From NCBI GenBank assembly GCA_012729315.1, contig JAAYDI010000004.1, positions 42,239 through 106,238 on the forward strand: a stretch of DNA of 64,000 nucleotides. Reading direction: 5' to 3'. Source of the stretch: Planctomycetaceae bacterium (lineage in GTDB: Bacteria > Planctomycetota > Planctomycetia > Pirellulales > Pirellulaceae). How positions within the stretch are numbered: position 1 is the stretch's first letter; each line of letters begins with the position of its first letter. The position numbers were made by a program, and so were the translations under genes. A model generated the notes under the pieces. It saw nothing but the letters and a program-made list of their open reading frames with translations. It had not been told where the DNA came from and did not search any database. Shown here one piece after another: positions 1 through 64,000 of the stretch.

Positions 1-879
1 TTCTACGGCCTGCTGCGCGGCACGGAGCGGTTGCCGTCGGCGCGCCAACTCGCCTCGCTCGTCGTGGCGTCACTCATCTGCCAACTGCTGGGCAACGTGG
101 TTTTCCAGTGGTCGTTGGGCGTTGTGGGCATGGCCTTGACCGTGCCGCTGTGTCTGGGAACCCAGATCGTGTCAGGGGCCATCATGGGCCGGATGGTCCT
201 CCACGAACCGGTGACGATCCGGATGGCCATCTCGACTGTCGTCCTGATCGGGGCCATCTCGGTGCTGTCGCTGGGGGCCGGCGATGCATCGCGATCGGTG
301 GCCGTCGCGCAACCGCCGTCACTCTGGCTGGTTGCCGCCGGTGTCGGTGCCGCCTGCCTGTCGGGGATGTCCTACGCGCTGCTGGGTGTGGCCATCCGCT
401 ACGCGGTCACCGACCGGATATCCATTCCCCTGACGCTGGTCTGCGTGACGCTGACCGGGGTGATTGCGCTGGGGGTGGTGACCTTGCTGCGGATCGGCCT
501 GGCCGGCATGTTGGCCACGCAGCCACACCAGTTCTGGACCATGATGCTGGCCGGGTTCTTCAACGCCGTGGCCTTTCTGGCGCTCACCAAATCTCTGCAG
601 TTGATCCCGGTGCTGTACGTCAACGCGCTGAGCTCCTCACAGGCTGCGATGGCCGCTGTGGTCGGGATCCTGGTCTTCGCCGAAAGCTCGTCCTCGACAC
701 TCTGGCTCGGAGTGACCATGACAATCGTCGGGCTGTTCATGATGCAACGCAAGTCGGCCCACCGAAATCACCAGGTCGGACCAGACGAGGACGCTGCCAC
801 TACAGGCCGGCCCGCGCTGCGACAGGCTGACGCAGTCGGAGCGATTCAGCGCCCCAGCGACCGGCGAATCGAGCCGTAG
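1..879 (+). CDS. DMT/EamA-like membrane permease, 5' partial (reading frame open to window start)
   Basis: Frame 1 is open from nt 1 to the stop at 879. The product has about 9 hydrophobic helices and a C-terminal segment (FNAVAFLALTKSLQLIPVLYVNAL...VGILVFAESSS) typical of EamA/DMT repeats. Confidence 0.55.
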   Translation, partial: FYGLLRGTERLPSARQLASLVVASLICQLLGNVVFQWSLGVVGMALTVPLCLGTQIVSGAIMGRMVLHEPVTIRMAISTVVLIGAISVLSLGAGDASRSVAVAQPPSLWLVAAGVGAACLSGMSYALLGVAIRYAVTDRISIPLTLVCVTLTGVIALGVVTLLRIGLAGMLATQPHQFWTMMLAGFFNAVAFLALTKSLQLIPVLYVNALSSSQAAMAAVVGILVFAESSSSTLWLGVTMTIVGLFMMQRKSAHRNHQVGPDEDAATTGRPALRQADAVGAIQRPSDRRIEP

Positions 880-1056
880 GTGGAGTATTCCCGGAACCGA
901 GCCTCGAGTTCCTCCAGTTGGCCATCGATCCACTGGCAGAACTCCTCGGCCCGCAGCTGGTCCAGCAGCGCGTGACCACTCTTCAGAGCGGTGTCGTCAA
1001 GTTCGGCAACGAGCGCGGTAGTCGACCAGGGGTTGGACAGAGATTTGGCAGTTCTC
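846..1056 (-). CDS. hypothetical small protein (70 aa); the alternative 208-aa ORF runs to 1472 and would read the C12 tract as PPPP
   Basis: Internal ATG at 1056 with a weak GGAG 10 nt upstream. The composition is mixed rather than Arg/Ala-rich. No recognisable motif. Confidence 0.2.
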
Positions 1057-1392
1057 ATCGGTCGCTCGCTCCACAACGCGGTTGCAGCGGCCGATTGAGG
1101 TTGGGCGGCCGCATCGGGAGGGAGCAGGTGCATTTCCTGTGCCAATGACCAGGGAAGAACAGTCGCCTTTGTGGTAAACGCTAATTGTCGATGGACTTGC
1201 GATTTTCTCTGGATTCCCTTCCAGAGCTGACGCGGCGATCGCATGGGCAAATTGTGTAGCAATTCTGCCTCACTGCCGCCATCAAACCGAACAGCGCGGC
1301 TGTCGTTGATATTGATCGGTTGGGCGCCGGGCCAGTTTCGAGATGTCTGTGCGGTCGCCGTTAGACTTTGTCCCGCTTCCTGCCGGGCCTCC

Positions 1393-1404
1393 GGGGGGGG
1401 GGGG
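1393..1404. repeat. homopolymeric G12 tract (C12 on minus strand)
   Basis: Direct read: ccgggggggggggggcgg. It lies in the 500-bp gap upstream of the 1589 gene. Confidence 0.9.
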
Positions 1405-1588
1405 CGGTCCACGTCCTGCGAAGAAACATACAAAGTATACAAAGGTCGCCGGCCTCCAAATAAATGGCTCAAGCGGGCGAATACCTCCGGTGTAAGCAGC
1501 GCATCGGCAGCGTCGCTAAACGGGATGGACGCTCGACAGACGTTCGCTAATCCGCGGTACAGACATACGATACGAGGAGGGTGAAAGA

Positions 1589-2407
1589 ATGGTGAAAAAA
1601 ACGTTGTTTCTGGGGGCTGCCGCGCTGTTGCTGGCTGGTTTGTTCTGTGGTCGCGGGGCTTGGAGCTACGTCACTACCGTGATGGAGCGCATGCATCACC
1701 AGGTGAAGAGCAACGTGCCGGTGAAGTTCGAGATTGACCGGGCGCGGGGGATGATCAAGGAACTGAGTCCCGAAATCGAACGGAACATGCACTTGATTGC
1801 CCGGGAAGAAGTGGAGATCGCGAAGCTGGAGCGGGAACTGGAGCAGAACGAAAAGCAGTTGGCCAAGTCTCAGGATGAGATCCTGCGGCTCAAAAGCGAC
1901 CTGGAGTCGGGAAACAGCCAGTTCGTCTACGCCGGGCGCAGCTATTCCGCGAGTGAAGTCAAGACCGACCTGGCCAACCGTTTCGCGCACCACAGAACGG
2001 CGGAGGCGACGATCGACCAGCTGCAGAAGATCCTGCGGGTGCGCCAGAACGGGCTGAAAGCTGCGCGGGACAAGCTGGAGGGCATGCTGGCGGCCAAACG
2101 CCAACTGACGGTGGAGATTGAGAACCTGGAAGCCCGCCTGAAGATGGTGGAGGTCGCGCAGACGACCAGCCAGTTCAACTTCGACGACAGTCAACTGGCC
2201 CGGACGCGGGACCTGATCAACGAGATCAGCACCCGGCTGGACGTGACGGAAAAGATGATGAGTCAGCAGGTGGAGCTGAGTGATCGCATTCCGCTGGAAG
2301 AGGATGACGCGGACGCCGAGAATGTGGTGGACGCTGTCACGAAGTATTTTGGTTGCACCGCCGCGCACGACCAGATGGCGGGCCTGGCGAACGCGGAGGC
2401 ACATTGA
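1589..2407 (+). CDS. membrane-anchored coiled-coil protein (hypothetical)
   Basis: GAGGAGGG Shine-Dalgarno 8 nt before the start. N-terminal hydrophobic helix (LFLGAAALLLAGLFCG), then about 200 aa of heptad-like, E/K/L/Q-rich sequence. Confidence 0.6.
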   Translation: MVKKTLFLGAAALLLAGLFCGRGAWSYVTTVMERMHHQVKSNVPVKFEIDRARGMIKELSPEIERNMHLIAREEVEIAKLERELEQNEKQLAKSQDEILRLKSDLESGNSQFVYAGRSYSASEVKTDLANRFAHHRTAEATIDQLQKILRVRQNGLKAARDKLEGMLAAKRQLTVEIENLEARLKMVEVAQTTSQFNFDDSQLARTRDLINEISTRLDVTEKMMSQQVELSDRIPLEEDDADAENVVDAVTKYFGCTAAHDQMAGLANAEAH

Positions 2408-2530
2408 GCGGATGCCCGGGTCCAGGGGCTCAGGCGTTATGTCTGAGCCCTTTTTGGTTGTTGGCGTCGAGCGCCGAGTGACGGGCGTCCGTAGGGGCTG
2501 TGCGAACTCAGACGGGTGTGGGCGGGAGCC

Positions 2531-3550
2531 ATGTTTCAAGGTTGGCGATTGCGACTACGCGAAGCCGAGGAAGCAGCAGACCAGGGCCAACTGGAGGAAG
2601 CCTGCCAGTTGCTCCTGCAGAGTGATCTTCGGCAGTATCTTCCCGGCAAGCGACTGAGCGCCCGTGTCGCCGGCGAACTGGCTGAGCGTGGCCGCCGCCG
2701 CGTCATTCAGGGCAACCTGTCGGCAGGCTGGCAGGACCTGCAGGCCGCCCGATCGCTGGCGGGGGACATCAGCGCGGTGCTGGCAGCCCGGGAGGAAATC
2801 GTCGCGCTGACGCTGAGCGAGGCGGAGAGTCAGGTGGAGAACGGCGATCCGGCGCGCGCCATCGCGTTGCTCGAGGCACTCGAGCGGATGCTGGTTCAGG
2901 ACGAGCCGCTGCGGTGGCTCAAGGAAGTTGCCCGGCGGTTGGAATCAGCACGCCTGGCCCTGCGCGGCCGCCGGTTCCTGCTCTGGGTCGACGGGGTGGG
3001 GGGCTACCTGGTGTGCCTGGGTAACGAGGTGATTCTGGGACAGGCATGTCCCGGCTGTCGTGTGGAGATCCCGATCCAGGCCGATCTGTCGCGTCGACAC
3101 GCCACTATTGTGCGGCAGGGTGACGGGTATGTGATCGAGCCGTGGCAGGCGACCCGCATCAACGGCCAGACGATTCACGGCATGACGCTGCTGAGCGACC
3201 AGGACGAGATCGCGCTGGGGCAGACCGTGCGTCTGTGTTTCCGGCAGCCCCACGCGCTGAGCGCCTCCGCCCGCCTGGACTTCGTCAGCCACCACCGCAC
3301 CGCCCCCTCGGCTGACGGCGTGCTGCTGATGGCCGAATCGTGTGTGCTTGGGCCGAAATGGCAGAACCATGTCGTTTGCCGGGACTGGCAGGGTGACGTG
3401 GTGCTGTATCGTCGCGATGGCGATCTGTGCTGCCGGGCGATGGAAGCGATTGAGATTGACGGGCGTCTGTGCGACGGACGAGGGCAGCTCCACCAGAACT
3501 CGCACGTTACCGGCAGCGACTTCTCCATGAGCCTGGAGGAGCTGCCGTGA
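2531..3550 (+). CDS. FHA domain-containing protein
   Basis: FHA signature: ILGQ...DLSRRHATIVRQGDGYVIEP...TRINGQ. Start ambiguous (GTG 2516 or ATG 2531). Immediately upstream of a Ser/Thr kinase. Confidence 0.7.
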   Translation: MFQGWRLRLREAEEAADQGQLEEACQLLLQSDLRQYLPGKRLSARVAGELAERGRRRVIQGNLSAGWQDLQAARSLAGDISAVLAAREEIVALTLSEAESQVENGDPARAIALLEALERMLVQDEPLRWLKEVARRLESARLALRGRRFLLWVDGVGGYLVCLGNEVILGQACPGCRVEIPIQADLSRRHATIVRQGDGYVIEPWQATRINGQTIHGMTLLSDQDEIALGQTVRLCFRQPHALSASARLDFVSHHRTAPSADGVLLMAESCVLGPKWQNHVVCRDWQGDVVLYRRDGDLCCRAMEAIEIDGRLCDGRGQLHQNSHVTGSDFSMSLEELP

Positions 3551-3684
3551 ACGACCACGATTGCAGTCGCAAGCCGGGAGAAACTGGACAGATGCATGAA
3601 CGAGCCGCTACTCTAGAACAAGGCGGCCAGCACTGGGAGCAGACGGCTGCCCGGCAATCACCTTATTCGGCGGGGGGCGGTCCG

Positions 3685-5685
3685 ATGAAGTTCATCTACG
3701 CATCCGGTGCGCGCCCCTTGGAGGGATACACCATCAAGCGGGGCGTCGGGATCGGTGGCTTTGGCGAGGTGTATTTTGCCACCAGCGACGCGGGCAAGGA
3801 GGTGGCGCTCAAACGCATCCAGCGGAATCTGGAGGTAGAGATCCGGGGGGTCACGCAGTGCCTGAACCTGAAGCACCCCAATCTCATCTCCGTTTACGAC
3901 ATCCGATACGATGATCTGGGTGAAGGCTGGGTTGTGATGGAGTACGTGTCGGGGGAGAGCCTCAAGGACGTGATCGATCACCATCCCCAGGGCATGCCGC
4001 TCGAGCAAGTGAAGCTCTGGTTCGGCGGGATCGCGGCCGGCGTGGCCTACCTGCACGACCACGGCATCGTCCACCGCGACCTCAAACCGGGCAACATCTT
4101 CCGGGACGAGGGGGTGGTGAAGATCGGTGACTACGGACTGTCCAAGTTCATTTCCTGCAGTCGCCGCAGCGGCCAGACCGAGAGCGTCGGGACATTTCAC
4201 TACATGGCGCCCGAGATCGGCAAGGGGGTCTACGGCAAGGAGATCGACATCTATGCGCTCGGGATCATCCTCTGCGAAATGCTGACCGGCCGCGTCCCGT
4301 TTGAGGGCGAGAGCAGTCAGGAAATCATCATGAAGCACCTCACGGCGGACCCCGATCTGAGCCTGGTTCCGCCGCGTTTCCACCGTGTGATCGAACGGGC
4401 GTTGTTCAAGGATCCTGCCAAGCGGTATCGCAATGTTGGGGACATGCTGCGGGCGATGCAGTTCGAAGGCGAACCCGTGGCGCCGACGGTGGAGCCGGCG
4501 TGTTGTCCGCCCCCCATCCCACCTGTCGCCGTGGCTCCGCCGGTAGCCAGTCCGTCGTCGCCGCGATTTGTCAGCGACGAGGGGCTTGCCTCCGACGAGA
4601 TCGTGTTCGGCCCGGTGGTCGAAGTCGTGTCGGCCGGGGTGGAGAAGCCGCCGGTGGTCGTCGCGGCCGCGCCGGGAGGCGAGCCGATTGCCGCCGCGGT
4701 GGGTGCCGGGTATCAGCGATTCACGCAGTGGTGGAATACGGCGAATCTCCACTGGTCGGTCAAGCTGGGCCTGGTGGTCGGTGCCGTCCTGCTGCTGGCG
4801 CTCAACTCGGAGTGGCTCGTGCCGACGGCGATCGTGTTGGGCGTGATCTATCTCGTATACTCGGGCACGCGGACGGTGGCGGTTGGTGGAGCGGCCGGTG
4901 CTCGCGCGCCAGAGACCACTGATCAGGCAACCGACCGACCAGTGGCCGACACACAACCGCGCCGGCGGCGGCGTCATCCCCCGCGCGTGTACTGGCGTGA
5001 TCAGGCGCGCGAAAGCCTGCGACGCAAACCGCTCGGCCAACGGCTGGCCGAATTGACAGGATCGTTCCTCATGTCCGCCATCGTCTCGGCCGTCCTGGGG
5101 CTGGTCATCCTGGTGGCCGGCGGCCGGCGGCTGGACGCATCCGTCGACACCTGGACCTTCTTTACGTGGTTCACGGTGTCGAGCATCGCCGGCGCCTGGA
5201 TCGTGCTGGGCCTGGCCAAATTCTGGGAAGGGCACGAAGGGGACGATACCCTGCGGCGCTTCGTGCTGCTGGTGGCCGGCCTGGTGGTTGGTGTGGTGGC
5301 GTTCGCGGCCTGCGAAGCGCTCCTGGTGCGCCTGTCGACCAACGAAATGTTCAATGTGCTCGAACTCCCGCCGCACCTGATCCCCCGGGACCTCTATGCC
5401 CACGATGGCTCCGTCGGCCTGACCCCGTTCCTGGCCTTCTTCGCCACCCTGTTTCCGATGATCCGGTGGTGGCGTCAGGTCGATCCCCTGCGGAAGACGC
5501 GGTTCAGCCTGTGGGCGACCGCTCTCTGCGCCCTGGTCGCGATGCTGATCCCCTGGCAAATCCCCTGGGGATTCACGCTGGCGATCACCACATCCGTGGC
5601 GGTGCAGCTGTCGGCTCCCTGGATGGCGGCGAGCGAGCGAGCCCGTTTCCGGCACGACGCCTCCGAGGCGTGGAGAGGACGATGA
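3685..5685 (+). CDS. Ser/Thr protein kinase with C-terminal polytopic membrane domain
   Basis: Hanks kinase motifs: GxGxFGEV, VALK, HRDLKPGNI, DYG, MAPE. The C-terminal half carries at least 6 predicted TM helices. Alternative start at 3592. Confidence 0.8.
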   Translation: MKFIYASGARPLEGYTIKRGVGIGGFGEVYFATSDAGKEVALKRIQRNLEVEIRGVTQCLNLKHPNLISVYDIRYDDLGEGWVVMEYVSGESLKDVIDHHPQGMPLEQVKLWFGGIAAGVAYLHDHGIVHRDLKPGNIFRDEGVVKIGDYGLSKFISCSRRSGQTESVGTFHYMAPEIGKGVYGKEIDIYALGIILCEMLTGRVPFEGESSQEIIMKHLTADPDLSLVPPRFHRVIERALFKDPAKRYRNVGDMLRAMQFEGEPVAPTVEPACCPPPIPPVAVAPPVASPSSPRFVSDEGLASDEIVFGPVVEVVSAGVEKPPVVVAAAPGGEPIAAAVGAGYQRFTQWWNTANLHWSVKLGLVVGAVLLLALNSEWLVPTAIVLGVIYLVYSGTRTVAVGGAAGARAPETTDQATDRPVADTQPRRRRRHPPRVYWRDQARESLRRKPLGQRLAELTGSFLMSAIVSAVLGLVILVAGGRRLDASVDTWTFFTWFTVSSIAGAWIVLGLAKFWEGHEGDDTLRRFVLLVAGLVVGVVAFAACEALLVRLSTNEMFNVLELPPHLIPRDLYAHDGSVGLTPFLAFFATLFPMIRWWRQVDPLRKTRFSLWATALCALVAMLIPWQIPWGFTLAITTSVAVQLSAPWMAASERARFRHDASEAWRGR

Positions 5686-5686
5686 C

Positions 5687-6751
5687 ATGGCTGCGATCCC
5701 GATTCTCGCGCTGTGCGCAGCAGTGGTGATCAGCGTGGTGGCGGCCGAGCGATCGGCGCGGGCCGGCCTTCGTTGCCGCGCAATGTGCCTGAACCTGTGT
5801 GGCCTCGGCTGCCTCGGAGTGGGCCTGATGACCCTGTTTGCCTGGTGTCACAGCGGCACGCTCGTCATGCGGCAGGTCGCGATGGCACAGCAGACGCACA
5901 CCGATGCCGACTCCTTGATGCGGCTGTATGTCGCGGGTACAGACGAGGGTGCAGACGCGGAGCCCGCTCTGCAGAACCTGCCGGAGCAGCCGGCAGAATC
6001 CAGTGCGGAATCCAGTGCGGAATCCAGTGCGGAATCACCGGCCTCATCCGCCGCGCCCGATACGGCGGGTGGGAGCGAGACGCCGGCCGAGGCGGACGAG
6101 CTGCCGGCGGAGGTGGAGGATCAGGAACCGGGGGGACAGCTGGAGGCCGATGACGGGCTGCCGGACCCTGAAGCGTCCGGGGTGCAGATTGACTTCGCGG
6201 CGCGCCCCGAGTGGGTTGACTGCGAGCCGCGCGATGCCGGTGCCGTGCACCAGGTTTCAGTCTGTTCGGGTCCGTATCGCACGCAGCCGCAGGCGCGCAG
6301 GGAACTCGGCGGCCAGCTGAAGGTGGCGACCGACGAGCACATCAACGAGCTGCTGGGCCGGTCCACGGCCGCGTGCTGGATCGCGTTCGACGAGTCCTGC
6401 ATTCTTCAGACGCTGGTGTCGCCCGGCAACATTTACGACGAGAAAGTGGTTTCGCCGTCCGTGGGGGTCATGTATCAGTCCCACGCCCTGCTCGAATTCG
6501 GTCCGGAGTTTCAGCGGGACATCGAGGAGTCCTGGCGGCAGATTGTGGCGCGGGCCCGGCTGGTCAAGTTTGCGCTGGCCGCGGCTGCGGTACTGGGCAG
6601 CCTGGCGCTGCTGCTGGGCTACTTCCAGGCGGACACTGCCACGCGGGGCTTCTACACGGGGCGCTTGAAGTTCGCCACGCTTGTGGCGATACTGGGATTG
6701 ATCGTGTCCGGCATGCTGGTGGCCCGATCAATTCCGTGGCTCTGGCTCTAA
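5687..6751 (+). CDS. membrane protein with acidic (AESS)n repeat, hypothetical
   Basis: ATG lies 1 nt after the kinase stop (coupled). N- and C-terminal TM helices. The acidic central region contains AESSAESSAESSAES. Confidence 0.5.
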   Translation: MAAIPILALCAAVVISVVAAERSARAGLRCRAMCLNLCGLGCLGVGLMTLFAWCHSGTLVMRQVAMAQQTHTDADSLMRLYVAGTDEGADAEPALQNLPEQPAESSAESSAESSAESPASSAAPDTAGGSETPAEADELPAEVEDQEPGGQLEADDGLPDPEASGVQIDFAARPEWVDCEPRDAGAVHQVSVCSGPYRTQPQARRELGGQLKVATDEHINELLGRSTAACWIAFDESCILQTLVSPGNIYDEKVVSPSVGVMYQSHALLEFGPEFQRDIEESWRQIVARARLVKFALAAAAVLGSLALLLGYFQADTATRGFYTGRLKFATLVAILGLIVSGMLVARSIPWLWL

Positions 6752-6807
6752 CCCTGACTCGTTGTCTCGCGGTAATGCAGGGCCCCTTTCGGCCTTGGAC
6801 TGCCGCC

Positions 6808-7458
6808 ATGTCTATGCCCGGCGCAACCGACAGTGACGCGTTGCTGGTGCAGCGCATCCGCGATGGTGACACAGACGCCTGGAGCGATTTGATTTCCCGT
6901 TACGAGGGGCGGCTGCTGGCGTTCGTCGAGAGCCGCATCGGGCACCGCGGTGCCAGCGAAGACATCGTGCAGGAGGCGTTTATCGGATTCCTGAACAGCC
7001 TTCCCAACTACGATGGTCGCCGGCCTCTGGAGAGCTATCTGTTCTCCATCTGTGCCTACAAGCTGACCGACTACCTGCGCCGCGAGGGGCGCCGGCCCAG
7101 CGTGCCCTTGTCGGCCGGGTCCGATTCTGGCGGGGGCTGGCAGCTGGCTGGCAAAGCGCGGGCTGCCAGCAGCATCGCGCGCAGCGGCGAACGTCGCGGT
7201 CTGGAGGAGAAGGCGATTGTGACGGCGCTGCGCGAGCAGATCGCGCGCTGGCAGAAACGGGGCGACTGGACCAAACTCAAGTGCACGGAACTGCTATTCG
7301 TGCGCGGCTGGGCCAACAAGGTGGTGGCGGCCCACCTGGAGATCACCGAACAGCAGGTGGCCAACTTCAAGTTCGACTTCCTGGCTCGGCTCCGCGCACT
7401 GATCCGCCGCCAGGGGCTGTCGGAAGACGTCTTTCCCGAACTGTACCAAGAGGAGTAG
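6808..7458 (+). CDS. ECF-type RNA polymerase sigma factor (sigma-70 family)
   Basis: Region 2 (LLAFVESRIG...DIVQEAFIGFL...YLFSICAYKLTDYLRR) and a region-4-like HTH near the C-terminus. About 216 aa. Confidence 0.8.
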   Translation: MSMPGATDSDALLVQRIRDGDTDAWSDLISRYEGRLLAFVESRIGHRGASEDIVQEAFIGFLNSLPNYDGRRPLESYLFSICAYKLTDYLRREGRRPSVPLSAGSDSGGGWQLAGKARAASSIARSGERRGLEEKAIVTALREQIARWQKRGDWTKLKCTELLFVRGWANKVVAAHLEITEQQVANFKFDFLARLRALIRRQGLSEDVFPELYQEE

Positions 7459-7539
7459 CCGCGCCGTGGCGAGCGGAGACGCGGGCAGACCGGTGCCCCC
7501 CGCAGCACGCCGGGACTTCGTGCGAGGTGAAGCAGGCCC

Positions 7540-7947
7540 ATGACACGCTCGTTGACCGATGCTGACCTGGAGGCCTACCTGGACGAGGCCCTCGCGCCGT
7601 CGGAAATGGCGGCCATCGAGGCCGAGTTGCGCAGCCACCCCCACCTGCTGAAACAGCTGGCCAGGATCCACGGCCGGCGCGATGCCGGCCTGCACTCGCT
7701 GGGAGAAATCTGGCGCCGGCATCGCCTCAGCTGCCCCACCCGCCAGCAGATGGGCAGCTTCCTGCTCGGTGTCCTCGACGACGAACAGGCAGCTTATATC
7801 CGGTTCCATCTGGAAGTGGTCGCGTGCCGACTCTGCCATGCCAACATGGAAGACCTGCGGCAGCGGCAGGCCGAGTCCGACGAGGCCACCGTCGTGCGCC
7901 GCAAGAAGTACTTCAATTCCAGCGCCGGATACCTCCAACGCCCCTGA
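7540..7947 (+). CDS. putative cytoplasmic zinc-finger anti-sigma factor
   Basis: Lies 80 bp downstream of the ECF sigma gene. H-x5-C-x2-C-H motif (HLEVVACRLCH). No TM helix. Confidence 0.55.
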   Translation: MTRSLTDADLEAYLDEALAPSEMAAIEAELRSHPHLLKQLARIHGRRDAGLHSLGEIWRRHRLSCPTRQQMGSFLLGVLDDEQAAYIRFHLEVVACRLCHANMEDLRQRQAESDEATVVRRKKYFNSSAGYLQRP

Positions 7948-7987
7948 CGGTCGGGCGCAGGACCCGGACCCTCGGCCACCGCACGGC

Positions 7988-9391
7988 TCACAGCAGGTGG
8001 CGGGCCTTGATGTCCAGGTAGCGATTCACGAGCGGGGCGGTCAGGTCTTCGGGGAACGCATCCAGCACCAGTACGCCCTGGTGTTCCAGGTCGCTCAGCA
8101 GCTCGTGCCTCCAGCTCAGGATGCCGGCTGCCGCCGCTGCGCGATAAAGCCCCGGCCCCTCCGTGGCACCTGACTCGGCCACGCGGAACAGCTCGCGATC
8201 GCGCAGCAACACGCACACAGGCAGGTGGCGCCCGAGCTGTGCGTACAGGTAGCGTTTCACCTGCAGGCTGTTGACCTCGTCAATCAGATGACTGACGAGC
8301 ACGACCAGGGCGCGTTTGCGGAACCGGGTGGCCAGGTGCAGAAACGCGAGGTCATAGCGGGATTCCACCAGCTGTGGGAAGCGGTCGAACGACGCGTGCA
8401 GCAGCCGGTTCATCTGGCTCATCCCGCCGCGCGCCGGAACGGACTTGTGAATCCGATCAGAGAAGCAGACCAGGCCGACGGCATCCCCCTGGCGCAGCGC
8501 CACATAGGCGAGCATGAGCGTGGCGTTCAGGGCGTGATCCAGCAGGCTCAAGCCGGTCGACTCGCTGTGCATCAAGCGGCCGCAATCGAGCAGCAGTACG
8601 ATCCGCTGGCTCTGGCTGGTCTGATATTCCTTGACCGTCAGCTTGTTCCGCCGCGCGGTGGCCCGCCAGTCGATGTGTTTGTAGTTGTCGTCGGGCGTGT
8701 AATCCCGCAGTCGCTCGAAATCGTGGTCCTGGCCGACCGTGCGGCTGTGACGCACCCCCATCAGACTCAGGCGGTTCGTGCGGGCCAGCAGCGCGTATTT
8801 TCTCAGCTGCACCAGGTTGGGATACACGTGCACCTGCGACGTGACCGGGCACGACACATGGCGTTTCCAGCATCCCCACCGGCTACGCACACACAGGTGA
8901 ACCCACGCCAGTGTCAGCACGCCGCGGCGGGACGGCGTGAGTCGATACGACAGCGTAATGCGGCTGCGCCCCTGCATGCTCAGCACAAACTCGGCCGGCG
9001 CGGCTGCACACGATTCCGGTACATCGTCCCGGATCCACAGGTGGGCGCGCCGCGCGGCGTGGTAGAGTACGGTCAGCTGAACGTGATGCGGATTGTTGAG
9101 CGAGGCGACACGCTCCGTTTCTCGCTGCGCGAAGAAGGCGCGCGCCCGCGGCAGGGTGCACAGGTCAACCAGCGCCAGCCCGACAACAGCTGCGTCGACG
9201 AGCACGACGACCAGCAGAAACTCGGGCAGTACCACTGGCACCAGGGCGAGCAGGCAAGGGACTGTCAGCAGCGCCATCAGCGCCGTGTGGGGATACACCC
9301 GGCGGCGCGCCAGCAGGACCAGCGGCAGCGCCGCGAGGGCGGTGAGCAGTACCAGATGCAGCGCCAGCCTGTCGAGCAGTTCACGGATCAC
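7988..9391 (-). CDS. DUF58 domain protein (MoxR partner) with N-terminal TM helices
   Basis: DUF58 core: DFERLRDYTPDDNYKHIDWRATARRNKLTVKEYQ...IVLLLD. 4-nt overlap with the moxR stop. Confidence 0.8.
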   Translation of the reverse strand: MIRELLDRLALHLVLLTALAALPLVLLARRRVYPHTALMALLTVPCLLALVPVVLPEFLLVVVLVDAAVVGLALVDLCTLPRARAFFAQRETERVASLNNPHHVQLTVLYHAARRAHLWIRDDVPESCAAAPAEFVLSMQGRSRITLSYRLTPSRRGVLTLAWVHLCVRSRWGCWKRHVSCPVTSQVHVYPNLVQLRKYALLARTNRLSLMGVRHSRTVGQDHDFERLRDYTPDDNYKHIDWRATARRNKLTVKEYQTSQSQRIVLLLDCGRLMHSESTGLSLLDHALNATLMLAYVALRQGDAVGLVCFSDRIHKSVPARGGMSQMNRLLHASFDRFPQLVESRYDLAFLHLATRFRKRALVVLVSHLIDEVNSLQVKRYLYAQLGRHLPVCVLLRDRELFRVAESGATEGPGLYRAAAAAGILSWRHELLSDLEHQGVLVLDAFPEDLTAPLVNRYLDIKARHLL

Positions 9392-10488
9392 AGTCGCGGC
9401 ACCTCCACGCTGCGGATCAGTTCGCGCAACAGATCGTCGACCCGCTGACCCTCCACTTCCGCTTCCGCCGTCAACATCACGCGGTGCCGCAACGCGGGCA
9501 ACGCCAGCTGCACTACGTCGTCGGGAATGGCGTAGTCACGCCCTTCAAATGCGGCCAACGTGCGAACCGCCTGCATCAGCGCGATGCCGGCGCGGGGGGA
9601 CGCCCCCAGGTGGAACTGCGGCCACTGACGTGTCAGCCGGACCAGCTTGTTGATGTAGTCCAGCAGGCGATCGGCGACCCGCACGTTGCTGTTCGCCTGG
9701 GTGATCGCCACAATCTCGGCCGGCGACGTCACGGTCGCCACGTCCCGCTCCAGCCGCTCAGTGATGTCGACCTGGCAGCTGTGCATCTTCAGAATCGCCG
9801 CCTCCTCCTCGGCCCGCGGATAGTCGGCCACCAGTTTGAACATGAAACGGTCCAGCTGCGCCTCCGGGAGGTTGTACGTCCCCTCCGACTCGATCGGGTT
9901 CTGAGTGGCCATCACGAGGAAGGGGCGTTCGAGCGCATGGCTCTTGCCGTCCACCGTGACGCGGTATTCCTGCATGATCTCCAGCAGGGCCGCATGCGTC
10001 TTGGCCGGAGAGCGGTTGATTTCGTCGGCCAGCAGGATCTGGGTGAACACCGGACCGGGCCGGAATCGGAACTCCTGCGTTTTCATGTCGAAGATCGGAG
10101 CTCCGGTGATGTCGGAGGGCATCAGATCCGCCGTGAATTGGATGCGGCCAAAGGCACAGCCGAGTACACGCCCCAGCGTGCGGACAAACAATGTCTTGCC
10201 CAGGCCGGGCACGCTCTCCACCAGCACATGGCCGCTGGAGAACAATGCCACCAGCGACCCCAGCACCAGCTCGTCCTGCCCCACGAAAATCTTGCCGATC
10301 TCGCCGACCATCCGGTCGAATACTCGCCGCGCCGGGGTGGCGTGGGTCCCGGCCGCCAGGCTGCGTTGCACCGACAACACGTCGGGTGCCGCGTCCGGCG
10401 CGGCCGGTCGGGACTGCGGGTCGGGGCGCTGCAGTGACTCGCCGCGCGGCGGAATCTTGCCGTGGGGATCCAGGGGTGCGCTGTTCAT
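9388..10488 (-). CDS. MoxR-family AAA+ ATPase
   Basis: GHVLVESVPGLGKT (Walker A), ILLADEINR (Walker B), and the AAA lid. Confidence 0.9.
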   Translation of the reverse strand: MNSAPLDPHGKIPPRGESLQRPDPQSRPAAPDAAPDVLSVQRSLAAGTHATPARRVFDRMVGEIGKIFVGQDELVLGSLVALFSSGHVLVESVPGLGKTLFVRTLGRVLGCAFGRIQFTADLMPSDITGAPIFDMKTQEFRFRPGPVFTQILLADEINRSPAKTHAALLEIMQEYRVTVDGKSHALERPFLVMATQNPIESEGTYNLPEAQLDRFMFKLVADYPRAEEEAAILKMHSCQVDITERLERDVATVTSPAEIVAITQANSNVRVADRLLDYINKLVRLTRQWPQFHLGASPRAGIALMQAVRTLAAFEGRDYAIPDDVVQLALPALRHRVMLTAEAEVEGQRVDDLLRELIRSVEVPRL

Positions 10489-11813
10489 GTCCGTGCGTCC
10501 AATTCGGGTGAAGTGGGTGGCTCGAATGGCAGGCCGGCAGACGGTCCGGCATGCCGTGGCCGCGTGACGGGGTCACGACGCGTGACCAGATGGTAGTGCT
10601 CGACTTGACGCTGGGCGAACTGCGCGTCACCCGTTCTCTGCAGCAGTTCACCGAGCGCGTCGACATGTTGCACAAACGCCGCGGGATGCGCGTCTGGAAC
10701 CGTTTCATCGGCGACCGTTCTGGGGCGGCCGAAAATGGGGTAGACACAGAAACAGTAGACCAGGCCCAGCACGCACCAGTGCGCGGCAAGCAGCACGCGT
10801 TCGCGCGTGGCACGCGACCATGCGGGCAGGGGCGCCTGGTCCGACACCATCGGGTCGCCCGGTCCGCTCTCCAGGAAACCCACGGCGGAGCCGGATCCAC
10901 ACGTCCGGATCAGATGCCCGGCCAGCTTCCGATGAGCATGGTTCACCAGCGGAAGATTCAGCAGGAACGACCCGTTGGTGATCACGATCACCTGGCTGTG
11001 CCCCCAGCCCGGCTTCCGTATGCGGCTGACCAGAACGGTCGGACCGGCGCTGAGCAACGTCTCGTAGTACGGAGTCTCGTAGTCCAGAACCTCGTCGGCG
11101 GTCTGCGGCGAGTCTGGCCGGAGCGCCAGCAGCTCCTGCCGCGTGGGAACCTGGAGCTGCCCCTGGGTGTGGATGCTTGTGGTTGCCGCGTCCACGCCTG
11201 CGCTCCATGGCCCCTGCAAGTGAGTCGCCTGCTGCCGCGGGCAGTCGCGCCGCACGGTGAACCACTCGATCGTCGCCTCGGCGGGCATCGCCAGACGATC
11301 CTGCTCATGCTGTGCGGTGGCCCGGGCCAGTCGCCGCATTATTTCGATCCGCTCGGCGGCCGGCGCGCCAGCGGAGACTGCCTGCCAGTAATGCGGTTCG
11401 GCGTTGTAGTCGCGCCCGATATACACGAGTGTCTTGCGTGTGGGAGACCGAAGCCACTGCTCGAAATACTGCTGCACCTCGGTACCGGGCGGACCGAAGT
11501 CGTCGGGTGCCCACACAATCACATCGCATTGCTGCAGGTCGCTGGCCAACCGGCGCCAGGTCGAGACCTGGCAGTCGGCCTCCTCAAACAGGGTGGCCAG
11601 CACGCTTGTGCCATTGACGCTCCTGCCGGCCGTCCCGCGCTGGTGCCCGTACGCGGTCTCCAACTGCTCAGGGTCGCGGCAGCCAGCGCCGGCTGCCAGG
11701 AGGATGATGGCCAAACTCATTGCCCGCGCGACGGCTGCAGACATCGGCCGGACAGGAACTGGTCGCTGTGCGGCGCTGAGCGAGACCGGCGCGTCGTGGT
11801 CAGATGTCCTCAT
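10485..11813 (-). CDS. DUF4350-like (GldG/ThuA-fold) lipoprotein
   Basis: ATGA overlap with the upstream gene. Lipobox LAAGAGC. Motifs CDVIVWAPDD and VIVITNGSFLLN. Typical member of MoxR operons. Confidence 0.6.
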   Translation of the reverse strand: MRTSDHDAPVSLSAAQRPVPVRPMSAAVARAMSLAIILLAAGAGCRDPEQLETAYGHQRGTAGRSVNGTSVLATLFEEADCQVSTWRRLASDLQQCDVIVWAPDDFGPPGTEVQQYFEQWLRSPTRKTLVYIGRDYNAEPHYWQAVSAGAPAAERIEIMRRLARATAQHEQDRLAMPAEATIEWFTVRRDCPRQQATHLQGPWSAGVDAATTSIHTQGQLQVPTRQELLALRPDSPQTADEVLDYETPYYETLLSAGPTVLVSRIRKPGWGHSQVIVITNGSFLLNLPLVNHAHRKLAGHLIRTCGSGSAVGFLESGPGDPMVSDQAPLPAWSRATRERVLLAAHWCVLGLVYCFCVYPIFGRPRTVADETVPDAHPAAFVQHVDALGELLQRTGDAQFAQRQVEHYHLVTRRDPVTRPRHAGPSAGLPFEPPTSPELDART

Positions 11814-12574
11814 CCCAAACGCTCCAATTGCCGGTGGAATTCGTCCAGGTTATCCCAGCAGCGCTGGAATTGCGTCCGAGACAGCGTATGGTTGCCGAAG
11901 AACACGTCTTCAAAAGCGATCATGGTGTCATGGAGCAGTTCACGCAGATGCGGCAGCGTCCGCAGCTCGTGCAGGTACTGCCGATTGGTTTTGCCCTTCC
12001 CCAGCTGGATCGCGCGATGGTGGTCCAATTCCATCAGCTGATAGGCGTAGGCGTAGACGATTGCCATGCCGAAGTCCCCGGCCTGATAGCAGGCCCGCGC
12101 GGCAGCCAGCAGATCGCGATCGGTCGGCGGCAACGTCATCGGCAGGTCTTCCAGCCGCTCCGGGCCGACTTGCTGGCGTTCGACCGATGGGCCTCCCGTC
12201 ACCCGGCGCCGGTCCAGGTGGCCGGCCGCCCACACGAGCAGCCACAGGATGGCTGCCAGCGCGACCGCCAGCGCGAGCCAGGCGAGCAGCTGCATGATGC
12301 GCGCCAAGAGCGACTGCGACGGATCGTCAGCGGGGGCCGCGTCGATCACCTCGGCCGCCCATCGCGACTGGCGGTGCGCGTCATCCTCCGGCGGCTGCAC
12401 GCTGATCCGGCGCAACGTGTCCCGAACCGGATCGTACCACGGCATGCCGGGCTGGGCGGGCAACGCGTCGCGCGCCGCGGCCACCGGCGATTCCGGATCC
12501 GCCACCGGGCTGCCAGCCTCTACGGCCAGGGGTCCGGAGAGCCACAACATGAGGGCGGCGACCGGCACGGTCAT
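11810..12574 (-). CDS. DUF4129-like protein
   Basis: Signal peptide, then a C-terminal DUF4129-like segment (LGKGKTNRQYLHEL...FEDVFFG). The start was chosen at the ATG overlapping the upstream stop. Confidence 0.55.
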   Translation of the reverse strand: MTVPVAALMLWLSGPLAVEAGSPVADPESPVAAARDALPAQPGMPWYDPVRDTLRRISVQPPEDDAHRQSRWAAEVIDAAPADDPSQSLLARIMQLLAWLALAVALAAILWLLVWAAGHLDRRRVTGGPSVERQQVGPERLEDLPMTLPPTDRDLLAAARACYQAGDFGMAIVYAYAYQLMELDHHRAIQLGKGKTNRQYLHELRTLPHLRELLHDTMIAFEDVFFGNHTLSRTQFQRCWDNLDEFHRQLERLG

Positions 12575-13476
12575 GGCAGTTGCTCCAACAGACGACTCCC
12601 CTCCGCACGCATCCGCAACTCCACCTCCCAGCCTTCCTGGCGAATCCGCAGATCGATGTAGGCCAGGAACCGCACCACCGCCAGAAACCCGGCCACGATC
12701 CACATCGCCAGGGGGACGCCGACGACGAACGTGCGCTCGCGCACAGACCAGTCGTCCAGCACAATACCCTTGGCAGACAACAATGCACCGAACACACTCA
12801 GCGTCAGCAGGATGGCCAGCGTCGACACGCACAGGGCCTGAACCAGCAGACCCGATGGATTGGACCCATGCAGCATCCTGTTCCGCCGGCTGACCGTGAT
12901 CGCCTGCGGATCGGCCGCCTGCAGCGGGTTCTTCTCCAGCAGCAGAATCTCGTTCAGGAACGGCGCCGTGGTCCGTTGCACGAGGACGGCCAGTGTCAAC
13001 AGCAGCAACAGCATCTCGGCCAACGAATACTCACTGCCGCGCTCCACCACCAGCAGCAGGAGCCAGGCCGGCAGCACACCGCGCAACAGGAGGTGGCACA
13101 GTGTCGCACGGGGTACATAGGGGAGCGCTTCGCGGATCGCATCGCGAACCCTCGGCGCCGGGACGAACATGACCCGCCCCAGATAGCTGGTCGCCAAGAC
13201 CGATGCCAGCGGCGCCTCGATCACGATCAACAGAATCGTTGTCCACACGCACCGCACTGCGCCCACCACCCGCTGGTCGCCTGCCACCAGCGCTTCCGCG
13301 TTGCTCGGCAGCATCCAGTTGGTCAGCCAGTAATTGATGATCGCCAGAGGGATTACCCCCAGACTCATCGTGATCGTCAGCGGCCACAGGTACAGCCGGC
13401 AGACCTGCAGCGCAAGGTCCAGAATGTCCAACACACTCCGCTCCCGCACGGCGATCAGTGTTCGATCGAACTGCAC
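12571..13476 (-). CDS. polytopic membrane protein of MoxR operon (hypothetical)
   Basis: About 7 hydrophobic helices. 4-nt overlap with the downstream gene. Confidence 0.55.
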   Translation of the reverse strand: MQFDRTLIAVRERSVLDILDLALQVCRLYLWPLTITMSLGVIPLAIINYWLTNWMLPSNAEALVAGDQRVVGAVRCVWTTILLIVIEAPLASVLATSYLGRVMFVPAPRVRDAIREALPYVPRATLCHLLLRGVLPAWLLLLVVERGSEYSLAEMLLLLLTLAVLVQRTTAPFLNEILLLEKNPLQAADPQAITVSRRNRMLHGSNPSGLLVQALCVSTLAILLTLSVFGALLSAKGIVLDDWSVRERTFVVGVPLAMWIVAGFLAVVRFLAYIDLRIRQEGWEVELRMRAEGSRLLEQLP

Positions 13477-14430
13477 TTACCGGCCCTTTCGCGGGAATCC
13501 GAGCACCAGAAGATAGAACACCAGCATCCCGGCCGACAGGATCGCGACGCCGGCCTTCAGCCCGTAGGGCAGACTGGTCGGCGAGAGGAACCCTTCGATC
13601 AGGGCGGCCAGGAAGAACAGCAGCATGGCGACACCCATCATGGGCATCGCTTCGATCCCCGCTTTCTGCAACGAAGCCGCGCGCGTCAGGCCGCCCGTCT
13701 TCAGCCAGCCCATCCCCAGCCGCAGGCCGGCACCGGCCGCCAGCACGATGGCATTCAGCTCGAAGGGTCCGTGCGCGGTCACGAAGTTGAAGAAGTTCTC
13801 TCCCGCGAGCACGTCGGGGCGTCGCATGTAGCCGAACACGGCGCCGAGTATGAGCGCGTTGTGGAGCGTCTCGCGCAGCCCCGGGATGATCAGGATCCCC
13901 CAGGCGAAACAGCGGAGCCCGATCCCGGTGTTGTGCCGGATGTAATACGCTGCCATCGCGTAGTTCAACTCCGGATCACGATCCTGGATCGGATCCCGGA
14001 AACTCGTTTCCAGCATCTCCAGCATGCTGGCCGGCAAGATCTGTTCCACCCACGTGGCCCGGCCGTACGCCATCGCACCGGAGGCGAGGAAGGTGGCCCA
14101 GAACAGCACAAACGACAACTGGACGCAGCGGTCGCGCACAATCCGCTGCGGCACGTCCACCAGCAGCGTCTTGCGCCAGCCGGCCACGTCCAGCCGCCGG
14201 CTGCGGTACAGCTGGTTGTGGGCTCGTCCCACCAGCTGATGCAGGTAGTGCACGGTATTGGGGGGCAGCTGGTAGGCGTCGGCCAGGGCGAGATCAGCGC
14301 AGGCCGCCCGGTATAACGCTGCGAAACGCGTCAGAGCGGCCGCGTCCAGCCTGGTCGGCGACTGGCTGCATAGACGGTCCAGTTCGACCCAATCTGGCTG
14401 CCGCTGTTCCAGTCGTGCCGCGACTTTCAT
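13477..14430 (-). CDS. SpoIIM-like (DUF95) membrane protein
   Basis: Topology and conserved segments typical of stage II sporulation protein M-like proteins found in MoxR operons. Confidence 0.6.
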   Translation of the reverse strand: MKVAARLEQRQPDWVELDRLCSQSPTRLDAAALTRFAALYRAACADLALADAYQLPPNTVHYLHQLVGRAHNQLYRSRRLDVAGWRKTLLVDVPQRIVRDRCVQLSFVLFWATFLASGAMAYGRATWVEQILPASMLEMLETSFRDPIQDRDPELNYAMAAYYIRHNTGIGLRCFAWGILIIPGLRETLHNALILGAVFGYMRRPDVLAGENFFNFVTAHGPFELNAIVLAAGAGLRLGMGWLKTGGLTRAASLQKAGIEAMPMMGVAMLLFFLAALIEGFLSPTSLPYGLKAGVAILSAGMLVFYLLVLGFPRKGR

Positions 14431-15350
14431 GGCCCACCTCGCAGGACGGTCGGCTGCGATGCATCGGCCGGCTGGTCGGCCGGCGCAGCAGGTGCCCCGG
14501 GGGGCGATCCGGTCATGGCTGCCTGAGCGCGCGCGGCATGCGTCTCGTCGTCGGCGCGGTCGGCAATGAACAGCCGGTAGTACATGGCGCTCAGCAGCAA
14601 ATCGTAGCTGGTGTTGTCCGGCAGGCGGAACTGCGCGAGCAGCGGTACCGCCACGTGCCGGGCCACTTCGCGCCGCCGCAGCGGCGTAAAATACCGGCGA
14701 CGTTCCGCATAGTGCGCCAGTGCCGCCGCCAGACTCCGGCTCACACGCAGATCGGCCGGCAGATAGGAGGCCAGTTGGTAGGTCCGCGGATCCTCGATCC
14801 GGGCGACCCCCGCCAACCAGGGCCGATCCTCTATGACGACCATCGTCCGGGAGGCCAGGTCCCCCAGCCGCTGGAACCGGCGGTTCGCCGCCATCACCGC
14901 CAGACCCAGCACGCAGGTGGGGATCAGCGGCACCGGCGGCAGCCCCAGAATCTCACCGGAAATCATCGGACCGAGATCCACCGTCCGCATGATGTTCCGC
15001 AGGATCGCCTGGTAGGCGTTGACCGGCCGCCCGGTGGCGCTCAAGACACGAATCCCCATCAGCCGTTTGCCCGGCGTCTGGCCGTTCCAGTAGGCTTCGA
15101 ACAGGCCGCCATAGAACCAGCTGAGCACGAACTCGGCGAGGATCCAGATCGCCAGCGAGCCGGCGCCAAGACCGATCGAAAGCACCTGCGCCAGCATCCC
15201 CAGGCCGATGAGCGCCGCGATGCGGATCAACACGTCTATCACGTAGGCCGGCAATCGGCGAAAAGGGCCGGCAACCTGATAGTGGAACGCGATGCCCTCC
15301 GGCGTCACGATGTCGACGGTGGTGTCGATCGGTAGGGCATCTGAGGACAT
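14427..15350 (-). CDS. RDD family membrane protein
   Basis: RDD motif context: GQTPGKRLMGIRV. 4-nt overlap with the next gene. Confidence 0.7.
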   Translation of the reverse strand: MSSDALPIDTTVDIVTPEGIAFHYQVAGPFRRLPAYVIDVLIRIAALIGLGMLAQVLSIGLGAGSLAIWILAEFVLSWFYGGLFEAYWNGQTPGKRLMGIRVLSATGRPVNAYQAILRNIMRTVDLGPMISGEILGLPPVPLIPTCVLGLAVMAANRRFQRLGDLASRTMVVIEDRPWLAGVARIEDPRTYQLASYLPADLRVSRSLAAALAHYAERRRYFTPLRRREVARHVAVPLLAQFRLPDNTSYDLLLSAMYYRLFIADRADDETHAARAQAAMTGSPPGAPAAPADQPADASQPTVLRGGP

Positions 15351-15565
15351 GTCGGCAACGCCACAAGACGAGCGGACTCACCACAATGGAATGCATGCTG
15401 CCAGCAGCCCCGGAGGGCGGGCGGTGGAGGTGCGTTCATTATTGAGATTCGCCCGCCATCCCGCAACCGTTGCCGTGCCGGCGCTGCCGCGAACTCCAAA
15501 ATCGCGCATACTGATGCCTGGTGCTGTCGACATCCCATACGTGCCATGCGGGAGGACTTAACGAG

Positions 15566-16297
15566 ATGAAGCTGCAGGGGAAAACGGCTGTCGTCACTGG
15601 CGGTGGTACGGGTATCGGGTGGGGCATCGCGCAAGCGCTGGCGCGGGAAGGATGCCGTGTGGCGATCGCCGGACGCCGCGCGGAGCAGTTGCGCGCGGCG
15701 GCTGCCAGCTGGACGCAGACGCCGGAAATCCTGTGGCATCCGGTCGATGTCGCCGATCGGGCCCGCGTCGCCGCACTGTTCCAATGGGTCACCGAAACCC
15801 TGGGCAGGCTGGATATCCTGGTCAACTCGGCCGGCATCAACATCGCCGATCGCTCGATGGCCGCCATGCAGCCGGAGCAATGGGACCAGGTCCTGGCAAT
15901 CAATGCCACAGGGGCGTACAACTGCCTGTACCATGCCTTGCCCCAGATGCGGGCCCGCCAGGAAGGGCTCGTGATCAACATCTCGTCCATCTCTGGCAAG
16001 CGGGCAACGGCGCTCGGCGGTGTCGCCTACTGCGCGTCCAAATTCGCCATGACGGCGCTGGGGACCAGCGTCGGCAACGAGTGTGCGGCCGATGGCGTCC
16101 GCATCACGAATATCTATCCGGGCGAGGTCAATACGCCCATCCTCAAGCACCGTCCGACGCCGGTCAGCGAAGAGCGGAAAACCGCCATGTTGCAGCCCGA
16201 TGATTTCGGCGATCTGGTGGTGGCGGTCGCGTGTCTCCACCCGCGCGCCCACGTCGCGGAGATTGTGCTCAAACCGACCGTCCAGCAGTACTGCTGA
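15566..16297 (+). CDS. SDR family oxidoreductase
   Basis: TGGGTGIG Rossmann motif, NSAG, and the S...YxxxK catalytic triad (YCASK). Confidence 0.85.
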   Translation: MKLQGKTAVVTGGGTGIGWGIAQALAREGCRVAIAGRRAEQLRAAAASWTQTPEILWHPVDVADRARVAALFQWVTETLGRLDILVNSAGINIADRSMAAMQPEQWDQVLAINATGAYNCLYHALPQMRARQEGLVINISSISGKRATALGGVAYCASKFAMTALGTSVGNECAADGVRITNIYPGEVNTPILKHRPTPVSEERKTAMLQPDDFGDLVVAVACLHPRAHVAEIVLKPTVQQYC

Positions 16298-16456
16298 CAC
16301 CGAGCGGGTCCACCGGAAGCTGGCGTGTGCGTTGACGTCTTCTTCTGGAACACCTTGGGAGACCGCGACACGCGGTGATCTGGCGGAAGCTGTCCTTTGG
16401 TACTCACACATCCAGAACAGTCTCGCATAGAAATCCAGGCATCAGGACATCAGGCA

Positions 16457-17482
16457 TCAGGACACGGTCCAGCTGTCCCCGGTCTGGAAGAGCGCCTCCA
16501 GGTTGCCACGCCCCTTCTTGGCGCGGGCGGCTTCGATCTGGTTGTTCAGTTCCACTTCGTAGCGCGGGCGATCGACGGTTCGGAACACGCCGATCGGCTC
16601 GGGGAACTCCGGGTACCGCATGCGGCTCAGGAGATAGGCCAGGCTCGGCTCCGGCGCCTGTTCGTCGTGGCACAGCAGGTCGCGCTCGGACACGCCCGCT
16701 CCGAGTTCGACGATTTCCGGATCCAGGCCGCGGAGCCGGATCCCCTTGTCGCGGTTCTTGCCGAAGATCAGCGGCTTGCCGTGCTCCAATTCCAGTGTCG
16801 TGTCGGCCTTGTGGTCCCGGTCGGTGGCATAGTCGAAGGCCCCGTCGTTGAAGACGACGCAGTTCTGATAGACCTCGATGAACGACGTGCCGCGATGGTC
16901 GGCAGCGCGCTGCAGCACTTCGCCGAAATGCTTGATATTCGTGTCGATCGAACGGGCCACAAACGTGGCTTCGCACCCGATGGCGATCGACAGCGGATGC
17001 AGCGGATTGTCGATCGAACCGGCGGGGGAACTCTTCGTGACGGCGCCGAGCCGGGAGGTGGGGGAGTACTGGCCCTTGGTCAGCCCGTAAATCCGGTTGT
17101 TGAACAGGATGATATTCACGTCGATGTTGCGGCGGATGCAGTGCATCAGATGGTTACCGCCGATGCTCAGACCATCGCCGTCACCCGTGATGACCCAGAC
17201 CTGCAGGTCCGGGCGGGTGGCCTTCAAGCCGGTGGCGAACGCCGGCGCTCGGCCGTGAATGCCGTGGATACCGTAGGCCTGCATATAGTACGGAAAGCGG
17301 CTGGAGCAGCCGATGCCCGAGATGAAGACCAGCTTCTCGCGCGGGACCTGCAGTGCGGCGAGCACCTTCTTCATCTGTGCCAGAATGGAGTAGTTTCCGC
17401 ACCCGGGGCACCAGCGCACATCCTGGTTGCTGGCGTAGTCGGCCGGTTTGAGCACGGGTAGTGCACCGCTCATGGTAATCAA
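16457..17482 (-). CDS. korB: 2-oxoacid:ferredoxin oxidoreductase beta subunit
   Basis: WCPGCGNY, GIGCSSR, and the TPP-binding GDGD motif. Confidence 0.9.
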   Translation of the reverse strand: MITMSGALPVLKPADYASNQDVRWCPGCGNYSILAQMKKVLAALQVPREKLVFISGIGCSSRFPYYMQAYGIHGIHGRAPAFATGLKATRPDLQVWVITGDGDGLSIGGNHLMHCIRRNIDVNIILFNNRIYGLTKGQYSPTSRLGAVTKSSPAGSIDNPLHPLSIAIGCEATFVARSIDTNIKHFGEVLQRAADHRGTSFIEVYQNCVVFNDGAFDYATDRDHKADTTLELEHGKPLIFGKNRDKGIRLRGLDPEIVELGAGVSERDLLCHDEQAPEPSLAYLLSRMRYPEFPEPIGVFRTVDRPRYEVELNNQIEAARAKKGRGNLEALFQTGDSWTVS

Positions 17483-19386
17483 TCCACAGTGGCGAGTTCT
17501 GCTTTGATCCGGTCGACCAGTTCGCCGACCGCAAACGGCTTGCCCTTGACCTTGTTGAAGCCGACGGCGTCCACCAGATAGGTGGCGGCGAGGAACGTGC
17601 GCAGCTGCCCGAGGTTCAGCTCGGGGACCAGCACACGTTTGTAGCTGCGCAGTAACTCCCCGATGTTGCGGGGGAACGGGTTCAGGTAACGCAGGTGCAC
17701 GTGGCCGACGGACAGGCCTTCCGCCTGGCAGCGGCGCACGGCCGTCGTGCAGGCACCGAAGGTGCCACCCCAGCTCACGACCAGCAGGTCGCCAGCCGGC
17801 GGCCCGTCGAGCTTCTGCAGCGGGATGTCGCTGGCCACGTGCGCCACTTTCCGCGCGCGCAGCTGGACCATCGCTTCATGGTTGTCGGAATCGTAACTGA
17901 CGATGCCAGTCCGGTTCTGCTTCTCGAGCCCGCCGATGCGGTGCATCAGACCGGGGGTGCCCGGCAGCGCCCAGGGGCGAGCGAGACGCTTGTCCCGGTC
18001 GTAGGGCAGGAACACCTGGCCGTCGGTCACCGGTTCCGGATGTGAGATCTCGACGCGCGGCAGGTCTTCGAGCCGGGGAATGCGCCACGGCTCCGACCCG
18101 TTGGCGATATAGCCATCGGACAGCAGCATGACGGGTGTCATGAACCGCACGGCGATGCGCCACGCCTCCTGAGCCACGTCGAAGCAGTCGGCAGGGCTGG
18201 CGGCTGCCAGCACCGGCAGCGGGCACTCGCCACCGCGCCCGTAGACGGCCTGGAACAGGTCCGCCTGTTCTGTCTTGGTGGGCAGCCCCGTGCTGGGCCC
18301 GCCGCGCTGGACATTCACCACGATCAGGGGCAGTTCCAGCATGACCGCCAGGCCGATTCCTTCGCTCTTGAGCGCCATGCCAGGGCCGCTTGTAGTCGTC
18401 ACCGCCATCGCGCCCCCGAACGCGGCGCCGATCGCGGCGCACACGGCAGCAATCTCGTCTTCGGCCTGAAAGGTGCGGATGCCAAAATGCTTCAACTTGG
18501 TCAGTTCGTGCAGGATGTCGCTGGCCGGCGTGATCGGGTATGTGCCCAGGAACAGGTCCTTGCCGCTCAGTTCGGCCGCCGCCAGCAGTCCCCAGGCCAG
18601 CGCCTGGTTGCCCATCAGGTTCAGATACGAGCCCGGCGGCAGGCGGGCCGGGTCCACGCGATAGCTGCAGGCAAAGGCCTCCGTGGTCTCGCCATAGTCC
18701 CAGCCGGCCCGCAGCGCCTTCTCGTTCGCCTGGACAATGTCCGGCCGGTTGCCGAACTTGCTGCGGATGAACCGCAGCGTGGCACTCAGGTCGCGGCCAT
18801 AGAGCCAGTACACCAGCCCCATGGCGAAAAAGTTCCGGCAGCGATCGGCGATCTTCACGCCCAGCTCAAGTTCCTCCACCGCTTTCCGCGTCAGCGCCGT
18901 CATGGGGACACGGATAACCTGGTAGCCCGCGAGCGAACCGTCCTCCAGCGGATTGTGGTCCAGGTTCGCCAACTTGAACTCTTTGGCGTTGAAGGCGTCT
19001 TCGTTGACGATCACGAGGCCCCCCGGCTTCAGGTCCGTGACGTTCGTTACGAGCGCGGCCGGGTTCATGGCCACCAGGGTATCCAGGTGGTCGCCGGGAG
19101 TGAAGATGTCGTGAGAGGAGAATTGAACCTGGAAGCCGCTCACCCCCGCGCGCGTACCGCGTGGCGCGCGGATCTCGGCCGGGAAATCAGGAAACGTGGC
19201 GACGTCGTTGCCCAGCAGGGCCGACGTGTTGGTCAGCTGGGTGCCCAGCAGCTGAATGCCGTCCCCCGAATCGCCGGCAACTCTCACGGTGGCGCCTTCC
19301 AGCTGAATGAACTGCTTGGAGGTCACTCGATCAGCGGGTCCATCAGTGGCGGCAGGCATCTCGGCACTTTCTCTAGCGCGCTCCAA
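17479..19386 (-). CDS. korA: 2-oxoacid:ferredoxin oxidoreductase alpha subunit
   Basis: Typical KorA N-terminus (VAGDSGDGIQLLG) and pyruvate-flavodoxin oxidoreductase domains. Alternative start at 19359. Overlaps korB by 4 nt. Confidence 0.9.
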   Translation of the reverse strand: MERARESAEMPAATDGPADRVTSKQFIQLEGATVRVAGDSGDGIQLLGTQLTNTSALLGNDVATFPDFPAEIRAPRGTRAGVSGFQVQFSSHDIFTPGDHLDTLVAMNPAALVTNVTDLKPGGLVIVNEDAFNAKEFKLANLDHNPLEDGSLAGYQVIRVPMTALTRKAVEELELGVKIADRCRNFFAMGLVYWLYGRDLSATLRFIRSKFGNRPDIVQANEKALRAGWDYGETTEAFACSYRVDPARLPPGSYLNLMGNQALAWGLLAAAELSGKDLFLGTYPITPASDILHELTKLKHFGIRTFQAEDEIAAVCAAIGAAFGGAMAVTTTSGPGMALKSEGIGLAVMLELPLIVVNVQRGGPSTGLPTKTEQADLFQAVYGRGGECPLPVLAAASPADCFDVAQEAWRIAVRFMTPVMLLSDGYIANGSEPWRIPRLEDLPRVEISHPEPVTDGQVFLPYDRDKRLARPWALPGTPGLMHRIGGLEKQNRTGIVSYDSDNHEAMVQLRARKVAHVASDIPLQKLDGPPAGDLLVVSWGGTFGACTTAVRRCQAEGLSVGHVHLRYLNPFPRNIGELLRSYKRVLVPELNLGQLRTFLAATYLVDAVGFNKVKGKPFAVGELVDRIKAELATVD

Positions 19387-19639
19387 ATCCCCCAGGAGTT
19401 TTCACATGCGTGGCATCTGTCCTGATAGGCACCACACGAGAATGTACCGCGCGCATGCCGCAAGTTGAACCGTTCCGCCCAGGAATCCGGGAATCCGGTC
19501 TCCCGCGTTTCGCGTGGTGACTGGCAGGGGGTGCGGCAGCTGGCAACGTCCTGTGCGGCGGATTGGGCGGTCTGATGCCTTCATGGCGCCGCGGCCACGT
19601 CTGGCCAGAGTCTGTGCGTTGCTTTCGGTCCGGGATGCC

Positions 19640-20497
19640 TTACTCGTCAGGCAGCGGACCATCGAGCAGGTGGCCGGGCGGAGTGTAAAAACGGGTCAGG
19701 TCGATGCCACCTCGCTGCTCCTCTTCGACTAGCTTGACTCGCGCCTCCAGCCGCTCCATGCGGCGCAGCAACTGCGGGATCAACTGCGGCGTCTGGTCGA
19801 CCGGCTTGAGGCGCGGCACATGCGGGTACCCCAGCTGCCGCTGGAGGGCTGCGAAGAAGTACAGCGGTTCCTTGCGGCGGTTGGCCAGCGCAATCTTGCC
19901 CTCCTTCTCGCCGAAGAGAATGGGCTCGTCCGTGTCCAGCTTCCCAAACCGCCGGATGCGATCGTTGGCATAGTGCTGGCTGCGCACATACACCAGGTCC
20001 GTCAGATCCACGATCCCGATCTGGCGGCGGACTGTGGCCAGCCAGCTCCGCCAGGCGTCATCGTAGATCGGATCCGCGGCCATCGCATCGAGTCCCGCCT
20101 CGTAACGGAGCCGGTTGCGGCACAGGGTCTCGAACTGGTACATGAAGGTGCCGGGGCGCGTCGCGCCGGCCGCCCGGTACTCCGCCTCATACCGGAGGAT
20201 CTCGAAAGCCACCCGCAGGTCAAACCTCCCCCGCTCGTTCTCCCCCTCGCTGATCACATACGTCTGGAAGGCGGTGAAATAGTGCCCGATCTTCTTCATG
20301 CCGGACCCGATTTCGCCCCGGTGCTTGAGTTCCCCCAGCAGAAAATCGAGCGCCAACGGGAGTTTCGTCGTGGATAGCACCTCGTCACGCAGCTGCGCCA
20401 ACAGCTCCTGCAGCGGTATGTTCTGCGGGAGACGCTCACCCAACGCCCGGAAGAAATGGGCCTGCTCGATGTACTCGTCCCGGTCCAGTAGTGGCAT
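19640..20497 (-). CDS. hypothetical protein (285 aa)
   Basis: Long ORF with balanced composition. No motif recognised. Confidence 0.45.
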   Translation of the reverse strand: MPLLDRDEYIEQAHFFRALGERLPQNIPLQELLAQLRDEVLSTTKLPLALDFLLGELKHRGEIGSGMKKIGHYFTAFQTYVISEGENERGRFDLRVAFEILRYEAEYRAAGATRPGTFMYQFETLCRNRLRYEAGLDAMAADPIYDDAWRSWLATVRRQIGIVDLTDLVYVRSQHYANDRIRRFGKLDTDEPILFGEKEGKIALANRRKEPLYFFAALQRQLGYPHVPRLKPVDQTPQLIPQLLRRMERLEARVKLVEEEQRGGIDLTRFYTPPGHLLDGPLPDE

Positions 20498-20668
20498 CTC
20501 GGCTGCGCCTCGGGTTGCTCGATCCCGCCGCCATCGGTGAGGTCCCTGGCATGTGCGGCTTCTGTCGCACTATAATACGAAATACGAAGGTTCGTGAGCA
20601 GCCGGTAGTCGTGCTGCCGTTCTACCACTGTTGGGTGTCCCGCACGGCGTTGCGACGCGTATTCGGGT

Positions 20669-21901
20669 GTGGGGTTCGAGAGGATCGCCGTGGCACGCAA
20701 GTTCTCATCTGTCCAGGCCGCCGTCGACGCAATTGCGCGCGGGGAGGTCGTCATCGTGGTTGATGCGGAGGACCGGGAGAATGAAGGGGACTTTATCTGC
20801 GCCGCGGAGAAGGCGACTCCCGAGGTGGTCAATTTCGTGATGGGGGGGCGCGGCGAGTTCTGTATGCCGGTACTTCCCGACATCTGCAAGCGGCTGGAGG
20901 TGTGGCCCCTGGTGGAATCCAACACGGCCCCGTTGCGCACCGCTTTCATGACGCCGCTGGATCACATCACGGCGCGGACGGGGATTACGGCCGAGGAGCG
21001 GTCGGTAACCGTGCGGGCGATCGTGGATCCGAAGACCGGACCGTCGGATTTTGTGCGTCCCGGACACGTGCATCTGTTGCTGGCCAAAGAGGGTGGCGTG
21101 CTGCGGCGCGCCGGCCATACCGAGGCTGCTGTCGATCTGGCGCGGATGGCCGGGCTGACCCCTGCCGGAGTGCTCTGCGAGATTCTCGATGATCAGGGGG
21201 ATCGGGCCAGCCGCGAGCAACTGCTGGAGATCGCCGAGCGGCACAACCTGGAGATCATCTCGATTGAGGAGTTGATTGCCCACCGCCGTCTGAGCGAGAA
21301 GCTGGTGGCCCGTGTTGCCGACGCGGACCTGCCCACGCGGTATGGTAAGTTCCGGATTGTGATGTACAGCGTGAAGTACGAGGATCAGACGCCGGTAGCG
21401 CTCGCGCTGGGAGACGTGTCCAACACCGACCGTGTGCCGCTGGTGCGGATGCACTCGAGCTGCTTCACGGGCGACCTGATCAATTCCCTGCGCTGCGACT
21501 GTGGTGATCAACTGCGCATGGCGCTCGAGATGATTGGCCAGGAAGGGTGCGGCGTGCTGGTGTACCTGCCGCAGGAGGGGCGCGGCATCGGCCTGACCGA
21601 GAAGATCAAAGCCTACGCGCTGCAAGATCAGGGGCTCGACACGGTCGAGGCCAATCACGCGCTGGGGTTCGACGCCGACATGCGCGACTATGGAATTGGT
21701 ATCCAGGTTCTCAAGGATCTGGGGCTGCAGCGGATTCGGCTGTTGACGAACAACCCGAAGAAGACGGAGGCGTTCAGCCTCAGGGGTTACAATCTGGAAG
21801 TCATGGACCAGGTGCCGATTCTGCCGCCTCCCAACAAGTACAACGCGCACTATCTGGCCACGAAACGCGATAAACTCGGCCATCAGATCCCGCTGGAATA
21901 G
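20669..21901 (+). CDS. ribBA: bifunctional 3,4-dihydroxy-2-butanone-4-phosphate synthase / GTP cyclohydrolase II
   Basis: RibB: DAEDRENEGD and RPGH. RibA: CxxC zinc site (RMHSSCFTGDL...CDCG) and GRGIGL. Confidence 0.9.
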   Translation: MGFERIAVARKFSSVQAAVDAIARGEVVIVVDAEDRENEGDFICAAEKATPEVVNFVMGGRGEFCMPVLPDICKRLEVWPLVESNTAPLRTAFMTPLDHITARTGITAEERSVTVRAIVDPKTGPSDFVRPGHVHLLLAKEGGVLRRAGHTEAAVDLARMAGLTPAGVLCEILDDQGDRASREQLLEIAERHNLEIISIEELIAHRRLSEKLVARVADADLPTRYGKFRIVMYSVKYEDQTPVALALGDVSNTDRVPLVRMHSSCFTGDLINSLRCDCGDQLRMALEMIGQEGCGVLVYLPQEGRGIGLTEKIKAYALQDQGLDTVEANHALGFDADMRDYGIGIQVLKDLGLQRIRLLTNNPKKTEAFSLRGYNLEVMDQVPILPPPNKYNAHYLATKRDKLGHQIPLE

Positions 21902-22078
21902 CGTCGCCGGGCGTCTTGCCGGAGCGCTTGCGCAGGCAGTGATTTGACCCTCGGCCGTTTCTGACGTAGATATGATTTACAGCCTGTGTGGTCCCGGCCG
22001 TCTGCCGGGTACCCGGGCGCATGTCTAACACATGCCTCACGCTTGTCTGGCACCCACTTTCGATAAGGTCTCCTGCCC

Positions 22079-22624
22079 ATGATCAGCATGGCCGTTACGA
22101 CGCCGTGCACCGTGCCTTTCGTGCCACGCCCTGTCCTGGATCAACAGGTCCGGGAGCGCGTGCAGGTGATACTGCAGCAACATCGGTATCGGCCTGCCGG
22201 GTGTGATCGCCGTACGGATCGCCGGGAACCGTTTCCTTTTCCGATTCACGTTACTCCTGTCAGCAACGACGGTTCCGTGCAAAAAGCGGAGACCATCGTT
22301 GTCATGGGAAAACACATCTCGGAACGTGGGCTAGACTTTTACTATGAGGCACCCTTGCCGCATCGGCGCGTGATCGCGTCGTGGGAGGGGCCAGACGGAC
22401 ATTGGCTGGCGCTCCTGCTGGATCTGCGCTGGTGCCGTTCAACGCAACACGGGCGGTACGAGAATGGCGGACGCTTTCTGCAGGTCGTCCCGTCGCCACT
22501 GGATGAAGTGGACCGGGAGCAACTGGCCGAGAGCCTCCGACGGCACACGGATACCAGAGAGTTCGTCAGGCGCAGTGCACCGCGAACTCAGCTCGGAAAC
22601 AACCCGTACCATGAACCTGCGTAG
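22079..22624 (+). CDS. putative PilZ-like domain protein
   Basis: RRTDR followed about 30 aa later by HISERG, a degenerate RxxxR...DxSxxG pair. Weak call. Confidence 0.3.
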   Translation: MISMAVTTPCTVPFVPRPVLDQQVRERVQVILQQHRYRPAGCDRRTDRREPFPFPIHVTPVSNDGSVQKAETIVVMGKHISERGLDFYYEAPLPHRRVIASWEGPDGHWLALLLDLRWCRSTQHGRYENGGRFLQVVPSPLDEVDREQLAESLRRHTDTREFVRRSAPRTQLGNNPYHEPA

Positions 22625-22859
22625 GATCTCGCGTTTCCTGTGTTCTGCTTCCCGCTTCCCCAATTGAGGCGGTGAAGTGCTTTGGAAGTCGACAGTCCCC
22701 GACTGTCGTTCAGCATACAACCCAAGGTTATCAGTTCGCTGCAATCGACCGGGCCGCGTCGCCAGACGCGGCCCGGTTCATTTGTGGGCCAGGCGCTGTG
22801 CCCGGCTGCACTATCTGCCCGGCCGCGCGGCGATCGCCAGCCGCGCCTGCCGGATCGCG

Positions 22860-24581
22860 TCACGGCGTTCCTGCCGCGTCCGGGTCCTGTGCGGGCGCTG
22901 CGTCCAGGGCGGAGTCCAGCATGTCGGCGAGTTTCGCGTCCAGCGTCGATCCGGCCACGAACAGGTCCACGACATTGCCTTGGCGATCGATCAGTAGCAG
23001 GTACGGGATCATCTCCACGCCGCATTGTTCGGCCAGCTTGCTGTCGGCGATGTTCACCCACGGCAGCTGATTTTCGCTGACAAACGCACTTGCGGTGGCG
23101 GTGTCTTGATCGAGGCAGACCCCCAGCACGTCAAAGCCCTGTGCGTGGTACTTGTCGTAGAGTGACTTGATGGTCAGCAATTCCGGCTTGCAGGATGGGG
23201 CGGCAGACGCCCAGAAGGCCACCAGCAGCACTTGGCCGTGGTACGGCGCGGCATCCAGGGGAGTGCCATCAAGCCGTGTGCCTGCGAGGTCGAGTGGCTT
23301 TCCCAGCAGGTTCAACCGCCGCATGGTGATGTCACTCTTCTCGATGGCGAATTCCCGGATCCTGGGGCTCGTGTTGTTCTTGTAGGCGGCCCGGAGCAGT
23401 TCGCATACTTTGGCAGCCAGCTCGTAGTTGCCGGACTGTTCGAGCTGCGGCAGGCAGCTGCCGATCCGCTCCAACGCGATGGCACCCGGATTCGGACGTT
23501 GCAGAGCCTGGGTGACGGCGTCGGTGAAGGCCGCGCCCGCACCGTCCCGTTTCAGCAGGACATCATTGAGTTTCATCTCGATCTGCAGGTCCGCAAGCGC
23601 AATCTGCTCGAGCATGTTGTCCGCCTCCATGGCCACCTGTGGGTCCGCATGGTCGCGGAAAGCGTTGGCGATCAGGCTGAATACTTCACGCGCTTCTTCC
23701 TCGCGGCCCACGCTGCGCAGGGCCATGAACGCCTGCTGCGTGACGGCCAGGACCGATGCGTTGCGCTGGTCGTCTGCCAGCAGCGTCTTGACCTGCGCGA
23801 TCAACGCGTCGACGTCCTGGCTCCGTCCCTGCGTGATCTCGCCGACCAGAATACCCAGCAGGATCGTGCGCCCTTCGATCGCAATGGCCGGACTCGGATC
23901 GGCCGCCACGGACGTCGCGAACTCGCGAATCTGCGCGCCCCACGAGGGGTCGGGGGTGACCTGGCCGAGCATCAGTAGAGCGCCGGCTTTGGTTTCCACT
24001 GCCTGCTTGCGCGTCGCCTCGTCCACCTCCGCCGCCAAGATGCGATTCGCCGCTTCCAGCAGGGCTTCCAGGGCCGGCCGCATCGCCGCCGGCGTCGCTC
24101 TACCCTGTTGAATCTGCGTCTGAATCGCAACCAGCTGCTTCCCCTGCTGCTGGATGAATTGCATCAGTTCCTGCGGACTGCCATCGGGGACCGCCAACGT
24201 GTCGAGCTGCTCGCCCGCCAGCGCTGGCGGCTGCGGCAGTGAGTTGGTCTGTGGCACCTCGCCACCGGCACTGTCTGCGGCCGGTGCCGGCACGGCTGCC
24301 GCCGGCGCGGCTGCCGCTGGACTGTCGTCCACGGGCGGGCGAGCAGTGGCTGGTGCCAGGTCGGGGGGCAGGAGGGGCGGTACGTCCGGCTGGATGGGTG
24401 GCTGGACGGGTGGCTGGACATCCGCCGAGTCATCGTCGGCCACTTCGTATTTGGGCGCCTGTTGCGCCTCGTCGGCCGGCTTCGGCTTGCTGCATCCACC
24501 TGCCAGGCCCGCCACGCTCAGGAGGCTGGCGCCCAGCAACCACCCTGCCACACGACACTGTCGCCACGCACGATTCGACAT
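22860..24581 (-). CDS. TlpA-like thioredoxin-fold lipoprotein with long N-terminal Pro/Ala-rich helical region
   Basis: Lipobox LAGGC. The C-terminal redoxin fold reads VLLVAFWASAAPSCKPE, so the canonical WCxxC motif appears as AAPSC with a single Cys. Confidence 0.7.
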   Translation of the reverse strand: MSNRAWRQCRVAGWLLGASLLSVAGLAGGCSKPKPADEAQQAPKYEVADDDSADVQPPVQPPIQPDVPPLLPPDLAPATARPPVDDSPAAAAPAAAVPAPAADSAGGEVPQTNSLPQPPALAGEQLDTLAVPDGSPQELMQFIQQQGKQLVAIQTQIQQGRATPAAMRPALEALLEAANRILAAEVDEATRKQAVETKAGALLMLGQVTPDPSWGAQIREFATSVAADPSPAIAIEGRTILLGILVGEITQGRSQDVDALIAQVKTLLADDQRNASVLAVTQQAFMALRSVGREEEAREVFSLIANAFRDHADPQVAMEADNMLEQIALADLQIEMKLNDVLLKRDGAGAAFTDAVTQALQRPNPGAIALERIGSCLPQLEQSGNYELAAKVCELLRAAYKNNTSPRIREFAIEKSDITMRRLNLLGKPLDLAGTRLDGTPLDAAPYHGQVLLVAFWASAAPSCKPELLTIKSLYDKYHAQGFDVLGVCLDQDTATASAFVSENQLPWVNIADSKLAEQCGVEMIPYLLLIDRQGNVVDLFVAGSTLDAKLADMLDSALDAAPAQDPDAAGTP

Positions 24582-24757
24582 CCCATTTCTCCGTCGAAGA
24601 TCGAGTATTGCCGGACGCTCCACAGCAGCGTTGTGCCGTGCCGTGCCGCGTCCTCGGGCTGACCGCCGATTCCGGCTGCTGCTGGAGACGCGACCATTGT
24701 AGAGCATGGCCCCGGCTGACGCAGCCGGGGGGCGCGGAGGGGCACGCACCGTGGCGT

Positions 24758-26701
24758 TCACTCGTGGTGGAACCGGGCGATGATGTTCCAGGCCTCTTCC
24801 GGCGTTTCGGCGTAGGAGATGAGATCCAGGTGGGCGTCGGCAATCACCCCTTCGTTGGCCAGGAACTGGAAGTCGATCACGCGGCTCCAGTACTCGCGGC
24901 CGAACAGGATGATGGGAATCTCCTGCATCCGCTGCGTCTGCCGGAGCGTCAACGCGTTAAACAGCTCGTCCAAGGTGCCAAACCCGCCGGGGAAGACGAC
25001 CAGCGCCTTGGCGCGCATCAGGAAGTGCATCTTGCGGAGTGCAAAGTAGTGGAACTGGAAGCACAGACTCGGCGTGATATAGGGATTGGGGACCTGTTCC
25101 ATGGGCAGCGTAATATTGAGTCCGATGGACTTGGCACCAACGTCGTGCGCGCCCCGGTTGGCCGCCTCCATGATGCCCGGCCCGCCCCCCGTGACGATCA
25201 CGTAGTCGCGCTGTCCGTTTGTCTGGCACCGCCGAGACACCAGCCGTCCGAACTCGCGCGCCGCGTCGTAATAGTGGCCTTTGGCCACGATGCGCTCGAG
25301 CTGCTGCACCGCGCGCTGCCGCGCCGGATCGTCGGGGGATTCGGCCAGTGCCGTCCGGGCGCGCTCCAGTTCTTGCTGGGCGACAGGTGTTTCGACGACC
25401 TGCGTGCCGCCAAACACCACGACCGTTGAGTTGACCCCTTCGCGCGAGAAGCCCAGCTCCGGCTTGAGCAGTTCCAGCTGCAAGCGCACGGCCCGCAGCT
25501 CCGGGCTCTGCAGCAGCTGGACGTCGTATTCCACGGGCAGGTAGCTCGGGGACGAGAGGATGGCCTGAAGATTTTCCTGAGCCGCGACCGGATTCATGAC
25601 ACCTTCCTGACGCGCTGAAGTGTACGAGACGGCATGTTGGCTTGGCAGCAGTTGCCTCGTGCCCCATGACACGCCGCCGGCAACCAGGGCCAGTCCGCAC
25701 AGCACACCGATATGACTGTGGGGTCCGAGCGATGGGAACTGTTCGACGAGCGACCCCCATTTGATGATGTACAGGAGGCACGCCAGCGTCAAATAGCCGC
25801 ACCAGTAACCGTACCAGGGTCCCGGACCCAGACGCGCTACAAACCGGGCAATCGCTACAACGAGCAGATGCACGGCGGCCACAACCGGGACGATGGCGGC
25901 CACCGCCTGCCACCCCAGGAACGTGCCGCATACGGCGCACGACCATACCGCCCAGTGCTCCGCCGGCCGGCAGCCCGGTGTGCGCGAGGCGGGCCAGACA
26001 CAGAGTCCCAGCGCGATGCCGGCCAGCAGCCCCCAGAGCGCGGCGGACGAATCGGTGAACCAGGGGGGCGCGGCTGCTAGATGACAGACCGGCACGGGAT
26101 GCAGCCAGGCGCAGACCGGGGAAACTGCGAGTCCCGTGAGAAGCGCTGGCAGGAAGACGCGCCGCGGCACCCGCTCGCCCGAGCCCTGGATCAGCGCCGC
26201 CGTGGCGAGCGTCACCAGCAGCAGGCAGTGGTAGCCGTAGAGCGACCAGTACTCAAACGGCGTCAGGCGGTGCAGGTGCGGCGCCTCGATCGGCGCGGGC
26301 AGATTGCGGCCCCCCACCAGTCCCTCTCCGCAGGCGAGCGCCAGGAACAGCAGTCCCATCAGCAGCTCGACCAGCGGGTACCGTACCGATATCCATGTGC
26401 CACAATCGCGGCAGCGCCCCCGCAGCATGAGCCAGGCGAGCAGCGGAACATTGTCGTACCAGCGGATGGGGTGCAGGCAGACCGGGCACCGCGAACTGCT
26501 GCGCGCCACGCTCAGGCCCGCAGGCAGCCGCAGCGCCACCACGTTGACGAAACTGCCCACGCAACTGCCGATCGCGAACAGCCAGACGGCGAGGAACACC
26601 TGCATCAGGTCGAGCAGAAACCGCGAGAACAACAGCGAAAATCCGTCAAACAACCAGGCTGAGAGCATTGCGCGCCAATTCGGAAGCTGGGGCCGGACCA
26701 C
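24758..26701 (-). CDS. fusion protein: prepilin-peptidase (A24) N-terminal-like polytopic membrane domain + LOG/TIGR00730-family Rossmann domain
   Basis: N-terminus: FAIGSCVGSFVNVVALRLP, CPVC...CRDC zinc knuckle and VRYPLVELL, as in PilD N-termini. About 8 TM helices follow. From about aa 360: GGGPGIMEAANRGA and PGGFGTLDELFE LOG motifs. One ORF with no stop. Confidence 0.6.
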   Translation of the reverse strand: MVRPQLPNWRAMLSAWLFDGFSLLFSRFLLDLMQVFLAVWLFAIGSCVGSFVNVVALRLPAGLSVARSSSRCPVCLHPIRWYDNVPLLAWLMLRGRCRDCGTWISVRYPLVELLMGLLFLALACGEGLVGGRNLPAPIEAPHLHRLTPFEYWSLYGYHCLLLVTLATAALIQGSGERVPRRVFLPALLTGLAVSPVCAWLHPVPVCHLAAAPPWFTDSSAALWGLLAGIALGLCVWPASRTPGCRPAEHWAVWSCAVCGTFLGWQAVAAIVPVVAAVHLLVVAIARFVARLGPGPWYGYWCGYLTLACLLYIIKWGSLVEQFPSLGPHSHIGVLCGLALVAGGVSWGTRQLLPSQHAVSYTSARQEGVMNPVAAQENLQAILSSPSYLPVEYDVQLLQSPELRAVRLQLELLKPELGFSREGVNSTVVVFGGTQVVETPVAQQELERARTALAESPDDPARQRAVQQLERIVAKGHYYDAAREFGRLVSRRCQTNGQRDYVIVTGGGPGIMEAANRGAHDVGAKSIGLNITLPMEQVPNPYITPSLCFQFHYFALRKMHFLMRAKALVVFPGGFGTLDELFNALTLRQTQRMQEIPIILFGREYWSRVIDFQFLANEGVIADAHLDLISYAETPEEAWNIIARFHHE

Positions 26702-26787
26702 GCGTGTTTCGCGCCATCTCCAGCTCTATCGTAGTCGGCCTGACCCGGTCCGCCAGAGGGTGTCCGCCGCTGGATTACAGATCCGGA

Positions 26788-28620
26788 TCACAAATACGGT
26801 GCGAGGGGACCGCCCCGCGCCGCCAACGCGTCTACGCGGCGCGACACGGCGGGATCCTCCACTACCGGCGGCGCATGCTGCGGTTTGATCCGGGCGTCGG
26901 TTACCAGCGCGCCCCGGCAGCCCCAGTGCTTCTGCTCCACCGAGACGCCGATTCCGTACGTGTCCGCCGCCGGATCGCTGCGCGTGAAAACAACCCAGAG
27001 AAAATTGTCCAGGTGCCGGGCGGTGAACTCGCTGTCATCCACGATCACGATCCAGGGGAAACGATTGATCGGCGACTCGGCCGTCTGTTCCTGGCAGAAA
27101 CGCGCCACGGCAGTATCGCCGGCGTGTGCACAGGCGGGGCCCTGCAGCGCCAACACGCCCGGCAGGCAGATCCGCGGGGAGTGGAAGCCGGCCGGCAACG
27201 ACAGCTCCGCCGGAATCTCGACCGGCAGCGCCCGGATGGGTGGACCGGCCGCCGCGATGATGACTTTCGACCCTTCATTCAGGGCCGTACCGGAGTAGTC
27301 CAAGGTGTCGATCGTCGTGCGGGTCTGGAAGTGCAGGTCACGTCGCCAGTCGACCCGCAGCAGCGCGTGCCGGAAGAAAGCGGGCACGTTGCCAGCGTCC
27401 AGGGCCGGATCATCCTGGCGGTCGACAATCCACAGATACTTGGCCAGCGACATCTGGCCGGTGCCCAGGATGGCGTGGGCCTGGGTGAGCAGTTCCCGCG
27501 GCAGACGCCGTGTTTCATAGGGGACGTAACGTTCGCTGCCGATCGCCAGCATCAGCGGGTGGACACCGGCCGCATCGACCGCATGCACCGCGTGCACACC
27601 GGGCACGACGTGCGGCACGGCCGGCGCTGTGAGCTCGTGGATCAGCTGACCGAACACGGTATCTTCCTGGGGCGGTCGCCCGACGACTGTGAAGGGCCAG
27701 AGGGCCTGGTCCCGGCACGTGACGCGTTCAACCTGCAGGTAGGGGAACTCGTGCTGCAGGCTGTAGTAGCCGAGATGGTCTCCGAACGGGCCCTCCGGCA
27801 GCGTCCGGGTGGGATCGATTGTGCCCTGAATGCAGAAATCGGCCTCGGCGTACACGGGCACGTGTCCCGCGCGGCACACCATCGGGATACGATGTCCACC
27901 CAGCGCTCCGGCAATGATCAGCTCGGACATCCCTTCGGGCAACGGCATGACGGCGGCCAGCGTCATGGCGGGACTGCCGCCCACGAAGATGCTGACCGGC
28001 AGCGGCACACCTCGGTCGCGCGCCGCGGCATGGTGCACGCCGATGCCGCGATGCAGCTGATAGTGCAGCCCTACCTGCCGGTTCGACACATACTGGCCAC
28101 CGGACAACTGGACCCGGTACATGCCCAGATTGGCGCTGTGCAAGCCGGGATCGCGGACGTCCTCGGTGTAAACCTGCGGCAGCGTGATGTAGGCGCCTCC
28201 ATCGTCAGGCCACGACTTCAGCTGCGGCAGTTGGTCGACCGTCAGTTCGTGGGCCAGCACCGGTCCGGAGGAAACGCGCCGGGGACGCATGTGCCAGACG
28301 GCGGGCAGCGCGCGCAGGGACCGGCCGGGTGCCCGGCCGAACTGCGTGGGATCCATCTTCAGTGCGATCAGATGGCGGACCCGATCCAGCGTATCACGGA
28401 AGATGAACCGCGCCCGGTCGATGGTCCCGAACAGATTCGAGACCATGGGGAACCGGCAGCCGGTCACCCGCTCCAGCAAGACGGCCGGTCCCCCACGCTG
28501 ATAGACGCGCCGCTGGATCTCCGCCGCCTCCAGCTCCGCGCTGATCTCGTCCGTTAACCGCACCAGCTGCCCGGTGCGTTCCAGGTCAGCCACACATTGT
28601 CGCAGCGTGCGATAAGCCAT
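26788..28620 (-). CDS. UbiD-family decarboxylase
   Basis: N-terminus MAYRTLRQCVADLERTGQLVRL and overall UbiD-like layout, about 610 aa. Confidence 0.8.
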   Translation of the reverse strand: MAYRTLRQCVADLERTGQLVRLTDEISAELEAAEIQRRVYQRGGPAVLLERVTGCRFPMVSNLFGTIDRARFIFRDTLDRVRHLIALKMDPTQFGRAPGRSLRALPAVWHMRPRRVSSGPVLAHELTVDQLPQLKSWPDDGGAYITLPQVYTEDVRDPGLHSANLGMYRVQLSGGQYVSNRQVGLHYQLHRGIGVHHAAARDRGVPLPVSIFVGGSPAMTLAAVMPLPEGMSELIIAGALGGHRIPMVCRAGHVPVYAEADFCIQGTIDPTRTLPEGPFGDHLGYYSLQHEFPYLQVERVTCRDQALWPFTVVGRPPQEDTVFGQLIHELTAPAVPHVVPGVHAVHAVDAAGVHPLMLAIGSERYVPYETRRLPRELLTQAHAILGTGQMSLAKYLWIVDRQDDPALDAGNVPAFFRHALLRVDWRRDLHFQTRTTIDTLDYSGTALNEGSKVIIAAAGPPIRALPVEIPAELSLPAGFHSPRICLPGVLALQGPACAHAGDTAVARFCQEQTAESPINRFPWIVIVDDSEFTARHLDNFLWVVFTRSDPAADTYGIGVSVEQKHWGCRGALVTDARIKPQHAPPVVEDPAVSRRVDALAARGGPLAPYL

Positions 28621-28698
28621 GCGCGCCGGATCTCCCCTGTCGTCTCGGACGACTATTGCCGTAGAATAACCTGGTCAGCGACGCCTTTTTCGACTGAC

Positions 28699-30186
28699 AT
28701 GACACGAGCCGTGATACGGGATGCTTCCATGAATATACAAGCCACAAAGGCGGCCGTAACCGAGCTGGCATCCGATGCCATGGTAGCAGGGATTTTCAGC
28801 GATGGAGTTCTCGGTCCCATGCTGTCAGCGCTGGATGCTGCGGCGGACGGTCTGGTGAGTCACCTGGTGGCGCGCAAGGAGATCACAGGCAAGCTGGCGG
28901 AGCTGACGCGCCTGCTGAGCCCGCCGGGACTGCAGACCAGCGAACTCGTCGTGGTCGGATTAGGGGAACGCAGCGAGTTTGGCCAGGCACAAGCCGTGCG
29001 CGCGGCCGGCGCAGCGGCCAAACAACTGGCGGCGCGGCAGCGCGGTACCGTCGTGTTCTGTTTCGACGGCGACTGGGATGACGCGACAACCAGCGCGGCG
29101 GTCTGCAGCACCCTGGCCGGGTGCCACGGGCAGGACCTCTACCGCTCCGACCGGAAACTGCATGTGTTCCGCGACGTGCTGTGGTGCGGCACCTCCAGCC
29201 GGGTCGTGGCGGAAGGGGTGGTGCTGGGCGAATGCGTGAATCTGGTCCGGCGGCTGGTCAATGAGCCGCCGAGCGTCATGACGCCGGAGCGGTTTGCCGG
29301 CGAGGCGGTGGGGCTGGCCGCCACCTTCGGACTGGAGATTGACATCTGGGACGAACAACGGCTGGAGGAGGAACGGTGCGGCGCGCTGCTGGCCGTTGCC
29401 CGCGGCTCGGCTCACCCCCCCCGGCTCGTCACGCTCACGCACCGCGGCTCCGATGCCGCCGACACCCCGATCGCGCTGGTCGGCAAAGGGGTCACATTCG
29501 ACTCGGGTGGCTACTCACTCAAACCGGCCGAGGCCATGAAGAACATGAAGGGGGATATGGCGGGCGCAGCTACCGTGCTGGGGGCGCTCGTGGCCGCCGC
29601 CCGGCTCAAACTGCCGGTCAACATCGTCGGCTACATGGGGCTGGTCGAGAACATGCTCAGCGGCAATGCGTACATGCTGGGCGATGTACTCACGTCGCGC
29701 CAGGGCAAGACCATCGAGGTGCTCAATACGGATGCCGAAGGACGCCTGGTGCTGGCCGACGTCCTGGATGTGGCGGTCTCACAGGGGGCCGGCCGGCTGA
29801 TCGACCTGGCCACCCTCACCGGCGCCTGCGTTGTCGCCCTGGGTACCGACGTCGCCGGCCTGATGACAAATGACCAGGCGTGGTGTGACGAGTTTCTGGC
29901 AGCTGCGCAGGTGTGTGGCGAGCCAGTCTGGCAGCTGCCGATGTTCCCGGAGTACGCCGAGCAGATCACGAGCGACGTGGCGGACATCAAGAACATCGGT
30001 GAAGGCCGCTGGGGAGGTGCCATTGCCGGCGGGAAGTTCCTCGAGAACTTCGTGGGCCAGCGGCCGTGGGTGCACGTTGATATCGCCGGGCCGTCCTTTG
30101 CCGATAAAGCCAAACCCTGGCTCGACGCCGGCGGCACCGGCTGCCTGCTGCGCAGCCTCATCCAGCTGCTCCGCATGCGCGGGTGA
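28699..30186 (+). CDS. pepA: leucyl aminopeptidase (M17)
   Basis: NTDAEGRL signature plus M17 metal-binding residues. Start 28699 or 28729. Confidence 0.9.
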   Translation: MTRAVIRDASMNIQATKAAVTELASDAMVAGIFSDGVLGPMLSALDAAADGLVSHLVARKEITGKLAELTRLLSPPGLQTSELVVVGLGERSEFGQAQAVRAAGAAAKQLAARQRGTVVFCFDGDWDDATTSAAVCSTLAGCHGQDLYRSDRKLHVFRDVLWCGTSSRVVAEGVVLGECVNLVRRLVNEPPSVMTPERFAGEAVGLAATFGLEIDIWDEQRLEEERCGALLAVARGSAHPPRLVTLTHRGSDAADTPIALVGKGVTFDSGGYSLKPAEAMKNMKGDMAGAATVLGALVAAARLKLPVNIVGYMGLVENMLSGNAYMLGDVLTSRQGKTIEVLNTDAEGRLVLADVLDVAVSQGAGRLIDLATLTGACVVALGTDVAGLMTNDQAWCDEFLAAAQVCGEPVWQLPMFPEYAEQITSDVADIKNIGEGRWGGAIAGGKFLENFVGQRPWVHVDIAGPSFADKAKPWLDAGGTGCLLRSLIQLLRMRG

Positions 30187-30379
30187 TGCCGCTCCGGAGG
30201 CCAGGGAGACGGGACGCGCGTTACGGCGCGCGTTGGCACTGCCGGGACCTGTTCACGTTGACACCCCCCCATTTGAGTCGCATTATTCATGGTGGTTGCC
30301 GGGGGCAGGCCAAGATCTGCCCTGCCGCAGCGAATGGCTGTCCAGTTTGTCACATCCAGGCAGCGAGGGGAAAGACGCC

Positions 30380-31009
30380 ATGTACTGGCTGTTCATGGTC
30401 TGTGCCGCGGTGGGAGGGACGGTGTTCGTGCTCCAGTTCGTGTTGGCGGTCATTGGTGCCGGCGCCGACGACATGGACTTCTCGCACCACGTGCCTCATG
30501 ACGTGCCACACGATTTCATGGGTGATGTGGCGGGTGATGCTGAGCACATGGGAGGGCACGGCGACGCCCACGGCTCGACGTGGTTGTTCGGTGTGATTTC
30601 GTTTCGCACGGTTGTAGCGGCTGTGACGTTTTTCGGGCTCGCGGGCCTGGCGTCGGACTCCGCCCACATGGGTGGACCGCTGACACTTCTGATTGCCGTG
30701 TGCGCTGGCGCGGCGGCGTTGTACGGCGTACATTTCCTCATGCAATCGCTGTATCGCTTGCGGCACGACGGTACCGCACAGATCCATCGGACACTGGGTG
30801 AACGCGCAACGGTCTATATTCCCATCCCTCCGAACAACGAGGGGCTGGGCAAGATCCAGATTCGGACGCAGGGACGGATCATGGAATACACGGCGCGGAC
30901 ACGCGGGCCCGACCGGCTGCGGACGGGCACGACCGTGGAGGTCGTCGAGATTGTCAATCCGATGACGGTTGAGGTGGAGCCCGTGGATGCGGGCGCCGGC
31001 GAAGGGTGA
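30380..31009 (+). CDS. NfeD-like membrane protein with His-rich loop
   Basis: GAGGGG Shine-Dalgarno. Two TM helices, a His-rich stretch (HHVPHDVPHD...HMGGHGDAHGS) and a C-terminal OB-like domain. Upstream of a flotillin, as in yqiJ-yqiK pairs. Confidence 0.6.
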   Translation: MYWLFMVCAAVGGTVFVLQFVLAVIGAGADDMDFSHHVPHDVPHDFMGDVAGDAEHMGGHGDAHGSTWLFGVISFRTVVAAVTFFGLAGLASDSAHMGGPLTLLIAVCAGAAALYGVHFLMQSLYRLRHDGTAQIHRTLGERATVYIPIPPNNEGLGKIQIRTQGRIMEYTARTRGPDRLRTGTTVEVVEIVNPMTVEVEPVDAGAGEG

Positions 31010-31193
31010 TCACCTCCAACGCGAAGGCCCGCGCGAGGACGTGGCGTGAATGCCACGGCACGCGAGGGGGGCCGGTGCCCGGACGTGACCCTGCTGCTGC
31101 GTGCAGGGAAGTGTAGAGAGACCCATGCGGTGGTCGTGTTGCGCGACAACACTGCTGATTCGAATCCAGTGCAAACACAGGGAGACACAGCCC

Positions 31194-32807
31194 ATGTCAC
31201 ATCTCACGCTGCTGGCCGCCGGTTTGGGCGGGCCGCTTGGCTGGTTGGTCATCATCGTTGTTTTCGTGGCGATGTTGTTTCTCGGTGTGCTGCTGCTGCT
31301 GACCAAGCAGTACAAGCGGTGCCCGAGCAACCGGATCCTGGTGATCTGGGGCCGTGGCAAGCGTGCCGGCCAGGCCACGAAGACCATCCACGCCGGGGCG
31401 CAGTTGGTGATTCCCTTGTTGGAGGACTACGCCTATCTGAGTCTGGAACCGGTCCAGATCGAGATTCCGTTGCGAGGTGCCTTGTCGGTCGAGAACATCC
31501 GCGTGAACGTGCCGAGCGTGTTCACCGTGGCGATCGGGACGGAGCCCGCTCTGATGCAGCAGGCGGCGATCCGCCTGTTGGGCCTGTCGGTCGGGGAGAT
31601 CCGCAAGCAGGCGGAGGAGATGATCTTCGGCCAGCTGCGTCAGGTGATCGCGTCGATGCGGATCGACGAAATCAACCGCGATCGCGATACTTTCCTGGAA
31701 CACATCCAGCGCTCGCTCGAACCGGAGCTGGCCAAGATCGGCCTGCAGCTGATCAACGTGAACATCACCGACATCACGGACGAGTCGGGGTACATCGATG
31801 CGATCGGCCAGAAAGCCGCGTCGGAAGCCATCCAGAAGGCGCGCGGCGACGTGGCGGACAACGAGAAGATGGGTGAGATTCGCGTGGCCACGGCCGAACG
31901 CGAGAAGACCGTCCAGGTGGCTGAAGCGCGCAAGGAGCAGGCCATCGGCGTCCGCAAGGCGGGCCGCGATCAGGCCATCCAGGTGGCCGATCTGGAGAAG
32001 CAGCAGGTGGTGGGCGAGCAGACGGCTGCGTTTTCCCGGGAAGCGCAGGTGAAGGCAGCCGAACGCGACATGCGCGTCCAGGTGGCCGAAGCCGATGCGT
32101 CTGCGATCCAGGGGGAGAACGTCGCGCAAGCGATGGTGGCCGCATCGCACGCGGAACTCCTGGTGAAGCGGGCGGAGGCATATCAGCTGGGTGAAGGGCG
32201 CAAGCGCGAGGCGGAAGCGGCCGTGCTCGAAGTCCAGAACCGCGCGATGGCCAAAGCCGCGCTGGCAGAGGCCGAACGTGTGGAAGCCGAGAAACGCGCG
32301 CAGCTCGAAGCGCCGGCCAAGGCTGAGAAGGCGCGGGTCATCGTCGATGCGGAGGCTGAAGCCGAACGCAAACGGATTGACGCGCGGGCCCAGGCCGACG
32401 CGATCTTCGCCAAGCTCGACGCGGAAGCCCGCGGCCAGTATGAGATCCTGGCCAAGAAGGGGGAAGGTCTGCGCGAAATCATCAGCGCCTGCGGCGGGTC
32501 GAAGGAGGCGTTCCAGATCCTGCTGCTCGAACACCTCGACAGCCTGGCCGAAGCGTCCTCACGCGCCATCTCGAACATCAAGTTCGACAAGATCGTCGTG
32601 TGGGAGAACGGTGGCAAGGACGGGAAAGGCAATGCCGCCGGATTCCTCAACAACATGGCCAATACCCTGCCTCCCATGCTCCAGGTGATGAAGGATATCG
32701 GCGGGGTGGAACTGCCCGAGTCGCTGGTCAAGATCACCGCTGCCGCCGACGACCCGCCGACCGCCGCGGCGTCCGGGGACAACGGGCCGGCGACCGCTGC
32801 GAAGTAG
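31194..32807 (+). CDS. flotillin / SPFH (band 7) family protein
   Basis: N-terminal TM helix, an SPFH domain, then a long Ala/Glu-rich coiled coil (EAE/KRA repeats). Confidence 0.85.
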   Translation: MSHLTLLAAGLGGPLGWLVIIVVFVAMLFLGVLLLLTKQYKRCPSNRILVIWGRGKRAGQATKTIHAGAQLVIPLLEDYAYLSLEPVQIEIPLRGALSVENIRVNVPSVFTVAIGTEPALMQQAAIRLLGLSVGEIRKQAEEMIFGQLRQVIASMRIDEINRDRDTFLEHIQRSLEPELAKIGLQLINVNITDITDESGYIDAIGQKAASEAIQKARGDVADNEKMGEIRVATAEREKTVQVAEARKEQAIGVRKAGRDQAIQVADLEKQQVVGEQTAAFSREAQVKAAERDMRVQVAEADASAIQGENVAQAMVAASHAELLVKRAEAYQLGEGRKREAEAAVLEVQNRAMAKAALAEAERVEAEKRAQLEAPAKAEKARVIVDAEAEAERKRIDARAQADAIFAKLDAEARGQYEILAKKGEGLREIISACGGSKEAFQILLLEHLDSLAEASSRAISNIKFDKIVVWENGGKDGKGNAAGFLNNMANTLPPMLQVMKDIGGVELPESLVKITAAADDPPTAAASGDNGPATAAK

Positions 32808-32881
32808 CCGCCCGCGTCACCTGCCGGGAACGCGATGCATCTCCTGCGGCGGGAGGCGGTCAATGATGTTCCGGGGGGTCT

Positions 32882-33778
32882 TCAGTCAATGATCTTGTTG
32901 ATGGCGTACTCGACGATCCCCCGCGCGCCGGCCGCCCGCAGCTGCGGGGCGACGGTCCGCACGAGCGCTTGCTCGACAATCGTGTTGACGTCCAGCCACT
33001 CGGGGTCGGACAGCGATGAGATCGTGGGGTTCTGCAGGGCGGGCAGCAGCTTCAGGACGTCATCCAGGTTGTCGCGGTGCACATTCATCATCAGGCCGAC
33101 ACGCCCTTCCGCGTTGAGGCAGGACTTGAGCATCAGGGAGATGTTCTCCAGCTTGGCGCGTTTCCAGGTGTCAGCGTGTGCCAGCTTGTTGGCGATCAGC
33201 CGGGGAGTGCTCTGCAGGATCTCCGCCACGATCCGCAGGTTGTTGGCCCGCAGGGAACTCCCGGTCTCGGTGACTTCCACAATGGCGTCGGCCAGGCGCG
33301 GCGGCTTGACCTCTGTAGCGCCCCAGGAGAATTCCACGCGCGCCGTGACGCCATGCTCGGCGAGGAACCGGGTGGCCAGCCCGACCGCCTCGGTCGCGAT
33401 CCGCTTGCCCTCCAGGTCCGCGACCGTCCGCACCGGGGAGTCTTCCGGCACGCACAGCACCCAGCGGACCGGCCGCCGGCTGACCTTCGAGAAGGTCAGT
33501 TCACAGACCTCAACCACCTGGGCGTTGCTCTCCAGGACCCAGTCGTGCCCGGTGATGCCTGCGTCGAGGATCCCCTGCTCCACATACCGCGCCATTTCCT
33601 GGGCGCGGACCAGCAGGCACTCGATTTCTGCATCGTCGATCGACGGATAGTAGGAGCGTGACGAGATGATGATGTGATACCCGGCCCGCTCGAACAATTC
33701 GATCGTGGCGTTCTGCAGACTACCGGCGGGAATGCCGAACTTGAGCGTGTTGTGTGACTTGAGCGTATTATGTGACAT
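32882..33778 (-). CDS. hisG: ATP phosphoribosyltransferase, long form
   Basis: HisG catalytic core (GITGHDW...) plus a C-terminal regulatory domain. The N-terminus reads [13 protein letters not shown], a duplicated hexapeptide. Confidence 0.9.
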
Positions 33779-33851
33779 GGTTGTGTACTCGCTTGCCCCG
33801 TGATGCGGCGGGCTGCGGCACTGCCCGCCATGGTCTCCGATCCGGCGCGGT

Positions 33852-34247
33852 TCAGCTCGGCCGCTTGTAGACCTGGGCCGGATCAAACACGCGCTGGCCC
33901 ACCGTGACCACCTCGAGCGTCTCGGGCATCAGGCGGCGGAAGAAGCAGCTGCGGTATCCTTCGTGGCAGGCTGCGCCACCGATCTGGCGGACCTTGATCA
34001 GGAGCGTATCGGCGTCGCAGTCGAAGTAGATCTCGCAGACCTCCTGGAAGTTGCCGCTTTCCTCCCCCTTGCGCCACAGCTTGCTGCGACTGCGGCTGAA
34101 GTAGCAGACGCGCCCGGTGCGGAGCGTTTCGGCGAAGGCCTCGCGGTTCATGTAGGCCAGCATCAGCACGTCCCCCGTTGCGATGTCCTGCGCGATAACG
34201 GGGACGAGTTCACACTTGTCAAAATCGGGGCCGTTCACAACGATCAA
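33852..34247 (-). CDS. hisI: phosphoribosyl-AMP cyclohydrolase
   Basis: HisI motifs: VIAQD, a metal-binding Cys cluster, and SRSR..LW.KGE.SG. Confidence 0.85.
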
Positions 34248-34446
34248 TGCTCCAGCTTGAGGAAACGGGCGAGATGAGTTTCTACAGTAGCATGGGCCCC
34301 GAGGGCCTGCCAGTGACCGGTGGTGCCCCGCTCGTGCGGCGGCGCGCGGGGGGATTGTTGCCCGACATGGCGCCGGCTAAGATGCACGCTGCGGCGGTTC
34401 GCGAGAAATCCGAGGCAGAGGGGATTCCGAGGCAGGCGCCCGAGAG

Positions 34447-35106
34447 ATGCTGGATATCGACGCGCTACACTTGAGCATCGCCCTGGGACCGCTGGCGGTG
34501 TACTTCCTGCTGCTGGGGTTCGTCAACCTCTCCACCCGCCCCTTTGTGACGACCGGCGCGCGGGACGTGGGCGCGCTGGGACTGGCCATCTCGGGACTGA
34601 TCGTCGCCGGCCCCATGGAGCTGTTCCTGCCCGAGGCGGCCACCAACCGCTTCGGCGGGTACGTCTGGCTGCTGCTGCTGACCTTCTACGGGTTGTGCCT
34701 CACCCTCATCGTCCTGACGCTGCGCCCGCGCCTGGTGATCTACAATGTCAACCCGGATCAGCTGCGCGCGGTGCTCGCCGAAGTCGTGGCGGAGTTGGAC
34801 AGCGAGGCCCGCTGGGCGGGGGACAGCCTGGTCTTGCCGAAGCTGGACGTGCAGCTGCATGTAGAGCTGTGGCCGGCCGTGCACAACGTGCAGCTCGTGG
34901 CGGCCGGGTCGCGCCAGAACTATGTCAGCTGGAAACGCCTGGAAATGGCGCTGGCCAAAGTGCTGCATCAGACCGCCGCGTCCCCCAATCCGCACGGCTT
35001 CGGGATGCTGGCGCTGGGCGTGGTGCTTATCGGCCTGTTGACCTATTGCATGATCAGCGACCCGACGACCGTGGAACAGGGGCTGGCCGAGATGCTGCGA
35101 TACTGA
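34447..35106 (+). CDS. hypothetical membrane protein
   Basis: About 4 predicted TM helices. No motif recognised. Confidence 0.45.
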   Translation: MLDIDALHLSIALGPLAVYFLLLGFVNLSTRPFVTTGARDVGALGLAISGLIVAGPMELFLPEAATNRFGGYVWLLLLTFYGLCLTLIVLTLRPRLVIYNVNPDQLRAVLAEVVAELDSEARWAGDSLVLPKLDVQLHVELWPAVHNVQLVAAGSRQNYVSWKRLEMALAKVLHQTAASPNPHGFGMLALGVVLIGLLTYCMISDPTTVEQGLAEMLRY

Positions 35107-35293
35107 TTCCAGGGCCCGGCCGGTCCGGCACGCGCCGGGGTCGCGCCGCGGGACGTGGCCGTTTTGTGTGGGTTGCCGCGCAGCCAAGGATGGGCTACGA
35201 TTGCCTAAGTTATGTGCTGTTGTTGTGTTGCGCCGGCCGGTCGTTGCCCCGTGGCGGGCGCATCACGCGGAGCTCATGCCGGTCTGGTGAGGG

Positions 35294-35321
35294 TACAATT
35301 GCCCTTGCAAGCTCGGGCGCG
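35294..35321 (+). promoter_or_regulatory. sigma-70-like promoter for tRNA-Gly (TTGCAA-N16-TATAAT)
   Basis: TTGCAA at 35294-35299 and TATAAT at 35316-35321, about 65 nt upstream of the tRNA 5' end. Confidence 0.35.
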
Positions 35322-35387
35322 GGCTCTATAATCCGGTTTTCCGTAAGTTCGCGCCCGGACCTGGGCTCGCGAACGGCGAGATTTGAC

Positions 35388-35460
35388 GCGGGTGTAGCTC
35401 AGTTGGCAGAGCACAACGTTGCCAACGTTGTTGTCGTGGGTTCGAATCCCATCACCCGCT
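35388..35460 (+). tRNA. tRNA-Gly (anticodon GCC)
   Basis: Cloverleaf folded by hand. Acceptor stem GCGGGTG/CACCCGC, D-arm GCTCAGTTGGCAGAGC, anticodon loop TTGCCAA, T-arm GGTTCGAATCC. The 3' CCA is not encoded. Confidence 0.9.
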
Positions 35461-35524
35461 CTTCAATCACTTTCTGGCGAGCTTCCAGGCAAGCTCCGTC
35501 GGCTGGCTCTTACGGCGCACTTTG

Positions 35525-37021
35525 ATGAGTTCCAAAGACACTGATCCCAACGCAGAACGAGAGTCGGCTGAGGCGAAAGAGAAGCCCAAGTTGACGCTGG
35601 AAGTCAAGATCGACAAGCCTGGGGCATGCCAGCGGCACGTCACCGTGACGGTGGCCCGGGAGGATGTCGAGCGGTATCTGACCGAGGCGTTCGACGAATT
35701 GAAGCCGAAAGCGGAAGTGCCCGGTTTCCGTCCAGGTCGCGCCCCGCGCAAGCTGGTAGAGTCCCGGTTCCGGGATCAGGTCAACGATCAGGTGAAGGGT
35801 TCGCTCCTGATGGACTCGTTGAGCCAGGTGAGCGACGAGTACGAGTTTTCTGCGATCAGCGAGCCGGACTTCGATCTCGACGCGGTGTCGATCCCCGAGG
35901 ATGGGCCGTTCACCTTCGAGTTCGACGTGGAAGTGCGTCCGGAGTTTGAGGTGCCGGCCTGGGACGGCCTGCAGCTGGAGCGTCCGATACGGGAATACAC
36001 TGACGAGGATGTGGAGCGGTATCTGAACAGGCTGCTCGAGCGGTACGGCAAGCTGGTGCCGCGCGACGGGGGGGCCGAGCCTAAAGACGTACTCACCGTC
36101 GACATCGAGGTCATGCACGACGGCGAGGTGATCGCGGCGCATCCGGACGTGCGGATCACGCTACAGCCCAATCTCAGTCTGCGCGATGCGACAATCAATG
36201 GTATCGACAAGCTGCTGGCCGGTGCGACCCACGGCGACACGCGGGAAACCCAGGTGACGATCAGCGAGGGCGCGGAGCACGAGGCGATGCGTGGCCAGGA
36301 GGTCACGGTCCGGTTCGAGATCGAGGAAGTCCGGCAGGTGGAGCTGCCCAAGCTCACCCCGACGTTTCTGGATTCGATTGGCGGCTTCGAGGACGAAGAC
36401 GAGCTGCGTGAGGCGGTGCGCCATGAGATGGAGCGGCAGGCGGGGTTTGCCCAGCAGCAGCACATGCGGAAGCAGATCACCGCTGCGCTGCTGCGTGGCG
36501 CGGATTGGGAACTCCCCCCGGCGCTGGTGCGCCGGCAGGTAAAACGCGAGCTCGAACGGATGGTGCTGGAACTGCAGTCCGCCGGCTTCTCGGTGGAGAT
36601 GATCCAGAAACACGCCAACGAGATCCGCCAGAACAGCGTGCGGTCCACCGAAGTTGCACTCAAAGAACACTTCATACTCGAGCGGATCGCTGAAGACCGG
36701 GAGATTGACGCCGAGCCGGCCGACTACGACGCGGAGGTCATGTTGATTGCCGAACAGACGGGTGATTCGGCCCGGCGCGTGCGGTCCCGCCTGGAGAAAC
36801 GCGGCCAGATGGATGCGCTGCGAAACCAGATCATCGAACGCAAGGTGATCGAACTGATCTGCTCCCAGGCCCATTTCACCGACGTTCCGCTCCCCAAGAC
36901 AGCGGACGATACCTGTGCGGTGGATCTGGCACTGGCGGGTGGCCACGACGCGTCCGAAATTCCCGAGGCCAAGCATGGAGGTGAAGCCGAGGAACTGCGT
37001 GAGCCGATCGACCGTCCTTGA
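35525..37021 (+). CDS. tig: trigger factor
   Basis: N-terminal ribosome-binding domain, a PPIase-like middle domain and a C-terminal domain. Lies upstream of clpP, the canonical tig-clpP order. Confidence 0.9.
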
Positions 37022-37076
37022 GGGCTGTTCTTGCCCGATTGACGCCTGTGCATCGAGTGCCGGAGGATCTGCTGGC

Positions 37077-37712
37077 ATGAGCCAACCGTTACCTGCTCCG
37101 ATTGTGAATTCGTACTCCTACCAGTCGTACCAGCGGCAGCGGCAGCTGACGTTGGGTGACCTGCTGCTGGAGAACCGGATCGTGTTCCTCCAGGGGGAGA
37201 TCTATACGGCGAACGCTAACGACGTCGTCATGAAACTGCTCTATCTGCAGAGCGAGAATCGCCGCAAGGATATTCACTTCTACCTGAACTCGCCCGGTGG
37301 GGACGTCGTGTCGACCCTGGCCATCTACGATACGATGCAGATCCTGAGCTGCCCGGTGGCGACCTACTGCGTGGGGCAGGCGGCCAGCGGTGCGGCCGTG
37401 CTGCTGACCGGGGGCACCAAAGGCAAACGCTTCGCGCTGCCACACGCGCGGGTCATGTTGCACCAGCCCTACGGCGGCGTCGGGGGCCAGGTGAGCGACA
37501 TTGAGATCCAGGCCAACGAGATTCTGCGCAATCGGCAGATGCTCAACGAGATCCTGGCCTACCATTCGGGCCAGGACATTGAGCGGATTGCCAAAGATAC
37601 TGATCGGGATTTCTTCCTCACTGCAGAGGACGCCAAGGATTACGGCCTGGTGGATGAGATTCTCCAGAAGCCGCCCGTCGAGGCCGAAGCTCAGGACGAC
37701 AAGAAGAAGTGA
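37077..37712 (+). CDS. clpP: ATP-dependent Clp protease proteolytic subunit (paralog 1)
   Basis: Catalytic triad context: Ser in GQAAS, His in MLHQP, and Asp. Confidence 0.9.
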
Positions 37713-37747
37713 TCCGCGACGTTTGTACCAGGGAGCGACAGCCAGCC

Positions 37748-38350
37748 ATGACACTCATTCCGTATGTTGTCGAAAAGAGCGGCCGCGAGGAGCGGGTCTA
37801 CGACATCTACAGCCGGCTGCTGAAAGACCGCATCGTGTTCCTGGGGACCGGGATCAGCGACGAGGTGGCGAATTCCATCGTCGCGCAGATGCTCTACCTG
37901 CAGTCTGAGGACTCCAAGTCGGACATTCACTTCTACATCAATTCGCCGGGTGGCAGCGTCAGCGCCGGGCTGGCCATCTACGACACGATGCAGTTCGTCA
38001 ACTGCGATGTGGCCACCTACTGCATCGGACAGGCCGCCTCCATGGGAGCGGTGCTGCTGACAGCCGGCACGCAGGGCAAACGTTTTGCACTCCCCAATGC
38101 CCGGATCATGATCCATCAGCCACTGGCGGGCATGCAGGGCAGTGCGGAAGAGATCATGATTCACGCGAAGGAGTTCCGGCGGATCAAGGACCGCATGAAT
38201 GAAATCCTCATCCGCCACACCGGGCATGCACTGGAGAAGATCGAGAAGGATACCGATCGCGACTGTTTCATGACCGCGGAAGAGGCGTGTGAATACCGTT
38301 TGATCGACAAAGTAGTGACGCAGATGGAGAAGGCGCCGCTCGAGTCTTGA
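37748..38350 (+). CDS. clpP: ATP-dependent Clp protease proteolytic subunit (paralog 2)
   Basis: IPYVVE...[27 protein letters not shown] and MIHQP. clpX does not follow. Confidence 0.9.
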
Positions 38351-38534
38351 TACGCGGGCTTGCGTGCGAGCGCCTCGCACCTGTTCGTTCCAGGTATCGG
38401 TTCAAGGAAGAACTCGTTCGCCATGCCGGGTTGTGCGTCCCCCTGTGAGCTCCCCGGGGGGGTGCCCCCGTGTGCGAGACCCTCTGCCGCCGGGGTCGCG
38501 CGGCGACAAGGATGTGACTGCGCGTGAGGATGCC

Positions 38535-39221
38535 ATGAGCATGCGTCTCCTGCTGACTGCCACCTTGGCCCTGTCGCTGCTGGGCGGATGCCGGCACGAT
38601 CCACATCTGCAACTCTATATCGACAACGTCAACGCTGAGAAACGGCTCCTGGAGGACACGCTCTACGACCTGCAGTACGACTACGAGTGCAAGATTCAGG
38701 AAGTCGACAAGCTCCGCAGCGAACTGCGTCAGGTTAAGTCGGGAGACGCCCCAGCGGGGACAGGCCGCAAGCCCGTCCCGCCGTCCTCCCTTGGTGAGAA
38801 ACTGCTGCGGGACATTCCCGAGCTGGAGCCGCCGACGGTCGAACCGGGCATACCGACCTCTCCCACCGCTCCGGATACGCAGCCCCCGCAGAAACCCGAC
38901 GACCTGGACGACTTGGACGACCTCGAGCCACCTGTGCTGGATCTGGGTGAGGAGGAGTCCGATGTGTCAAACGTTCCCCAGCCCGCGCTGGAACAGGCCC
39001 AGTCCGGCCCGCGGCCTGCCGCCGGGCGTACCGGCAAGGTGGCCACGCGCTGGACACCCCGCGCTGAACGCCCCCAGGAACCTCCGGCCTCACGGCTCCG
39101 CGTAGCCGACCGCCCGGATCCCTCCAGCGCCCAACCGATGGCGTCCGAGGCTGCCCCTGCCGCTGGGGCCGGGCCGGCGACTCAGCAGGCTCAGCGCCCC
39201 CAATGGCGTCCGTACCGGTGA
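38535..39221 (+). CDS. Pro/Asp-rich lipoprotein, hypothetical
   Basis: Lipobox LALSLLGGC, a short coiled coil, then a low-complexity P/D/E-rich region including DDLDDLDDLEPP. Confidence 0.5.
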   Translation: MSMRLLLTATLALSLLGGCRHDPHLQLYIDNVNAEKRLLEDTLYDLQYDYECKIQEVDKLRSELRQVKSGDAPAGTGRKPVPPSSLGEKLLRDIPELEPPTVEPGIPTSPTAPDTQPPQKPDDLDDLDDLEPPVLDLGEEESDVSNVPQPALEQAQSGPRPAAGRTGKVATRWTPRAERPQEPPASRLRVADRPDPSSAQPMASEAAPAAGAGPATQQAQRPQWRPYR

Positions 39222-39290
39222 GCGAACCGTGTGGGGCACGCCTGCCGGCCTGCATTGCACATCTGGCCGTGCGCTACTATCCTGGTCGTC

Positions 39291-40136
39291 ATGACCAACA
39301 CACCCTGCTCCGCCGCACGCACCCCTGCCGCGGTGGAAATCATCTCGCCCGACTTTCCGCGCGGTGACTTCCGCGCGGCCATCTTCGACTTCGACGGCAC
39401 AATCTCCCTGCTCCGCCGCAACTGGCAGGATGTGATGATCCCCATGATGGTGGAGATCCTGCAGGACACCGGCACCCGCGAGACGCGCGCGGACCTGTTC
39501 CGGCACGTCGAAGAATACGTGATGCGACTCAACGGCAAGCAGACGATCTACCAGATGATGCAGCTGGCCGAGGAGGTGCGGGCCCGGGGCGGCACGCCGC
39601 GCGAGCCTCTGGAGTACAAGCACCAGTACCACGACCTGCTGTGGCAGCAGGTGGGAGATCGCGTGGAAGGTGTCCGGTGCGGACGCATCGCGCGCGAGGT
39701 GATGACCGTACCCGGCGCGGAGGAGATGCTGCAGGCGCTCTGCAGCCGCGGGCTGGAACTGTACCTCGCCTCGGGCACCGATCTGAAGTACGTGCAGGAT
39801 GAACTGCAGGTGCTGGGGCTGGATCGGTACTTCGGCCCGCGCGTCTACGGTGCGCTGGACGACTACAGGAAGTTCTCCAAGGCCATGATCATCGCCCGCA
39901 TCATCTCGGACACCGGCGTTCAGGGGCGCCAGATCCTGGGAATGGGTGATGGGTTCGTCGAGATTGAGGAACTCAAGAAGGTCGGTGGACTGGCCATCGG
40001 CGTGGCCAGTAACGAAGAGACCCGTACCGGGGTGAACGACTGGAAGCGCAACCGCCTGATCCGCGCCGGTGCGGACATCATCATCGGCGACTATCTGTGC
40101 CGACCGGAGTTGCTGGAGCTGGTGGGACTTGCCTGA
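39291..40136 (+). CDS. HAD-superfamily hydrolase
   Basis: Motif I (FDFDGT), and motif IV GDG near the C-terminus. Confidence 0.75.
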   Translation: MTNTPCSAARTPAAVEIISPDFPRGDFRAAIFDFDGTISLLRRNWQDVMIPMMVEILQDTGTRETRADLFRHVEEYVMRLNGKQTIYQMMQLAEEVRARGGTPREPLEYKHQYHDLLWQQVGDRVEGVRCGRIAREVMTVPGAEEMLQALCSRGLELYLASGTDLKYVQDELQVLGLDRYFGPRVYGALDDYRKFSKAMIIARIISDTGVQGRQILGMGDGFVEIEELKKVGGLAIGVASNEETRTGVNDWKRNRLIRAGADIIIGDYLCRPELLELVGLA

Positions 40137-40324
40137 TGCCGGCCGGCCGACCTCCTGCCCGCCGCTGCCCCACCCCTGCTTTGAATCGGCGCGCCGATCG
40201 ATCAAGATAGTGGCTGGATCGAACAACTGCCGGGGCGTACTTCCGGATGCCGGGTATGTTACCGTCCGGGAAGGCCGTTCGATACGCACAACACGTGTTC
40301 CGCATGCTGAGAAAGGGCTGATTC

Positions 40325-41698
40325 ATGGTCGCGAAAGATCGAGTCGCGAAAGATCGGATTCCGCGGGCTTCCACTTCCCGACGGGGTTTTCTGAAGCGTA
40401 CCGGTGGCGCACTGGCCGGTGCCGCGCTGCTGCAGGCCATCAGCGTGCGCAGCTATGCTGCCGAGGACAACACGATCAACATTGCGCTCATCGGCTGCGG
40501 GGGGCGCGGCACCGGTGCGGCGGACAATGCCCTCTCGACCGCCGGTCCGGTCAAGTTGGTGGCGATGGCCGATGTGCTGGCCGACCGCTTGGACTCGAGT
40601 TACCAGGCGCTGGCCGGCAAGTTCGGAGACAAGGTCGATGTGCCCAAGGAGCGGCAGTTTGTCGGTATGGACGGGTTCCAGAAGGCGATCGCCGCCATCG
40701 CCCCCGGAGGGGTTGCCCTGCTCGCAACGCCGCCCGCGTTTCGGCCGATCCATTTCGAGCAGGCGGTGAAAGCCGATTGCCACGTGTTCATGGAAAAGTC
40801 GTTTGCGGTCGACGCGCCCGGCGTCCGACGCGTACTGGCCACCGGTGAGGAAGCCACCAGGCGGAACCTCAAGGTTGCCGGCGGTCTGATGAGCCGGCAC
40901 TACAAACCGCTCGAGGAGATTGTCGATCAGATCCACCAGGGGGCCATCGGCGACGTCATCACATGCTGGGCGTACCGCGTGCACGGTCCTGTCGGCTATA
41001 CGCCGAAAGCGCCGGGACAAAGCGAACTGGAACATCAGATCCGCAACTACTCCTGCTACACCTGGCTCAACGGCAGCTTCATCCTGGACTGGTTGATCCA
41101 CAACCTGGATGTCTGCTGCTGGGTCAAGGATCGCTGGCCCGTGCAGGCACGCGGCCAGGGCGGCCGGCAGGTGCGCGACTCGCTGGGGATGAAAGACCAG
41201 CTGTTCGATCACTATGCCGTGGAGTACGAGTTTGATGATGGCACGCGGCTCTTCGCCCAAGGTAGCCACATCGCGAACTGCTGGGGCTTCTTCGGCGACG
41301 TGATTCACGGTGCCAAGGGGTCCGGCATCCTGGGCGAAGGCCAGCCCGAGCCGAAACTCTACCGGGGGTTCAAGCAGGACCCGGCCGCCGTGCTCTGGCA
41401 GTTCCAGGGGACGCCGCTCAATCAGTACCAGGTGGAACACGACCTGTTGTTCGACGCCATCCGCAAGGATCTGCCGTACAACGAGACGCAGCGGTGCGCA
41501 TATGCGGCCATGACCGGCATCCTCGGACGCATGGCGGCCGAAACCGGACAGCTCATCACGTGGGACGAGGCCCTGGCGTCCAATCTGGAACTGGCCCCCG
41601 GCCTCGAACAGTTCACCATGGACTCCGCACCGCCGGTCGCGCCCGACGCGAACGGCAATTACCCCGTCGCGATGCCCGGCGTCACCGTGGACTACTGA
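40325..41698 (+). CDS. Tat-exported Gfo/Idh/MocA family oxidoreductase
   Basis: Twin-arginine signal (SRRGFLKRTGGALAGAALL) and a GCGGRG Rossmann motif. The N-terminus has a duplicated KDRVAKDR. Confidence 0.85.
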   Translation: MVAKDRVAKDRIPRASTSRRGFLKRTGGALAGAALLQAISVRSYAAEDNTINIALIGCGGRGTGAADNALSTAGPVKLVAMADVLADRLDSSYQALAGKFGDKVDVPKERQFVGMDGFQKAIAAIAPGGVALLATPPAFRPIHFEQAVKADCHVFMEKSFAVDAPGVRRVLATGEEATRRNLKVAGGLMSRHYKPLEEIVDQIHQGAIGDVITCWAYRVHGPVGYTPKAPGQSELEHQIRNYSCYTWLNGSFILDWLIHNLDVCCWVKDRWPVQARGQGGRQVRDSLGMKDQLFDHYAVEYEFDDGTRLFAQGSHIANCWGFFGDVIHGAKGSGILGEGQPEPKLYRGFKQDPAAVLWQFQGTPLNQYQVEHDLLFDAIRKDLPYNETQRCAYAAMTGILGRMAAETGQLITWDEALASNLELAPGLEQFTMDSAPPVAPDANGNYPVAMPGVTVDY

Positions 41699-41831
41699 AC
41701 GCCGGCGCGCCAACCTGCCCCCATCCATCCACCCCCGAGCGGGAGTTGCCGCAGTCCGCGCGGCAGCTAGAAATGTTTATTGGAGGATAGGGGGCAGGTG
41801 CTGCGGCTGGCTTCATATTGAGTGGCGTGCG

Positions 41832-42530
41832 ATGAGACTGAGTATTATTGTTTTCGTACTGTTGGTGATCTCCGCGTCGATGGCCTGTGGACGGACGCGG
41901 TGCGAGGACGGCCAAGTGGCGGACAAACAGTCGACGACACCGGAACGCAGGCCGCAGGCCGCAGGCCAGGCGGCCAAACCGGCTGGCGGAGAAGCCGCGC
42001 ATGCGGACCAGGACAAGGTGGTGCGGACCGAGCAGGAGTGGCGCAAGCTGCTGACCCGCGAGCAGTATCGTGTATTGCGGATGAAAGGCACGGAGCGTCC
42101 GTTCACCAACAAGTACGATCGGCATTTCGAGCCCGGCACATACGCTTGTGCCGCGTGTGGTCAGGAACTGTTCACGTCGGACACGAAGTTCAACTCCGGG
42201 TGTGGCTGGCCCGCTTTCTACGCGGCGAAGGCGGGGGACCGCGTGGCGTTGACGCCCGATCATTCGCTGGGCATGGTCCGGACCGAAGTCACGTGCGCCC
42301 GCTGCGACTCGCACCTGGGGCACATTTTCGACGATGCCCCGCAGACCCCCACCGGCCAGCGATTCTGCATCAATTCCGTGTCGCTCAAGTTCATTCCGGC
42401 GGAATCGAAGGAGCCCGCGCGCGAGGAGCGGGCCCGCGACCAGTCGCAGCCGGATACGGACAAGGCCAAAATCCAGGACCAGGGCCAGGACCAGGGCCAG
42501 GACGAAAACACGCCGCGCAGCGAATCCTGA
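41832..42530 (+). CDS. msrB: peptide-methionine (R)-S-oxide reductase with signal peptide and low-complexity extensions
   Basis: CAACGQELF, CGWPAF, RCDSHLGHIFDD and RFCINS, the MsrB zinc and catalytic motifs. The C-terminal tail contains QDQGQDQGQD. Confidence 0.85.
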   Translation: MRLSIIVFVLLVISASMACGRTRCEDGQVADKQSTTPERRPQAAGQAAKPAGGEAAHADQDKVVRTEQEWRKLLTREQYRVLRMKGTERPFTNKYDRHFEPGTYACAACGQELFTSDTKFNSGCGWPAFYAAKAGDRVALTPDHSLGMVRTEVTCARCDSHLGHIFDDAPQTPTGQRFCINSVSLKFIPAESKEPAREERARDQSQPDTDKAKIQDQGQDQGQDENTPRSES

Positions 42531-42536
42531 CCCCCG

Positions 42537-43991
42537 TCACGGCGCGGGTGGCAGTGGCGGGAACGTGACAGTGGCGGGGACGGCAAACTCCCCCTCCATG
42601 TCGTAGGGAAGACGGCGTACCACGGTCCCCTCGCGGTTCGCAAAGTAGATACAGGAGACCGACAACTTGTCGGTGTGACCATCGGCCCACAACATGGCGC
42701 AGGGCGAATCCGGCTCCGCGCCGATCACGTTGCGAACGTACGTGTGGTTGCGCGGACTGCCCCGCGTCACGTCCCGCACCTTGGCCCAGCTGATCCCTTC
42801 GTCGTGGCTGATCCAGAGGGCGATTTCGCCCCCGGTCCCCCAGCGCTGCGGCCCCGGCTCGGTGGGACCAGCGATCCGCCAGGTCCCGTCCGACTCGATC
42901 CACAGCGGGCCCATGTCGTAGTTGTGCGTCGAACGCGTCACGAAACGCGTCCGCCAGGTCCCGTCGCGATAGTGCAGCACTTCCCAATTGCGCGGGTCCC
43001 CGTCGGGTCCCGGCCGGTGACTGGATGACGCGACCAGCAGAATGGCCGGGTTTCCGGCGCGGTCGAGCGCGATGCTGTTGATGTACACCAGACGTTGCAC
43101 ATCAGAATAGGCTTTCACCAGCGCCGGGTTCTGCGGGGCGACCAGTGGTGGGGTGATGGTGGTGCCGTCGGCGGTCTGCCATGTCGCGCCGAGGTCACGG
43201 GTCTCGAGATAGTACAAGTCGGTACGGGTGTCCGGCGTGCCGCCCGGATGCCTGTTGAACGCGGTGACAATCCGGTGGCCTGACTGGCAGGAGACCTGGT
43301 AATGCCCGGCGATCCCGGCCAGTTTGCGGTCTTCACCGCGGGTCCCGTCGAATGCCCGCACGTTCCAGTACAGCTCGCGCCCGCCCGTGTACTTGGTGAA
43401 CAGCTCCAGGATGCCATCGCCCTCAACAGCCCACGGCTGCGGGTAACAGATTTCGTCCGCTGACACCTGTATGAAGCGATCGATATCGTAGGGCTCGACG
43501 CTCCGGTAGACGTACCCCGGTCGTGACCGGCCACGCCCCGACACATAGACCCACAAATGCCCCTGGTGATCGATCGTGAGCGAGGCGTTGTCGTGCGGAT
43601 CGTTCACCCCATGCTTGTCATGCAGGATTGTGGGACGCGGCACACGATCGTGCTGGTGGTCGTAGTAGGAGACCATGTTGTAGAGATACTGCTTCCCCTC
43701 CTTCGCGCCACCGTAGCAGAAGAACGTCTTCTGTACCTGGGGAGCGTAGATGGCGATTGGCACGTGGTCCGCCGTATACGTGCCCAGGCCGCCTGAGTAC
43801 TTGTCGCCGTATTCCCAGTACTTCGCCGGATCCTCCCGCAGCTCCGGCGCTGCGGAGTACTGTCCGAGGGTGAACCAGATGCCGCGGTAGCCGCTGTCCT
43901 TGGGCTTGCGTGCAGGGTCATCCTGAGGCCACGTCCCACCTGCCAAAACGCTCCACCAGACACACCACAACATGACTGCGAGATAGCACAT
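42537..43991 (-). CDS. secreted BNR/sialidase-like beta-propeller protein
   Basis: Signal peptide and repeated SxDxGxTW-like motifs (SHDEGISW, DLGATW). Confidence 0.55.
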   Translation of the reverse strand: MCYLAVMLWCVWWSVLAGGTWPQDDPARKPKDSGYRGIWFTLGQYSAAPELREDPAKYWEYGDKYSGGLGTYTADHVPIAIYAPQVQKTFFCYGGAKEGKQYLYNMVSYYDHQHDRVPRPTILHDKHGVNDPHDNASLTIDHQGHLWVYVSGRGRSRPGYVYRSVEPYDIDRFIQVSADEICYPQPWAVEGDGILELFTKYTGGRELYWNVRAFDGTRGEDRKLAGIAGHYQVSCQSGHRIVTAFNRHPGGTPDTRTDLYYLETRDLGATWQTADGTTITPPLVAPQNPALVKAYSDVQRLVYINSIALDRAGNPAILLVASSSHRPGPDGDPRNWEVLHYRDGTWRTRFVTRSTHNYDMGPLWIESDGTWRIAGPTEPGPQRWGTGGEIALWISHDEGISWAKVRDVTRGSPRNHTYVRNVIGAEPDSPCAMLWADGHTDKLSVSCIYFANREGTVVRRLPYDMEGEFAVPATVTFPPLPPAP

Positions 43992-44053
43992 GTTGATCCT
44001 CCAGAGTCCATGTTTCCCTCAGGTTAGCGAGTCCTCGCGGGGACGTCGACAAA

Positions 44054-45019
44054 CTAGCAGCCCACGCCGTTGACCACGTTCTGCGGCGCGCCCCGCAGGA
44101 AAGCGGCGACGTTCTCGGCCGTGATTGCCATCATGCGCCGGCGGGCCTCGCGCGTCGCCCAGGCGATGTGGGGAGTCAGCACGCAGTTGGCGGCGTGCAG
44201 CAACGGGTGATCTGGCGGGGGAGGTTCGGAGGACAGCACATCGAGCGCTGCGCCGGCCAGCACGCCGCGGTTGAGCGCGTCAGCCAGGTCAGGTTCGTGC
44301 ACCAGGCCGCCGCGCGCCGCATTGATCAGCAGGGCCGTCGGCTTCATGCGCGACAGCAGCGCGCGATTGACCATGCCCACGTTGGCGTCCGTCTGCGGGC
44401 AGTGCAGCGTCACCACGTCGGACTCCTCGAAGACCGTCTCGAGCGACTGCCAGCTGAACGGTTGGTAGTCTGGTTCGCTGCCGGGCTGCACGTCGTAGGC
44501 GAGCACTTCCATGCCGAGCGCATGGGCCAGAGCGCCGACGCGCCGGCCAATCCGGCCGAAGCCGACGATGCCGATGCGTTTCCCGGCGAGTTCACAGAGC
44601 GGGGTCTGCCAGAAGCAGAAGTCGGGCCCCTGCCATTGGCCCGCATGAATCAACTCATTGTGCAGGGCCACATGGTGGCAGAAGTGCAGCAGCACGGCCA
44701 ACACGTACTGGGCGACGCTGCCGGTACTGTATTCAGGCACGTTGGATACCGGAATTGCGCGCTGACGTGCCGCCGCGACGTCCACGATGTTATAACCAGT
44801 GGCTAGCACCGATATGTAACGCAGCCGTGGCAACTGCTGCAACGTCGTTGCCGTCAGAGGGGTCTTGTTGGTCAGGATGATATCCGCGCCGCTTGCCCGC
44901 TCGACGATCCGTGCCGCCGGGGTGCGATCGTAGACGACCAGTTCTCCCAACGCTTCCACCACCGTCCAGGGGTTGTCACCGGGATTGAGCGTGTATCCAT
45001 CCAGCACGACAATACGCAT
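44054..45019 (-). CDS. D-isomer-specific 2-hydroxyacid dehydrogenase (glycerate/hydroxypyruvate reductase-like)
   Basis: GxGxxG site (IGIVGFGRIGRRVG) and the catalytic R/E/H context. About 320 aa. Confidence 0.85.
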   Translation of the reverse strand: MRIVVLDGYTLNPGDNPWTVVEALGELVVYDRTPAARIVERASGADIILTNKTPLTATTLQQLPRLRYISVLATGYNIVDVAAARQRAIPVSNVPEYSTGSVAQYVLAVLLHFCHHVALHNELIHAGQWQGPDFCFWQTPLCELAGKRIGIVGFGRIGRRVGALAHALGMEVLAYDVQPGSEPDYQPFSWQSLETVFEESDVVTLHCPQTDANVGMVNRALLSRMKPTALLINAARGGLVHEPDLADALNRGVLAGAALDVLSSEPPPPDHPLLHAANCVLTPHIAWATREARRRMMAITAENVAAFLRGAPQNVVNGVGC

Positions 45020-45234
45020 GGCAACGCTCCTCGGAGGCGGCATTCTTGCGACCGCGATCAGCGACCATTACAATCGTCGAGCGCAGCGGCACACTGCGCG
45101 TGACGGTGTGCGCGAGCACACGGTTGTGCCACCAGGCGCCTGCATTGTAGCAGAATTGCCGGCGCCCAGAGGCCGGGCAGTCAAGGCCCCACAGTTCCCT
45201 CGCGGCGGCGGACGCGACAAGGACGCGACAAGCT

Positions 45235-45924
45235 ATGGACTATTCCTGCGAAGACCTTGCGAAGATGATCGACCATTCGCTGCTCCTGCCCGTCATGACG
45301 GACGAGGATCTGGAGAATGGGATCCAGGTGGCCATCCAATACGACGTGGCGTCGGTCTGTATCAAGCCCTACTACCTGAAACGCTGCGCCACGCTCCTGG
45401 CGGCTACGACGATCCGGCCCAGCACGGTGATCGGTTTTCCGCATGGTGGAAATGCCACCGCGATCAAGGTGGCCGAAGTGCGCCAGGCGCTGGCCGATGG
45501 CGGTGCCGAACTGGACTGCGTCGTGAACATCGGCAGAGTCCTGAGCGGGGACTGGGGGTACGTGCGGCAGGACCTGCAGGCGATGGCCGAGTGTGTGCAC
45601 GACGGCGGTGCGAAGATCAAGATCATCTTCGAGAACTGTTATCTCCAGGACCGGCACAAGATCAGGCTCTGCGAGCTGTGTGGCGAGCTTGGGGTGGACT
45701 GGGTGAAGACCTCCACCGGTTTCGGAACCGGCGGTGCGACGGTGGAAGACATCATGTTGATGCGCAAGTACGCTCCGCCACACGTGCAGGTCAAGGCAGC
45801 CGGTGGCGTGCGTACGCTCGATGCGCTCCTGACGTTCCGTGAATTGGGGATCACGCGTGCGGGAGCGACCCGGACGGTCGACATTCTGGAAGAATGCCGG
45901 CGGCGGCTGAGCGGGGCGCGATGA
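45235..45924 (+). CDS. deoC: deoxyribose-phosphate aldolase
   Basis: DeoC TIM-barrel motifs: Schiff-base Lys region (DWVKTSTGF), VIGFPHG and KAAGGVRT. Confidence 0.85.
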   Translation: MDYSCEDLAKMIDHSLLLPVMTDEDLENGIQVAIQYDVASVCIKPYYLKRCATLLAATTIRPSTVIGFPHGGNATAIKVAEVRQALADGGAELDCVVNIGRVLSGDWGYVRQDLQAMAECVHDGGAKIKIIFENCYLQDRHKIRLCELCGELGVDWVKTSTGFGTGGATVEDIMLMRKYAPPHVQVKAAGGVRTLDALLTFRELGITRAGATRTVDILEECRRRLSGAR

Positions 45925-46208
45925 TACCGTATCGTGCATCCGGCGGGTAACGTGAAGCGCAAAGGCCATAAAGGCCATCCTGCGGGCTACGGCTGTGCCC
46001 CGGGCGTTCCCCTGCTCTCTGGCCGGTCTGGCCAGCGGGCTGCTGGGGCCCGCCCGTGCACCTGCTCTGCTCACTCGTCCTCTGGATACAGGGGCGGCGT
46101 CCCTGCCGCGACAACCCGTTTGAGCGCCAGGCGCACGGCGAGACGGGCCGCGACGGGTAGTCGCCGCGCGCTACCCGCCGCGTGCCCAGTTGTTCCGTGC
46201 CAGCTCCC

Positions 46209-49200
46209 CTAGTTCGCTGCCGGCGCGGCCGTCAACTCCCGGCCGCTGGCGTTCGTCACCTCCACCCGGTAACCGTCAGGTGCCTGCACGCTGTACACCA
46301 GTTCGTCGCCGCGCCGTTCCCACTGCAGCTGGACCGGTCCGGCCGGGGTGGGGAGGCTGCCGCGACACCAGTCGAGTCGGACATCCGCCAGACGCACCTC
46401 GACGGTCTGATGTGGAATATCCATTCGGACAACCCCCAGCACATCGCGATAGAGCGTGTGCACGATGTGCGAGGCGAAGCCGTGGTTGCAGCTGGCGTAG
46501 GCGCCGTCGTTCTCCCAGAGTGTCCCCGTCCGCTCGGCCATGTACAGCAGGTAGGCTGTCGACTCGTCCAGAATCTGCTGCTGGTTTCCGTAACGCGACA
46601 GCAACTCGAATCGCAGCATGTTCCCGATGAACGAGTTGGCGACGTGCACGTCCCAGTGCGCCTTCGTCTCCTTGCGGCTGGGGCCGAACTCGTCGCGCAG
46701 CACGGTCCACAGCTGGCCATGTGTCTCGGGAGAGGCGACGTCGAAGAAGAACGCGAAGTACTGGCAGACTTCGCTGCGATTCCTGGTCACCTCCAGTTTC
46801 CCCTCCTTCCGTAGCGCGTTATCGACGAAGAACTGGCCGTCGAACGACTGCTGCCGAATGGCTTCACGGATCGTCTCAGCCTTGGCCTGCAGGTCGGGCA
46901 GGTCGTAGATCCGGCCGGCGGCCGCCAGGGCTGCGGCGTACAGCATGTTGCTGGGATAGTTCACATCCTGCACGAACTCGTTCGCCTTCGACCATTCGAC
47001 AAACACCCAGCTGGGGAGCTTTTCCAGTAGCCCGTCACTGTTCTCGTGGCCGGCGAAAAATGCGAACAGCTGCAGCACCTTCTCGCGCAGAGCGTCTACC
47101 GTGTGGCGATCACCACTGCGCTCCAGGTACTCCTCCAGCTGCACCACGAACCACAGTGACCAGTTGGGGATGAAGATCCCGTCGTTGTGGTCGGCCGGAT
47201 AGCACATGGGCAGCATGCCGGTCGGCAGGTACTCGAAGCGATCCGGCAGCAGGAAGTTCTCGAAGAAATTCTGCTCGACGAGCGTCGTGCCGGTCACGTC
47301 CCGGGCCACCCGCGATGTGAAGTAGCTGTCGCACAACCAGCCGGCTCGTTCGCGCGACGGGCAGTCCATGAACACATCCAGCACATTCTGGCGGAAGGTC
47401 TCGATGCCTGCCTTGTACAGCTCGTTCAGCTGGGGATCGCTGCACTCGAAGACCGCCTGCGTCGGATCCGGGTGCTTGTATTCCCGCAGGTGCACCTGCG
47501 TGACGCTGCAGGCCCCCTCCACGCAGATCAACTTGAGATACCGCAGGGTGTACGGTTCGATCGACTCCACGGTGTACGTCCCCGGATCCAGCTCGTAGCT
47601 CACCAGATTGACGCAGCCGAGACGCTTGAAGTCGACGTCCCCCTCCGTCAGGATCTCGTCGAACGCAAACCAGAGGCGGGACTTCTCCGCGCACTCGAGT
47701 GTACTCCCGATGAAGCCGGTCAGGTTGGTGCCAAAATCCAGGATCCGATAGGTTCCGGCGCTCAGCGCCACCGCCTCCGCCGGTTCGTACGGGCTGGCCA
47801 GCGGCTTGGATTCCTGGGAGCGCAGTGCCTGCATCTCCAGCGACGGGATGGTCTCCAACTGGTTCTCCGGATACCCCTTGAATTGCGGTCCGATGTTGAC
47901 CAGCGAGCGGTCCTTCCAGAGCTGGCCGGGCGGGTCCTGCTTCGTCATCTGTCCGGATGCCACATGCTGCACCGGATCGCGCATTTCGAATTGCGGGAGC
48001 AGCACGCGGCGCGGCAGCAACGGCTTGGCGGATACTTCCGACAGCTCCACCGAGTCCAGGATGGGAGCCGTGCTGTTGCGCCAGGCGTCAGTGCGGGGCG
48101 ACTGCCGATACACCTCGATAAATGCCCGCTGGAAACTGTACCGCTGCACACGCTGTACACGCGCTCCGGGGATCGTGGCGACGAAATCCAGCCCATCAGC
48201 GCCAGTGGCTGCCAATACCTCGTCCCGGTCCGTCACCACCTCGGCCTGCAGGAACGAGGGCTGATCGAGCGTGTTGTACGTGTTGACGTTGTAGCCGGCC
48301 ACTTCGATGGCCAGCACATTCTGGCCGGCACGCAGGTGGCGGGACAGATCCAGCACGTCCATCCGGTAATAGCCGTGCGGCCCGCGCGCCGGCCCGACGG
48401 CGACAAAGGAACCGTTGAGCCAGGCGCGATAGACTGTCGATGCGGCAATCTTCAAAGAGACACGCTGCTCCGGCTGGCTGGAGAAAATCGCCCGAAAACC
48501 GGTTGTCAGGTTCATCTCGGTCTCTCTGCCGGTGGGCCACACTGGCCGGGCCGACTGGAAAGCACACGGCTCCGCATCGGACGCCAAGGTCCGGAACCGT
48601 ACGTTGCGCAGAGCTCCGGTCGTGTTCCACGTGGCAATCCCCAGCGGCAGACACGGCTCCATCTCGCCCGTAACGTTCAGCTTGCGGTGCCCCGGCTCGA
48701 CGCCGCACAAGTACTTGTCATCCAGGTACGCCGACACTTTCTCGGGAGTCACCCGCAGGCGAATGTGATACCACTGGCCCGTCTTGAACTCCCGATACGT
48801 GCCCGTTTCGTTTTCTGCAGCTCGATTGCCGTCAATGCATGACAGGCCGACCACGCCGCCACCCCATCCACCCAGGATCAACGTCAGCGCGCCGTCGCCG
48901 ACAGGAAACGTCAGGCCACAGAAGAAGTCGTTCCCCTCGACGCGCCGACTCTCCAGCTCGAGTTCATAGTCGTAACGGGGGAACGCCCCGGTCCATCGAA
49001 CACCAGTGGCCGGTCGGCCCGACCCGATTACCAGGCACCCGTCCTGGACCTCCACTTGGCCGCCGTCCTCAAAATCGTAGCCGCTGGCAACTTCCCAGCC
49101 GGCCAGTGATTTGCCGTCGAACAGCGGAGTCCAGCCGCCATTCCCGTTCGAGGACGATTGCCGAGTGTCCGCCTCATGGTCCTGGGCCGTCAGGAGGCCG

Positions 49201-49259
49201 GATCCAGCAAATCCAGCAAATGTCAGGGCGATGACCAGTAGCACGCGAATCGATGTCAT
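46209..49259 (-). CDS. secreted DUF1080 (laminin-G-like) + GH78 alpha-L-rhamnosidase fusion
   Basis: Signal peptide, then a DUF1080-like segment (GWTPLFDGKSLAGWE). The remainder is organised like GH78: N-terminal beta-sandwiches, an (alpha/alpha)6 core and a C-terminal beta domain. Confidence 0.75.
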   Translation of the reverse strand: MTSIRVLLVIALTFAGFAGSGLLTAQDHEADTRQSSSNGNGGWTPLFDGKSLAGWEVASGYDFEDGGQVEVQDGCLVIGSGRPATGVRWTGAFPRYDYELELESRRVEGNDFFCGLTFPVGDGALTLILGGWGGGVVGLSCIDGNRAAENETGTYREFKTGQWYHIRLRVTPEKVSAYLDDKYLCGVEPGHRKLNVTGEMEPCLPLGIATWNTTGALRNVRFRTLASDAEPCAFQSARPVWPTGRETEMNLTTGFRAIFSSQPEQRVSLKIAASTVYRAWLNGSFVAVGPARGPHGYYRMDVLDLSRHLRAGQNVLAIEVAGYNVNTYNTLDQPSFLQAEVVTDRDEVLAATGADGLDFVATIPGARVQRVQRYSFQRAFIEVYRQSPRTDAWRNSTAPILDSVELSEVSAKPLLPRRVLLPQFEMRDPVQHVASGQMTKQDPPGQLWKDRSLVNIGPQFKGYPENQLETIPSLEMQALRSQESKPLASPYEPAEAVALSAGTYRILDFGTNLTGFIGSTLECAEKSRLWFAFDEILTEGDVDFKRLGCVNLVSYELDPGTYTVESIEPYTLRYLKLICVEGACSVTQVHLREYKHPDPTQAVFECSDPQLNELYKAGIETFRQNVLDVFMDCPSRERAGWLCDSYFTSRVARDVTGTTLVEQNFFENFLLPDRFEYLPTGMLPMCYPADHNDGIFIPNWSLWFVVQLEEYLERSGDRHTVDALREKVLQLFAFFAGHENSDGLLEKLPSWVFVEWSKANEFVQDVNYPSNMLYAAALAAAGRIYDLPDLQAKAETIREAIRQQSFDGQFFVDNALRKEGKLEVTRNRSEVCQYFAFFFDVASPETHGQLWTVLRDEFGPSRKETKAHWDVHVANSFIGNMLRFELLSRYGNQQQILDESTAYLLYMAERTGTLWENDGAYASCNHGFASHIVHTLYRDVLGVVRMDIPHQTVEVRLADVRLDWCRGSLPTPAGPVQLQWERRGDELVYSVQAPDGYRVEVTNASGRELTAAPAAN

Positions 49260-49509
49260 AACGCTGCGCAACCTATGCAGGAGATCGAGGTGTCGAAAGG
49301 CCGAACGCCGGGGGCGCGCGGAATACGCACTCGACGATAAACCACCGAGCAGCCTGCGGTCAACCAGCGAGAAAAATGTGCAGCCACGTGAGGGGAACCG
49401 GCGGTCCACGGCGATCAGAGGGCAGACCGTGCCTGCAGCAAGGACGGCAGGTCCTGCCAGCTGACCTGTCACCCCTGTTTACAGGAGTTCACTTCACAGG
49501 AGTTCACCT

Positions 49510-49815
49510 ATGTCCCCCGACAGCCACCACCCGCACTTCGCGCTGGGACGAATCCTGGCGACGCCAGGAGCACTCCAGGTGATCGAACACAGTGGCCAGA
49601 CCCCGGCCGACTTTCTGAGCCGGCATGCCCGGGGCGACTGGGGATGCATATCCGCCAGCGACCAACAGCTGAATGATCGGGCGATCGAATCTGGAGCGCG
49701 GATCCTGTCCGCTTACGAGACCCTCAACGGCGTTCGCCTCTGGATCATCACGGACGCTCAGGATGCGGCGGGCCATCGTGAAAGCACGACAATCCTGCTG
49801 CCACAGGAATACTAG
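49510..49815 (+). CDS. hypothetical small protein (101 aa)
   Basis: AGGAG 7 nt upstream, within a duplicated acaggagttcac motif. Balanced composition. C-terminal segment RLWIITDA...TTILLPQEY. No confident family assignment. Confidence 0.45.
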   Translation: MSPDSHHPHFALGRILATPGALQVIEHSGQTPADFLSRHARGDWGCISASDQQLNDRAIESGARILSAYETLNGVRLWIITDAQDAAGHRESTTILLPQEY

Positions 49816-50515
49816 CGGGCCACACGCGCCGATCGGCCGCCGCTGCCCCCCCGCCCACTCCCGGCCGCACGCCGGGCCGGATTGTCAGCAGCCCTCTTGT
49901 GGGGGTTGTTTCCGAAAGCCAAAATGGCGGGTACAGCTGTGCGGCTTCGGGCAGTGAAGCGCGCTAAACCGCCCATTCATCCCAAGCAGAATAAACGCGT
50001 GCTGGCTCCTGATTCGCGCACAATCGTTTCGCGCCATTGTTCGACACGTCGACAAGGCTTAACCTATACTAGTCAAAGCACTGTTCGTAACCTGAATATG
50101 CGTAACGTGTTTTGTGATTTTGTACAAACCGGGTGGTGGGCGTTGCAAGAACGCATGCGGTGCAGCGCTGGCCTTAGATTTGTCAAAATCGGCAAAATGC
50201 GCATTCAGGCACGTCACTTGCTGCCTAAAAGGCGGGTTGTTATAGATAGGGGTTTCCCGTCGGTCGGGAAATCTCGGCAACTTTCCCCCCCAAAGACTGC
50301 CGTTGGCCGGGTGAGGTTGGCGGTCAGTTCCAGCCTGTGTTTTCGTGCCGTGAGGGCACCAGGAATGTGCCAACAAGGAGGTGTGCCGTGGGACGGGTGA
50401 CCGAACCGTCAGCGGGACATCAACAGGGCCTCGAGTGGTGCTGTTCCTGGACAACTGTTGATTCTGTTGTTGTATGTTTCGAACTTCGCTCGAGCTTCTG
50501 GAGGTTGAAGTCACC

Positions 50516-51187
50516 ATGAGACGACGAGTTGTGTTGATGGCTACGATTGTATCCATCGTTGGGTTAGCTTTTCTATTGTTCGGCCTCGGCCCGGCGACGC
50601 AGGCATCGAGTGATGTAGCGTACGGTTGGGCGGCCACCACGTCTGCGGCGGCCACCACGTCGGCGCCCGCTACGACCTGTGCTCCGGCGACGACCTGTGC
50701 GCCGAAGACGACCTGTGCGCCGAAGAAGAAGTGCCGTGCGCCTCGCGTCCGCGATTGCGCTCCGGCGACGACCTGTGCTCCGAAGACCACGTGTGCTCCG
50801 AAGGCCAAGCGGGCTGCGAAGACCACGTGCGCTCCGAAGACCACGTGCGCTCCGAAGGTTGTCTGCGAGCCGGCTACTACCTGTGCTCCGAAGACGACCT
50901 GCGCTCCCAAGAAGGATCGCAATGGTCTGTTTGGCCGTCGCGCCAAGACGACTTGTGCGCCGGCCACCACCTGTGCTCCGAAGACCACCTGCGCTCCGGC
51001 TACCACCTGCGCCCCGGCTACGACCTGTGCGCCCGCGGCTGCGGACGATGTGGCTCCGGCCGACGCGGCTCCGGCTGAGGAAGCTCCGGCTGCCGAGGCG
51101 GCCGCCGAGGAAGCTCCGCCTGCTGAGCCGGCCCCTGAGGCTGCTGCTGAGCCGGCCGCTCCTGCCGAGCCCGCTCCCGCCGAGTAG
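50516..51187 (+). CDS. secreted Cys/Thr hexapeptide-repeat protein ((A/K)TTCAP)n with acidic Ala/Pro/Glu tail
   Basis: GGAGG 12 nt upstream. Sec signal MRRRVVLMATIVSIVGLAFLLFGLGPATQA. About 14 perfect TTCAP(A/K) units plus about 5 degenerate ones, 17 Cys in total. The tail is APAEEAPAAE-rich. A strong terminator follows. Confidence 0.75.
   Translation: MRRRVVLMATIVSIVGLAFLLFGLGPATQASSDVAYGWAATTSAAATTSAPATTCAPATTCAPKTTCAPKKKCRAPRVRDCAPATTCAPKTTCAPKAKRAAKTTCAPKTTCAPKVVCEPATTCAPKTTCAPKKDRNGLFGRRAKTTCAPATTCAPKTTCAPATTCAPATTCAPAAADDVAPADAAPAEEAPAAEAAAEEAPPAEPAPEAAAEPAAPAEPAPAE
50636..51037 (+). repeat. 18-bp coding tandem repeat array (acgacctgtgcNccNNNN)
   Basis: About 19 consecutive units visible in the DNA. 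The antisense strand reads AGAQVV repeats. Confidence 0.85.
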
Positions 51188-51285
51188 TACCTGCCGAGAG
51201 CTGGCTTCAAGTCCACTGCATGCGAAGCGTCAGGGTTGACGCGGCGAGATGTGGTGCAGTAGAAGATACTGATTAGTTGCCTAGA

Positions 51286-51326
51286 CAGCCCAGGTCGCAC
51301 GCAAGTTGGACCTGGGCTGTTTTTTG
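51286..51326 (+). terminator. Rho-independent terminator
   Basis: Stem cagcccaggtc / gacctgggctg (11 bp, GC-rich) with a 12-nt loop, followed by tttttt. Confidence 0.8.
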
Positions 51327-51357
51327 TCTCCAGCAGCGTGCAGGTGGGATCGCGGCA

Positions 51358-54120
51358 TTGTCGACCTCCGTCATTGACTCGACCGACTCCCTGAACTCCA
51401 GGCATCTGGCAGCCGGCCGCCTCGGCGTCGCCTGGAGTATCGGGTTGGGGCTGTGCGCAGCATGGCTGGCTGCGGGTTCGCTGGGCACCCTGACCACGTC
51501 GCTGCAGGCGACGCTGTCCTGGCTGCTGCTGGGAGCCGCCGTCCTCTGTGCGCAACCCCGGCTGAAACCTGGCGGCTGGTGCGTTCTGGCTGGCGCCATT
51601 CTGGTGCTCGCCGCGGTACCAGCCATCGTGGCGCCGGTGCGGCAGGGCCTGACGCTGACCGTCGCGGCGGTGATGGGGGGGATGGCGGCCGGACTGGTGG
51701 ATCCAGCGCGACGTCTGATGTTGGCAGGCGCGGTGGCCGTATTGACGCTGGCGGTCTATCGTCTGGCGCAGCAGTCGGTACCTGCCATCTGGATGCTCAG
51801 CGATGCGCTGGGCGGTCTGATGGGATACGTCGCTGCTGGCGCGCTTCGCAGGCCACTGGCGGTCGGCGCGAGCTTTGGCGGGCTCGACCTGGTGATCGTC
51901 ATGGGCGTGTTCTGTGCTCTCTGGGTGCGGGCTTTGCGTGGCCCGCGTCTGGCATCGGCGCTGTTCGCGGTGGGGGCGATTGGGGCCGTGCACTTCCTCT
52001 ATCTGACGATCCTGGCCTGCACGCCCGAGATCCTCAGCCGTCTGCCGCCGGTCGAGCCTCCGGCGATGGGCAACCCGTACGTTCCGCCCCCGTTCAGCTG
52101 GCTCCTGGTCGTGCGCCAGCTCTTGCCCTGGAATCTGCCGGCCCTGGCGGCGCTTCTGTACCTGGTGCTGGTCGTCGTGCTGATCCGGACAGGCGTTTAT
52201 CGGGTGGACAGCCCCGAGCTGGCGATGTCGGCGGGCCGGCGTGACGCGGGGTGGCGCGCGGTGGTGATCTTGTTGGGCCTGGCCCTCATCCTGCCCTGGT
52301 GCGGGCTGTTCCGCACTGGCCAGAGCCTGGCGGGGAAGCGGATCGTGGCCAACATGCACGGGCAGCTCGATTGGGAAACACCCCAGCACGATGAGTACGG
52401 GCGTGAGCAGGCCGGCATGTACGGCATGCTGCCCTCCTTCGTCGCCAGTCTGGGGGCGGAGTTGCAGCTCTCATCGGACCTGAGCAGCGCTGATCTCGCC
52501 TCCGCGGACGCCGTGCTCCTGCTGAATCCCGACACCGAACTGTCGTTAGAGCAGCAGGATCGAGTCTGGCAGTACGTGCGCGACGGCGGTTCGATGCTGG
52601 TCGTGACCGAAGGCTTCCTGCCGGAGAATGGACTGGAGCGGCGTGTCAACGAACTGCTGCAACCGACGTCAATATCGGTCCATCGCGACGCGGCGATGTC
52701 CGAGACCACAGACTGGTGGGGATCGATCCGCGCCTTGGAGCATCCGGCCATGACGTCGGTCTATCCGGCTGCGCGGCGGGTGTTCTCCGATCTGGGAGCG
52801 TCGGTCGAGGTGCGCTGGCCGGCGCGGCCCTTGGCCCTGGGGATCTGGGGATGGAGCGCGCCGGAACAAGGGGCGACCTTGATGGGTGCTGCCAGCCTGC
52901 TGCCCGGTGCCCGGCTGGGGGACCTGGTGCTGGCTGCTGAACAGCGCGTGGGGGCGGGCCGTGTCCTGGTGTTGGGTGACCGCTACAGCCTGACGAATGA
53001 GGGGTTGGTCAACGGCCACACGTTTGTCGCGGACCTGTTGTCCTATCTGGCTGCACCCACCTCCGGTCCCCAGGCGATGTGGCGCCAATTCGGCACGGTG
53101 CTATGCCTGGCCGGCCTGTTGGGGCTGGTCGCGTGGCACATCAGTGGGCCCAGGCTGATGGCCACTTGTGTGTTGTTGGCCAGTTCGCTGGCGCTGGCCC
53201 AGCTGGTGATCGCCAGCAGTTCGTCGGTCATGCCCGACGGCACGCAGCGACTTGCCGGTGCAGTTCACACGCCACCGAACCGTGTGGCGTACATCGACGC
53301 CACGCATCTGGAACCGTACAGCGTCCGGGACTGGTCGTTCGATGCGCTCAACGGCCTGGTGCTGAATCTCGCACGCAACGGCTACCTGCCGCTGGCCCTC
53401 CACGAGTTCGACGCCGCGCGTTTGGAGCGGGCCGGTCTGTTCGTGTCGATCGGGCCCGCGCGGGCGTTTTCGAGCGCTGAACGGGCGTGTCTCAGGCAGT
53501 TTGTCCAGCGCGGTGGCATCTTGATCAGCATGGTGGGAGCGGAGGAGGCGGCGGCCAGCGCCGCACTGCTGGCCGATTTCGGACTCCGCGTGCCACCCTC
53601 GCCCGTGCCCACCTGCGGCACGGACTTCGAACCGGAGCCGTTTGGACGCACACGCGCCAACTACCTGGAGGTGTCACAGGAAGCGGATAGCTACCTGGTG
53701 GCGGCTCGGCTGCATGCCGCCTGGCCGGTCGAACCGCAAGTCCAAGAGGCAGAGGTACTGGCCTACGGGCACAATCAACTGCCCGTCGTCCAGAGCGAAG
53801 CGGAATTGCCCGTGATCGTTACCTGCCGGTTCGGGCAGGGACAGGTCGTACTGATCGGCGACACCTGTTTTGCGATGAACAAGAACCTCGAATACATCGG
53901 TGGTGAACCGTTTCATGGTGCGTACGAGAACGCGCACTTCTGGCGCTGGCTGCTGACGCGGTTACAGGGTCAGCCGGAGTGGGTGCCGCCGCGACCGCCA
54001 GCACGCGTGCAGGAACCGGACGACGAGGCGGCTGAGGTTGCGCCGGAGGAGGACATGCCGGAGGAGGAAATGTTCCAGGAGGAAGCGCCGGAGGAGGAAG
54101 CGCCGGAGGAGGAAGCATAG
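51358..54120 (+). CDS. large membrane protein: N-terminal polytopic domain + two periplasmic GldG/ThuA/DUF4350-like domains separated by a TM helix, acidic PEEEA tail
   Basis: About 8 N-terminal TM helices. Two repeats of the motif class xxVLLLNPDT...YVRDGGSMLVVTEG / GAGRVLVLGDRYSLTNE and GLFVSIGPA...FVQRGGILISMVG / GQVVLIGDTCFAMNKN. The start is uncertain; TTG 51358 is the first candidate after the terminator. Confidence 0.55.
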   Translation: MSTSVIDSTDSLNSRHLAAGRLGVAWSIGLGLCAAWLAAGSLGTLTTSLQATLSWLLLGAAVLCAQPRLKPGGWCVLAGAILVLAAVPAIVAPVRQGLTLTVAAVMGGMAAGLVDPARRLMLAGAVAVLTLAVYRLAQQSVPAIWMLSDALGGLMGYVAAGALRRPLAVGASFGGLDLVIVMGVFCALWVRALRGPRLASALFAVGAIGAVHFLYLTILACTPEILSRLPPVEPPAMGNPYVPPPFSWLLVVRQLLPWNLPALAALLYLVLVVVLIRTGVYRVDSPELAMSAGRRDAGWRAVVILLGLALILPWCGLFRTGQSLAGKRIVANMHGQLDWETPQHDEYGREQAGMYGMLPSFVASLGAELQLSSDLSSADLASADAVLLLNPDTELSLEQQDRVWQYVRDGGSMLVVTEGFLPENGLERRVNELLQPTSISVHRDAAMSETTDWWGSIRALEHPAMTSVYPAARRVFSDLGASVEVRWPARPLALGIWGWSAPEQGATLMGAASLLPGARLGDLVLAAEQRVGAGRVLVLGDRYSLTNEGLVNGHTFVADLLSYLAAPTSGPQAMWRQFGTVLCLAGLLGLVAWHISGPRLMATCVLLASSLALAQLVIASSSSVMPDGTQRLAGAVHTPPNRVAYIDATHLEPYSVRDWSFDALNGLVLNLARNGYLPLALHEFDAARLERAGLFVSIGPARAFSSAERACLRQFVQRGGILISMVGAEEAAASAALLADFGLRVPPSPVPTCGTDFEPEPFGRTRANYLEVSQEADSYLVAARLHAAWPVEPQVQEAEVLAYGHNQLPVVQSEAELPVIVTCRFGQGQVVLIGDTCFAMNKNLEYIGGEPFHGAYENAHFWRWLLTRLQGQPEWVPPRPPARVQEPDDEAAEVAPEEDMPEEEMFQEEAPEEEAPEEEA

Positions 54121-56675
54121 TGCGGATCTGGTTCGCGACAGCGTTTCTGGCCAGCGCGTGGTTATTTGGCCTCGGCTATTTCACGCCGGTCCACCTGGTG
54201 GCCTGGATCGGTGCGGTGGTGGTCGCGGTCCTGCTGCTGGGCGATGTGCCCGTTCGCCTTCCACGGCGGGGTGAACGCGGGTTGGCACTGCTGCTGGTGC
54301 TGCCGGCGCTCTGGCTGGCGCCGTTTCCGTATTGCAGCATGCCCATTCTGCTGAGTTGCGGGCTGCTGGCATCACTGCTGCCCGTGCGGGGCACGAGCAT
54401 GCGGTTTGTGACGCGCGGGTGTTTGCTGGCCAGCCTGATTCTCCTGCCCCAGGCGCTGCTGCTGCTGGGCTACCAGAATCTGACCGCGCGCTCACATGCG
54501 TTGCCCCACGTGCTGGCAGCGCCCGTAGCCGGCATCCTGCGACTGCTCGGCGCGGACGTGGCGCTGGATGGCACATCGCTGGTGCTGCAGGACACGGGGG
54601 TCACCGATCGGATCGCGGCGAGCTGGGAGCTGTTGTGGGACCCGGCCACGGCCAGCGTCGTGGCGGGTGGGTTGGTAGTGCTGGCCTACCTGGCCAGCTT
54701 GCGCCGGCATGCGCCGGGGCAGTGCCGAGCGTTTCTGCGCGGCGCAGGGGTGCTGTTGCTGGTGACGCTCGCCTGGGCGCCGCTGCGGCTGGCCCTGCTG
54801 GTCGCGCTGGTGCTGCAGCAGCAGTTGCGGGCCGATGTGGCGGCGTTCCCCAATGTGGGGCAGATTCTGGTCAGTTCCTGGGTGCACGCGGTCCTGGTGT
54901 GCGCGTGGGCCGTGGTGCTCGGCCGCCTCGTGCCGCTGCCTGGCCCGCGTTTGTCTGGCGCCGCCCCCGCCCGGGCGCAGGCCAGTCGGTGTCCGGCGCG
55001 CCTCCGGCGGCGTGGCGCGGTCCTGGCCGCGTATGCCATTGCCGTGGCGATGCTCGTCTTTCTCTACTGTTGGACGCCGGTCGGTGAGCGGAAGGCGGGA
55101 CGCGTGATGGTAGTCGAGCGGCATTCCGCCTGGGAGCCGACGACGGAGCCGTACGGTACGGAAGTGTATGGCGAGGCGGGATCCTACAATTATGCGGCCA
55201 TCTACGCCTATTGCAGCCAGTATTACGACATGTCGCGCCTCGCGGCCGACGACCCGCTGGATGATGGAACGCTGGAGTTGTGTGACGTTCTGATCATCAA
55301 GACCCCCACGGCGCGCTACGCCCCTGAGGAAGTGGAGGCGGTGGTCAGGTTCGTCGACCGCGGCGGTTCGCTGCTACTGATCGGCGATCATACCAACGTG
55401 TTCAACATGAACACTTACCTGAACGACATTGCCCGCCACTTCGGGTTCACGTTCCGCAATGACCTGTTGTTCCGCGTCGGTGATCCGTACCGCCAGCAGT
55501 ACCGGCCGCCGGCGCTGGCGCATCCGCTGCTGCAGCACGTGCCGCCCATGTCGTTTGCCGTGTCGTGTTCGATCGATCCGGGATCGTCCCGCGGCTCGAT
55601 GGTGATCCGCAACGTAGGGTTGTTCAACCTGCCTCCTGCATATCAGGAATCGAACTATCATCCGCAGGCCGAGTATCGGCCATACATGGAGTACGGCGCC
55701 TGGTGTCAGCTCTGGAGCACCGTCTTCGGGCGTGGCAAGGTACTCGCGTTCGCCGACTCCACGCTGTTCTCGAACTTCTGCGTCTACCAGCCGGGCAAGA
55801 CCGAGCTGTTCATGAGCATGGTCGAATGGTTGAATCACCACCCGGGCCGCGGCGTCCCGCGGAATCGGGCGCTGTGGATCCTCACCGCGCTCGTCGCGTG
55901 CGTGCTCGGCTGTCTGGGGCTGCGTGAGAAGGCCGGTGCCTGGATTCTGGTGTTGTCGGTCACCTGGTGTGCCTGGAGCGTAGCGGTCGGCGGCACGCTT
56001 CACCTGCACGGGCGTGCCCTGCCGCTGCCCGCGAAGAAGCAGTCGCTGCAACACGTGGTGATCGACCGGTCCCTGTCGACCGTACCGCTGTTCACGGGTG
56101 CGTTCGCCGACGACCCGGAAGGAGGTGGTTACGGGCTGCTCGAACAGTGGATTCCCCGCGTCGGGAATTACACTTCGCGGCGCGGCGGCATGGAGGTACT
56201 CTCAGGCGATGCGCTGGTCGTGATCTGCCCGACGCTGCTGCCCGGTCCTCAGTTTCGCGACGCGCTGCTGGACTGGGTCCAGTCGGGTGGCCGTCTGCTG
56301 GTGTTCGACACGCCCGACGTGGAGGAGTCGACGGCCAACAGTCTTTTGCAGCTATTCGGGCTGACATCGATCCACAACGCGGCGGATCAGGAGGACGAGC
56401 CTCTGCGTCTGGCGGAACCGTCGCTGGAGACGCCGCTGCAGGCCGCGTGCGAGATCCAGGGGGGCGAACCGTTGGCGTTCTGGGGTGAGGTGCCGATTGC
56501 CGCGCGGACCCGCTTTGGAGACGGCTGGGTGACTGCCGTCGGGTTCGGCTCGTTGTTCAATGATGCGAGCATGGGTTATCACTGGCTCGAGCCGCCGGGC
56601 GAGCCGCAGCTGCAGCGGTACGAGATCCTCTACGCGCTGCTCCGCGCCGCCCTGCAGGAGCCTCCGGAGCGGTGA
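54120..56675 (+). CDS. paralog of preceding gene: polytopic N-domain + two GldG/ThuA/DUF4350-like periplasmic domains
   Basis: GTG start overlaps the upstream TAG (TAGTG). Same architecture as the preceding gene: CDVLIIKTP...FVDRGGSLLLIGDHTN / GKVLAFADSTLFSNF, a TM helix, then GDALVVICP...WVQSGGRLLVFDTPD / GWVTAVGFGSLFND. Confidence 0.6.
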   Translation: MRIWFATAFLASAWLFGLGYFTPVHLVAWIGAVVVAVLLLGDVPVRLPRRGERGLALLLVLPALWLAPFPYCSMPILLSCGLLASLLPVRGTSMRFVTRGCLLASLILLPQALLLLGYQNLTARSHALPHVLAAPVAGILRLLGADVALDGTSLVLQDTGVTDRIAASWELLWDPATASVVAGGLVVLAYLASLRRHAPGQCRAFLRGAGVLLLVTLAWAPLRLALLVALVLQQQLRADVAAFPNVGQILVSSWVHAVLVCAWAVVLGRLVPLPGPRLSGAAPARAQASRCPARLRRRGAVLAAYAIAVAMLVFLYCWTPVGERKAGRVMVVERHSAWEPTTEPYGTEVYGEAGSYNYAAIYAYCSQYYDMSRLAADDPLDDGTLELCDVLIIKTPTARYAPEEVEAVVRFVDRGGSLLLIGDHTNVFNMNTYLNDIARHFGFTFRNDLLFRVGDPYRQQYRPPALAHPLLQHVPPMSFAVSCSIDPGSSRGSMVIRNVGLFNLPPAYQESNYHPQAEYRPYMEYGAWCQLWSTVFGRGKVLAFADSTLFSNFCVYQPGKTELFMSMVEWLNHHPGRGVPRNRALWILTALVACVLGCLGLREKAGAWILVLSVTWCAWSVAVGGTLHLHGRALPLPAKKQSLQHVVIDRSLSTVPLFTGAFADDPEGGGYGLLEQWIPRVGNYTSRRGGMEVLSGDALVVICPTLLPGPQFRDALLDWVQSGGRLLVFDTPDVEESTANSLLQLFGLTSIHNAADQEDEPLRLAEPSLETPLQAACEIQGGEPLAFWGEVPIAARTRFGDGWVTAVGFGSLFNDASMGYHWLEPPGEPQLQRYEILYALLRAALQEPPER

Positions 56676-56891
56676 CGCCTGCTGGAGTACCGCCCTCTTG
56701 CGCTGCCGTAGCTCCCGGCCGAGTGATTCCCTGGGCGGCTGCAAACGCCGGCGCGACGGCTTGTTCTCCCGCTGGTTCGTCTCTAGTCTGATAGCCCGAA
56801 TCTGCGGCACGAGCGCGCGGAGGGGCGCTGTCGCTGGGCCCGACCGGCGCAGAGTCGAGGGGGGGGCTGTTCGGAGGGAAAAGAGCATTCC

Positions 56892-58703
56892 TTGCGGCGC
56901 AACGACATTCGCAATCTGGTGATTATCGCGCACGTGGATCACGGCAAGACGACGTTGGTGGATTGTCTGCTGCGCGAGTGCGGGCAGTTCCGCCAGTCGC
57001 AACTGCAGGGGGAACGGATACTCGATGCGAACGACCTGGAGCGCGAACGCGGGATTACGATCGTCGCGAAGAACATTGCCCTGCCGCACAAAGGGGTCAA
57101 GATCAACGTCATTGACACGCCGGGGCACGCCGATTTCGGGGGCGAGGTGGAACGGGTGGTCAGCATGGCGGATGGTGCCTTGCTGCTGGTCGATGCGGCG
57201 GAAGGTCCCATGCCGCAGACACGTTTCGTACTCTCCAAAGCGCTGGCCTGCGGTCTGCAGCCGATCCTGGTGATCAACAAGATCGACCGCCCGGACGCCC
57301 GTGCCCACGAGGTGCTCGATGAGACATTCGAGCTGATCATGGAGCTGGCCGGCGACGAGCGTCTGAATGACCTGCCTTACGTATTCACGACGGCCAAAGA
57401 GGGCTACGCGACGACGGATCCCCACGTGCCGACCGGCTCGATGCAGCTGCTGTTGGACCTCGTCCTGGAACATGTTCCCGGCCCGGCCGTCCAACCGGCG
57501 GCGCCGCTGCAGATGCTCGTGACGACCATTGACTGGTCCCAGTACGTCGGGCGGATCGCGATTGGCCGGATTGCGGCCGGGACGATTCACAGCGGCCGCC
57601 GCGTCGGGCTGTCCCACAAAGATGGGTCGATCACGCCCGCGCCCGTCGCGTCGCTCATGGTGTTCCAGAATCTGGACCGCGTTGAAGTGGCATCTGCCAG
57701 CGCCGGGGACATTGTCGCTGTGGTGGGGCTGGAGGATGTGGAGATCGGAGACACGGTGTGCGATCTCGAACGGCCGGTACCGCTGCCGCGTCTGGTGGTA
57801 GACGAGCCGACCCTGGAGATGATCTTCACGATCAACTCGTCGCCGCTGTCCGGGCGGGATGGCAAGTACGTGACCAGCCGGCAGCTGCGGGAACGGCTGT
57901 TTCGCGAGCTGGAAGGCAATGTCGCGCTGCGGGTGCGACCGGTGGAAGGGACCGACGGGTTCGCCGTGGCGGGCCGGGGCGTGTTGCACCTGTCGGTGCT
58001 GATCGAGACGATGCGCCGCGAAGGGTTCGAGTTTTCCGTGGGCAAGCCGCGCGTCATCTACCGTCTGGTGGGCGGTGTCCGACACGAGCCGTTTGAAACA
58101 CTCATCGTGGAGGTGCCGGCTGAGTATCTGGGGCGGATCATGGAACTGGTGGGGCAGCGGCGCGGCAAGCTGGAACACATGCAGCCGCGGGGCGAGTACA
58201 CCTGCGCCACCTTCCGCATCTCGGCCCGCGGGTTGATCGGGCTGCGCACCCAGGCGCTGAATGCCACGCAGGGCACGGCGCTGCTGCATCACCGGTTTGC
58301 CGACTATGGCCCCGTGGAAGATGAGCTGCCGCGGCGCTCCAACGGCGTGCTGGTATCCAACGTTAAAGGACGCGCCGTGGCATACGCCCTGGCCGGACTG
58401 CAGGAACGGGCCGAGATGTTCGTGGCACCGGGCGACGACATCTATGAGGGGATGATCGTCGGCGAAAACAGTCGCGAAAACGACCTGACCGTCAATCCGG
58501 CCAAGGAGAAGAAGCTGACCAATATCCGGGCGGCTGGCAGCGACGAAAACATCCTGCTCAAGCCACCCCGCATCATGTCGCTGGAAGCCGCGCTCGAATA
58601 CGTCGAAGAGGATGAGCTGGTCGAGGTGACGCCCCGCCAGATCCGGTTGCGAAAAATCCTCCTCCACGAAATCGATCGCCGTCGGAAGGCACGCGCCACG
58701 TAG
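56892..58703 (+). CDS. typA: translational GTPase TypA/BipA
   Basis: G1 to G4 motifs (AHVDHGKTT, DTPGH, NKID) and EF-G-like domains. Apparent TTG start. Confidence 0.9.
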   Translation: MRRNDIRNLVIIAHVDHGKTTLVDCLLRECGQFRQSQLQGERILDANDLERERGITIVAKNIALPHKGVKINVIDTPGHADFGGEVERVVSMADGALLLVDAAEGPMPQTRFVLSKALACGLQPILVINKIDRPDARAHEVLDETFELIMELAGDERLNDLPYVFTTAKEGYATTDPHVPTGSMQLLLDLVLEHVPGPAVQPAAPLQMLVTTIDWSQYVGRIAIGRIAAGTIHSGRRVGLSHKDGSITPAPVASLMVFQNLDRVEVASASAGDIVAVVGLEDVEIGDTVCDLERPVPLPRLVVDEPTLEMIFTINSSPLSGRDGKYVTSRQLRERLFRELEGNVALRVRPVEGTDGFAVAGRGVLHLSVLIETMRREGFEFSVGKPRVIYRLVGGVRHEPFETLIVEVPAEYLGRIMELVGQRRGKLEHMQPRGEYTCATFRISARGLIGLRTQALNATQGTALLHHRFADYGPVEDELPRRSNGVLVSNVKGRAVAYALAGLQERAEMFVAPGDDIYEGMIVGENSRENDLTVNPAKEKKLTNIRAAGSDENILLKPPRIMSLEAALEYVEEDELVEVTPRQIRLRKILLHEIDRRRKARAT

Positions 58704-58958
58704 GCCCGCCGCCCCGCGTCGCTCTGCTGCCCCGCACATGCAAACCTGGCGGCCGTCCGCGGTGACGGCTGTCTGGGCCAGGCCAGTGGTCGGCGGCAAC
58801 GCCTGCGAATGCCTGCGATCCCCTCCCTGCTTTTTTCGGAATTCCTGAGGGGTGCGGCGCCGCGTTGGCGATTACCGGAGGGCCACCACCAGGGGCTGCC
58901 ATCAGCGGCGTGAGCCGCCGGGCGGCCCGCGACCGGGGTGCGACGCTGAGGGCCATCG

Positions 58959-59129
58959 ATGATGACATCGCGCAGACGGTTTCTCGCCGGGATCCTGTGG
59001 CTGATCGGTCTGCCTGCTTCTGCGATCGGGTGCGCGGAGCAGCTGGTGCCGGCTGAAACGCACGCACCACCTCCGGATTGCGAAGGGGACCTGGTCGTGG
59101 AACCGGAACTCGATGAGGCTGAACCGTGA
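58959..59129 (+). CDS. small Tat-signal lipoprotein (56 aa), hypothetical
   Basis: MMTSRRRFLAGILWLIGLPASAIGC, combining a twin-Arg motif and a lipobox. The stop overlaps the GTG start of the DUF1559 gene (GTGA). Confidence 0.3.
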   Translation: MMTSRRRFLAGILWLIGLPASAIGCAEQLVPAETHAPPPDCEGDLVVEPELDEAEP

Positions 59130-60061
59130 CGGAAGACGTGTCTCTCAGTCGCTTGCCGCCGCGCCACCGGCTTGCCATGACGCTGGTGGAACTGCTGGTG
59201 GTGATCGCCATCGTGGCCGTGCTGGTCGCTGTGCTCCTGCCGGCCGTGCAGGCCGTGCGCGAAGCGGGCCGCAGGCTGCAGTGCCAGCACCATCTGCGGC
59301 AGATCGCGCTGGCCATGCACGCCTACCACGACACACATCGCAGGTTCCCCTATGGTGTCAATGCCGGGTGGGGACATTCGTGGTCCGCACACCTGCTCCC
59401 ATACGTCGAACAGGCCGCCCTCGCGGAACAGATTCCGTGGACCGAACGAGGATGGTGGCGCGGCACGGATCCGTACAGCCGATCGCTCCAGCAGCTGGTG
59501 CGCACCCGCATCCCACTGTTCCGCTGCCCCTCGCAGGGTGATCCGCTCACCGCGGACCTCAATCAGATGACGCAGCGGTACGTGACGAACTACCTGGCAT
59601 GCGCCGGCAGCGATGCGACCCACGACAACCTCGGTCCACACGGCATGGACCAGTCGAACGGCATGTTTCGTGCTGCCCTGTTCAACCGCCAGCCGCAGCC
59701 GCCCACACGGATCAGCGAAGTGATCGACGGCACAACTCATACCGTCATGCTCGGTGAGGCGACGTTCGTCGTCAACGAGGCCGCTGGCTGCTGGATCTGC
59801 GATCGCTTCTATCTCTACCATCCGAACGCCGACAGCGGCGACGGAATGGACTTCTCCGAAGCGCTGGGGTCCACCTATTACCCCAGCAACCTGCGCACCG
59901 GCAGCGAACAGCGGCGCGAGCTGGCGTTCAGCAGCTATCACCCGGGGGGCGTACAGGTCGCGCACGCTGACGGATCCACGCACTTCTTCCAGGACTCCAG
60001 CGATCTTGCGGTGTGGCACGCACTCGGTTCGATGCGGCAACACGATATGCCGACCGAGTGA
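59126..60061 (+). CDS. DUF1559 protein with type IV pilin-like N-terminal cleavage/methylation helix
   Basis: LVELLVVIAIVAVLVAVLLPAVQAVREAGRR is the hallmark Planctomycete DUF1559 N-terminus. The C-terminus ends HADGSTHFFQDS... Confidence 0.8.
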   Translation: MTEDVSLSRLPPRHRLAMTLVELLVVIAIVAVLVAVLLPAVQAVREAGRRLQCQHHLRQIALAMHAYHDTHRRFPYGVNAGWGHSWSAHLLPYVEQAALAEQIPWTERGWWRGTDPYSRSLQQLVRTRIPLFRCPSQGDPLTADLNQMTQRYVTNYLACAGSDATHDNLGPHGMDQSNGMFRAALFNRQPQPPTRISEVIDGTTHTVMLGEATFVVNEAAGCWICDRFYLYHPNADSGDGMDFSEALGSTYYPSNLRTGSEQRRELAFSSYHPGGVQVAHADGSTHFFQDSSDLAVWHALGSMRQHDMPTE

Positions 60062-60202
60062 TGGGCTCACGGTGCCCTGTGTCCTGTACGTGGTACCCGG
60101 GCTTGTCGCGGTCAGTGGACATTTGCGCAAACCGTCATCCCTGCCGCTCTCACTCGCGGGACCACCGACTGCGTTGACCGGCGATTAACCTGTCCGGGTT
60201 GT

Positions 60203-60412
60203 CTAGTAGGGCTGCGAATCGGTAGCTCGGGAGATGTCGTCCAACAGTGCATCGGTCTCTACCAGCGGCGGCATCCAGTGTCCGCCTTCGATCCATCCCG
60301 CTCGTTTCCGCCGCTCCCGTTCGCTCCAGCGCGCTTGTATCTTCTCGCACGCCTGCCGGATGTCGTGCGAGGTCGGCATAAATACCCGGCTCTCGCGCTT
60401 GTTGTACCTCAT
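60203..60412 (-). CDS. hypothetical small basic protein (69 aa)
   Basis: Near-perfect AAGGAGG Shine-Dalgarno 7 nt upstream of the ATG. Balanced composition. Confidence 0.45.
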   Translation of the reverse strand: MRYNKRESRVFMPTSHDIRQACEKIQARWSERERRKRAGWIEGGHWMPPLVETDALLDDISRATDSQPY

Positions 60413-60786
60413 CAGACTGCCTCCTTCTCTTCACCCCCCCTGCGCTGAATTCTACGGAGCCGGGGGAGAAAAGTCTCGGAAGTGGTTGGCGACGCCGGCA
60501 ATCCCACAGCCGACCTGGAATGCCGGAGCTTCACAACCGGGCGAACCGGGCCAACGGCCTGGAGGACACATGCAGGTACGCGGGTGTTGTCGACACATCA
60601 AAATCCCAGGCCGGCAGCCAATCTCGAAGTGTTCGAGTGTACCGGGGGCCATCAGTTGGCGGAGAAACTGTTGCGGGCCGGCACTATCCTGTGGGAGAAT
60701 GTGCGGGTCCAGTCGGATTGCGGGTGGCGCCCTGACGCTGCCCACGTCTTTCCGGTCCCCCCTTTCAGCATTCGTCATACGGGAAC

Positions 60787-62199
60787 GTGAACATGCACCG
60801 AACGATCTGTGGTCTGGGTTGCGGTATGTGTCTTGTCATCCTGGCAACTGCGTTGCCAGCGGCGGACGATACGGCGCGCATTCAGCCGTACGCGCGGAAT
60901 CCGAGCTATTGGCAGTACAAGGGGCAGCCGGTGTTGCTGCTGGGGGGCAGCAAGGATGACAGTCTGTTTCAGATCCCCGACCTGCGGGAACACCTGGAGG
61001 CGCTCCACGCCGCAGGCGGCAACTACATCCGCAACACGATGAGCGACCGGCCCGACCACGAGTTCGAAGTCTATGCGTTTGGCCAGCTGCCCGACGGGAA
61101 ATACGACCTCCAGCAGTGGAACGACGAGTACTGGCGGCGTTTCGAGAACCTGCTGCAATGGACCAGCGAACTGGACATCATTGTGCAGATTGAGGTCTGG
61201 GATCGGTTCGACTACAGCGACGGCGCCGACAGCCAGCGCTGGCAGAAACACCCGTTCAATCCGGCCAACAACGTCAACTACACGTTCGAGGAATCGGGGT
61301 TCGCGCCCCGGTATCCCAAGCATCCCGGGCAGAACGAACAGCCGTTCTTCTTTACCACACCGGAACAACGCAACAACCAGGTCGTCCTGCCGTATCAGCA
61401 GCGCTTTGTTGACAAGATGCTCTCCTATACGCTGCAGTACGATCACGTACTGTACTGCATGGACAACGAAACGTCTGGCGAAGAAGCCTGGGCCGTGTAC
61501 TGGTCGTCGTATATCACGCGCCGCGCACGGGAAGCGGGTAAACAGGTGTGCGTCACCGAAATGTGGGATGACTGGGATCTGCGGGCCGCACGCCACCGTC
61601 GCACGCTGGACCATCCGGAACGATATCAGTTCGCGGATGTCTCGCAGAACAACCAGATGAAGGGGCAGCAGCACTGGGACAACTTCCAGTGGGTGCGGCG
61701 GCGGGTGGCCGACCACCCGCGCCCGCTCAATACGGTGAAGACCTACGGTGCCGATGGTGGACGGTTCGGCAACACCCGGGACGGGATCGAACGCTGGTGG
61801 CGGCATGTCATCGGCGGCGTTGCCGCGGCACGGTTCCACCGGCCGGATTCCGGGCTGGGGCTATCCGAGCCGGCGTCGGCGTCCATCCGTGCAGCGCGCA
61901 AACTGGAGTCGCTGGTCCGCCTGTGGGATGTCGAGGCGGCCAACGAACTACTGACTGATCGCGAGGAGAATGAAGCGTACCTGGCCGCGCGGCCGGGGGA
62001 CGCCTACGCGCTGTACTTCCCGGACGGCGGCACGGTGCAACTCGACCTCCGCCAGCATGCCGGCCCGTTCCAGGTGCGGTGGATCGACATTGCGACGGGG
62101 GAGTGGGGCCGCACGGAGACGCTGCAGGGCGGTGACCGCATCACGATCTCGGCGCCGGCTCCCGGGCATTGGGTGGCTGCTATCGTTAAGCAGCCGTAG
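60787..62199 (+). CDS. secreted glycoside-hydrolase-like protein (GH5/GH140-like TIM barrel + C-terminal beta-sandwich)
   Basis: Signal peptide. Segments such as [11 protein letters not shown] and [11 protein letters not shown] resemble (beta/alpha)8 clan GH-A. The C-terminal domain is about 100 aa. Confidence 0.5.
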
Positions 62200-62298
62200 G
62201 TGATGAGGAATCGGTTCACCTGCGAAACAGACCTCGCAACTGCGAGAACGGCAATCTCGCGGGTTCTTTCACGTTCCCATGTGCTGCCGGGCGTCCGC

Positions 62299-64000
62299 TT
62301 ACTGGGGGACGAACTCGTACACGCGCACATCGGTCGGATCGAGGGTCACGGTCAGCGCCGCGGCACCCTGGTCGAACGTGCCCACCGCGACCGATGCCTG
62401 TTCTTCAATCTGCCGGATGAGACCCTGTTCCGGCAGCGGCCAGGCAGGGCTGGCGAGGGCTATTTTGACGGGCATGGATTCGTTGGTGAGATTGGCCAAT
62501 GCGATGGCGACCGCACCGTCCGCGGCCTGCCACGCGGCGGCCAGGACGGCGGGTACCTTCTTGGTATACTCCTGCACCGCGTCGTGCTGCCCCGCGTAGA
62601 TGCTCAGTCGCGACATGGGAATCGTGACTTCACCAGTGCCGGTCTCGGGTGGCCGCAGGAACACGCCGTCCCGCAGGTACTTGGCGGCGTTGCGGCGCAG
62701 TCTGGCAATCCGGATCAGGAAATCCAGTTCCGCGCGGCGCGACTCCAATTGCTCCGGCAGGAAGTTGGCCAGCGTCGGCTGCTGGCCCCAGACAAAGGCC
62801 CTTCCCTGCTCCAGGCGGAACTGCTGCGCGAACTTCTCGTCCAGCAGTTGCAGTGGCTTGTCCGGAGCATGCTCGGCCGGCCACAGGTCGTCGTAGGGGG
62901 GGCGCGTCAATGACGAGTAGTTGCCGTAGAGCATGGCGCAGTCGTGATAGACGGCTTGGAACATGGGAATCGGATCCCACAGGCCGGGCGCTGCATACCG
63001 CTCCATGCTCACTTGCAGGCTGAGCATCAGGTCCAGATGTGGCAGCCACGCCTCGCCACACCCCTCGCCCGCGAGTGCCACCTGCCGGGTGCTTTCGCAG
63101 CGGTGCCGGATATCAGCCGCCAGGGACTGGAAACCCTGCATCCACCAGGCACCGCCACCCAACGGGTGGCCGTGTGTCGCGTCGTAGCAGGCAAGGCTCT
63201 GGCAGGCCTGATCCATGTAGATGCCGTCGACACCGAGATCGCACACCGCTTCGGTTGCCAGGCCCGCGTACTTGCCGCGCCAGAACTCGGTTCCCATGCA
63301 CATCGATGCGCAGGGTACTTTCATGAACGTGTTGTAGACTTCGGGGGTGACCTGGCCATTCGGGTTCTTGACGGCGAATCGTTCGGCGCCCTCCTCCGTC
63401 CAGCTGCGCGCTGTCATCCCCCACAGCCGCTGGTTCATGTAGACGATACTGTGCAGGCCGCGCTCGTGCGCCGTGCGTACGGCCTCGCGAAATGGGTCGG
63501 TGCCTTCACGCGGTGGCAGGTACTCCGGGAACCCGGCGTCGTAGGGGCAACCGTGCCACCAGTGCCAGAACACCGAGACGGGGACGCCTGCGGCGTCCTG
63601 CAGCGTCGCCGCGGGGGGGAGCACGCCGGGCGAACGCCCCCGGTTCCAGACCCACAGGCCTGTATCCAGCACCCAGGCCGGCGTCAGCCCGCGCCGCAGG
63701 CGGCTCTGGTGCACCCACGACTGCTCCCGCGCCCAGGTCCGGTAGTGTTCCGCCGCCGTGTACCAGTCCCCCTGAAACAGCCGCACGCAGACCGCATAGG
63801 GGGGCGCAAACGAATCGAAACCCCCGGCGTCGGGCGGCACATGCTCCACCTCCACACCCAGACCACCGGCACCATCTCCGAACACGGCGAAGTGCTTGCG
63901 CAGCGCCGCCGTGTCGTCCGTGGCCATCATCAACCCGGGACCCTGCTGGCGATAGAGCGCGAGGCACTGCAACGACAGCAGACCCGGATACGACCACTCG
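62299..64000 (-). CDS. glycoside-hydrolase-like TIM-barrel protein (DUF-type), 5' partial; frame stays open to window end
   Basis: GVDGIYMDQ-type motif and an aromatic-rich barrel. The ORF track's start at 63972 is a TTG, but the frame continues without a stop to nt 64000. Confidence 0.5.
   Translation of the reverse strand, partial: EWSYPGLLSLQCLALYRQQGPGLMMATDDTAALRKHFAVFGDGAGGLGVEVEHVPPDAGGFDSFAPPYAVCVRLFQGDWYTAAEHYRTWAREQSWVHQSRLRRGLTPAWVLDTGLWVWNRGRSPGVLPPAATLQDAAGVPVSVFWHWWHGCPYDAGFPEYLPPREGTDPFREAVRTAHERGLHSIVYMNQRLWGMTARSWTEEGAERFAVKNPNGQVTPEVYNTFMKVPCASMCMGTEFWRGKYAGLATEAVCDLGVDGIYMDQACQSLACYDATHGHPLGGGAWWMQGFQSLAADIRHRCESTRQVALAGEGCGEAWLPHLDLMLSLQVSMERYAAPGLWDPIPMFQAVYHDCAMLYGNYSSLTRPPYDDLWPAEHAPDKPLQLLDEKFAQQFRLEQGRAFVWGQQPTLANFLPEQLESRRAELDFLIRIARLRRNAAKYLRDGVFLRPPETGTGEVTIPMSRLSIYAGQHDAVQEYTKKVPAVLAAAWQAADGAVAIALANLTNESMPVKIALASPAWPLPEQGLIRQIEEQASVAVGTFDQGAAALTVTLDPTDVRVYEFVPQ

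Follow-up and report, generated by a model that had tools for sequence, protein, structure and literature searches.

Prepilin peptidases of the PilD type (GspO, XcpA; MEROPS family A24A) pair an N-terminal A24_N domain (PF06750) with a catalytic A24 domain (PF01478), and are laid out as a first transmembrane helix (TM1), a cytoplasmic four-Cys A24_N domain and a multi-TM core. What their zinc-dependent N-terminal domain does has been a puzzle since the 1990s, methylation being dispensable for pilus assembly; the first catalytic Asp of the core is D149 in PaPilD and D125 in TcpJ. In PilD, A24_N faces the cytoplasm, and its knuckle Cys residues coordinate Zn; these Cys, and also a Gly and a basic residue next to the third of them, are needed for N-methylation and not for cleavage; the Gly-basic pair before Cys3 is required for methylation by the Pseudomonas aeruginosa enzyme (PMC3584216). 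The known type IIa LOG proteins, CgLOGII (Cg1261, 5WQ3), TtLOGII (TT1465, 1WEK), ScLOGII (5ZI9), YgdH of Neisseria meningitidis (9US2) and BpLOG (BP1253), are soluble dimers or hexamers. We know of no settled physiological role for type II LOG enzymes outside cytokinin-producing organisms. Type II LOGs have been described as hexamers whose chemistry requires a 5'-phosphate (PMC5379747).

The gene described here joins the two families. It lies in a 64,000-nt stretch of contig JAAYDI010000004.1 of a Planctomycetaceae bacterium (the window) and is encoded, like all features located below, on the minus strand. Its open reading frame (24758..26701) comprises an N-terminal A24_N prepilin-peptidase domain and a complete C-terminal type II LOG domain, with no stop codon between them. 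Translation could start at a GTG at 26701, giving 647 aa, or at an ATG at 26668, giving a protein 11 aa shorter; the ATG is used by all public gene calls, so that the gene as found in public assemblies occupies 24758..26668 (636 aa plus stop; taken from the ORF list and verified by translation). In the 647-aa form, Pfam searches matched A24_N_bact (PF06750) at aa 44–123 (E 4e-31) and LOG (PF03641) at aa 511–639 (E 5.5e-30; 104.7 bits versus a cut-off of 27), and the NCBIfam model TIGR00730 was passed marginally (96.5 bits versus 96.35). The catalytic A24 domain, PF01478, gave nothing at E ≤ 1, and none of the ~78 fusion clusters has a precomputed match to it, unlike the true PilDs from that search. 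The in-frame fusion of a PilD-like membrane domain to LOG reported in the preliminary description is thereby confirmed, as is its assignment of the N-terminal region with the CPVC...CRDC knuckle to the PilD/A24 type. Two of its motifs had been slightly misread: the helix is FAIGSCVGSFVNVVALRLP, not LLGSC..., and the LOG motif is PGGFGTLDELFN, not ...LFE.

An identical 636-aa protein (P0001) is encoded by no fewer than 23 independent contigs, which come from Logan, ENA, JGI and NCBI and represent varied samples and assemblers, and some 70 protein clusters (72 of at least 590 aa; 41–74% identity) from Pirellulaceae and other Planctomycetota show the same architecture. The membrane half has a GC3 of 0.82 and the LOG half one of 0.85, uniform over the junction and similar to that of the neighbouring genes. 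The fusion is a real single protein, conserved among many Planctomycetes. A promoter and terminator scan returned a single sigma-70-like match, located within the gene itself, and a weak hairpin.

We put it at somewhat better than an even chance that the protein is a nucleotide phosphoribohydrolase tethered to the membrane by a pseudo-protease scaffold, and not a PilD. The preliminary description had proposed this architecture, and conservation, fold and topology all support it. In this reading, one polypeptide in the inner membrane would combine three parts: TM1 with a four-Cys A24_N domain, as intact as in real prepilin peptidases; an eight-helix GxGD core that has kept its fold and lost both catalytic Asp residues; and, past TM9 and a flexible linker, a type IIa LOG facing the cytoplasm. 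The tethered LOG would split nucleoside 5'-monophosphates into free base and ribose-5-phosphate, and judging from the sequence a nucleoside-5'-monophosphate phosphoribohydrolase is the most likely function of the fusion. A24_N may act as the conserved partner of LOG, docking and possibly regulating it, with the dead peptidase body as a scaffold.

The LOG domain with its N-terminal extension (aa 363–636; 24761..25582) is assigned to type IIa by PF03641, TIGR00730, phmmer and Foldseek. In the PDB, phmmer found 5zi9 (E 1.4e-35) as well as 1wek and 5wq3, and Foldseek gave TM scores of 0.82–0.85 over ~245 columns to these three and to 9us2; identity to the type IIa LOGs is about 30–33%. The region of the type II-specific alpha-1 helix (LQLELLKPE...; 25442..25483), which AF2 models as a helix at 396–409 before beta-1 and in which R392, R395, L398, E399 and K402 are invariant, corresponds to the hexamerisation helix of CgLOGII (PMC5379747). 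In the nucleotide-binding loop TGGGPGIMEAANRGA (aa 493–507; 25148..25192), T493, G494–G496, P497, G498, M500, E501, A502, A503 and N504 are invariant. So are the putative catalytic Arg545 and substrate-binding Lys546 (25031..25036), whose counterparts are R155 and K156 in CgLOGII, at a constant offset of 390 (PMC5379747), and R120 and K121 in BpLOG, which are essential by mutagenesis (PMC6864091). The motif PGGFGTLDE (aa 560–568; 24965..24991), in which D567 is the type II signature and E568 is catalytic, is identical to residues 170–178 of CgLOGII (PMC5379747), and all of P560–E568, like R545, is invariant in 65 sequences. By these residues the LOG active site is complete, and N-glycosidic cleavage of nucleoside 5'-monophosphates would be expected of the fusion as of its type IIa relatives, with which it has in common both catalytic residues, Arg and Glu, as well as the type II Asp and the alpha-1 extension. 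It differs from these soluble proteins in that its LOG is covalently tied to a nine-TM protein. PpnN (YgdH of Escherichia coli), an alarmone-regulated nucleotide 5'-monophosphate nucleosidase, has the same LOG-fold core and may share a role in nucleotide catabolism, but the fusion lacks the flanking domains and the ppGpp-binding architecture of PpnN, and it scored 30.7 bits against the PpnN model NF038390 (cut-off 450), over the LOG core only.

The nearest relatives of the LOG half form a stand-alone subfamily of ~290–330 aa with a conserved SPSY...ELRPVRLQLELLKPE N-terminal extension that is widespread, among the matches listed, in Nitrospira, Proteobacteria, Verrucomicrobia and Planctomycetes. 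The underlying contig scan used patterns from the LOG half and describes the distribution of this LOG subfamily among the matches listed; it is no census of the fusion. Four long LOG ORFs from other phyla (L054, L074, L076 and L077) that resembled membrane fusions proved to have spurious, Arg-rich upstream extensions in high-GC DNA, with no TM helices.

Nine TM helices are predicted for the fusion, with LOG placed in the cytoplasm and 15 Lys and Arg residues in the predicted inside loops versus 3 in the outside ones. Eight helices separate A24_N from LOG, which puts the two on the same side of the membrane, and as A24_N is cytoplasmic in PilD, LOG would be cytoplasmic too. The flexible linker that follows TM9 (aa 341–362; 25583..25648) is poorly conserved and has pLDDT values below 50 for aa 345–356. 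We considered TM9 as a fusion-specific addition that placed LOG in the cytoplasm and rejected this, for TM9 and a basic C-terminal tail occur in most stand-alone Asp-less homologues; they are also found in the true PilDs P0102 and P0108, and only the split forms L020 and L014 stop after TM8. Fitting six nine-TM anchors around a D3-symmetric LOG hexamer is a geometric difficulty for the tethered model.

A mixed assembly would ease this geometry. The gene might have two products, the 70-kDa tethered protein and a soluble LOG of ~31 kDa started at Met358, which would co-assemble; this reading is compatible with the tethered enzyme favoured here, and we regard it as rather unlikely. The internal Met (M358; 25595..25597) is conserved, stands where stand-alone LOG genes start and has an SD-like aggaagg 6–12 nt upstream. 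A Met occurs 12–16 aa before SPSY in 37 of the 42 scorable fusions, versus an expectation of ~0.29 for any Met in such a span; SD-like purine runs lie 6–15 nt upstream of it in the window and in the loci L004 and L005, and the NCBI entry NLX53598.1 (279 aa) is annotated from exactly M358. These sequence features hint that a soluble LOG may be made too. Against this, Shine-Dalgarno sequences are weakly used in Planctomycetes, the Met may be a relic of an ancestral start or structural, and L007 lacks the Met and L006 the SD-like run.

At the other end of the protein, TM1 (aa 20–42; 26543..26611), predicted to run from outside to inside within a long AF2 helix (aa 2–47), carries the conserved motif G34..G38-S-F-x-N-V, whose residues are invariant both in the Asp-less family and in true PilDs. 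It leads into the cytoplasmic zinc-knuckle module, the A24_N domain proper (aa 33–112; 26333..26572), in which the four-Cys knuckle C61-P-V-C64 ... G84-R85-C86-R-D-C89 (26402..26488) has C64, C86 and C89 invariant and C61 and G84 conserved in at least 90% of the sequences. Columns average 0.70 identity in A24_N, compared with 0.41 across the TM body and 0.85 within the LOG core. Every A24_N residue that is invariant in true PilDs is also kept in the fusion, including the four Cys and G84-R85-C86, so that the sequence determinants of N-methyltransferase activity, namely all the knuckle Cys plus a Gly-basic pair ahead of Cys3, are present.

A24_N and LOG are paired in three forms: as the fusion, as adjacent genes, and as a mini A24_N protein of ~120 aa encoded beside LOG, usually inside a UbiD ... 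LOG-SDR/redoxin cluster. Asp-less A24 homologues and LOG occur as split gene pairs in L020, L014 and L090. The intergenic DNA of L020 and L014 contains no cryptic TM9 in any frame, as a frameshifted fusion would, and these two are therefore genuine two-gene arrangements. The mini-proteins (TM-Zn knuckle-TM) form more than 110 clusters, with LOG downstream in all five loci examined, and in three related loci a gene for a beta-CASP nuclease lies between A24_N and LOG, which would fit a pathway from RNA through NMP to base. The membrane module of the fusion itself belongs to a large family, with hundreds of members, of stand-alone Asp-less A24 homologues. Both the recurrent pairing and this family membership are new in the present analysis. 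The preliminary description, sound as regards the tethered LOG, overlooked both: the degenerate module comes from a large Asp-less family and is no one-off decay, and the A24_N zinc-knuckle module is the conserved partner of LOG, also as an adjacent gene or a ~120-aa mini-protein. The partnership is not obligatory, since many Planctomycete and non-Planctomycete genomes among the matches listed, such as Bythopirellula (L018) and Mariniblastus (L024), encode the same long type II LOG (50–68% identity) and no A24_N gene within 10 kb of it.

In the window, the fusion gene is preceded by a gene for a UbiD-family decarboxylase (610 aa; 26788..28620; Pfam), which is met again upstream of LOG partners of all three kinds, fused, split and mini, and whose best NCBIfam match, the menaquinone biosynthesis decarboxylase model TIGR03701, reached 348 bits, under the cut-off of 495.9. 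Downstream, starting 176 nt past the fusion stop codon, lies a gene for a TlpA/ResA-like thiol-disulfide oxidoreductase (573 aa; 22860..24581; Redoxin, AhpC-TSA and Thioredoxin_8 in Pfam, ResA/TlpA-like in NCBIfam) with a lipoprotein-like N-terminus (...LAGGC). No pilus, type IV pilus or T2SS genes were found within 8–10 kb on either side in the window or in L001–L007, and the 64-kb window contains no second A24 homologue and no true PilD. An anti-phage defence system with a SLOG/LOG-like effector was considered and rejected: PADLOC matched neither the fusion nor either neighbour, and the neighbours are of the housekeeping type. A role of LOG as a futalosine or aminofutalosine nucleosidase in the menaquinone pathway, suggested by the UbiD neighbour, was set aside because Proteobacteria and Nitrospira, among the matches listed, commonly encode this LOG subfamily outside that context and the UbiD protein is under the TIGR03701 cut-off.

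The intact A24_N domain leaves room for a paralogue of PilD that only methylates. The fusion and its Asp-less family would then retain Zn- and SAM-dependent N-methylation of cleaved pilin-like proteins or of another substrate, with LOG coupled to it, for instance by acting on an adenine-containing by-product. All A24_N invariants of true PilDs and the fold of the TM groove are kept, and Planctomycetes have many prepilin-like DUF1559 proteins, one of which is encoded next to the stand-alone relative P0093. We nevertheless consider this unlikely, as mini A24_N proteins, which have no TM body to accommodate a pilin substrate, are still linked to LOG, A24_N has no recognisable SAM-binding fold, the conserved cluster contains no pilin genes, and LOG chemistry needs a 5'-phosphate (PMC5379747), which SAH and MTA lack.

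More speculatively, and in our estimate quite improbably, A24_N could be an autonomous membrane module, and more than the methylating portion of PilD, that was recruited in Planctomycetota as a mini-protein, as an Asp-less pseudo-peptidase and as a covalent fusion, in each case to partner a type II LOG at the membrane and switch it. Through its Zn(Cys)4 site it could, for instance, sense thiol/redox state or SAM and so gate nucleotide breakdown at the membrane. Links to oxidative stress have been reported for bacterial LOGs, and these, together with the conserved thiol-disulfide oxidoreductase neighbours, would fit such a switch. If true, no GxGD-type pseudo-protease family of bacteria would have been assigned a regulatory role before this one, and A24_N would gain a function independent of pilin processing.

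To return to the tethered enzyme on a dead scaffold, the GxGD-protease core (TM2–TM9; aa 113–340; 25649..26332) is homologous to PilD over ~290 residues (HHalign probability 100, E 2e-60), shares its layout and, in the structural model, retains the GxGD-protease transmembrane fold. Catalytic residues were judged by MAFFT alignment, a comparison anchored on LGWQ, and HHalign, with 12 PilDs as references, and all three bear out the loss of both catalytic Asp residues that the preliminary description had suspected. At the former first site, I160-Q161-G-S163-G-E-R-V-P168 (26165..26191), Q161 aligns with an Asp that is invariant in 12/12 PilDs; among 65 fusions this column holds R in 26, E in 20, Q in 5 and D in 4, and the family has instead an Asp of its own at +2 (60/65, 92%), which in the window protein is replaced by S163. 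The window copy is thus more degenerate than its relatives, a third point missed earlier. The former GxGD site reads E237-H-W-A240 and is followed by the retained A24 motif L-G252-W-Q254 (25907..25960). The two Gly and the Asp of GxGD are present in 12/12 PilDs, whereas the Asp2 column of the 65 fusions is dominated by E (25), A (15) and P (6), D being found in just 2. No protein of the aligned fusion family has a Gly-x-Gly-Asp motif, and none of the 65 members has Asp at both catalytic columns. By its sequence the core is a pseudo-protease that has kept its fold, lost both catalytic Asp and should be unable to process prepilins. Since it is confidently folded and has conserved residues of its own (the +2 Asp in 92%, G252-W-Q254), the TM body seems to be more than a passive anchor.

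That the family might still cleave prepilins with non-canonical residues, such as the +2 Asp and a Glu at the GxGD position, is very unlikely. The Asp in 60 and the Glu in 25 of 65 fusions, along with the retained fold, could be read that way, but the window protein has neither residue (S163, A240), the Gly-x-Gly frame by which GxGD proteases are defined is missing from the whole family, stand-alone Asp-less relatives vary greatly at the Asp2 column (A, P, V, D, T and others), a shift by two puts the side chain on another face of the helix, and no pilus or T2SS genes adjoin. Compared with PilD, then, the fusion keeps LGWQ and the Gly-basic-Cys3 element, has Q161 and EHWA in place of the catalytic Asp and GxGD, and carries a C-terminal cytoplasmic enzyme of 280 aa. 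With both Asp and PF01478 missing, LOG attached and no pilus or T2SS neighbours, the database label 'prepilin peptidase' is misleading and wrong. The searchable literature yielded no description of a pseudo-protease family of the GxGD/A24 type. A parallel in concept is offered by the iRhoms and Derlins of the rhomboid superfamily, large families that have an intramembrane-protease fold, lost catalysis and gained extra cytosolic domains; rhomboid serine and GxGD aspartyl folds, domain of life and function all differ, and the likeness is one of analogy only.

The preliminary description had also offered as its alternative that a frameshift or the loss of a stop codon had joined an authentic PilD to the adjacent LOG gene, to which an assembly or sequencing error may be added as a cause; this is hardly credible, because the same protein stands on at least 23 contigs, ~70 diverged clusters retain the single ORF, GC3 is even across the junction and the membrane part is no authentic PilD anyway. 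What could speak for it are an NCBI entry, NLX53598.1, that annotates the LOG part alone, and split versions in some assemblies (P0081 with a 261-aa LOG at locus L008, P0111 with a 213-aa fragment at locus L091); these split versions come from noisy contigs and are the reverse artefact, fusions broken by indels. As their contigs hold many fragmented genes, P0081 and P0111, nominally stand-alone, were excluded when counting genuine A24/LOG splits.

The ~70 fusion clusters, the hundreds of Asp-less homologues and the more than 110 mini A24_N clusters are all mislabelled 'prepilin peptidase' or 'leader peptidase/N-methyltransferase', although by their sequences these proteins should be incapable of cleaving prepilins, and counting them as PilD would lead to misleading reconstructions of pili and secretion in Planctomycetes. 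Evolution has here uncoupled A24_N from proteolysis, and the mini-proteins have dispensed with the entire peptidase body as well, yet all the A24_N invariants are kept, so that the independent function of this domain becomes directly testable. The same sequences would be the first indication of a bacterial type II LOG placed at the membrane with a dedicated partner, in a conserved UbiD-(beta-CASP)-LOG-SDR-redoxin neighbourhood, and the membrane part may represent a bacterial intramembrane pseudo-protease re-used as a scaffold, by analogy with the iRhoms.

The reading frame noted in the preliminary description at 24758..26701 on the minus strand is present and codes for 647 aa if counted from the GTG at 26701; all public gene calls start it at the ATG at 26668, giving the 636-aa form whose residue numbering is used here. 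Pfam models matched PF06750 (A24_N_bact) at the N-terminus (E 4e-31) and PF03641 (LOG) at the C-terminus (E 5.5e-30) and gave no match to the catalytic prepilin-peptidase domain PF01478, even at E ≤ 1; the NCBIfam model TIGR00730 scored 96.5 bits, barely over its cut-off of 96.35. The motifs quoted earlier were found in the protein, apart from two minor slips of transcription. Most likely the fusion is no prepilin peptidase. We consider it moderately probable that it is a membrane-tethered NMP phosphoribohydrolase, in which the dead GxGD core would serve as a scaffold, the A24_N zinc knuckle would act as the functional partner of LOG (through docking and possibly regulation) and LOG, held at the membrane, would split NMP.

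The C-terminal part, which the preliminary description had called a complete LOG-family domain, is a LOG of type IIa and is intact. Its matches among PDB sequences (phmmer) are 5ZI9 (E 1.4e-35), 1WEK, 5WQ3 and 9US2, to which the full-length model (pLDDT 88.7) aligns over ∼245 columns (TM 0.82–0.85), so that what looks like a 'linker' from residue ∼363 is the N-terminal extension of type II enzymes, with its alpha-1 helix at 396–409. Residues R545, K546, D567 and E568, invariant in 65/65 sequences, correspond at a constant offset of 390 to R155, K156, D177 and E178 of CgLOGII, where R155 and E178 are catalytic, K156 binds the substrate and D177 is the type II Asp (PMC5379747). BpLOG, which cleaves GMP, CMP and AMP, cannot do without its counterparts of the Arg, the Glu and the Lys (PMC6864091), and all three are kept in the fusion. 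The models place TM1 at 20–42, followed by the A24_N loop, eight helices (96–116, 137–162, 173–190, 202–228, 239–251, 253–276, 289–310 and 320–340), a disordered linker (345–356) and LOG. As to the side on which LOG lies, it is predicted to face the cytoplasm, the compartment of its nucleotide substrates, because the number of passes from A24_N is even, A24_N of PilD is cytoplasmic (PMC3584216) and the predicted cytoplasmic loops hold 15 Lys and Arg residues versus 3 in the outer loops.

Stand-alone LOG genes begin at the position equivalent to M358 (25597..25595, minus strand), and 37 of the 42 fusions that could be scored have a Met 12–16 residues ahead of 'SPSY', a LOG motif. By chance, a stretch of this length would contain a Met with a probability of ∼0.29. 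Purine runs resembling a Shine–Dalgarno (SD) sequence occur 6–15 nt 5′ of this Met in the window and at two related loci (L004 and L005); in the window, 'aggaagg' stands 6–12 nt 5′ of M358 (upstream region 25598–25615). A 279-aa protein from one MAG (NLX53598.1) has been annotated at NCBI from exactly M358. This Met may be a relic of an ancestral start codon, or an internal start that is still used and yields a putative soluble LOG; production of both forms, which is compatible with the main model, seems to us unlikely. The region's sole sigma-70-like consensus match (25764–25792, minus strand; TTGACG-17-CATCAT, 9/12 positions) is weak and intragenic, ∼170 nt 5′ of the internal ATG; Planctomycete promoters may differ.

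Mean column identity is 0.85 in the LOG core, 0.70 in A24_N and 0.41 in the TM body. No A24_N position that is fixed in true PilDs varies in the fusions or in their stand-alone relatives; these positions are G34, G38-S-F-x-N42-V, R47-x-P49, S59, C61/C64, N73-x-P75, L82, C86/C89, Y97 and E101, along with G84-R85 preceding the third Cys. In Pseudomonas aeruginosa PilD zinc is bound by the four Cys, which are required for N-methylation and dispensable for cleavage, as are the Gly and the basic residue beside the third Cys (PMC3584216). That the fusion has kept a zinc- and SAM-dependent methyltransferase function is quite unlikely in our estimate.

The two catalytic Asp of the peptidase, described earlier as apparently missing, are indeed gone according to three independent alignments: MAFFT with true PilDs, an LGWQ-anchored comparison, and HHalign of 45 homologues lacking the catalytic Asp (Asp-less) against 12 PF01478-positive PilDs (probability 100, E 2e-60, 281 columns, query 21–311). 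All three place Q161 opposite the first PilD Asp (present in 12/12), a register fixed by the gap-free alignment of Pro at +7, and E237-H-W-A240 falls opposite G-x-G-D, each position of which is conserved in 12/12 PilDs. Among the 65 fusions the first column reads R26/E20/Q5/D4/... and the second E25/A15/P6/V4/... with D in 2; none has Asp at both columns and the Gly-x-Gly-Asp motif is absent. The fusions have a conserved Asp of their own at +2 from the lost first Asp (60/65). Alone among the 65, the window protein has Ser at this position (S163; 26165–26191, minus strand) and is thus more degenerate than its relatives; it carries Ala (A240) at the former GxGD Asp, where 25 relatives show Glu. 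Judged from these alignments, the membrane half is a pseudo-protease, and proteolysis by some non-canonical route is highly improbable.

An exhaustive HMMER search with residues 1–345 (E ≤ 1e-30) recovered 336 representatives. The 145 new best matches (P0109–P0253) are mostly 280–420 aa long and cover query residues ∼22–335 at 35–50% identity; a G.GD string and a LOG domain are both absent from 140 of them, and no Asp was found at the first catalytic column in an alignment of 45 such stand-alone homologues. Therefore, the degenerate module belongs to a large stand-alone Asp-less A24 family, of which the LOG fusion is one branch. The stand-alone members retain the LGWQ motif and the conserved Asp at +2; no LOG gene adjoins two of the more distant ones (P0089 and P0093). 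Now and then the scaffold is joined to other domains. In one 1244-aa protein (P0239) the Asp-less module lies C-terminal to a transglutaminase-like core, and in another of 438 aa (P0083) the same long LOG is joined to an unrelated four-TM N-terminal domain.

The chance that the fusion is an assembly or sequencing artefact, such as a PilD joined to the next gene by a frameshift or lost stop as had been proposed, is negligible, since gene calls on at least 23 contigs, which come from independent samples and assemblers (Logan, ENA, JGI, NCBI), give exactly this 636-aa protein, and ∼78 clusters with PF06750 and PF03641 and without PF01478 were recovered when 5.8 billion proteins were searched. In 72 of the clusters the protein has 590 aa or more and its LOG motif is intact; the 65 aligned sequences are 41–74% identical to the window protein. 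GC3 (codon-position GC) hardly changes from one side of the junction to the other (0.82 vs 0.85) and resembles that of neighbouring genes. The source labels read 'prepilin peptidase [Pirellulaceae / Planctomycetota bacterium]' or 'TIGR00730 family'. Both domain families are well known and the architecture is already in public databases, misnamed; in the searchable literature we found no description of the fusion, of the Asp-less A24 family or of the mini A24_N proteins considered below. Two apparent 'split' versions, P0081 (L008) and P0111 (L091), misleadingly look like stand-alone membrane proteins and were rejected as true splits; they are best read as fusions broken by indel errors, the reverse artefact. 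Their long contigs (ENA ERZ250395xx) carry many fragmented genes (the M17 peptidase and UbiD are split like the fusion) and look like indel-rich long-read assemblies. Open reading frames of 396–629 aa run antisense to the fusion and UbiD genes (24239–25429 and 26668–28557, plus strand, and others); they are typical high-GC antisense frames with Arg/Gly/Pro-rich translations, called as genes in none of the public assemblies of this locus.

A24_N and LOG are linked in three ways: by covalent fusion, as in the window; as neighbouring genes, with a long type II LOG behind an Asp-less A24 homologue (L020, L014 and L090); and through mini A24_N proteins. In the Thermoguttaceae locus L020 the two genes are ∼140 nt apart (10880–11020), and the spacer, a short tandem repeat that reads ...PTPNSQLPTPSFQLPAPNFQLPTPNFQLP... 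in one frame, encodes no TM helix in any frame. At L014 the two reading frames (8068–8826 and 8789–9682) overlap in different frames, LOG has its own ATG at 8843, ∼14 nt past the A24-like stop, and no frame between them encodes TM9. At L090 a beta-CASP nuclease gene intervenes. The mini proteins (∼114–130 aa; >110 clusters, Pirellulales) consist only of TM1, the four-Cys knuckle and TM2 with a conserved '...TPWL' end; they are annotated as prepilin peptidases yet have none of the peptidase body. All five mini loci examined (L025:9890–10276, L041:9947–10312, L015:4804–5184, L093:6001–6366 and L094:6001–6345) have a LOG gene downstream in the same orientation. Since the mini form has no peptidase body, the conserved partner of LOG is the A24_N module. 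LOG does not always have this partner: among the matches listed, members of its subfamily (50–68% identity) are solitary, with no A24_N gene inside 10 kb, in many Planctomycetes (Bythopirellula, Mariniblastus) and in Nitrospira, Proteobacteria, Verrucomicrobia and others.

The recurrent gene order is UbiD-family decarboxylase, A24_N protein, sometimes a beta-CASP nuclease, LOG, and an SDR and/or TlpA-like redoxin; the order from UbiD to redoxin is found with fused (window, L004, L005), split (L014, L090) and mini (L025, L041, L094) forms. In the window, the UbiD-family gene occupies 26788–28620 and the redoxin gene 22860–24581, both on the minus strand; the best model for the former, TIGR03701 (futalosine-pathway menaquinone decarboxylase), scores under its cut-off. 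The beta-CASP metallo-beta-lactamase nuclease (∼462 aa, aCPSF1- or RNase J-like) separates the A24_N gene from LOG at L015:5340–6728, L090:7099–8493 and L094:6460–7845 and could supply 5′-NMP substrates for LOG. As leads only, this neighbour suggests a route from RNA through NMP to base and ribose-5-phosphate, and the redoxin neighbours, taken with the Zn(Cys)4 site and with the published connections of LOG to oxidative stress, point to a switch linked to redox state.

Follow-up and report, generated by a model that had tools for sequence, protein, structure and literature searches.

What kind of protein is encoded by a planctomycete gene that consists mostly of one short Cys- and Thr-containing unit in tandem, and what might that protein do once outside the cell? 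The gene (positions 50516–51187, + strand, a 223-amino-acid ORF) lies in a 64,000-nucleotide stretch of a Pirellulaceae genome, the whole of which is referred to here as the window. A preliminary description of this DNA had proposed a secreted protein of no recognized class, for which metal binding, a disulfide lattice, or a role as an O-glycosylated envelope protein were offered as possible functions. We find that the gene is real, that its product has about 50 relatives in Planctomycetota, and that it is linked to a conserved pair of genes for membrane proteins, and we tentatively propose that it contributes to a cross-linked envelope or matrix.

A Cys/Thr repeat protein with a predicted signal peptide and an acidic tail

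The N terminus of the TCAP protein reads MRRRVVLMATIVSIVGLAFLLFGLGPATQA|SS, and its first 30 residues (50516–50605) have the layout of a signal peptide, with an RRR n-region, a 20-residue hydrophobic core, and then G-P-A-T-Q-A|S, features that, as read from the sequence, suggest Sec-type export followed by signal-peptide cleavage. The repeat array (aa 40–173; 50633–51034) is built of x-T-T-(C/S)-A-P hexapeptides and carries 17 Cys and a net charge of +19. It holds about 19 short TTCAP-type units in all, 14 of them exact TTCAP, alongside 2 of the form TTSA(A/P) and the degenerate KKCRAP, DCAP, and VVCEP. Two interrupters of basic character, KKKCRAPRVRDCAP and KKDRNGLFGRRAK, divide the array into three blocks. 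Successive Cys residues are 6 residues apart in 13 of 16 intervals, the others being 8, 12, and 18. A 50-residue acidic Ala/Pro/Glu/Asp tail (aa 174–223, net −13), which together with the stop codon spans 51035–51187, completes the protein. Its overall composition includes 17 Cys (within ~135 residues), 34 Thr, 30 Pro, 63 Ala, and 6 Gly, and the mature part has 15 Lys and no Gln, Met, or His. The protein had been described beforehand as an 18-bp-periodic Cys/Thr repeat protein with a Sec-type signal and an acidic tail, and these counts bear that out.

At the DNA level, Tandem Repeats Finder (TRF) gave a period of 18 bp for the array, and a degenerate pattern spanning two units was found 9 times in the window, where 0.00 occurrences were expected. 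The array is not, as had been claimed, a near-perfect DNA repeat: TRF matches between units are 72–94%, nearly all synonymous third positions differ, and the odd unit VVCEP as well as both interrupters keep their positions in orthologs from other species. The suggestion that the locus is probably length-variable is weakened: species do differ in unit number, but the DNA of six independent assemblies of this population is identical. Contigs with an identical copy of DUF4350B (a downstream gene described below) all end just upstream of that gene, and are therefore unusable for comparing repeat number.

The gene is real and coding on the + strand

The preliminary description had itself named two ways in which the gene might prove illusory, namely expression of an antisense frame of 776 amino acids (50059–52389, − strand) and an assembly artifact with collapsed repeats. 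The data contradict both. When the window gene was compared with 7 orthologs, codon positions 1, 2, and 3 took 271, 241, and 764 differences, respectively, a third-position excess of substitutions that fits only the + TCAP frame as coding. Moreover, the signal peptide, the peptide motif, and the stop are kept in about 50 loci despite diverging DNA. The antisense register, in addition to misfitting the codon-position pattern, is interrupted by 1–7 stops in many orthologs; the ORF itself matches nothing in Pfam and runs across the coding region of DUF4350A, which homology supports, and we reject it as spurious. The DNA of the TCAP gene is identical across six independent short-read assemblies of this population, which rules out an assembly artifact, and gene calls on 11 contigs give the exact protein, on the + strand. 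Orthologs do not preserve an in-frame ATG further upstream, at 50474, which places the start at 50516.

Three observations could be cited for the opposite reading, in which another frame is expressed or the repeat is artifactual. GC content by codon position is atypical in the TCAP frame (0.62/0.74/0.68), the +2 frame being more gene-like by GC3; a public gene caller annotated the antisense ORF in one related locus (L049); and one ortholog (L001) carries a frameshift, which we attribute to assembly indels because the neighbors of that gene are fragmented too. Set against the substitution pattern, the conservation across loci, and the identical assemblies, they leave that reading with next to no probability.

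A conserved leader and an intrinsic terminator flank the gene

Across 11 subfamily-A loci, the DNA of a 5′ leader (50330–50515, + strand) has been conserved, although the synonymous sites of the coding sequence have diverged. Its parts are a hairpin, GGCACCAGGAATGTGCC, at 50355–50371, a covarying middle hairpin, the element CAACAGGG...TTCCTGG, and TCGCTCGAGCTTCTGGAGG, which contains the Shine–Dalgarno sequence (GGAGG at 50500–50504, 11 nucleotides ahead of the ATG and conserved in orthologs). Compensatory changes were found in six pairs, in one hairpin; the fold of the leader as a single sequence is unexceptional (z = −1.0), and its motifs occur once in the window. A simple promoter/terminator scanner gave no convincing promoter in the vicinity of the gene, and an Rfam E-value scan of 49800–51500 returned no match to the leader, its sole signal being a weak, sub-threshold Acido-Lenti-1 match on the terminator.

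Between the TCAP gene and DUF4350A lie a conserved 3′ element, AGAAGA-ACTGATyTGTTGCC, and that intrinsic terminator (together 51262–51325, + strand). The 14-bp stem spans 51283–51322, with its 3′ arm entering a T-tract that ends at 51325, and the hairpin (51283–51325) has a predicted energy of −34.3 kcal/mol (z = −4.1). Comparison of 8 orthologs shows a conserved stem sequence around a loop that varies; the length of that loop, at more than 8 nucleotides, caused the scanner to miss this terminator. The earlier claim that the gene has its own Shine–Dalgarno sequence and intrinsic terminator is thereby substantiated.

TCAP-repeat proteins form a family in Planctomycetota

Judged by their sequences, TCAP-repeat proteins are a previously undescribed family that is confined to Planctomycetota. 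We defined members as having an N-terminal signal peptide, at least 8 x-T-(T)-(C/S)-A-P units, and basic Arg/Cys interrupters, and as being encoded in a Planctomycetota genome, all of which applies to the window protein and to about 50 non-redundant relatives, the majority from Pirellulaceae. A scan of 185,579 species genomes gave 28 TCAP loci, all of them in Planctomycetota (matches elsewhere were single chance matches), and ~35 more loci came from metagenomes. The source samples of many loci look anoxic by name (bioreactor, sediment, biogas).

The family is nearly missing from protein databases, in part because gene callers pick the wrong strand. The window protein has no match in Pfam or NCBIfam even at E ≤ 10, in agreement with the initial impression that it belongs to no recognized family, and word-indexed homology searches, using either the single sequence or a 24-sequence profile, returned only 4–6 true relatives. 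An exhaustive HMMER search of 1.84 billion representative proteins gave 16 matches, of which about 4 were true relatives and the others mostly unrelated low-complexity proteins of the ETTAEP or CGPxG type. The exact sequence is absent from a 15-billion protein collection, and a full-text search of one literature library returned nothing relevant on 'TTCAP' or on a planctomycete cystine/proline envelope.

Three known classes had been dismissed at the outset, and that dismissal stands. The protein is not a YTV repeat protein (PF07639), as hmmscan against Pfam-A was empty at E ≤ 10 and the sole Tyr lies outside the repeats; it is not collagen-like, with 6 Gly in 223 residues, none of them in the units, and a period of 6 residues (18 bp) rather than Gly-X-Y; and it is not a PEP-CTERM/exosortase substrate, as it ends in ...AEPAPAE with no hydrophobic segment and has no NCBIfam match.

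Family members have a common architecture of signal peptide, TCAP units, basic interrupters, and a variable tail, which may be acidic (APE), made of VQK repeats, Lys-rich (APK), or missing altogether. The consensus of 651 units is T (96%), T (96%), C (83%) or S (16%), A (80%), and P, with a length of 5 or 6 residues that varies both inside and among members. Cys-to-Ser units (VTTSAP) are common and patterned; since 16% of units have Ser at the Cys position, against 96% conservation of Thr-Thr, Cys is not the residue under the tightest constraint. The signal peptide of subfamily B is classical (...AFA|GHGYA), and Met is frequent at the x position of its units (MTTCAP, 23% of units).

The TCAP gene is linked to a conserved pair of membrane proteins

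DUF4350A (51358–54120, + strand) encodes a 925-residue polytopic membrane protein with Pfam matches to DUF4350, IFT52_GIFT, and ABC_transp_aux. Its start is the TTG at 51358, as called in independent assemblies, 171 nucleotides past the TCAP stop. The protein comprises an N-terminal multi-TM domain, two DUF4350/GIFT domains parted by a TM hairpin, and an acidic PEEE tail, with TM segments assigned from hydropathy; NLX53619.1 (920 aa), which falls in its 90%-identity cluster, is named 'hypothetical protein' at NCBI. DUF4350B (54120–56675, + strand), whose start overlaps the DUF4350A stop, encodes an 851-residue paralog of the same architecture. The two GIFT domains of each protein probably face the periplasm. 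The N-terminal domains of ~9 TM helices have no detectable relative, and a relaxed Pfam search with them returned nothing.

In the window, as in 22 of 30 informative loci, the TCAP gene lies directly upstream of the DUF4350A/B pair. This linkage spans subfamilies that differ in their other flanks, with DUF4350A identity down to about 40%. Both the gene linkage and the fold of the partner protein are established. The pair is absent from six to eight TCAP loci, and in a sister clade of the pair a small multi-haem cytochrome c gene lies upstream instead, with an FAD oxidoreductase gene downstream, so the membrane pair is not TCAP-specific. Nor are DUF4350A/B GldG proteins, with which they have only the domain fold in common: against the GldG equivalog model TIGR03521, DUF4350A scores 19.4 bits (cutoff 389.85) and DUF4350B has no match, and no ABC transporter genes adjoin the pair in the window.

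Sister clades encode transglutaminase-family enzymes and Gln/Lys repeats

Homologs of TGase_elicitor enzymes (PF16683; 73–77 bits against a cutoff of 25, with a match to PDB 3tw5 at E = 1e-13) are encoded in several related TCAP clusters (L041/L063, L005, L072, L075, L092, and L100). In two sub-clades their genes separate the TCAP gene from DUF4350A, in two different orientations. A Cys of these homologs aligns with the catalytic position. The catalytic motif of GP42 is C-H (PMC10318531), and where GP42 has it the planctomycete homologs read H-C-N, so that their activity is only putative. Secreted AAQKD/QKGKEAC repeat proteins accompany the homologs, QK pentapeptides alternate with TCAP units in three members (L102, L108, and L089), and the Gln of mature TCAP proteins is concentrated in C-terminal tails, with VQK repeats in most subfamily-B members. 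In sister members VQK tails go with an adjacent PF16683 gene, as might befit transglutaminase substrates; the window protein has 15 Lys and no mature Gln. No transglutaminase is encoded within the 64-kb window; with mature Gln also missing, the isopeptide part of the mechanism proposed below draws on the sister clades only.

Predicted structure and proposed role

In an AF2 model built from a 7-sequence alignment, pLDDT was below 50 throughout the repeats, which had no strands, and the only confident element was the signal-peptide helix (residues 2–22, pLDDT > 90). The repeat region is predicted on this model to be intrinsically disordered. The coexistence of 5- and 6-residue units likewise indicates that the linear motif matters and a fixed fold does not.

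We propose, at a probability of roughly 45%, that TCAP is a cationic, disordered, secreted structural protein of a covalently cross-linked envelope or matrix that is assembled with DUF4350A/B; we infer both the cross-linking chemistry and the structural role. The mature protein, about 190 residues long, would be an extended polycation with an acidic Ala/Pro/Glu tail. Upon export it would be received, positioned, or assembled by a DUF4350A/B platform, and TCAP molecules would associate with one another by way of their cationic repeats and anionic tails, after which intermolecular disulfides formed by the 17 regular Cys would lock the assembly into an insoluble envelope or matrix layer. In sister clades, a secreted transglutaminase-family enzyme, together with VQK tails and Gln/Lys-repeat proteins, may add isopeptide cross-links. 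O-glycans could possibly be attached to the Thr-Thr pair, which hardly varies. Extracellular disulfides may be unstable in the many source environments that are apparently anoxic. A more ambitious version, which we regard as doubtful, is a 'cornification' module in which the TCAP scaffold, Gln/Lys co-substrates, transglutaminase, and GIFT membrane pair would together yield a cross-linked, detergent-resistant layer.

Two of the functions guessed at beforehand, a cross-linked lattice and an O-glycosylated envelope protein, are still the leading candidates, both being strengthened by the conserved GIFT membrane pair and by the sister-clade transglutaminase-family enzyme with its Gln/Lys repeats, whereas metal binding has lost ground. 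Glycosylation and the cross-linked envelope are mutually compatible, and the Thr-Thr pair, which tops unit conservation (96%/96%, versus 83% for Cys), might mean that TCAP is chiefly a mucin-like O-glycoprotein, glycosylated on Thr-Thr (and Ser/Cys) to form a hydrated coat or lubricant, with cross-linking secondary or absent and the GIFT domains of DUF4350A/B binding or processing the glycan or glycoprotein. Consistent with this possible but improbable alternative, the interchange of Cys and Ser suggests a requirement for a small nucleophilic side chain, the chain is Pro-rich and disordered in the AF2 model, Thr within Ala/Pro-rich segments is the typical context of actinobacterial O-mannosylation, and sugar binding was reportedly proposed for GIFT domains by Beatson and Ponting in 2004. 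However, no glycosyltransferase is conserved in the TCAP cluster, OST48 is non-catalytic, and the regular Cys, the basic Cys/Arg interrupters, and the association with transglutaminase and QK-repeat genes would go unexplained. The density of Cys (17 in ~135 residues) could instead reflect a thiol metal or redox buffer, in which reduced poly-Cys binds soft metals (Cu, Zn, Cd, Hg, Ni, or Fe-S) or carries electrons or sulfur together with the DUF4350 pair. The Met at the x position of 23% of subfamily-B units, the apparently mostly anoxic habitats, and the multi-haem cytochrome c and FAD oxidoreductase that flank the DUF4350 pair in its sister clade would all suit such a buffer, although translational coupling joins that cytochrome gene to an aldo-keto reductase gene rather than to DUF4350A, and its matching position may therefore be a coincidence. 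We consider this reading quite unlikely: CxC, CxxC, and His chelating motifs are absent, each Cys being isolated, one per 5–6 residues, and followed by Ala-Pro; patterned VTTSAP units are frequent, Ser replacing Cys in 16% of all units; the mature window protein lacks Met and His; and no metal-sensing regulator or efflux gene lies nearby. A metallothionein-type protein was rejected on spacing, which is 6 (13 times), 8, 12, or 18 residues and never 1–3.

The 6-residue Cys spacing and the flanking Thr also recall the Tenebrio antifreeze protein, and a disulfide-braced beta-solenoid of that kind would make TCAP an ice-, mineral-, or surface-binding rod. This is very improbable given an AF2 model (7-sequence alignment) with no beta structure and pLDDT below 50, a Pro in every unit, units of 5 or 6 residues within and between members, Cys-to-Ser units that would break an internal disulfide ladder, and a motif of TTC rather than TCT. 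Just as little credence can be given to a RiPP-like precursor, whose Thr and Cys would be dehydrated and cyclized (lanthionine-type) or otherwise modified before cleavage at the basic interrupters into small peptides. Every unit does place Thr beside Cys, and the dibasic interrupters (GRR, KK) are possible cleavage sites, but the signal peptide is Sec-type with no RiPP leader, the window and the conserved neighborhood encode no lanthipeptide synthetase, radical-SAM enzyme, cyclodehydratase, or peptidase-ABC exporter, and the conserved partners are GIFT-domain membrane proteins.

Discussion

Planctomycete envelopes have long been reported to be unusually protein-rich, and YTV proteins alone had been proposed as components. 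TCAP would be a second family of secreted, Cys-rich repeat proteins in these bacteria, one with no relation to YTV that had so far escaped annotation. The family also gains a conserved genetic partner in two membrane proteins with GldG/IFT52/OST48-like domains, which gives a handle on DUF4350/GIFT function, and the transglutaminase and Gln/Lys-repeat genes of sister lineages lead to testable hypotheses for the cohesion of a protein wall by disulfide plus isopeptide bonds. That TCAP has been nearly invisible exposes an annotation gap, in which Ala/Thr/Pro-rich repeat genes of high-GC genomes are mis-called in the antisense or a wrong frame. The 'cornification' module, if true, would explain at the molecular level, for Pirellula-type planctomycetes, the protein-dominated, cystine- and proline-rich wall noted decades ago, and would assign the widespread DUF4350/GldG-like membrane proteins their first function. 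The primary papers on that cystine/proline envelope are, according to the reviews through which they are cited, reportedly those of Konig in 1984 and Liesack in 1986.

Among known systems, YTV proteins (PF07639) resemble TCAP in being planctomycete-restricted, secreted, Cys-rich tandem-repeat proteins that are candidates for the protein-rich envelope. Planctomycete cell-wall preparations are dominated by protein and include Cys-rich repeat YTV proteins, which were recovered from those of Rhodopirellula, Gemmata, and Tuwongella (PMC12673574, PMC8567305). Unlike them, and with no sequence relationship to them, TCAP proteins have a 5–6-residue T-T-C-A-P unit, predicted to be disordered, instead of a YTV domain, and their gene context is the conserved DUF4350A/B pair, with or without a transglutaminase. 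The TCAP-cluster enzymes match the Phytophthora GP42 and Vibrio transglutaminases (PF16683, 3tw5) above the Pfam threshold and have a Cys at the catalytic position, but differ from GP42 in their H-C-N motif and long acidic C-terminal tails, and none is encoded in the window. DUF4350A/B, for their part, differ from GldG, IFT52-GIFT, OST48 (WBP1), and ThuA-like proteins (PF09822, PF23355, PF14258) in having two such domains fused behind ~9 TM helices, and in forming a paralogous pair with no adjacent ABC transporter, MoxR, or vWA gene.

Disulfide cross-linking of Cys-rich proteins confers rigidity on the Chlamydia envelope (the OmcA/OmcB complex) and on the Bacillus spore coat and exosporium (CotY/ExsY with Tgl), with isopeptide cross-links too in Bacillus spores, and Chlamydiae and Planctomycetota both belong to the PVC superphylum. 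Those proteins have no sequence similarity to TCAP, are folded or lipidated rather than hexapeptide arrays, and depend on other assembly machinery. The Tenebrio molitor antifreeze protein, with its TCTxSxxCxxAx repeat of Thr-rich 12-residue coils, likewise has Cys every six residues and Thr beside Cys; the motif, Pro content, variable unit length, Cys-to-Ser units, and AF2 disorder of TCAP argue against a solenoid.

In vertebrates, SPRR, loricrin, LCE, and high-sulfur KRTAPs are small, disordered proteins with short Pro/Cys repeats and Gln/Lys-rich ends that are transglutaminase substrates, and cornified-envelope precursors are fixed in an insoluble layer via isopeptide and disulfide bonds (PMC11816140). 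Such precursors are eukaryotic and intracellular, whereas the window protein has an acidic, Gln-free tail and no adjacent transglutaminase, and its cross-links are putative. Across the TCAP family as a whole, the likeness consists of a repeat core with Cys and Pro, of QK tails on many of the proteins, and, in two sub-clades, of a transglutaminase-family enzyme encoded alongside, a resemblance that we would read only as convergent analogy and not as homology.

The TCAP gene encodes a predicted secreted hexapeptide-repeat protein

Translation of the ORF at 50516–51187 (+ strand) yields a 223-aa product in which an N-terminal segment (MRRRVVLMATIVSIVGLAFLLFGLGPATQA followed by SS), predicted from sequence to be a cleaved signal peptide, and a short aromatic motif (DVAYGW) precede an array of x-T-T-(C/S)-A-P hexapeptides. 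This array contains 14 exact TTCAP and two TTSA(A/P) units together with the degenerate units KKCRAP, DCAP and VVCEP, is divided by two basic interrupters (KKKCRAPRVRDCAP and KKDRNGLFGRRAK), and gives way to a 50-aa C-terminal tail of Ala, Pro, Glu and Asp. The protein has 17 Cys (spaced exactly six residues apart in 13 of 16 intervals), 34 Thr, 30 Pro and 63 Ala; the net charge is +19 in the repeat region and −13 in the tail, and the mature form contains 15 Lys and no Gln. Tandem Repeats Finder (TRF) detected the 18-bp period, and a degenerate DNA pattern spanning a pair of neighbouring units occurred nine times in the whole window (0.00 expected). The preliminary description had reported the units, cysteines, tail, GGAGG and terminator accurately, but its near-perfect DNA repeat is contradicted by the units themselves, which differ at almost every synonymous third position (TRF matches of 72–94%).

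Codon-by-codon comparison with seven orthologs placed 271, 241 and 764 nucleotide differences at codon positions 1, 2 and 3 of the TCAP frame, and the signal peptide, peptide motif, interrupters and stop codon are kept in ~50 loci despite diverged DNA. Moreover, the exact 223-aa product was called on the + strand of 11 contigs, and six independent assemblies, among them the NCBI MAG GCA_036807945.1, agree at 100% identity over the gene and its 500-nt flanks. Because of this codon-position pattern, the motif conservation and the concordant calls and assemblies, we conclude that the + strand frame is translated. The preliminary description had named two threats to this gene: an expressed antisense 776-aa ORF and an assembly artefact. 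The antisense ORF (50059–52389) has no family match, overlaps the homology-supported DUF4350A gene and carries one to seven stops in the same register in many orthologs, and the identity of the six assemblies rules out an artefact. We are nearly certain that the protein is genuine and secreted, that it represents a new family of Planctomycetota repeat proteins and that this family is linked to the DUF4350A/B membrane proteins, and give virtually no weight to an antisense product or to there being no gene.

AlphaFold2, run on a shallow seven-sequence alignment, was confident only in the N-terminal helix and rendered the repeats and most of the tail as coil (pLDDT below 50). This model, the Pro in every unit and the variation between five- and six-residue units favour an extended, intrinsically disordered chain over a disulfide-braced solenoid, making a beta-solenoid very improbable.

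The TCAP-repeat family is confined to Planctomycetota and varies in unit number

Scanning one genome for each of 185,579 species with the two-unit DNA pattern returned 46 loci. All 24 with at least two matches were Planctomycetota MAGs (Pirellulaceae, Pirellulales, 'Planctomycetaceae' and Candidatus Anammoximicrobium); four single-match loci likewise belonged to the family, and the other single-match loci were scattered among GC-rich taxa, outside it. Metagenomes supplied ~35 further loci. Common to the members are a signal peptide, which comes in three or more types (a classical AFA/GHGYA among them), TCAP units and Arg/Cys-rich basic interrupters; the C-terminal tail varies and is acidic APE (as in the window), (V/M)QK pentapeptide repeats, Lys-rich APKA repeats or absent.

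Across 651 units from 51 non-redundant members, in which P was fixed by construction of the unit search, the x position was A (30%), M (23%), K (21%) or V (17%), each Thr was conserved at 96%, the Cys position held C (83%) or S (16%), and the next residue was A in 80%. Ser-bearing units were chiefly of a distinct VTTSAP type. Pentapeptide units (K-T-C-A-P) occur in members P0018, P0019, L019, L070 and L093, so the conserved entity is a short linear motif without a fixed geometric period.

Within subfamily A, the window-type members, both interrupters and odd units such as (K/E)VVCEP hold their positions between species while the unit count per block varies. Five units follow GLFGRRAK in the window versus eight in L016, a locus whose neighbouring proteins share ~95% identity with those of the window, so the number of repeats changes as species diverge. 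The six assemblies show no variation within the window's population, which weakens the suggestion of a length-variable locus.

An unusual GC profile probably hides the family from gene callers

GC content at the three codon positions of the TCAP frame is an unusual 0.62/0.74/0.68, because Ala, Thr and Pro codons carry C at position 2; judged by GC3, the +2 frame at 50614–51078 looks more like a gene than the true frame does. The TCAP profile probably explains why a public gene caller placed an antisense ORF at one TCAP gene (L049, 2556–2954, −) and why another (L001, 10001–10372; P0002) is given as a frameshifted call in another assembly. It also explains, at least in part, why protein databases hold so few members: an exhaustive HMMER search of 1.84 billion representatives gave 16 matches, about four of them true relatives, and the exact protein is absent from a 15-billion-sequence collection. 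Ala/Thr/Pro-rich repeats in high-GC genomes are therefore a systematic annotation blind spot. Two low-complexity cross-matches (P0012 and P0013), probably phage tail-fibre-like proteins, have unrelated collagen-like x-C-G-P-x-G hexapeptides, also with one Cys per six residues, and a C-terminal globular domain.

Conserved flanking elements and membrane-protein partners

A GGAGG lies 11 nt 5′ of the ATG, and the DNA of the 5′ leader (50330–50515) is conserved across 11 subfamily-A loci. Its CCAGGA(A) (50359–50365) could pair with TTCCTGG (50444–50450) or with the Shine-Dalgarno region TTCTGGAGG (50496–50504), and compensatory changes occur in its middle hairpin; folded as a single sequence the leader gives z = −1.0, and it has no Rfam match. 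It may be a translational-control leader. Downstream, a + strand terminator hairpin (51283–51325; 14-bp stem then a T-run, −34.3 kcal/mol, z = −4.1) belongs to a 3′ element (51262–51325) in which AGAAGA-ACTGATyTGTTGCC and the stem CAGCCCAGG/CCTGGGCTG are kept in eight orthologs around a variable loop. This conservation is unusually strong for a terminator; the element has a weak, sub-threshold Rfam match to Acido-Lenti-1 (17 bits).

Next come DUF4350A (51358–54120, 925 aa, its start taken from calls in independent assemblies) and its paralog DUF4350B (54120–56675, 851 aa). Each is ordered as N-terminal multi-TM region, DUF4350/GIFT/ABC_transp_aux domain, two-helix TM hairpin and second DUF4350 domain, with the membrane topology predicted. 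The pair directly follows the TCAP gene in 22 of the 30 loci with at least 1.5 kb of downstream sequence. Because this order persists in all signal-peptide subfamilies, with DUF4350A identity down to ~40% and other flanks unrelated, there is good comparative evidence that the genes are functionally linked. The pair is absent from six to eight TCAP loci and also occurs without TCAP genes. In four loci lacking it (L026, 4085–5665; L043, 5032–6594; L095, 2454–4019; L114, 726–2291), TCAP paralogs have a conserved, divergently oriented neighbour of ~520 aa, which is unmatched in Pfam and bears an RR within its Cys-rich N-terminus (M..LD.LSGCA.C.IDRR.FL..GCAACAG).

Directly upstream of the TCAP gene, a 101-aa ORF (49510–49815, +; ...GDWG...WIITD...TTILLPQEY) is 59–70% identical among subfamily-A loci and has no Pfam or NCBIfam match; its conservation may be plain shared synteny, since a rhamnosidase further upstream is also syntenic. 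The locus lies among carbohydrate-active genes typical of Pirellulaceae polysaccharide degradation: that rhamnosidase, with a 3-keto-disaccharide hydrolase domain (46209–49472, −), a BNR_4 protein (42537–43991, −) and a DUF6259/GHL6 protein (62299–63972, −). The usual context of DUF4350 is a MoxR–DUF58 cluster, and the window has a separate classical one (MoxR AAA ATPase of the AAA_3 type, DUF58 and DUF4350; 7988–11849, −) with an RDD-family protein nearby (14427–15377). A non-syntenic 698-aa protein ~25 kb from the TCAP gene (22860–24956, −) has a C-terminal Redoxin/AhpC-TSA/thioredoxin-like domain and is a possible extracytoplasmic thiol-disulfide oxidoreductase.

Transglutaminase homologs accompany TCAP genes in sister clades

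In the stretch that separates TCAP from DUF4350A, L041 (identical to L063) and L005 carry two extra kinds of gene, each in one or two copies. One encodes a secreted 141-aa protein with AAQKD (five) and QKGKEAC (three) repeats and an acidic AP tail (L041, 6989–7414, −; L005, ~5776–6039 and ~3623–3724; also L002, 3409–3702, and L042, ~1078–1212); these proteins are a second undescribed family, adjoining TCAP and transglutaminase-family genes. The other encodes a secreted TGase_elicitor-family enzyme, from the transglutaminase family of Phytophthora GP42 and Vibrio (L041, 5396–6913, −; duplicated in L005, 2005–3099 and 4379–5479, −), that matches PF16683 at 76–77 bits (cutoff 25) and PDB 3tw5 at E = 1e-13, with a Cys aligned to the catalytic position. 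A second sub-clade (L072, 3937–5658, −; L075, L092 and L100) encodes, at the same place and in the opposite orientation, a homolog with 47% identity (73.5 bits).

Gln and Lys are the two substrates of transglutaminases. All TCAP proteins of transglutaminase loci with an available C-terminus have Gln/Lys-containing tails, and Gln in mature TCAP proteins is concentrated in these tails, as VQK repeats in most members of subfamily B (the AFA/GHGYA type); in L102, L108 and L089 a single chain intersperses QK pentapeptides among its TCAP units. The 64 kb window itself lacks a transglutaminase gene. Acidic Ala/Pro/Glu-rich tails end the TCAP protein (at 51187), DUF4350A (PEEDMPEEEMFQEEAPEEEAPEEEA, 54040–54120), the L041 QK-repeat protein and, very acidic there, the L041 transglutaminase homolog, and could be a shared targeting or interaction feature.

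A putative cross-linked envelope protein

We propose, with a probability of about 0.45, that the TCAP protein is a structural protein of a cross-linked envelope or matrix. It would be exported by Sec; the periplasmic GIFT domains of DUF4350A/B would handle the extended polycation; molecules would associate through cationic repeat region and anionic tail; and intermolecular disulfides, supplemented with isopeptide bonds where a clade has QK tails and transglutaminase, would fix them into a covalently cross-linked layer, the near-invariant Thr-Thr perhaps being O-glycosylated. The gene precedes its membrane partners and has a conserved leader and a strong terminator to itself; in this it resembles, by analogy, a major-subunit gene followed by lower-abundance assembly genes. 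Such a layer fits published accounts of planctomycete wall preparations as protein-dominated and containing other Cys-rich repeat proteins, the YTV proteins (PMC12673574, PMC8567305). That the cluster is a bacterial 'cornification' module building the protein wall of Pirellula-type planctomycetes is a speculative extension.

A mucin-like O-glycoprotein, compatible with the cross-linked layer, would account for the Thr-Thr conservation and the OST48-like fold, but no glycosyltransferase is conserved, and we consider it rather unlikely. Less likely still is a thiol-based metal or redox buffer: in its favour are the density of Cys, habitats that appear anoxic and, in a sister clade, a small multi-haem cytochrome c (four CxxCH) encoded just upstream of DUF4350A; against it stand the Cys-to-Ser units and the lack of chelating motifs and of nearby metal-related genes. 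In that clade (L048, 2558–3052; L117, 1665–2117), where DUF4350B is longer (~1100 aa), the cytochrome gene is translationally coupled to an aldo-keto reductase with a large FAD-dependent oxidoreductase downstream, which may give the DUF4350 pair a redox context. We hold a RiPP precursor to be very improbable.

Comparison with known systems

The exclusion of YTV, collagen-like and PEP-CTERM classes in the preliminary description agrees with sequence composition and with the lack of any Pfam or NCBIfam match; a metallothionein identity is rejected on sequence. The literature and databases searched contain no description of this family, of its link with GIFT-domain membrane proteins or of its association with GP42-type transglutaminase; Cys-rich secreted tandem-repeat structural proteins as a general kind are already known. 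DUF4350A/B have only the domain fold in common with GldG (19 bits versus a 390-bit equivalog cutoff), and the planctomycete PF16683 homologs read H-C-N where Phytophthora GP42 has its unusual C-H catalytic motif (PMC10318531). In vertebrate cornified-envelope precursors, Q/K-rich ends flank a core of Cys/Pro repeats, and both isopeptide and disulfide bonds lock the proteins together (PMC11816140). These precursors (SPRR, loricrin), keratin-associated proteins, the Chlamydia OmcA/B complex and Bacillus spore coats are the closest functional analogies to TCAP proteins, convergent rather than homologous.

Follow-up and report, generated by a model that had tools for sequence, protein, structure and literature searches.

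An overlapping gene pair of Planctomycetota encodes membrane proteins with duplicated GIFT-type periplasmic domains and recurs beside cysteine-rich repeat genes

INTRODUCTION

GldG (ABC_transp_aux; PF09822, TIGR03521) serves the gliding-motility ABC transporter GldAFG as an accessory protein. Transmembrane (TM) helices flank its periplasmic alpha/beta domain, which is of the GIFT type. The two proteins described here, A and B, share this feature, and weak matches to the GldG models fall on the same region of both. Unlike GldG, the A-B pair is not accompanied by an ABC ATPase or an ABC-2 permease in the neighborhoods inspected; its GIFT domain is duplicated and fused to an orphan 9-TM domain, and the two genes occur as an obligate pair. 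In the eukaryotic oligosaccharyltransferase that contains OST48/Wbp1, the catalytic polytopic subunit, STT3, is a separate GT-C protein of known fold, whereas in A-B the polytopic domain is fused and, for B, gives no GT-C match; there is no sequence relationship with OST48/Wbp1 beyond the fold. The N-terminal GIFT domain of IFT52 differs from A-B in belonging to a cytoplasmic soluble eukaryotic protein, where it is a protein-protein scaffold of IFT-B. LptF and LptG, diverged paralogs of identical layout (polytopic plus periplasmic domain), are encoded by adjacent, co-transcribed genes and form a heterodimer. The comparison with A-B is one of layout only; LptFG has a different fold and requires the LptB ATPase.

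Archaeal arCOG01314 DUF4350 proteins are predicted to join MoxR ATPase and vWA proteins in a complex for secretion or membrane remodeling (PMC5898192). Like A-B, they are membrane anchored, place a DUF4350 domain outside the cytoplasm, and are predicted to act in envelope-associated complexes, but their signal peptide with a single C-terminal TM helix and their MoxR/vWA operons were not seen for A-B in the neighborhoods inspected.

To our knowledge, no assembly machinery has been described for the protein-rich planctomycete wall layer. Descriptions of planctomycete envelopes as unusually protein-rich date back to the 1980s, and Cys-rich proteins have been reported from wall preparations (PMC8567305, PMC12673574).

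RESULTS

Two overlapping genes form a conserved pair

The locus lies in a 64-kb window (the whole stretch of DNA analyzed). Two long ORFs on the same strand, noted in the original prediction of this locus, were read in the ORF list and translations:

51358..54120, plus strand: gene A (TTG start at 51358), 920-aa inner-membrane protein comprising a 9-TM-like N-domain, a GIFT/DUF4350 domain, a TM hairpin, a second GIFT/DUF4350 domain and an acidic tail (ORF and translation)
54120..56675, plus strand: gene B (GTG start), 851-aa inner-membrane protein with the layout of A
54118..54122, plus strand: A/B stop/start overlap TAGTG, predicted translational coupling

The overlap claimed at the outset was seen: the TAG of A and the GTG of B share one base (GCATAGTGCGG), and a Shine-Dalgarno-like run, GGAGGAGGA, lies ~8 to 16 nt 5′ of the GTG. 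The start residue of A is also that of its database twin, P0001. Across loci the overlap is usually 1 or 4 nt. In 76 of 85 loci, the ORF directly 5′ of B belongs to the A family and lies on the strand of B; seven of the nine loci lacking it were contig ends with <3 kb of upstream sequence. Relatives of B were found in 397 species genomes, almost all labeled Planctomycetota; the A-B genomes are mostly Pirellulales, including Thermoguttaceae.

Neighbor clustering over 86 loci gave variable genes only (hemerythrin, PALP, sigma-54 activators and a large FAD oxidoreductase), with no conserved third gene. Such neighbors, TypA included, point to no pathway. Neither an ABC ATPase nor an ABC-2 permease gene appeared in the inspected neighborhoods or the recurrent neighbor clusters of the 86 loci, which agrees with the contrast originally drawn with GldG-type exporter partners.

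Architecture and topology of A and B

Each protein was divided into its parts as follows:

51358..52317, plus strand: A N-domain (aa 1-320), polytopic membrane domain without family assignment (hydropathy segments)
52318..53082, plus strand: A periplasmic GIFT/DUF4350 domain 1 (aa 321-575; Pfam DUF4350 at 359-554; IFT52 profile match, E = 4e-8)
53083..53217, plus strand: A TM hairpin (helices at aa ~578-596 and 600-618; hydropathy of the protein and family profile)
53218..53997, plus strand: A periplasmic GIFT/DUF4350 domain 2 (aa 621-880; Pfam IFT52_GIFT at 683-729; IFT52 match)
53998..54117, plus strand: A acidic Pro/Ala/Glu tail (low complexity, conserved in close relatives only)
54120..55079, plus strand: B N-domain (aa 1-320), nine TM helices, with a periplasmic helix and three-stranded sheet at aa 130-172 (AF2 models)
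55080..55859, plus strand: B periplasmic GIFT domain 1 (aa 321-580)
55860..56024, plus strand: B TM hairpin (helices at aa 583-600 and 607-633; hydropathy, AF2 model)
56025..56672, plus strand: B periplasmic GIFT/DUF4350 domain 2 (aa 636-851; Pfam DUF4350 at 665-820; GH42 middle-domain profile matches)

A single TM helix had been placed between the alpha/beta domains. Hydropathy and, for B, the AF2 model (pLDDT 86.9, pTM 0.89) gave two helices in each protein, and both alpha/beta domains are therefore periplasmic; Arg-rich loops alternate with uncharged loops. The N-domain is polytopic, as first described, but the count of about eight helices did not hold, since the well-modeled B N-domain (pLDDT 86) has nine TM helices and the three-stranded sheet.

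The alpha/beta domains of A and B are homologous (hhalign probability, 93 to 98%; BLASTP identity, 22%; E = 2e-6). Domain 1 of A aligned with domain 1 of B at 98.4% probability, and the two A domains aligned with each other at 97.9%. No sequence similarity was detected between the N-domains (hhalign probability, 0.4%), and their homology was rejected on this result. Their TM layouts coincide by hydropathy; the cross-correlation peaks at shift 0, with an r of 0.49 that is not distinctive. The description of A and B as paralogs thus applies to the alpha/beta domains and not to the N-domains.

The periplasmic domains have a noncatalytic GIFT-type fold

The Pfam DUF4350 model (PF14258; gathering cut-off, 30.4 bits) matched two stretches in each protein, scoring 63.9 bits for A and 53.2 bits for B, and weaker ABC_transp_aux, IFT52_GIFT and ThuA matches were found in both. 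Structure comparison matched the alpha/beta domain to the solved GIFT domains of IFT52, OST48 and GldG. Pfam, profile and structure matches agree on the GldG/ThuA/DUF4350 fold of the original prediction (GIFT, class-I-GATase-like), and the motif pairs quoted for it can be read by eye in all four domains. In a catalytic class I glutamine amidotransferase, the elbow that follows the central strand carries the nucleophile Cys, which acts with a His/Glu triad. None of the four domains has an elbow Cys (GDH in B domain 1, FDTPD in B domain 2, VTEG in A domain 1, VGAEE in A domain 2), and the closest structures are noncatalytic members.

These matches bear on whether A and B supply the permease and accessory parts to a GldFG-like ABC exporter, with the ATPase gene at another place in the genome. 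B reaches 35.4 bits against ABC_transp_aux (cut-off, 34.7), and the fusion of a polytopic part to a GldG-like part resembles a permease-accessory fusion. However, the GldG equivalog TIGR03521 has a cut-off of 389.85 bits, and the scores were 19.5 and 11.7; the neighborhoods and clusters described above contained no ABC genes; and the 9-TM domain of B had neither an ABC permease match in the PDB nor a Pfam ABC2_membrane match even at E ≤ 10. We consider such an exporter highly improbable.

The membrane domains lack characterized relatives

Searches of 28 N-domains against Pfam and NCBIfam at E ≤ 10 gave no consistent match, and the B N-domain matched no PDB fold. Its HMMER family is small (439 representatives among 1.84 billion), and the 150 matches listed by an exhaustive HMMER profile search were B-like full-length proteins or short fragments. 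The domain was originally described as of unknown type, and these results uphold that description. GT-C glycosyltransferase, O-antigen ligase-Wzy and ABC-2 permease were each considered for the B N-domain and gave no structural match to solved members; GT-C and ABC-2, both named as candidate folds at the outset, were rejected because no PDB fold matched.

Exosortase, the third fold so named, gained no sequence support. The reference set was obtained by tblastn on plasmids with an exosortase consensus, after which 120 homologs were collected; hhalign of the N-domains against their alignment gave probabilities of 0.3% (B) and 0.5% (A). The exosortase HMMs (PF09721, TIGR) matched no N-domain at E ≤ 10, and neither N-domain has a conserved Cys, whereas exosortase needs a catalytic one. 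Exosortase identity was thus rejected at the sequence level. A PDB search returned no exosortase structures. Could the N-domains be dead, highly diverged exosortase-like domains that still bind or sort envelope proteins, with Trp in B and FAGLD in A standing in place of the Cys? By eye only, B aa 130-172 (helix, three strands, A-S-W-E-L) resembles the exosortase stretch G..V.rEGN.i.fP..LEV.dACSGlRS, followed by a conserved Arg, and the best, insignificant hhalign alignment sets the FAGLD of A on the exosortase ACSGLR. The hhalign and HMM results count against this idea, as do the tiny, self-contained HMMER family of the B N-domain and the neighboring repeat proteins, which have no C-terminal TM sorting signal; we judge it very unlikely.

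Invariant or near-invariant positions in the A N-domain include D177 (FAGLDFL) and P257, W258, N259 and P261 of a PWNLP loop. In B, Q111, T122, R124, W169, L171 and W219 are invariant and H126 and R223 nearly so; the polar cluster formed by TARxHELP, W169 and R223 would lie at the periplasmic face of the membrane domain. Conserved polar residues at that predicted face favor an enzyme complex that faces the periplasm and acts as a glycosyltransferase, an oligosaccharyltransferase or a ligase-type enzyme, in which Arg/His/Asp at the outer leaflet would act on a lipid-linked donor, the GIFT domains would serve as in OST48/Wbp1, and the target would be Thr (or Cys) in mucin-like TTCAP/TTSAP repeats or another envelope polymer. 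The Thr/Ala/Pro-rich repeats encoded nearby would fit, and the A N-domain has a weak profile match to an “oligosaccharyltransferase” chain (9rmk; E = 0.0045), but that match is a low-complexity TM alignment. The B N-domain is, moreover, unlike GT-C, WaaL/Wzy-type or any solved membrane enzyme fold; no conserved sugar-nucleotide, polyprenol or flippase genes occur near A-B; and sugar binding by GIFT domains is itself only proposed (PMC7226087). A transferase or ligase-type complex seems rather unlikely to us.

Cysteine-rich repeat genes recur beside A-B

Upstream of A, the window contains the following:

50207..50221, plus strand: sigma-54-type -24/-12 element GGCACG-N4-TTGC, 5′ of the repeat gene
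50474..51187, plus strand: secreted TTCAP(K/A) Cys-repeat protein (probable start, MRRR codon at 50516; signal peptide; Ala/Pro/Glu tail)
51283..51327, plus strand: terminator-like hairpin between the repeat gene and A, an 11-bp GC-rich core followed by T6 (dG, -33 kcal/mol; z, -5.0)

A Cys-rich secreted repeat gene flanks A-B in 20 of 34 well-sampled loci (counted at A-B loci alone), and the TTCAP(K/A) family adjoins the pair in 23 loci. The flanking genes occur in several clades and in at least three arrangements: upstream and co-directional, downstream and convergent, or with a TxCPxxx-heptad array carried by a DUF7901/GEVED/dockerin protein. Most lie directly beside A or within ~2 kb of the end of B, and three lie at 2.5 to 6.4 kb. 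The secreted proteins encoded beside A-B contain 6 to 26% cysteine. Some match Pfam Keratin_B2_2 at 53 to 81 bits (cut-off, 27); the TxCP heptad proteins gave no match to Pfam YTV at E ≤ 1. These observations support a recurrent genomic association between A-B and the repeat proteins.

The original prediction joined the pair and the repeat protein in a possible envelope module and took a common lack of such a neighbor among homologous pairs to speak against it. Fourteen of the 34 well-sampled loci have no Cys-rich neighbor and are pairs of that kind. Obligate adjacency thus fails; the recurrent association stands. Two further supports had been offered. Same-strand adjacency is real, the repeat gene lying 5′ of A, but co-transcription appears doubtful because a strong and conserved hairpin with a T-run intervenes and the sigma-54-type element appears to serve the repeat gene only. 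Of 15 related loci, 10 have this element 5′ of the repeat gene (background, ~0.01 per 480 nt). It occurs 5′ of A in 1 of 70 loci, the background level, and a sigma-54 promoter for A was rejected. The hairpin is kept in seven related loci, with paired stem changes seen by eye (A-U to G-C, among others); Rfam gave only a sub-threshold match to the intergenic element. The second support, matching tails, fared worse. A does terminate in ...EEAPEEEAPEEEA, the acidic end claimed for it, but this tail is of low complexity and confined to close relatives. Its likeness to the Ala/Pro/Glu tail of the repeat protein is compositional and was rejected as a sign of a link.

The loci without a Cys-rich neighbor and the isolation of the repeat gene by a terminator and its own promoter element would both suit a housekeeping scaffold of the envelope or membrane, specific to the lineage, for which Cys-repeat adjacency reflects inherited synteny and chance; so would typA, a housekeeping gene located 3′ of B in the window and in a second locus (L001). 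Against chance, the association recurs in differing orientations, with different repeat-protein types and in separate clades; the genes lie mostly within the short distances given above; and the sole Cys-repeat gene of the window is the one that adjoins A. We regard a scaffold of this sort as unlikely.

A candidate envelope-assembly platform

The explanation that we tentatively prefer, with rather less than even confidence, is that A-B is an inner-membrane heterodimeric platform that assembles or modifies high-sulfur envelope proteins. A and B would be the two subunits of one complex, for which a pseudo-symmetric 1:1 heterodimer is the likeliest arrangement. Each subunit is predicted to cross the membrane 11 times, through an N-in 9-TM unclassified fold followed by the TM hairpin, and to contribute two noncatalytic GIFT-type domains, so that the complex would display four just above the membrane. 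For OST48/Wbp1, a platform role of the GIFT domains in docking or in recruiting substrates has been discussed (PMC7226087). The A-B platform would operate without an adjacent ABC ATPase, receive Sec-exported Cys/Pro/Thr-rich repeat proteins (high-sulfur, keratin-associated-protein-like), and then assemble, cross-link, anchor or modify them into the protein-rich planctomycete envelope. A stronger version, which we hold to be doubtful, makes A-B a previously unrecognized ATPase-independent envelope-building heterodimer that, through its orphan 9-TM domains and the hyper-conserved GIFT domain in the periplasm, polymerizes, disulfide-cross-links or covalently modifies the high-sulfur repeat proteins and thereby supplies the long-reported cystine/proline-rich wall layer.

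A-B is a concrete, genetically testable candidate for the machinery that assembles the planctomycete envelope layer. The pair is conserved over hundreds of species, its membrane domain has no sequence or structural relatives among characterized proteins, and it places GIFT domains in a new context beyond ABC transporters, IFT and OST. Were the Cys-repeat link spurious, A-B would still be a large lineage-defining membrane complex.

Conservation within the pair

Forty-three A homologs were found, with 32 to 71% identity among those aligned. The strongest constraint of the pair falls on B, whose GIFT domain 1 is the most conserved part of either protein: C365, C388, C483, C529 and C554 are its five conserved Cys residues, and 133 of its 260 columns reach 90% conservation or more.

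The A and B genes form an overlapping, conserved pair

Two long same-strand open reading frames (ORFs), the start of B overlapping the stop of A, were seen directly, with one base common to the TAG of A and the GTG of B (junction, GCATAGTGCGG).

51358-54120, + strand: A, 920-aa ORF, TTG to TAG
54120-56675, + strand: B, 851-aa ORF, GTG start

P0001, a database protein identical to A, has the same first residue as the TTG 51358 start, and a GGAGGAGGA run provided by the Glu-coding repeats ending A lies ~8 to 16 nt 5′ of the B start. Each protein exceeded the Pfam threshold for DUF4350 twice, with weaker matches to ABC_transp_aux, IFT52_GIFT, and ThuA, and the motif pairs of the original prediction were found in all four alpha/beta domains. 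Pfam/NCBIfam-type model searches gave no family match to the first ~320 residues of either protein (the N-domain). Database names of the family are only "hypothetical" or "DUF4350 domain-containing" protein, and a paper from a full-text literature search for DUF4350 treats archaeal DUF4350 proteins, not the A-B family. The alpha/beta domain type is already known; what is new is that it is fused to an orphan polytopic domain, that A and B are obligately paired, and that the pair is linked to high-sulfur secreted proteins.

In all, 397 GTDB species genomes contain relatives of B. Of the 80 loci listed, nearly all were labelled Planctomycetota (chiefly Pirellulales/Pirellulaceae and Thermoguttaceae, plus a few Phycisphaerae), and one was labelled Nealsonbacteria; one Pirellulaceae MAG had 95% identity to the window. 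In 76 of 85 loci, B was immediately preceded by a same-strand A-family ORF, typically with an overlap of 1 or 4 nt; the conserved unit is therefore the pair, not A or B singly. In seven of the nine exceptions, the contig extends <3 kb upstream of B. The other two, one of them a Phycisphaerae MAG, had no detectable A despite enough upstream sequence and may be B-only lineages.

L056:3620-6535: B-family gene without detectable A, >3.6 kb upstream
L086:5083-7566: B-family gene without detectable A, >3.6 kb upstream

In four MFD long-read MAGs (L012, L019, L037, and L082), A was split into two ORFs, as was B in L019; these splits are probably long-read assembly frameshift errors and not pseudogenes.

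As a matter of gene order, the conserved pairing argues for a stoichiometric A-B complex. Constraint was stronger on B than on A: 133 of 260 columns in the first alpha/beta domain of B were ≥90% conserved, five cysteines among them, and no cysteine was conserved in the family alignment of A.

Predicted topology and membrane domain

The AlphaFold2 model of B was confident (pLDDT, 86.9; pTM, 0.89). About eight transmembrane (TM) helices had been proposed for the N-domain, but the model of B has nine, accompanied by a helix in the periplasm and a three-stranded sheet (residues 130 to 172). Likewise, hydropathy replaced the proposed single helix between the alpha/beta domains with two.

B residues 583-600 and 607-633: TM hairpin, AlphaFold2 model
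A residues 578-596 and 600-618: TM hairpin, hydropathy

Since the hairpin has two helices and Arg-rich loops fall on alternate membrane sides, both alpha/beta domains are predicted to be periplasmic, and the modelled topology is N-in, nine TM helices, periplasmic domain 1, TM hairpin, and periplasmic domain 2. The suggested paralogy of A and B stood for the alpha/beta domains (hhalign, 93 to 98%; BLASTP, 22% identity) but not for the N-domains (hhalign probability, 0.4%). When N-domain layouts were compared, TM segments of the two families nearly superposed in position from ~176 onward, which suggests a common layout, short of proof of homology.

Residues 1 to 326 of B, modelled separately (pLDDT, 86.4), gave nothing at an E value of ≤1e-3 in a Foldseek search of the PDB (TM-scores of 0.25 or less), and Pfam and NCBIfam searches of 28 family members at an E value of ≤10 gave no match to the N-domain. 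With all of these searches empty, the proposal that the N-domain is of no recognized type held for B. GT-C, ABC-2, Wzy/WaaL, and similar folds are rejected for the modelled domain by the empty Foldseek search. Of 1.84 billion representatives searched exhaustively with an HMMER profile, only 439 proteins matched, and the 150 matches listed were all B-like full-length proteins or short fragments.

An exosortase-like segment noticed by eye in B prompted a direct test, in which a profile of annotated exosortases and 120 homologs was compared with the N-domain profiles. The probability was 0.3% for B and 0.5% for A at this sequence-profile level, and no exosortase structure was found in the PDB. 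That A-B is a dead exosortase-like sorter is very unlikely.

Several conserved polar positions in B (Q111, T122-A-R124-x-H126, W169, and R223) are predicted to lie at or near the periplasmic face. Polar residues so placed are typical of enzymes or receptors whose substrates are lipid linked or membrane proximal; that A-B is a glycosylating enzyme complex of the OST type is distinctly improbable. We favor a pseudo-symmetric heterodimeric inner-membrane complex that would be ATPase independent and display four GIFT domains in the periplasm. Its functional core would comprise, in B, the first GIFT domain together with the outer membrane-domain face.

Secreted cysteine-rich repeat proteins are recurrent neighbors of A-B

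A secreted cysteine-rich repeat protein recurs beside A-B. Relatives of the TTCAP(K/A) protein of the window, the product of its single Cys-rich repeat gene, which lies beside A, are encoded directly upstream of A in ~16 Pirellulaceae-clade loci. By phmmer, the family was found in eight more loci, Thermoguttaceae among them, where the gene is convergent and 0.1 to 6.4 kb downstream of B; these eight proteins carry a signal peptide and CAPKACAPAAC-type repeats with KxCRxPRxC spacers, at 11 to 26% Cys. Overall, CAP-type proteins are small and secreted, with TTCAPK, CAPKACAPAAC, or CEPATC repeats, KxCRxPRxC spacers, and 6 to 26% Cys. Several matched Pfam Keratin_B2_2 (high-sulfur keratin-associated protein) at 53 to 81 bits (cutoff, 27), and the family is a candidate source of an envelope matrix cross-linked by disulfides.

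CAP-type Cys-repeat genes
Window 50474-51187, + strand
L064:12823-13560, - strand
L072:14445-15278, - strand
L055:18490-19074, - strand
L057:14141-15040, - strand
L031:8620-9246, - strand

In a distant clade whose B is 38 to 39% identical, A is preceded by a gene for a large secreted protein; its last ~350 aa are TxCPxxx heptads of perfect period, such as TQCPVVATRCPTVATRCPAVN, with no match to Pfam YTV. Three of the four carry two DUF7901 domains, GEVED, and dockerin; that of L081 has one DUF7901 and an HpiC1-like domain, without GEVED and dockerin.

TxCPxxx heptad protein genes, directly upstream of A
L068:3639-7202, + strand
L062:2623-6027, + strand
L074:3498-7004, + strand
L081:2628-5087, + strand

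Among 34 nonredundant loci with ≥2 kb of upstream and 7 kb of downstream sequence, the predicted link to a repeat-protein gene was present in 20 and absent in 14; a housekeeping scaffold unrelated to repeat proteins is an unlikely reading of A-B. Since separate clades differ in orientation and repeat-protein type, the adjacency suggests a functional link more than inherited synteny. The matching Ala/Pro/Glu tails of A and the repeat protein, once taken to support the link, proved compositional only, and the tail is not conserved in A. Cysteine-rich proteins have been reported in planctomycete wall preparations (PMC8567305, PMC12673574). Because of these reports, the genomic association, and the high-sulfur neighbors, we tentatively infer, as the likeliest role for A-B, assembly, cross-linking, anchoring, or modification of Cys-rich secreted proteins. 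There is a substantial chance that A-B is a new kind of envelope-assembly system.

Transcription signals and other neighbors

An 11-bp GC-rich hairpin with a T6 run on its 3′ side (ΔG, -33 kcal/mol; z, -5.0) separates the repeat gene from A and is kept in seven related loci, with paired stem changes visible by eye. The ~25-nt box immediately 5′ of it is conserved amid otherwise divergent intergenic DNA. Rfam gave only a subthreshold match to this region (Acido-Lenti-1; E value, 0.58). Box and hairpin may do more than terminate transcription, e.g., act as an attenuator or 3′-UTR RNA.

50207-50221, + strand: sigma-54-type -24/-12 element AGGCACGTCACTTGC (GGCACG-N4-TTGC), upstream of the repeat gene
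51258-51327, + strand: conserved ~25-nt box GAAGAGACTGATCTGTTGCCnAnACAG and hairpin

Of 15 related loci, 10 had GGCA(C/T)G-N4-TTGC upstream of the orthologous repeat gene (background, ~0.01 per 480 nt); the element preceded A in 1 of 70 loci, the background level. Because the hairpin is terminator-like and the element is confined to the repeat gene, that gene is probably a separately controlled, sigma-54-dependent unit; A-B would be transcribed by read-through or from an unrecognized promoter.

No ABC ATPase, ABC permease, MoxR, or vWA gene lay beside A-B in the neighborhoods examined, and it is most improbable that A-B is part of an ABC exporter whose ATPase is encoded far away. Variable neighbors were typA, sigma-54 activators, a PALP enzyme, a large FAD oxidoreductase, and hemerythrin. 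Synteny of typA with A-B extends to L001, not to more distant loci. Sigma-54-dependent activators (PAS or receiver, Sigma54_activat, and HTH_8 domains) adjoin A-B on either side in ~19 loci, and an ~1,150-aa FAD_oxidored (PF12831) gene lies a few kilobases downstream of B in roughly 16 to 28 of 86.

Window 56892-58703, + strand: TypA/BipA translational GTPase gene, directly downstream of B (TIGR01394, 842.9 bits)
L003:8352-9734, L006:15529-16887, L023:7289-8890: sigma-54 activators (also in about 16 other loci)
L003:17365-20844, L005:17926-21363: FAD_oxidored genes (also in other loci)

A 1,087-aa ORF (window 46209-49472, - strand) occupies the position of a 1,022-aa 3keto-disac_hyd and Bac_rhamnosid6H protein in L001.
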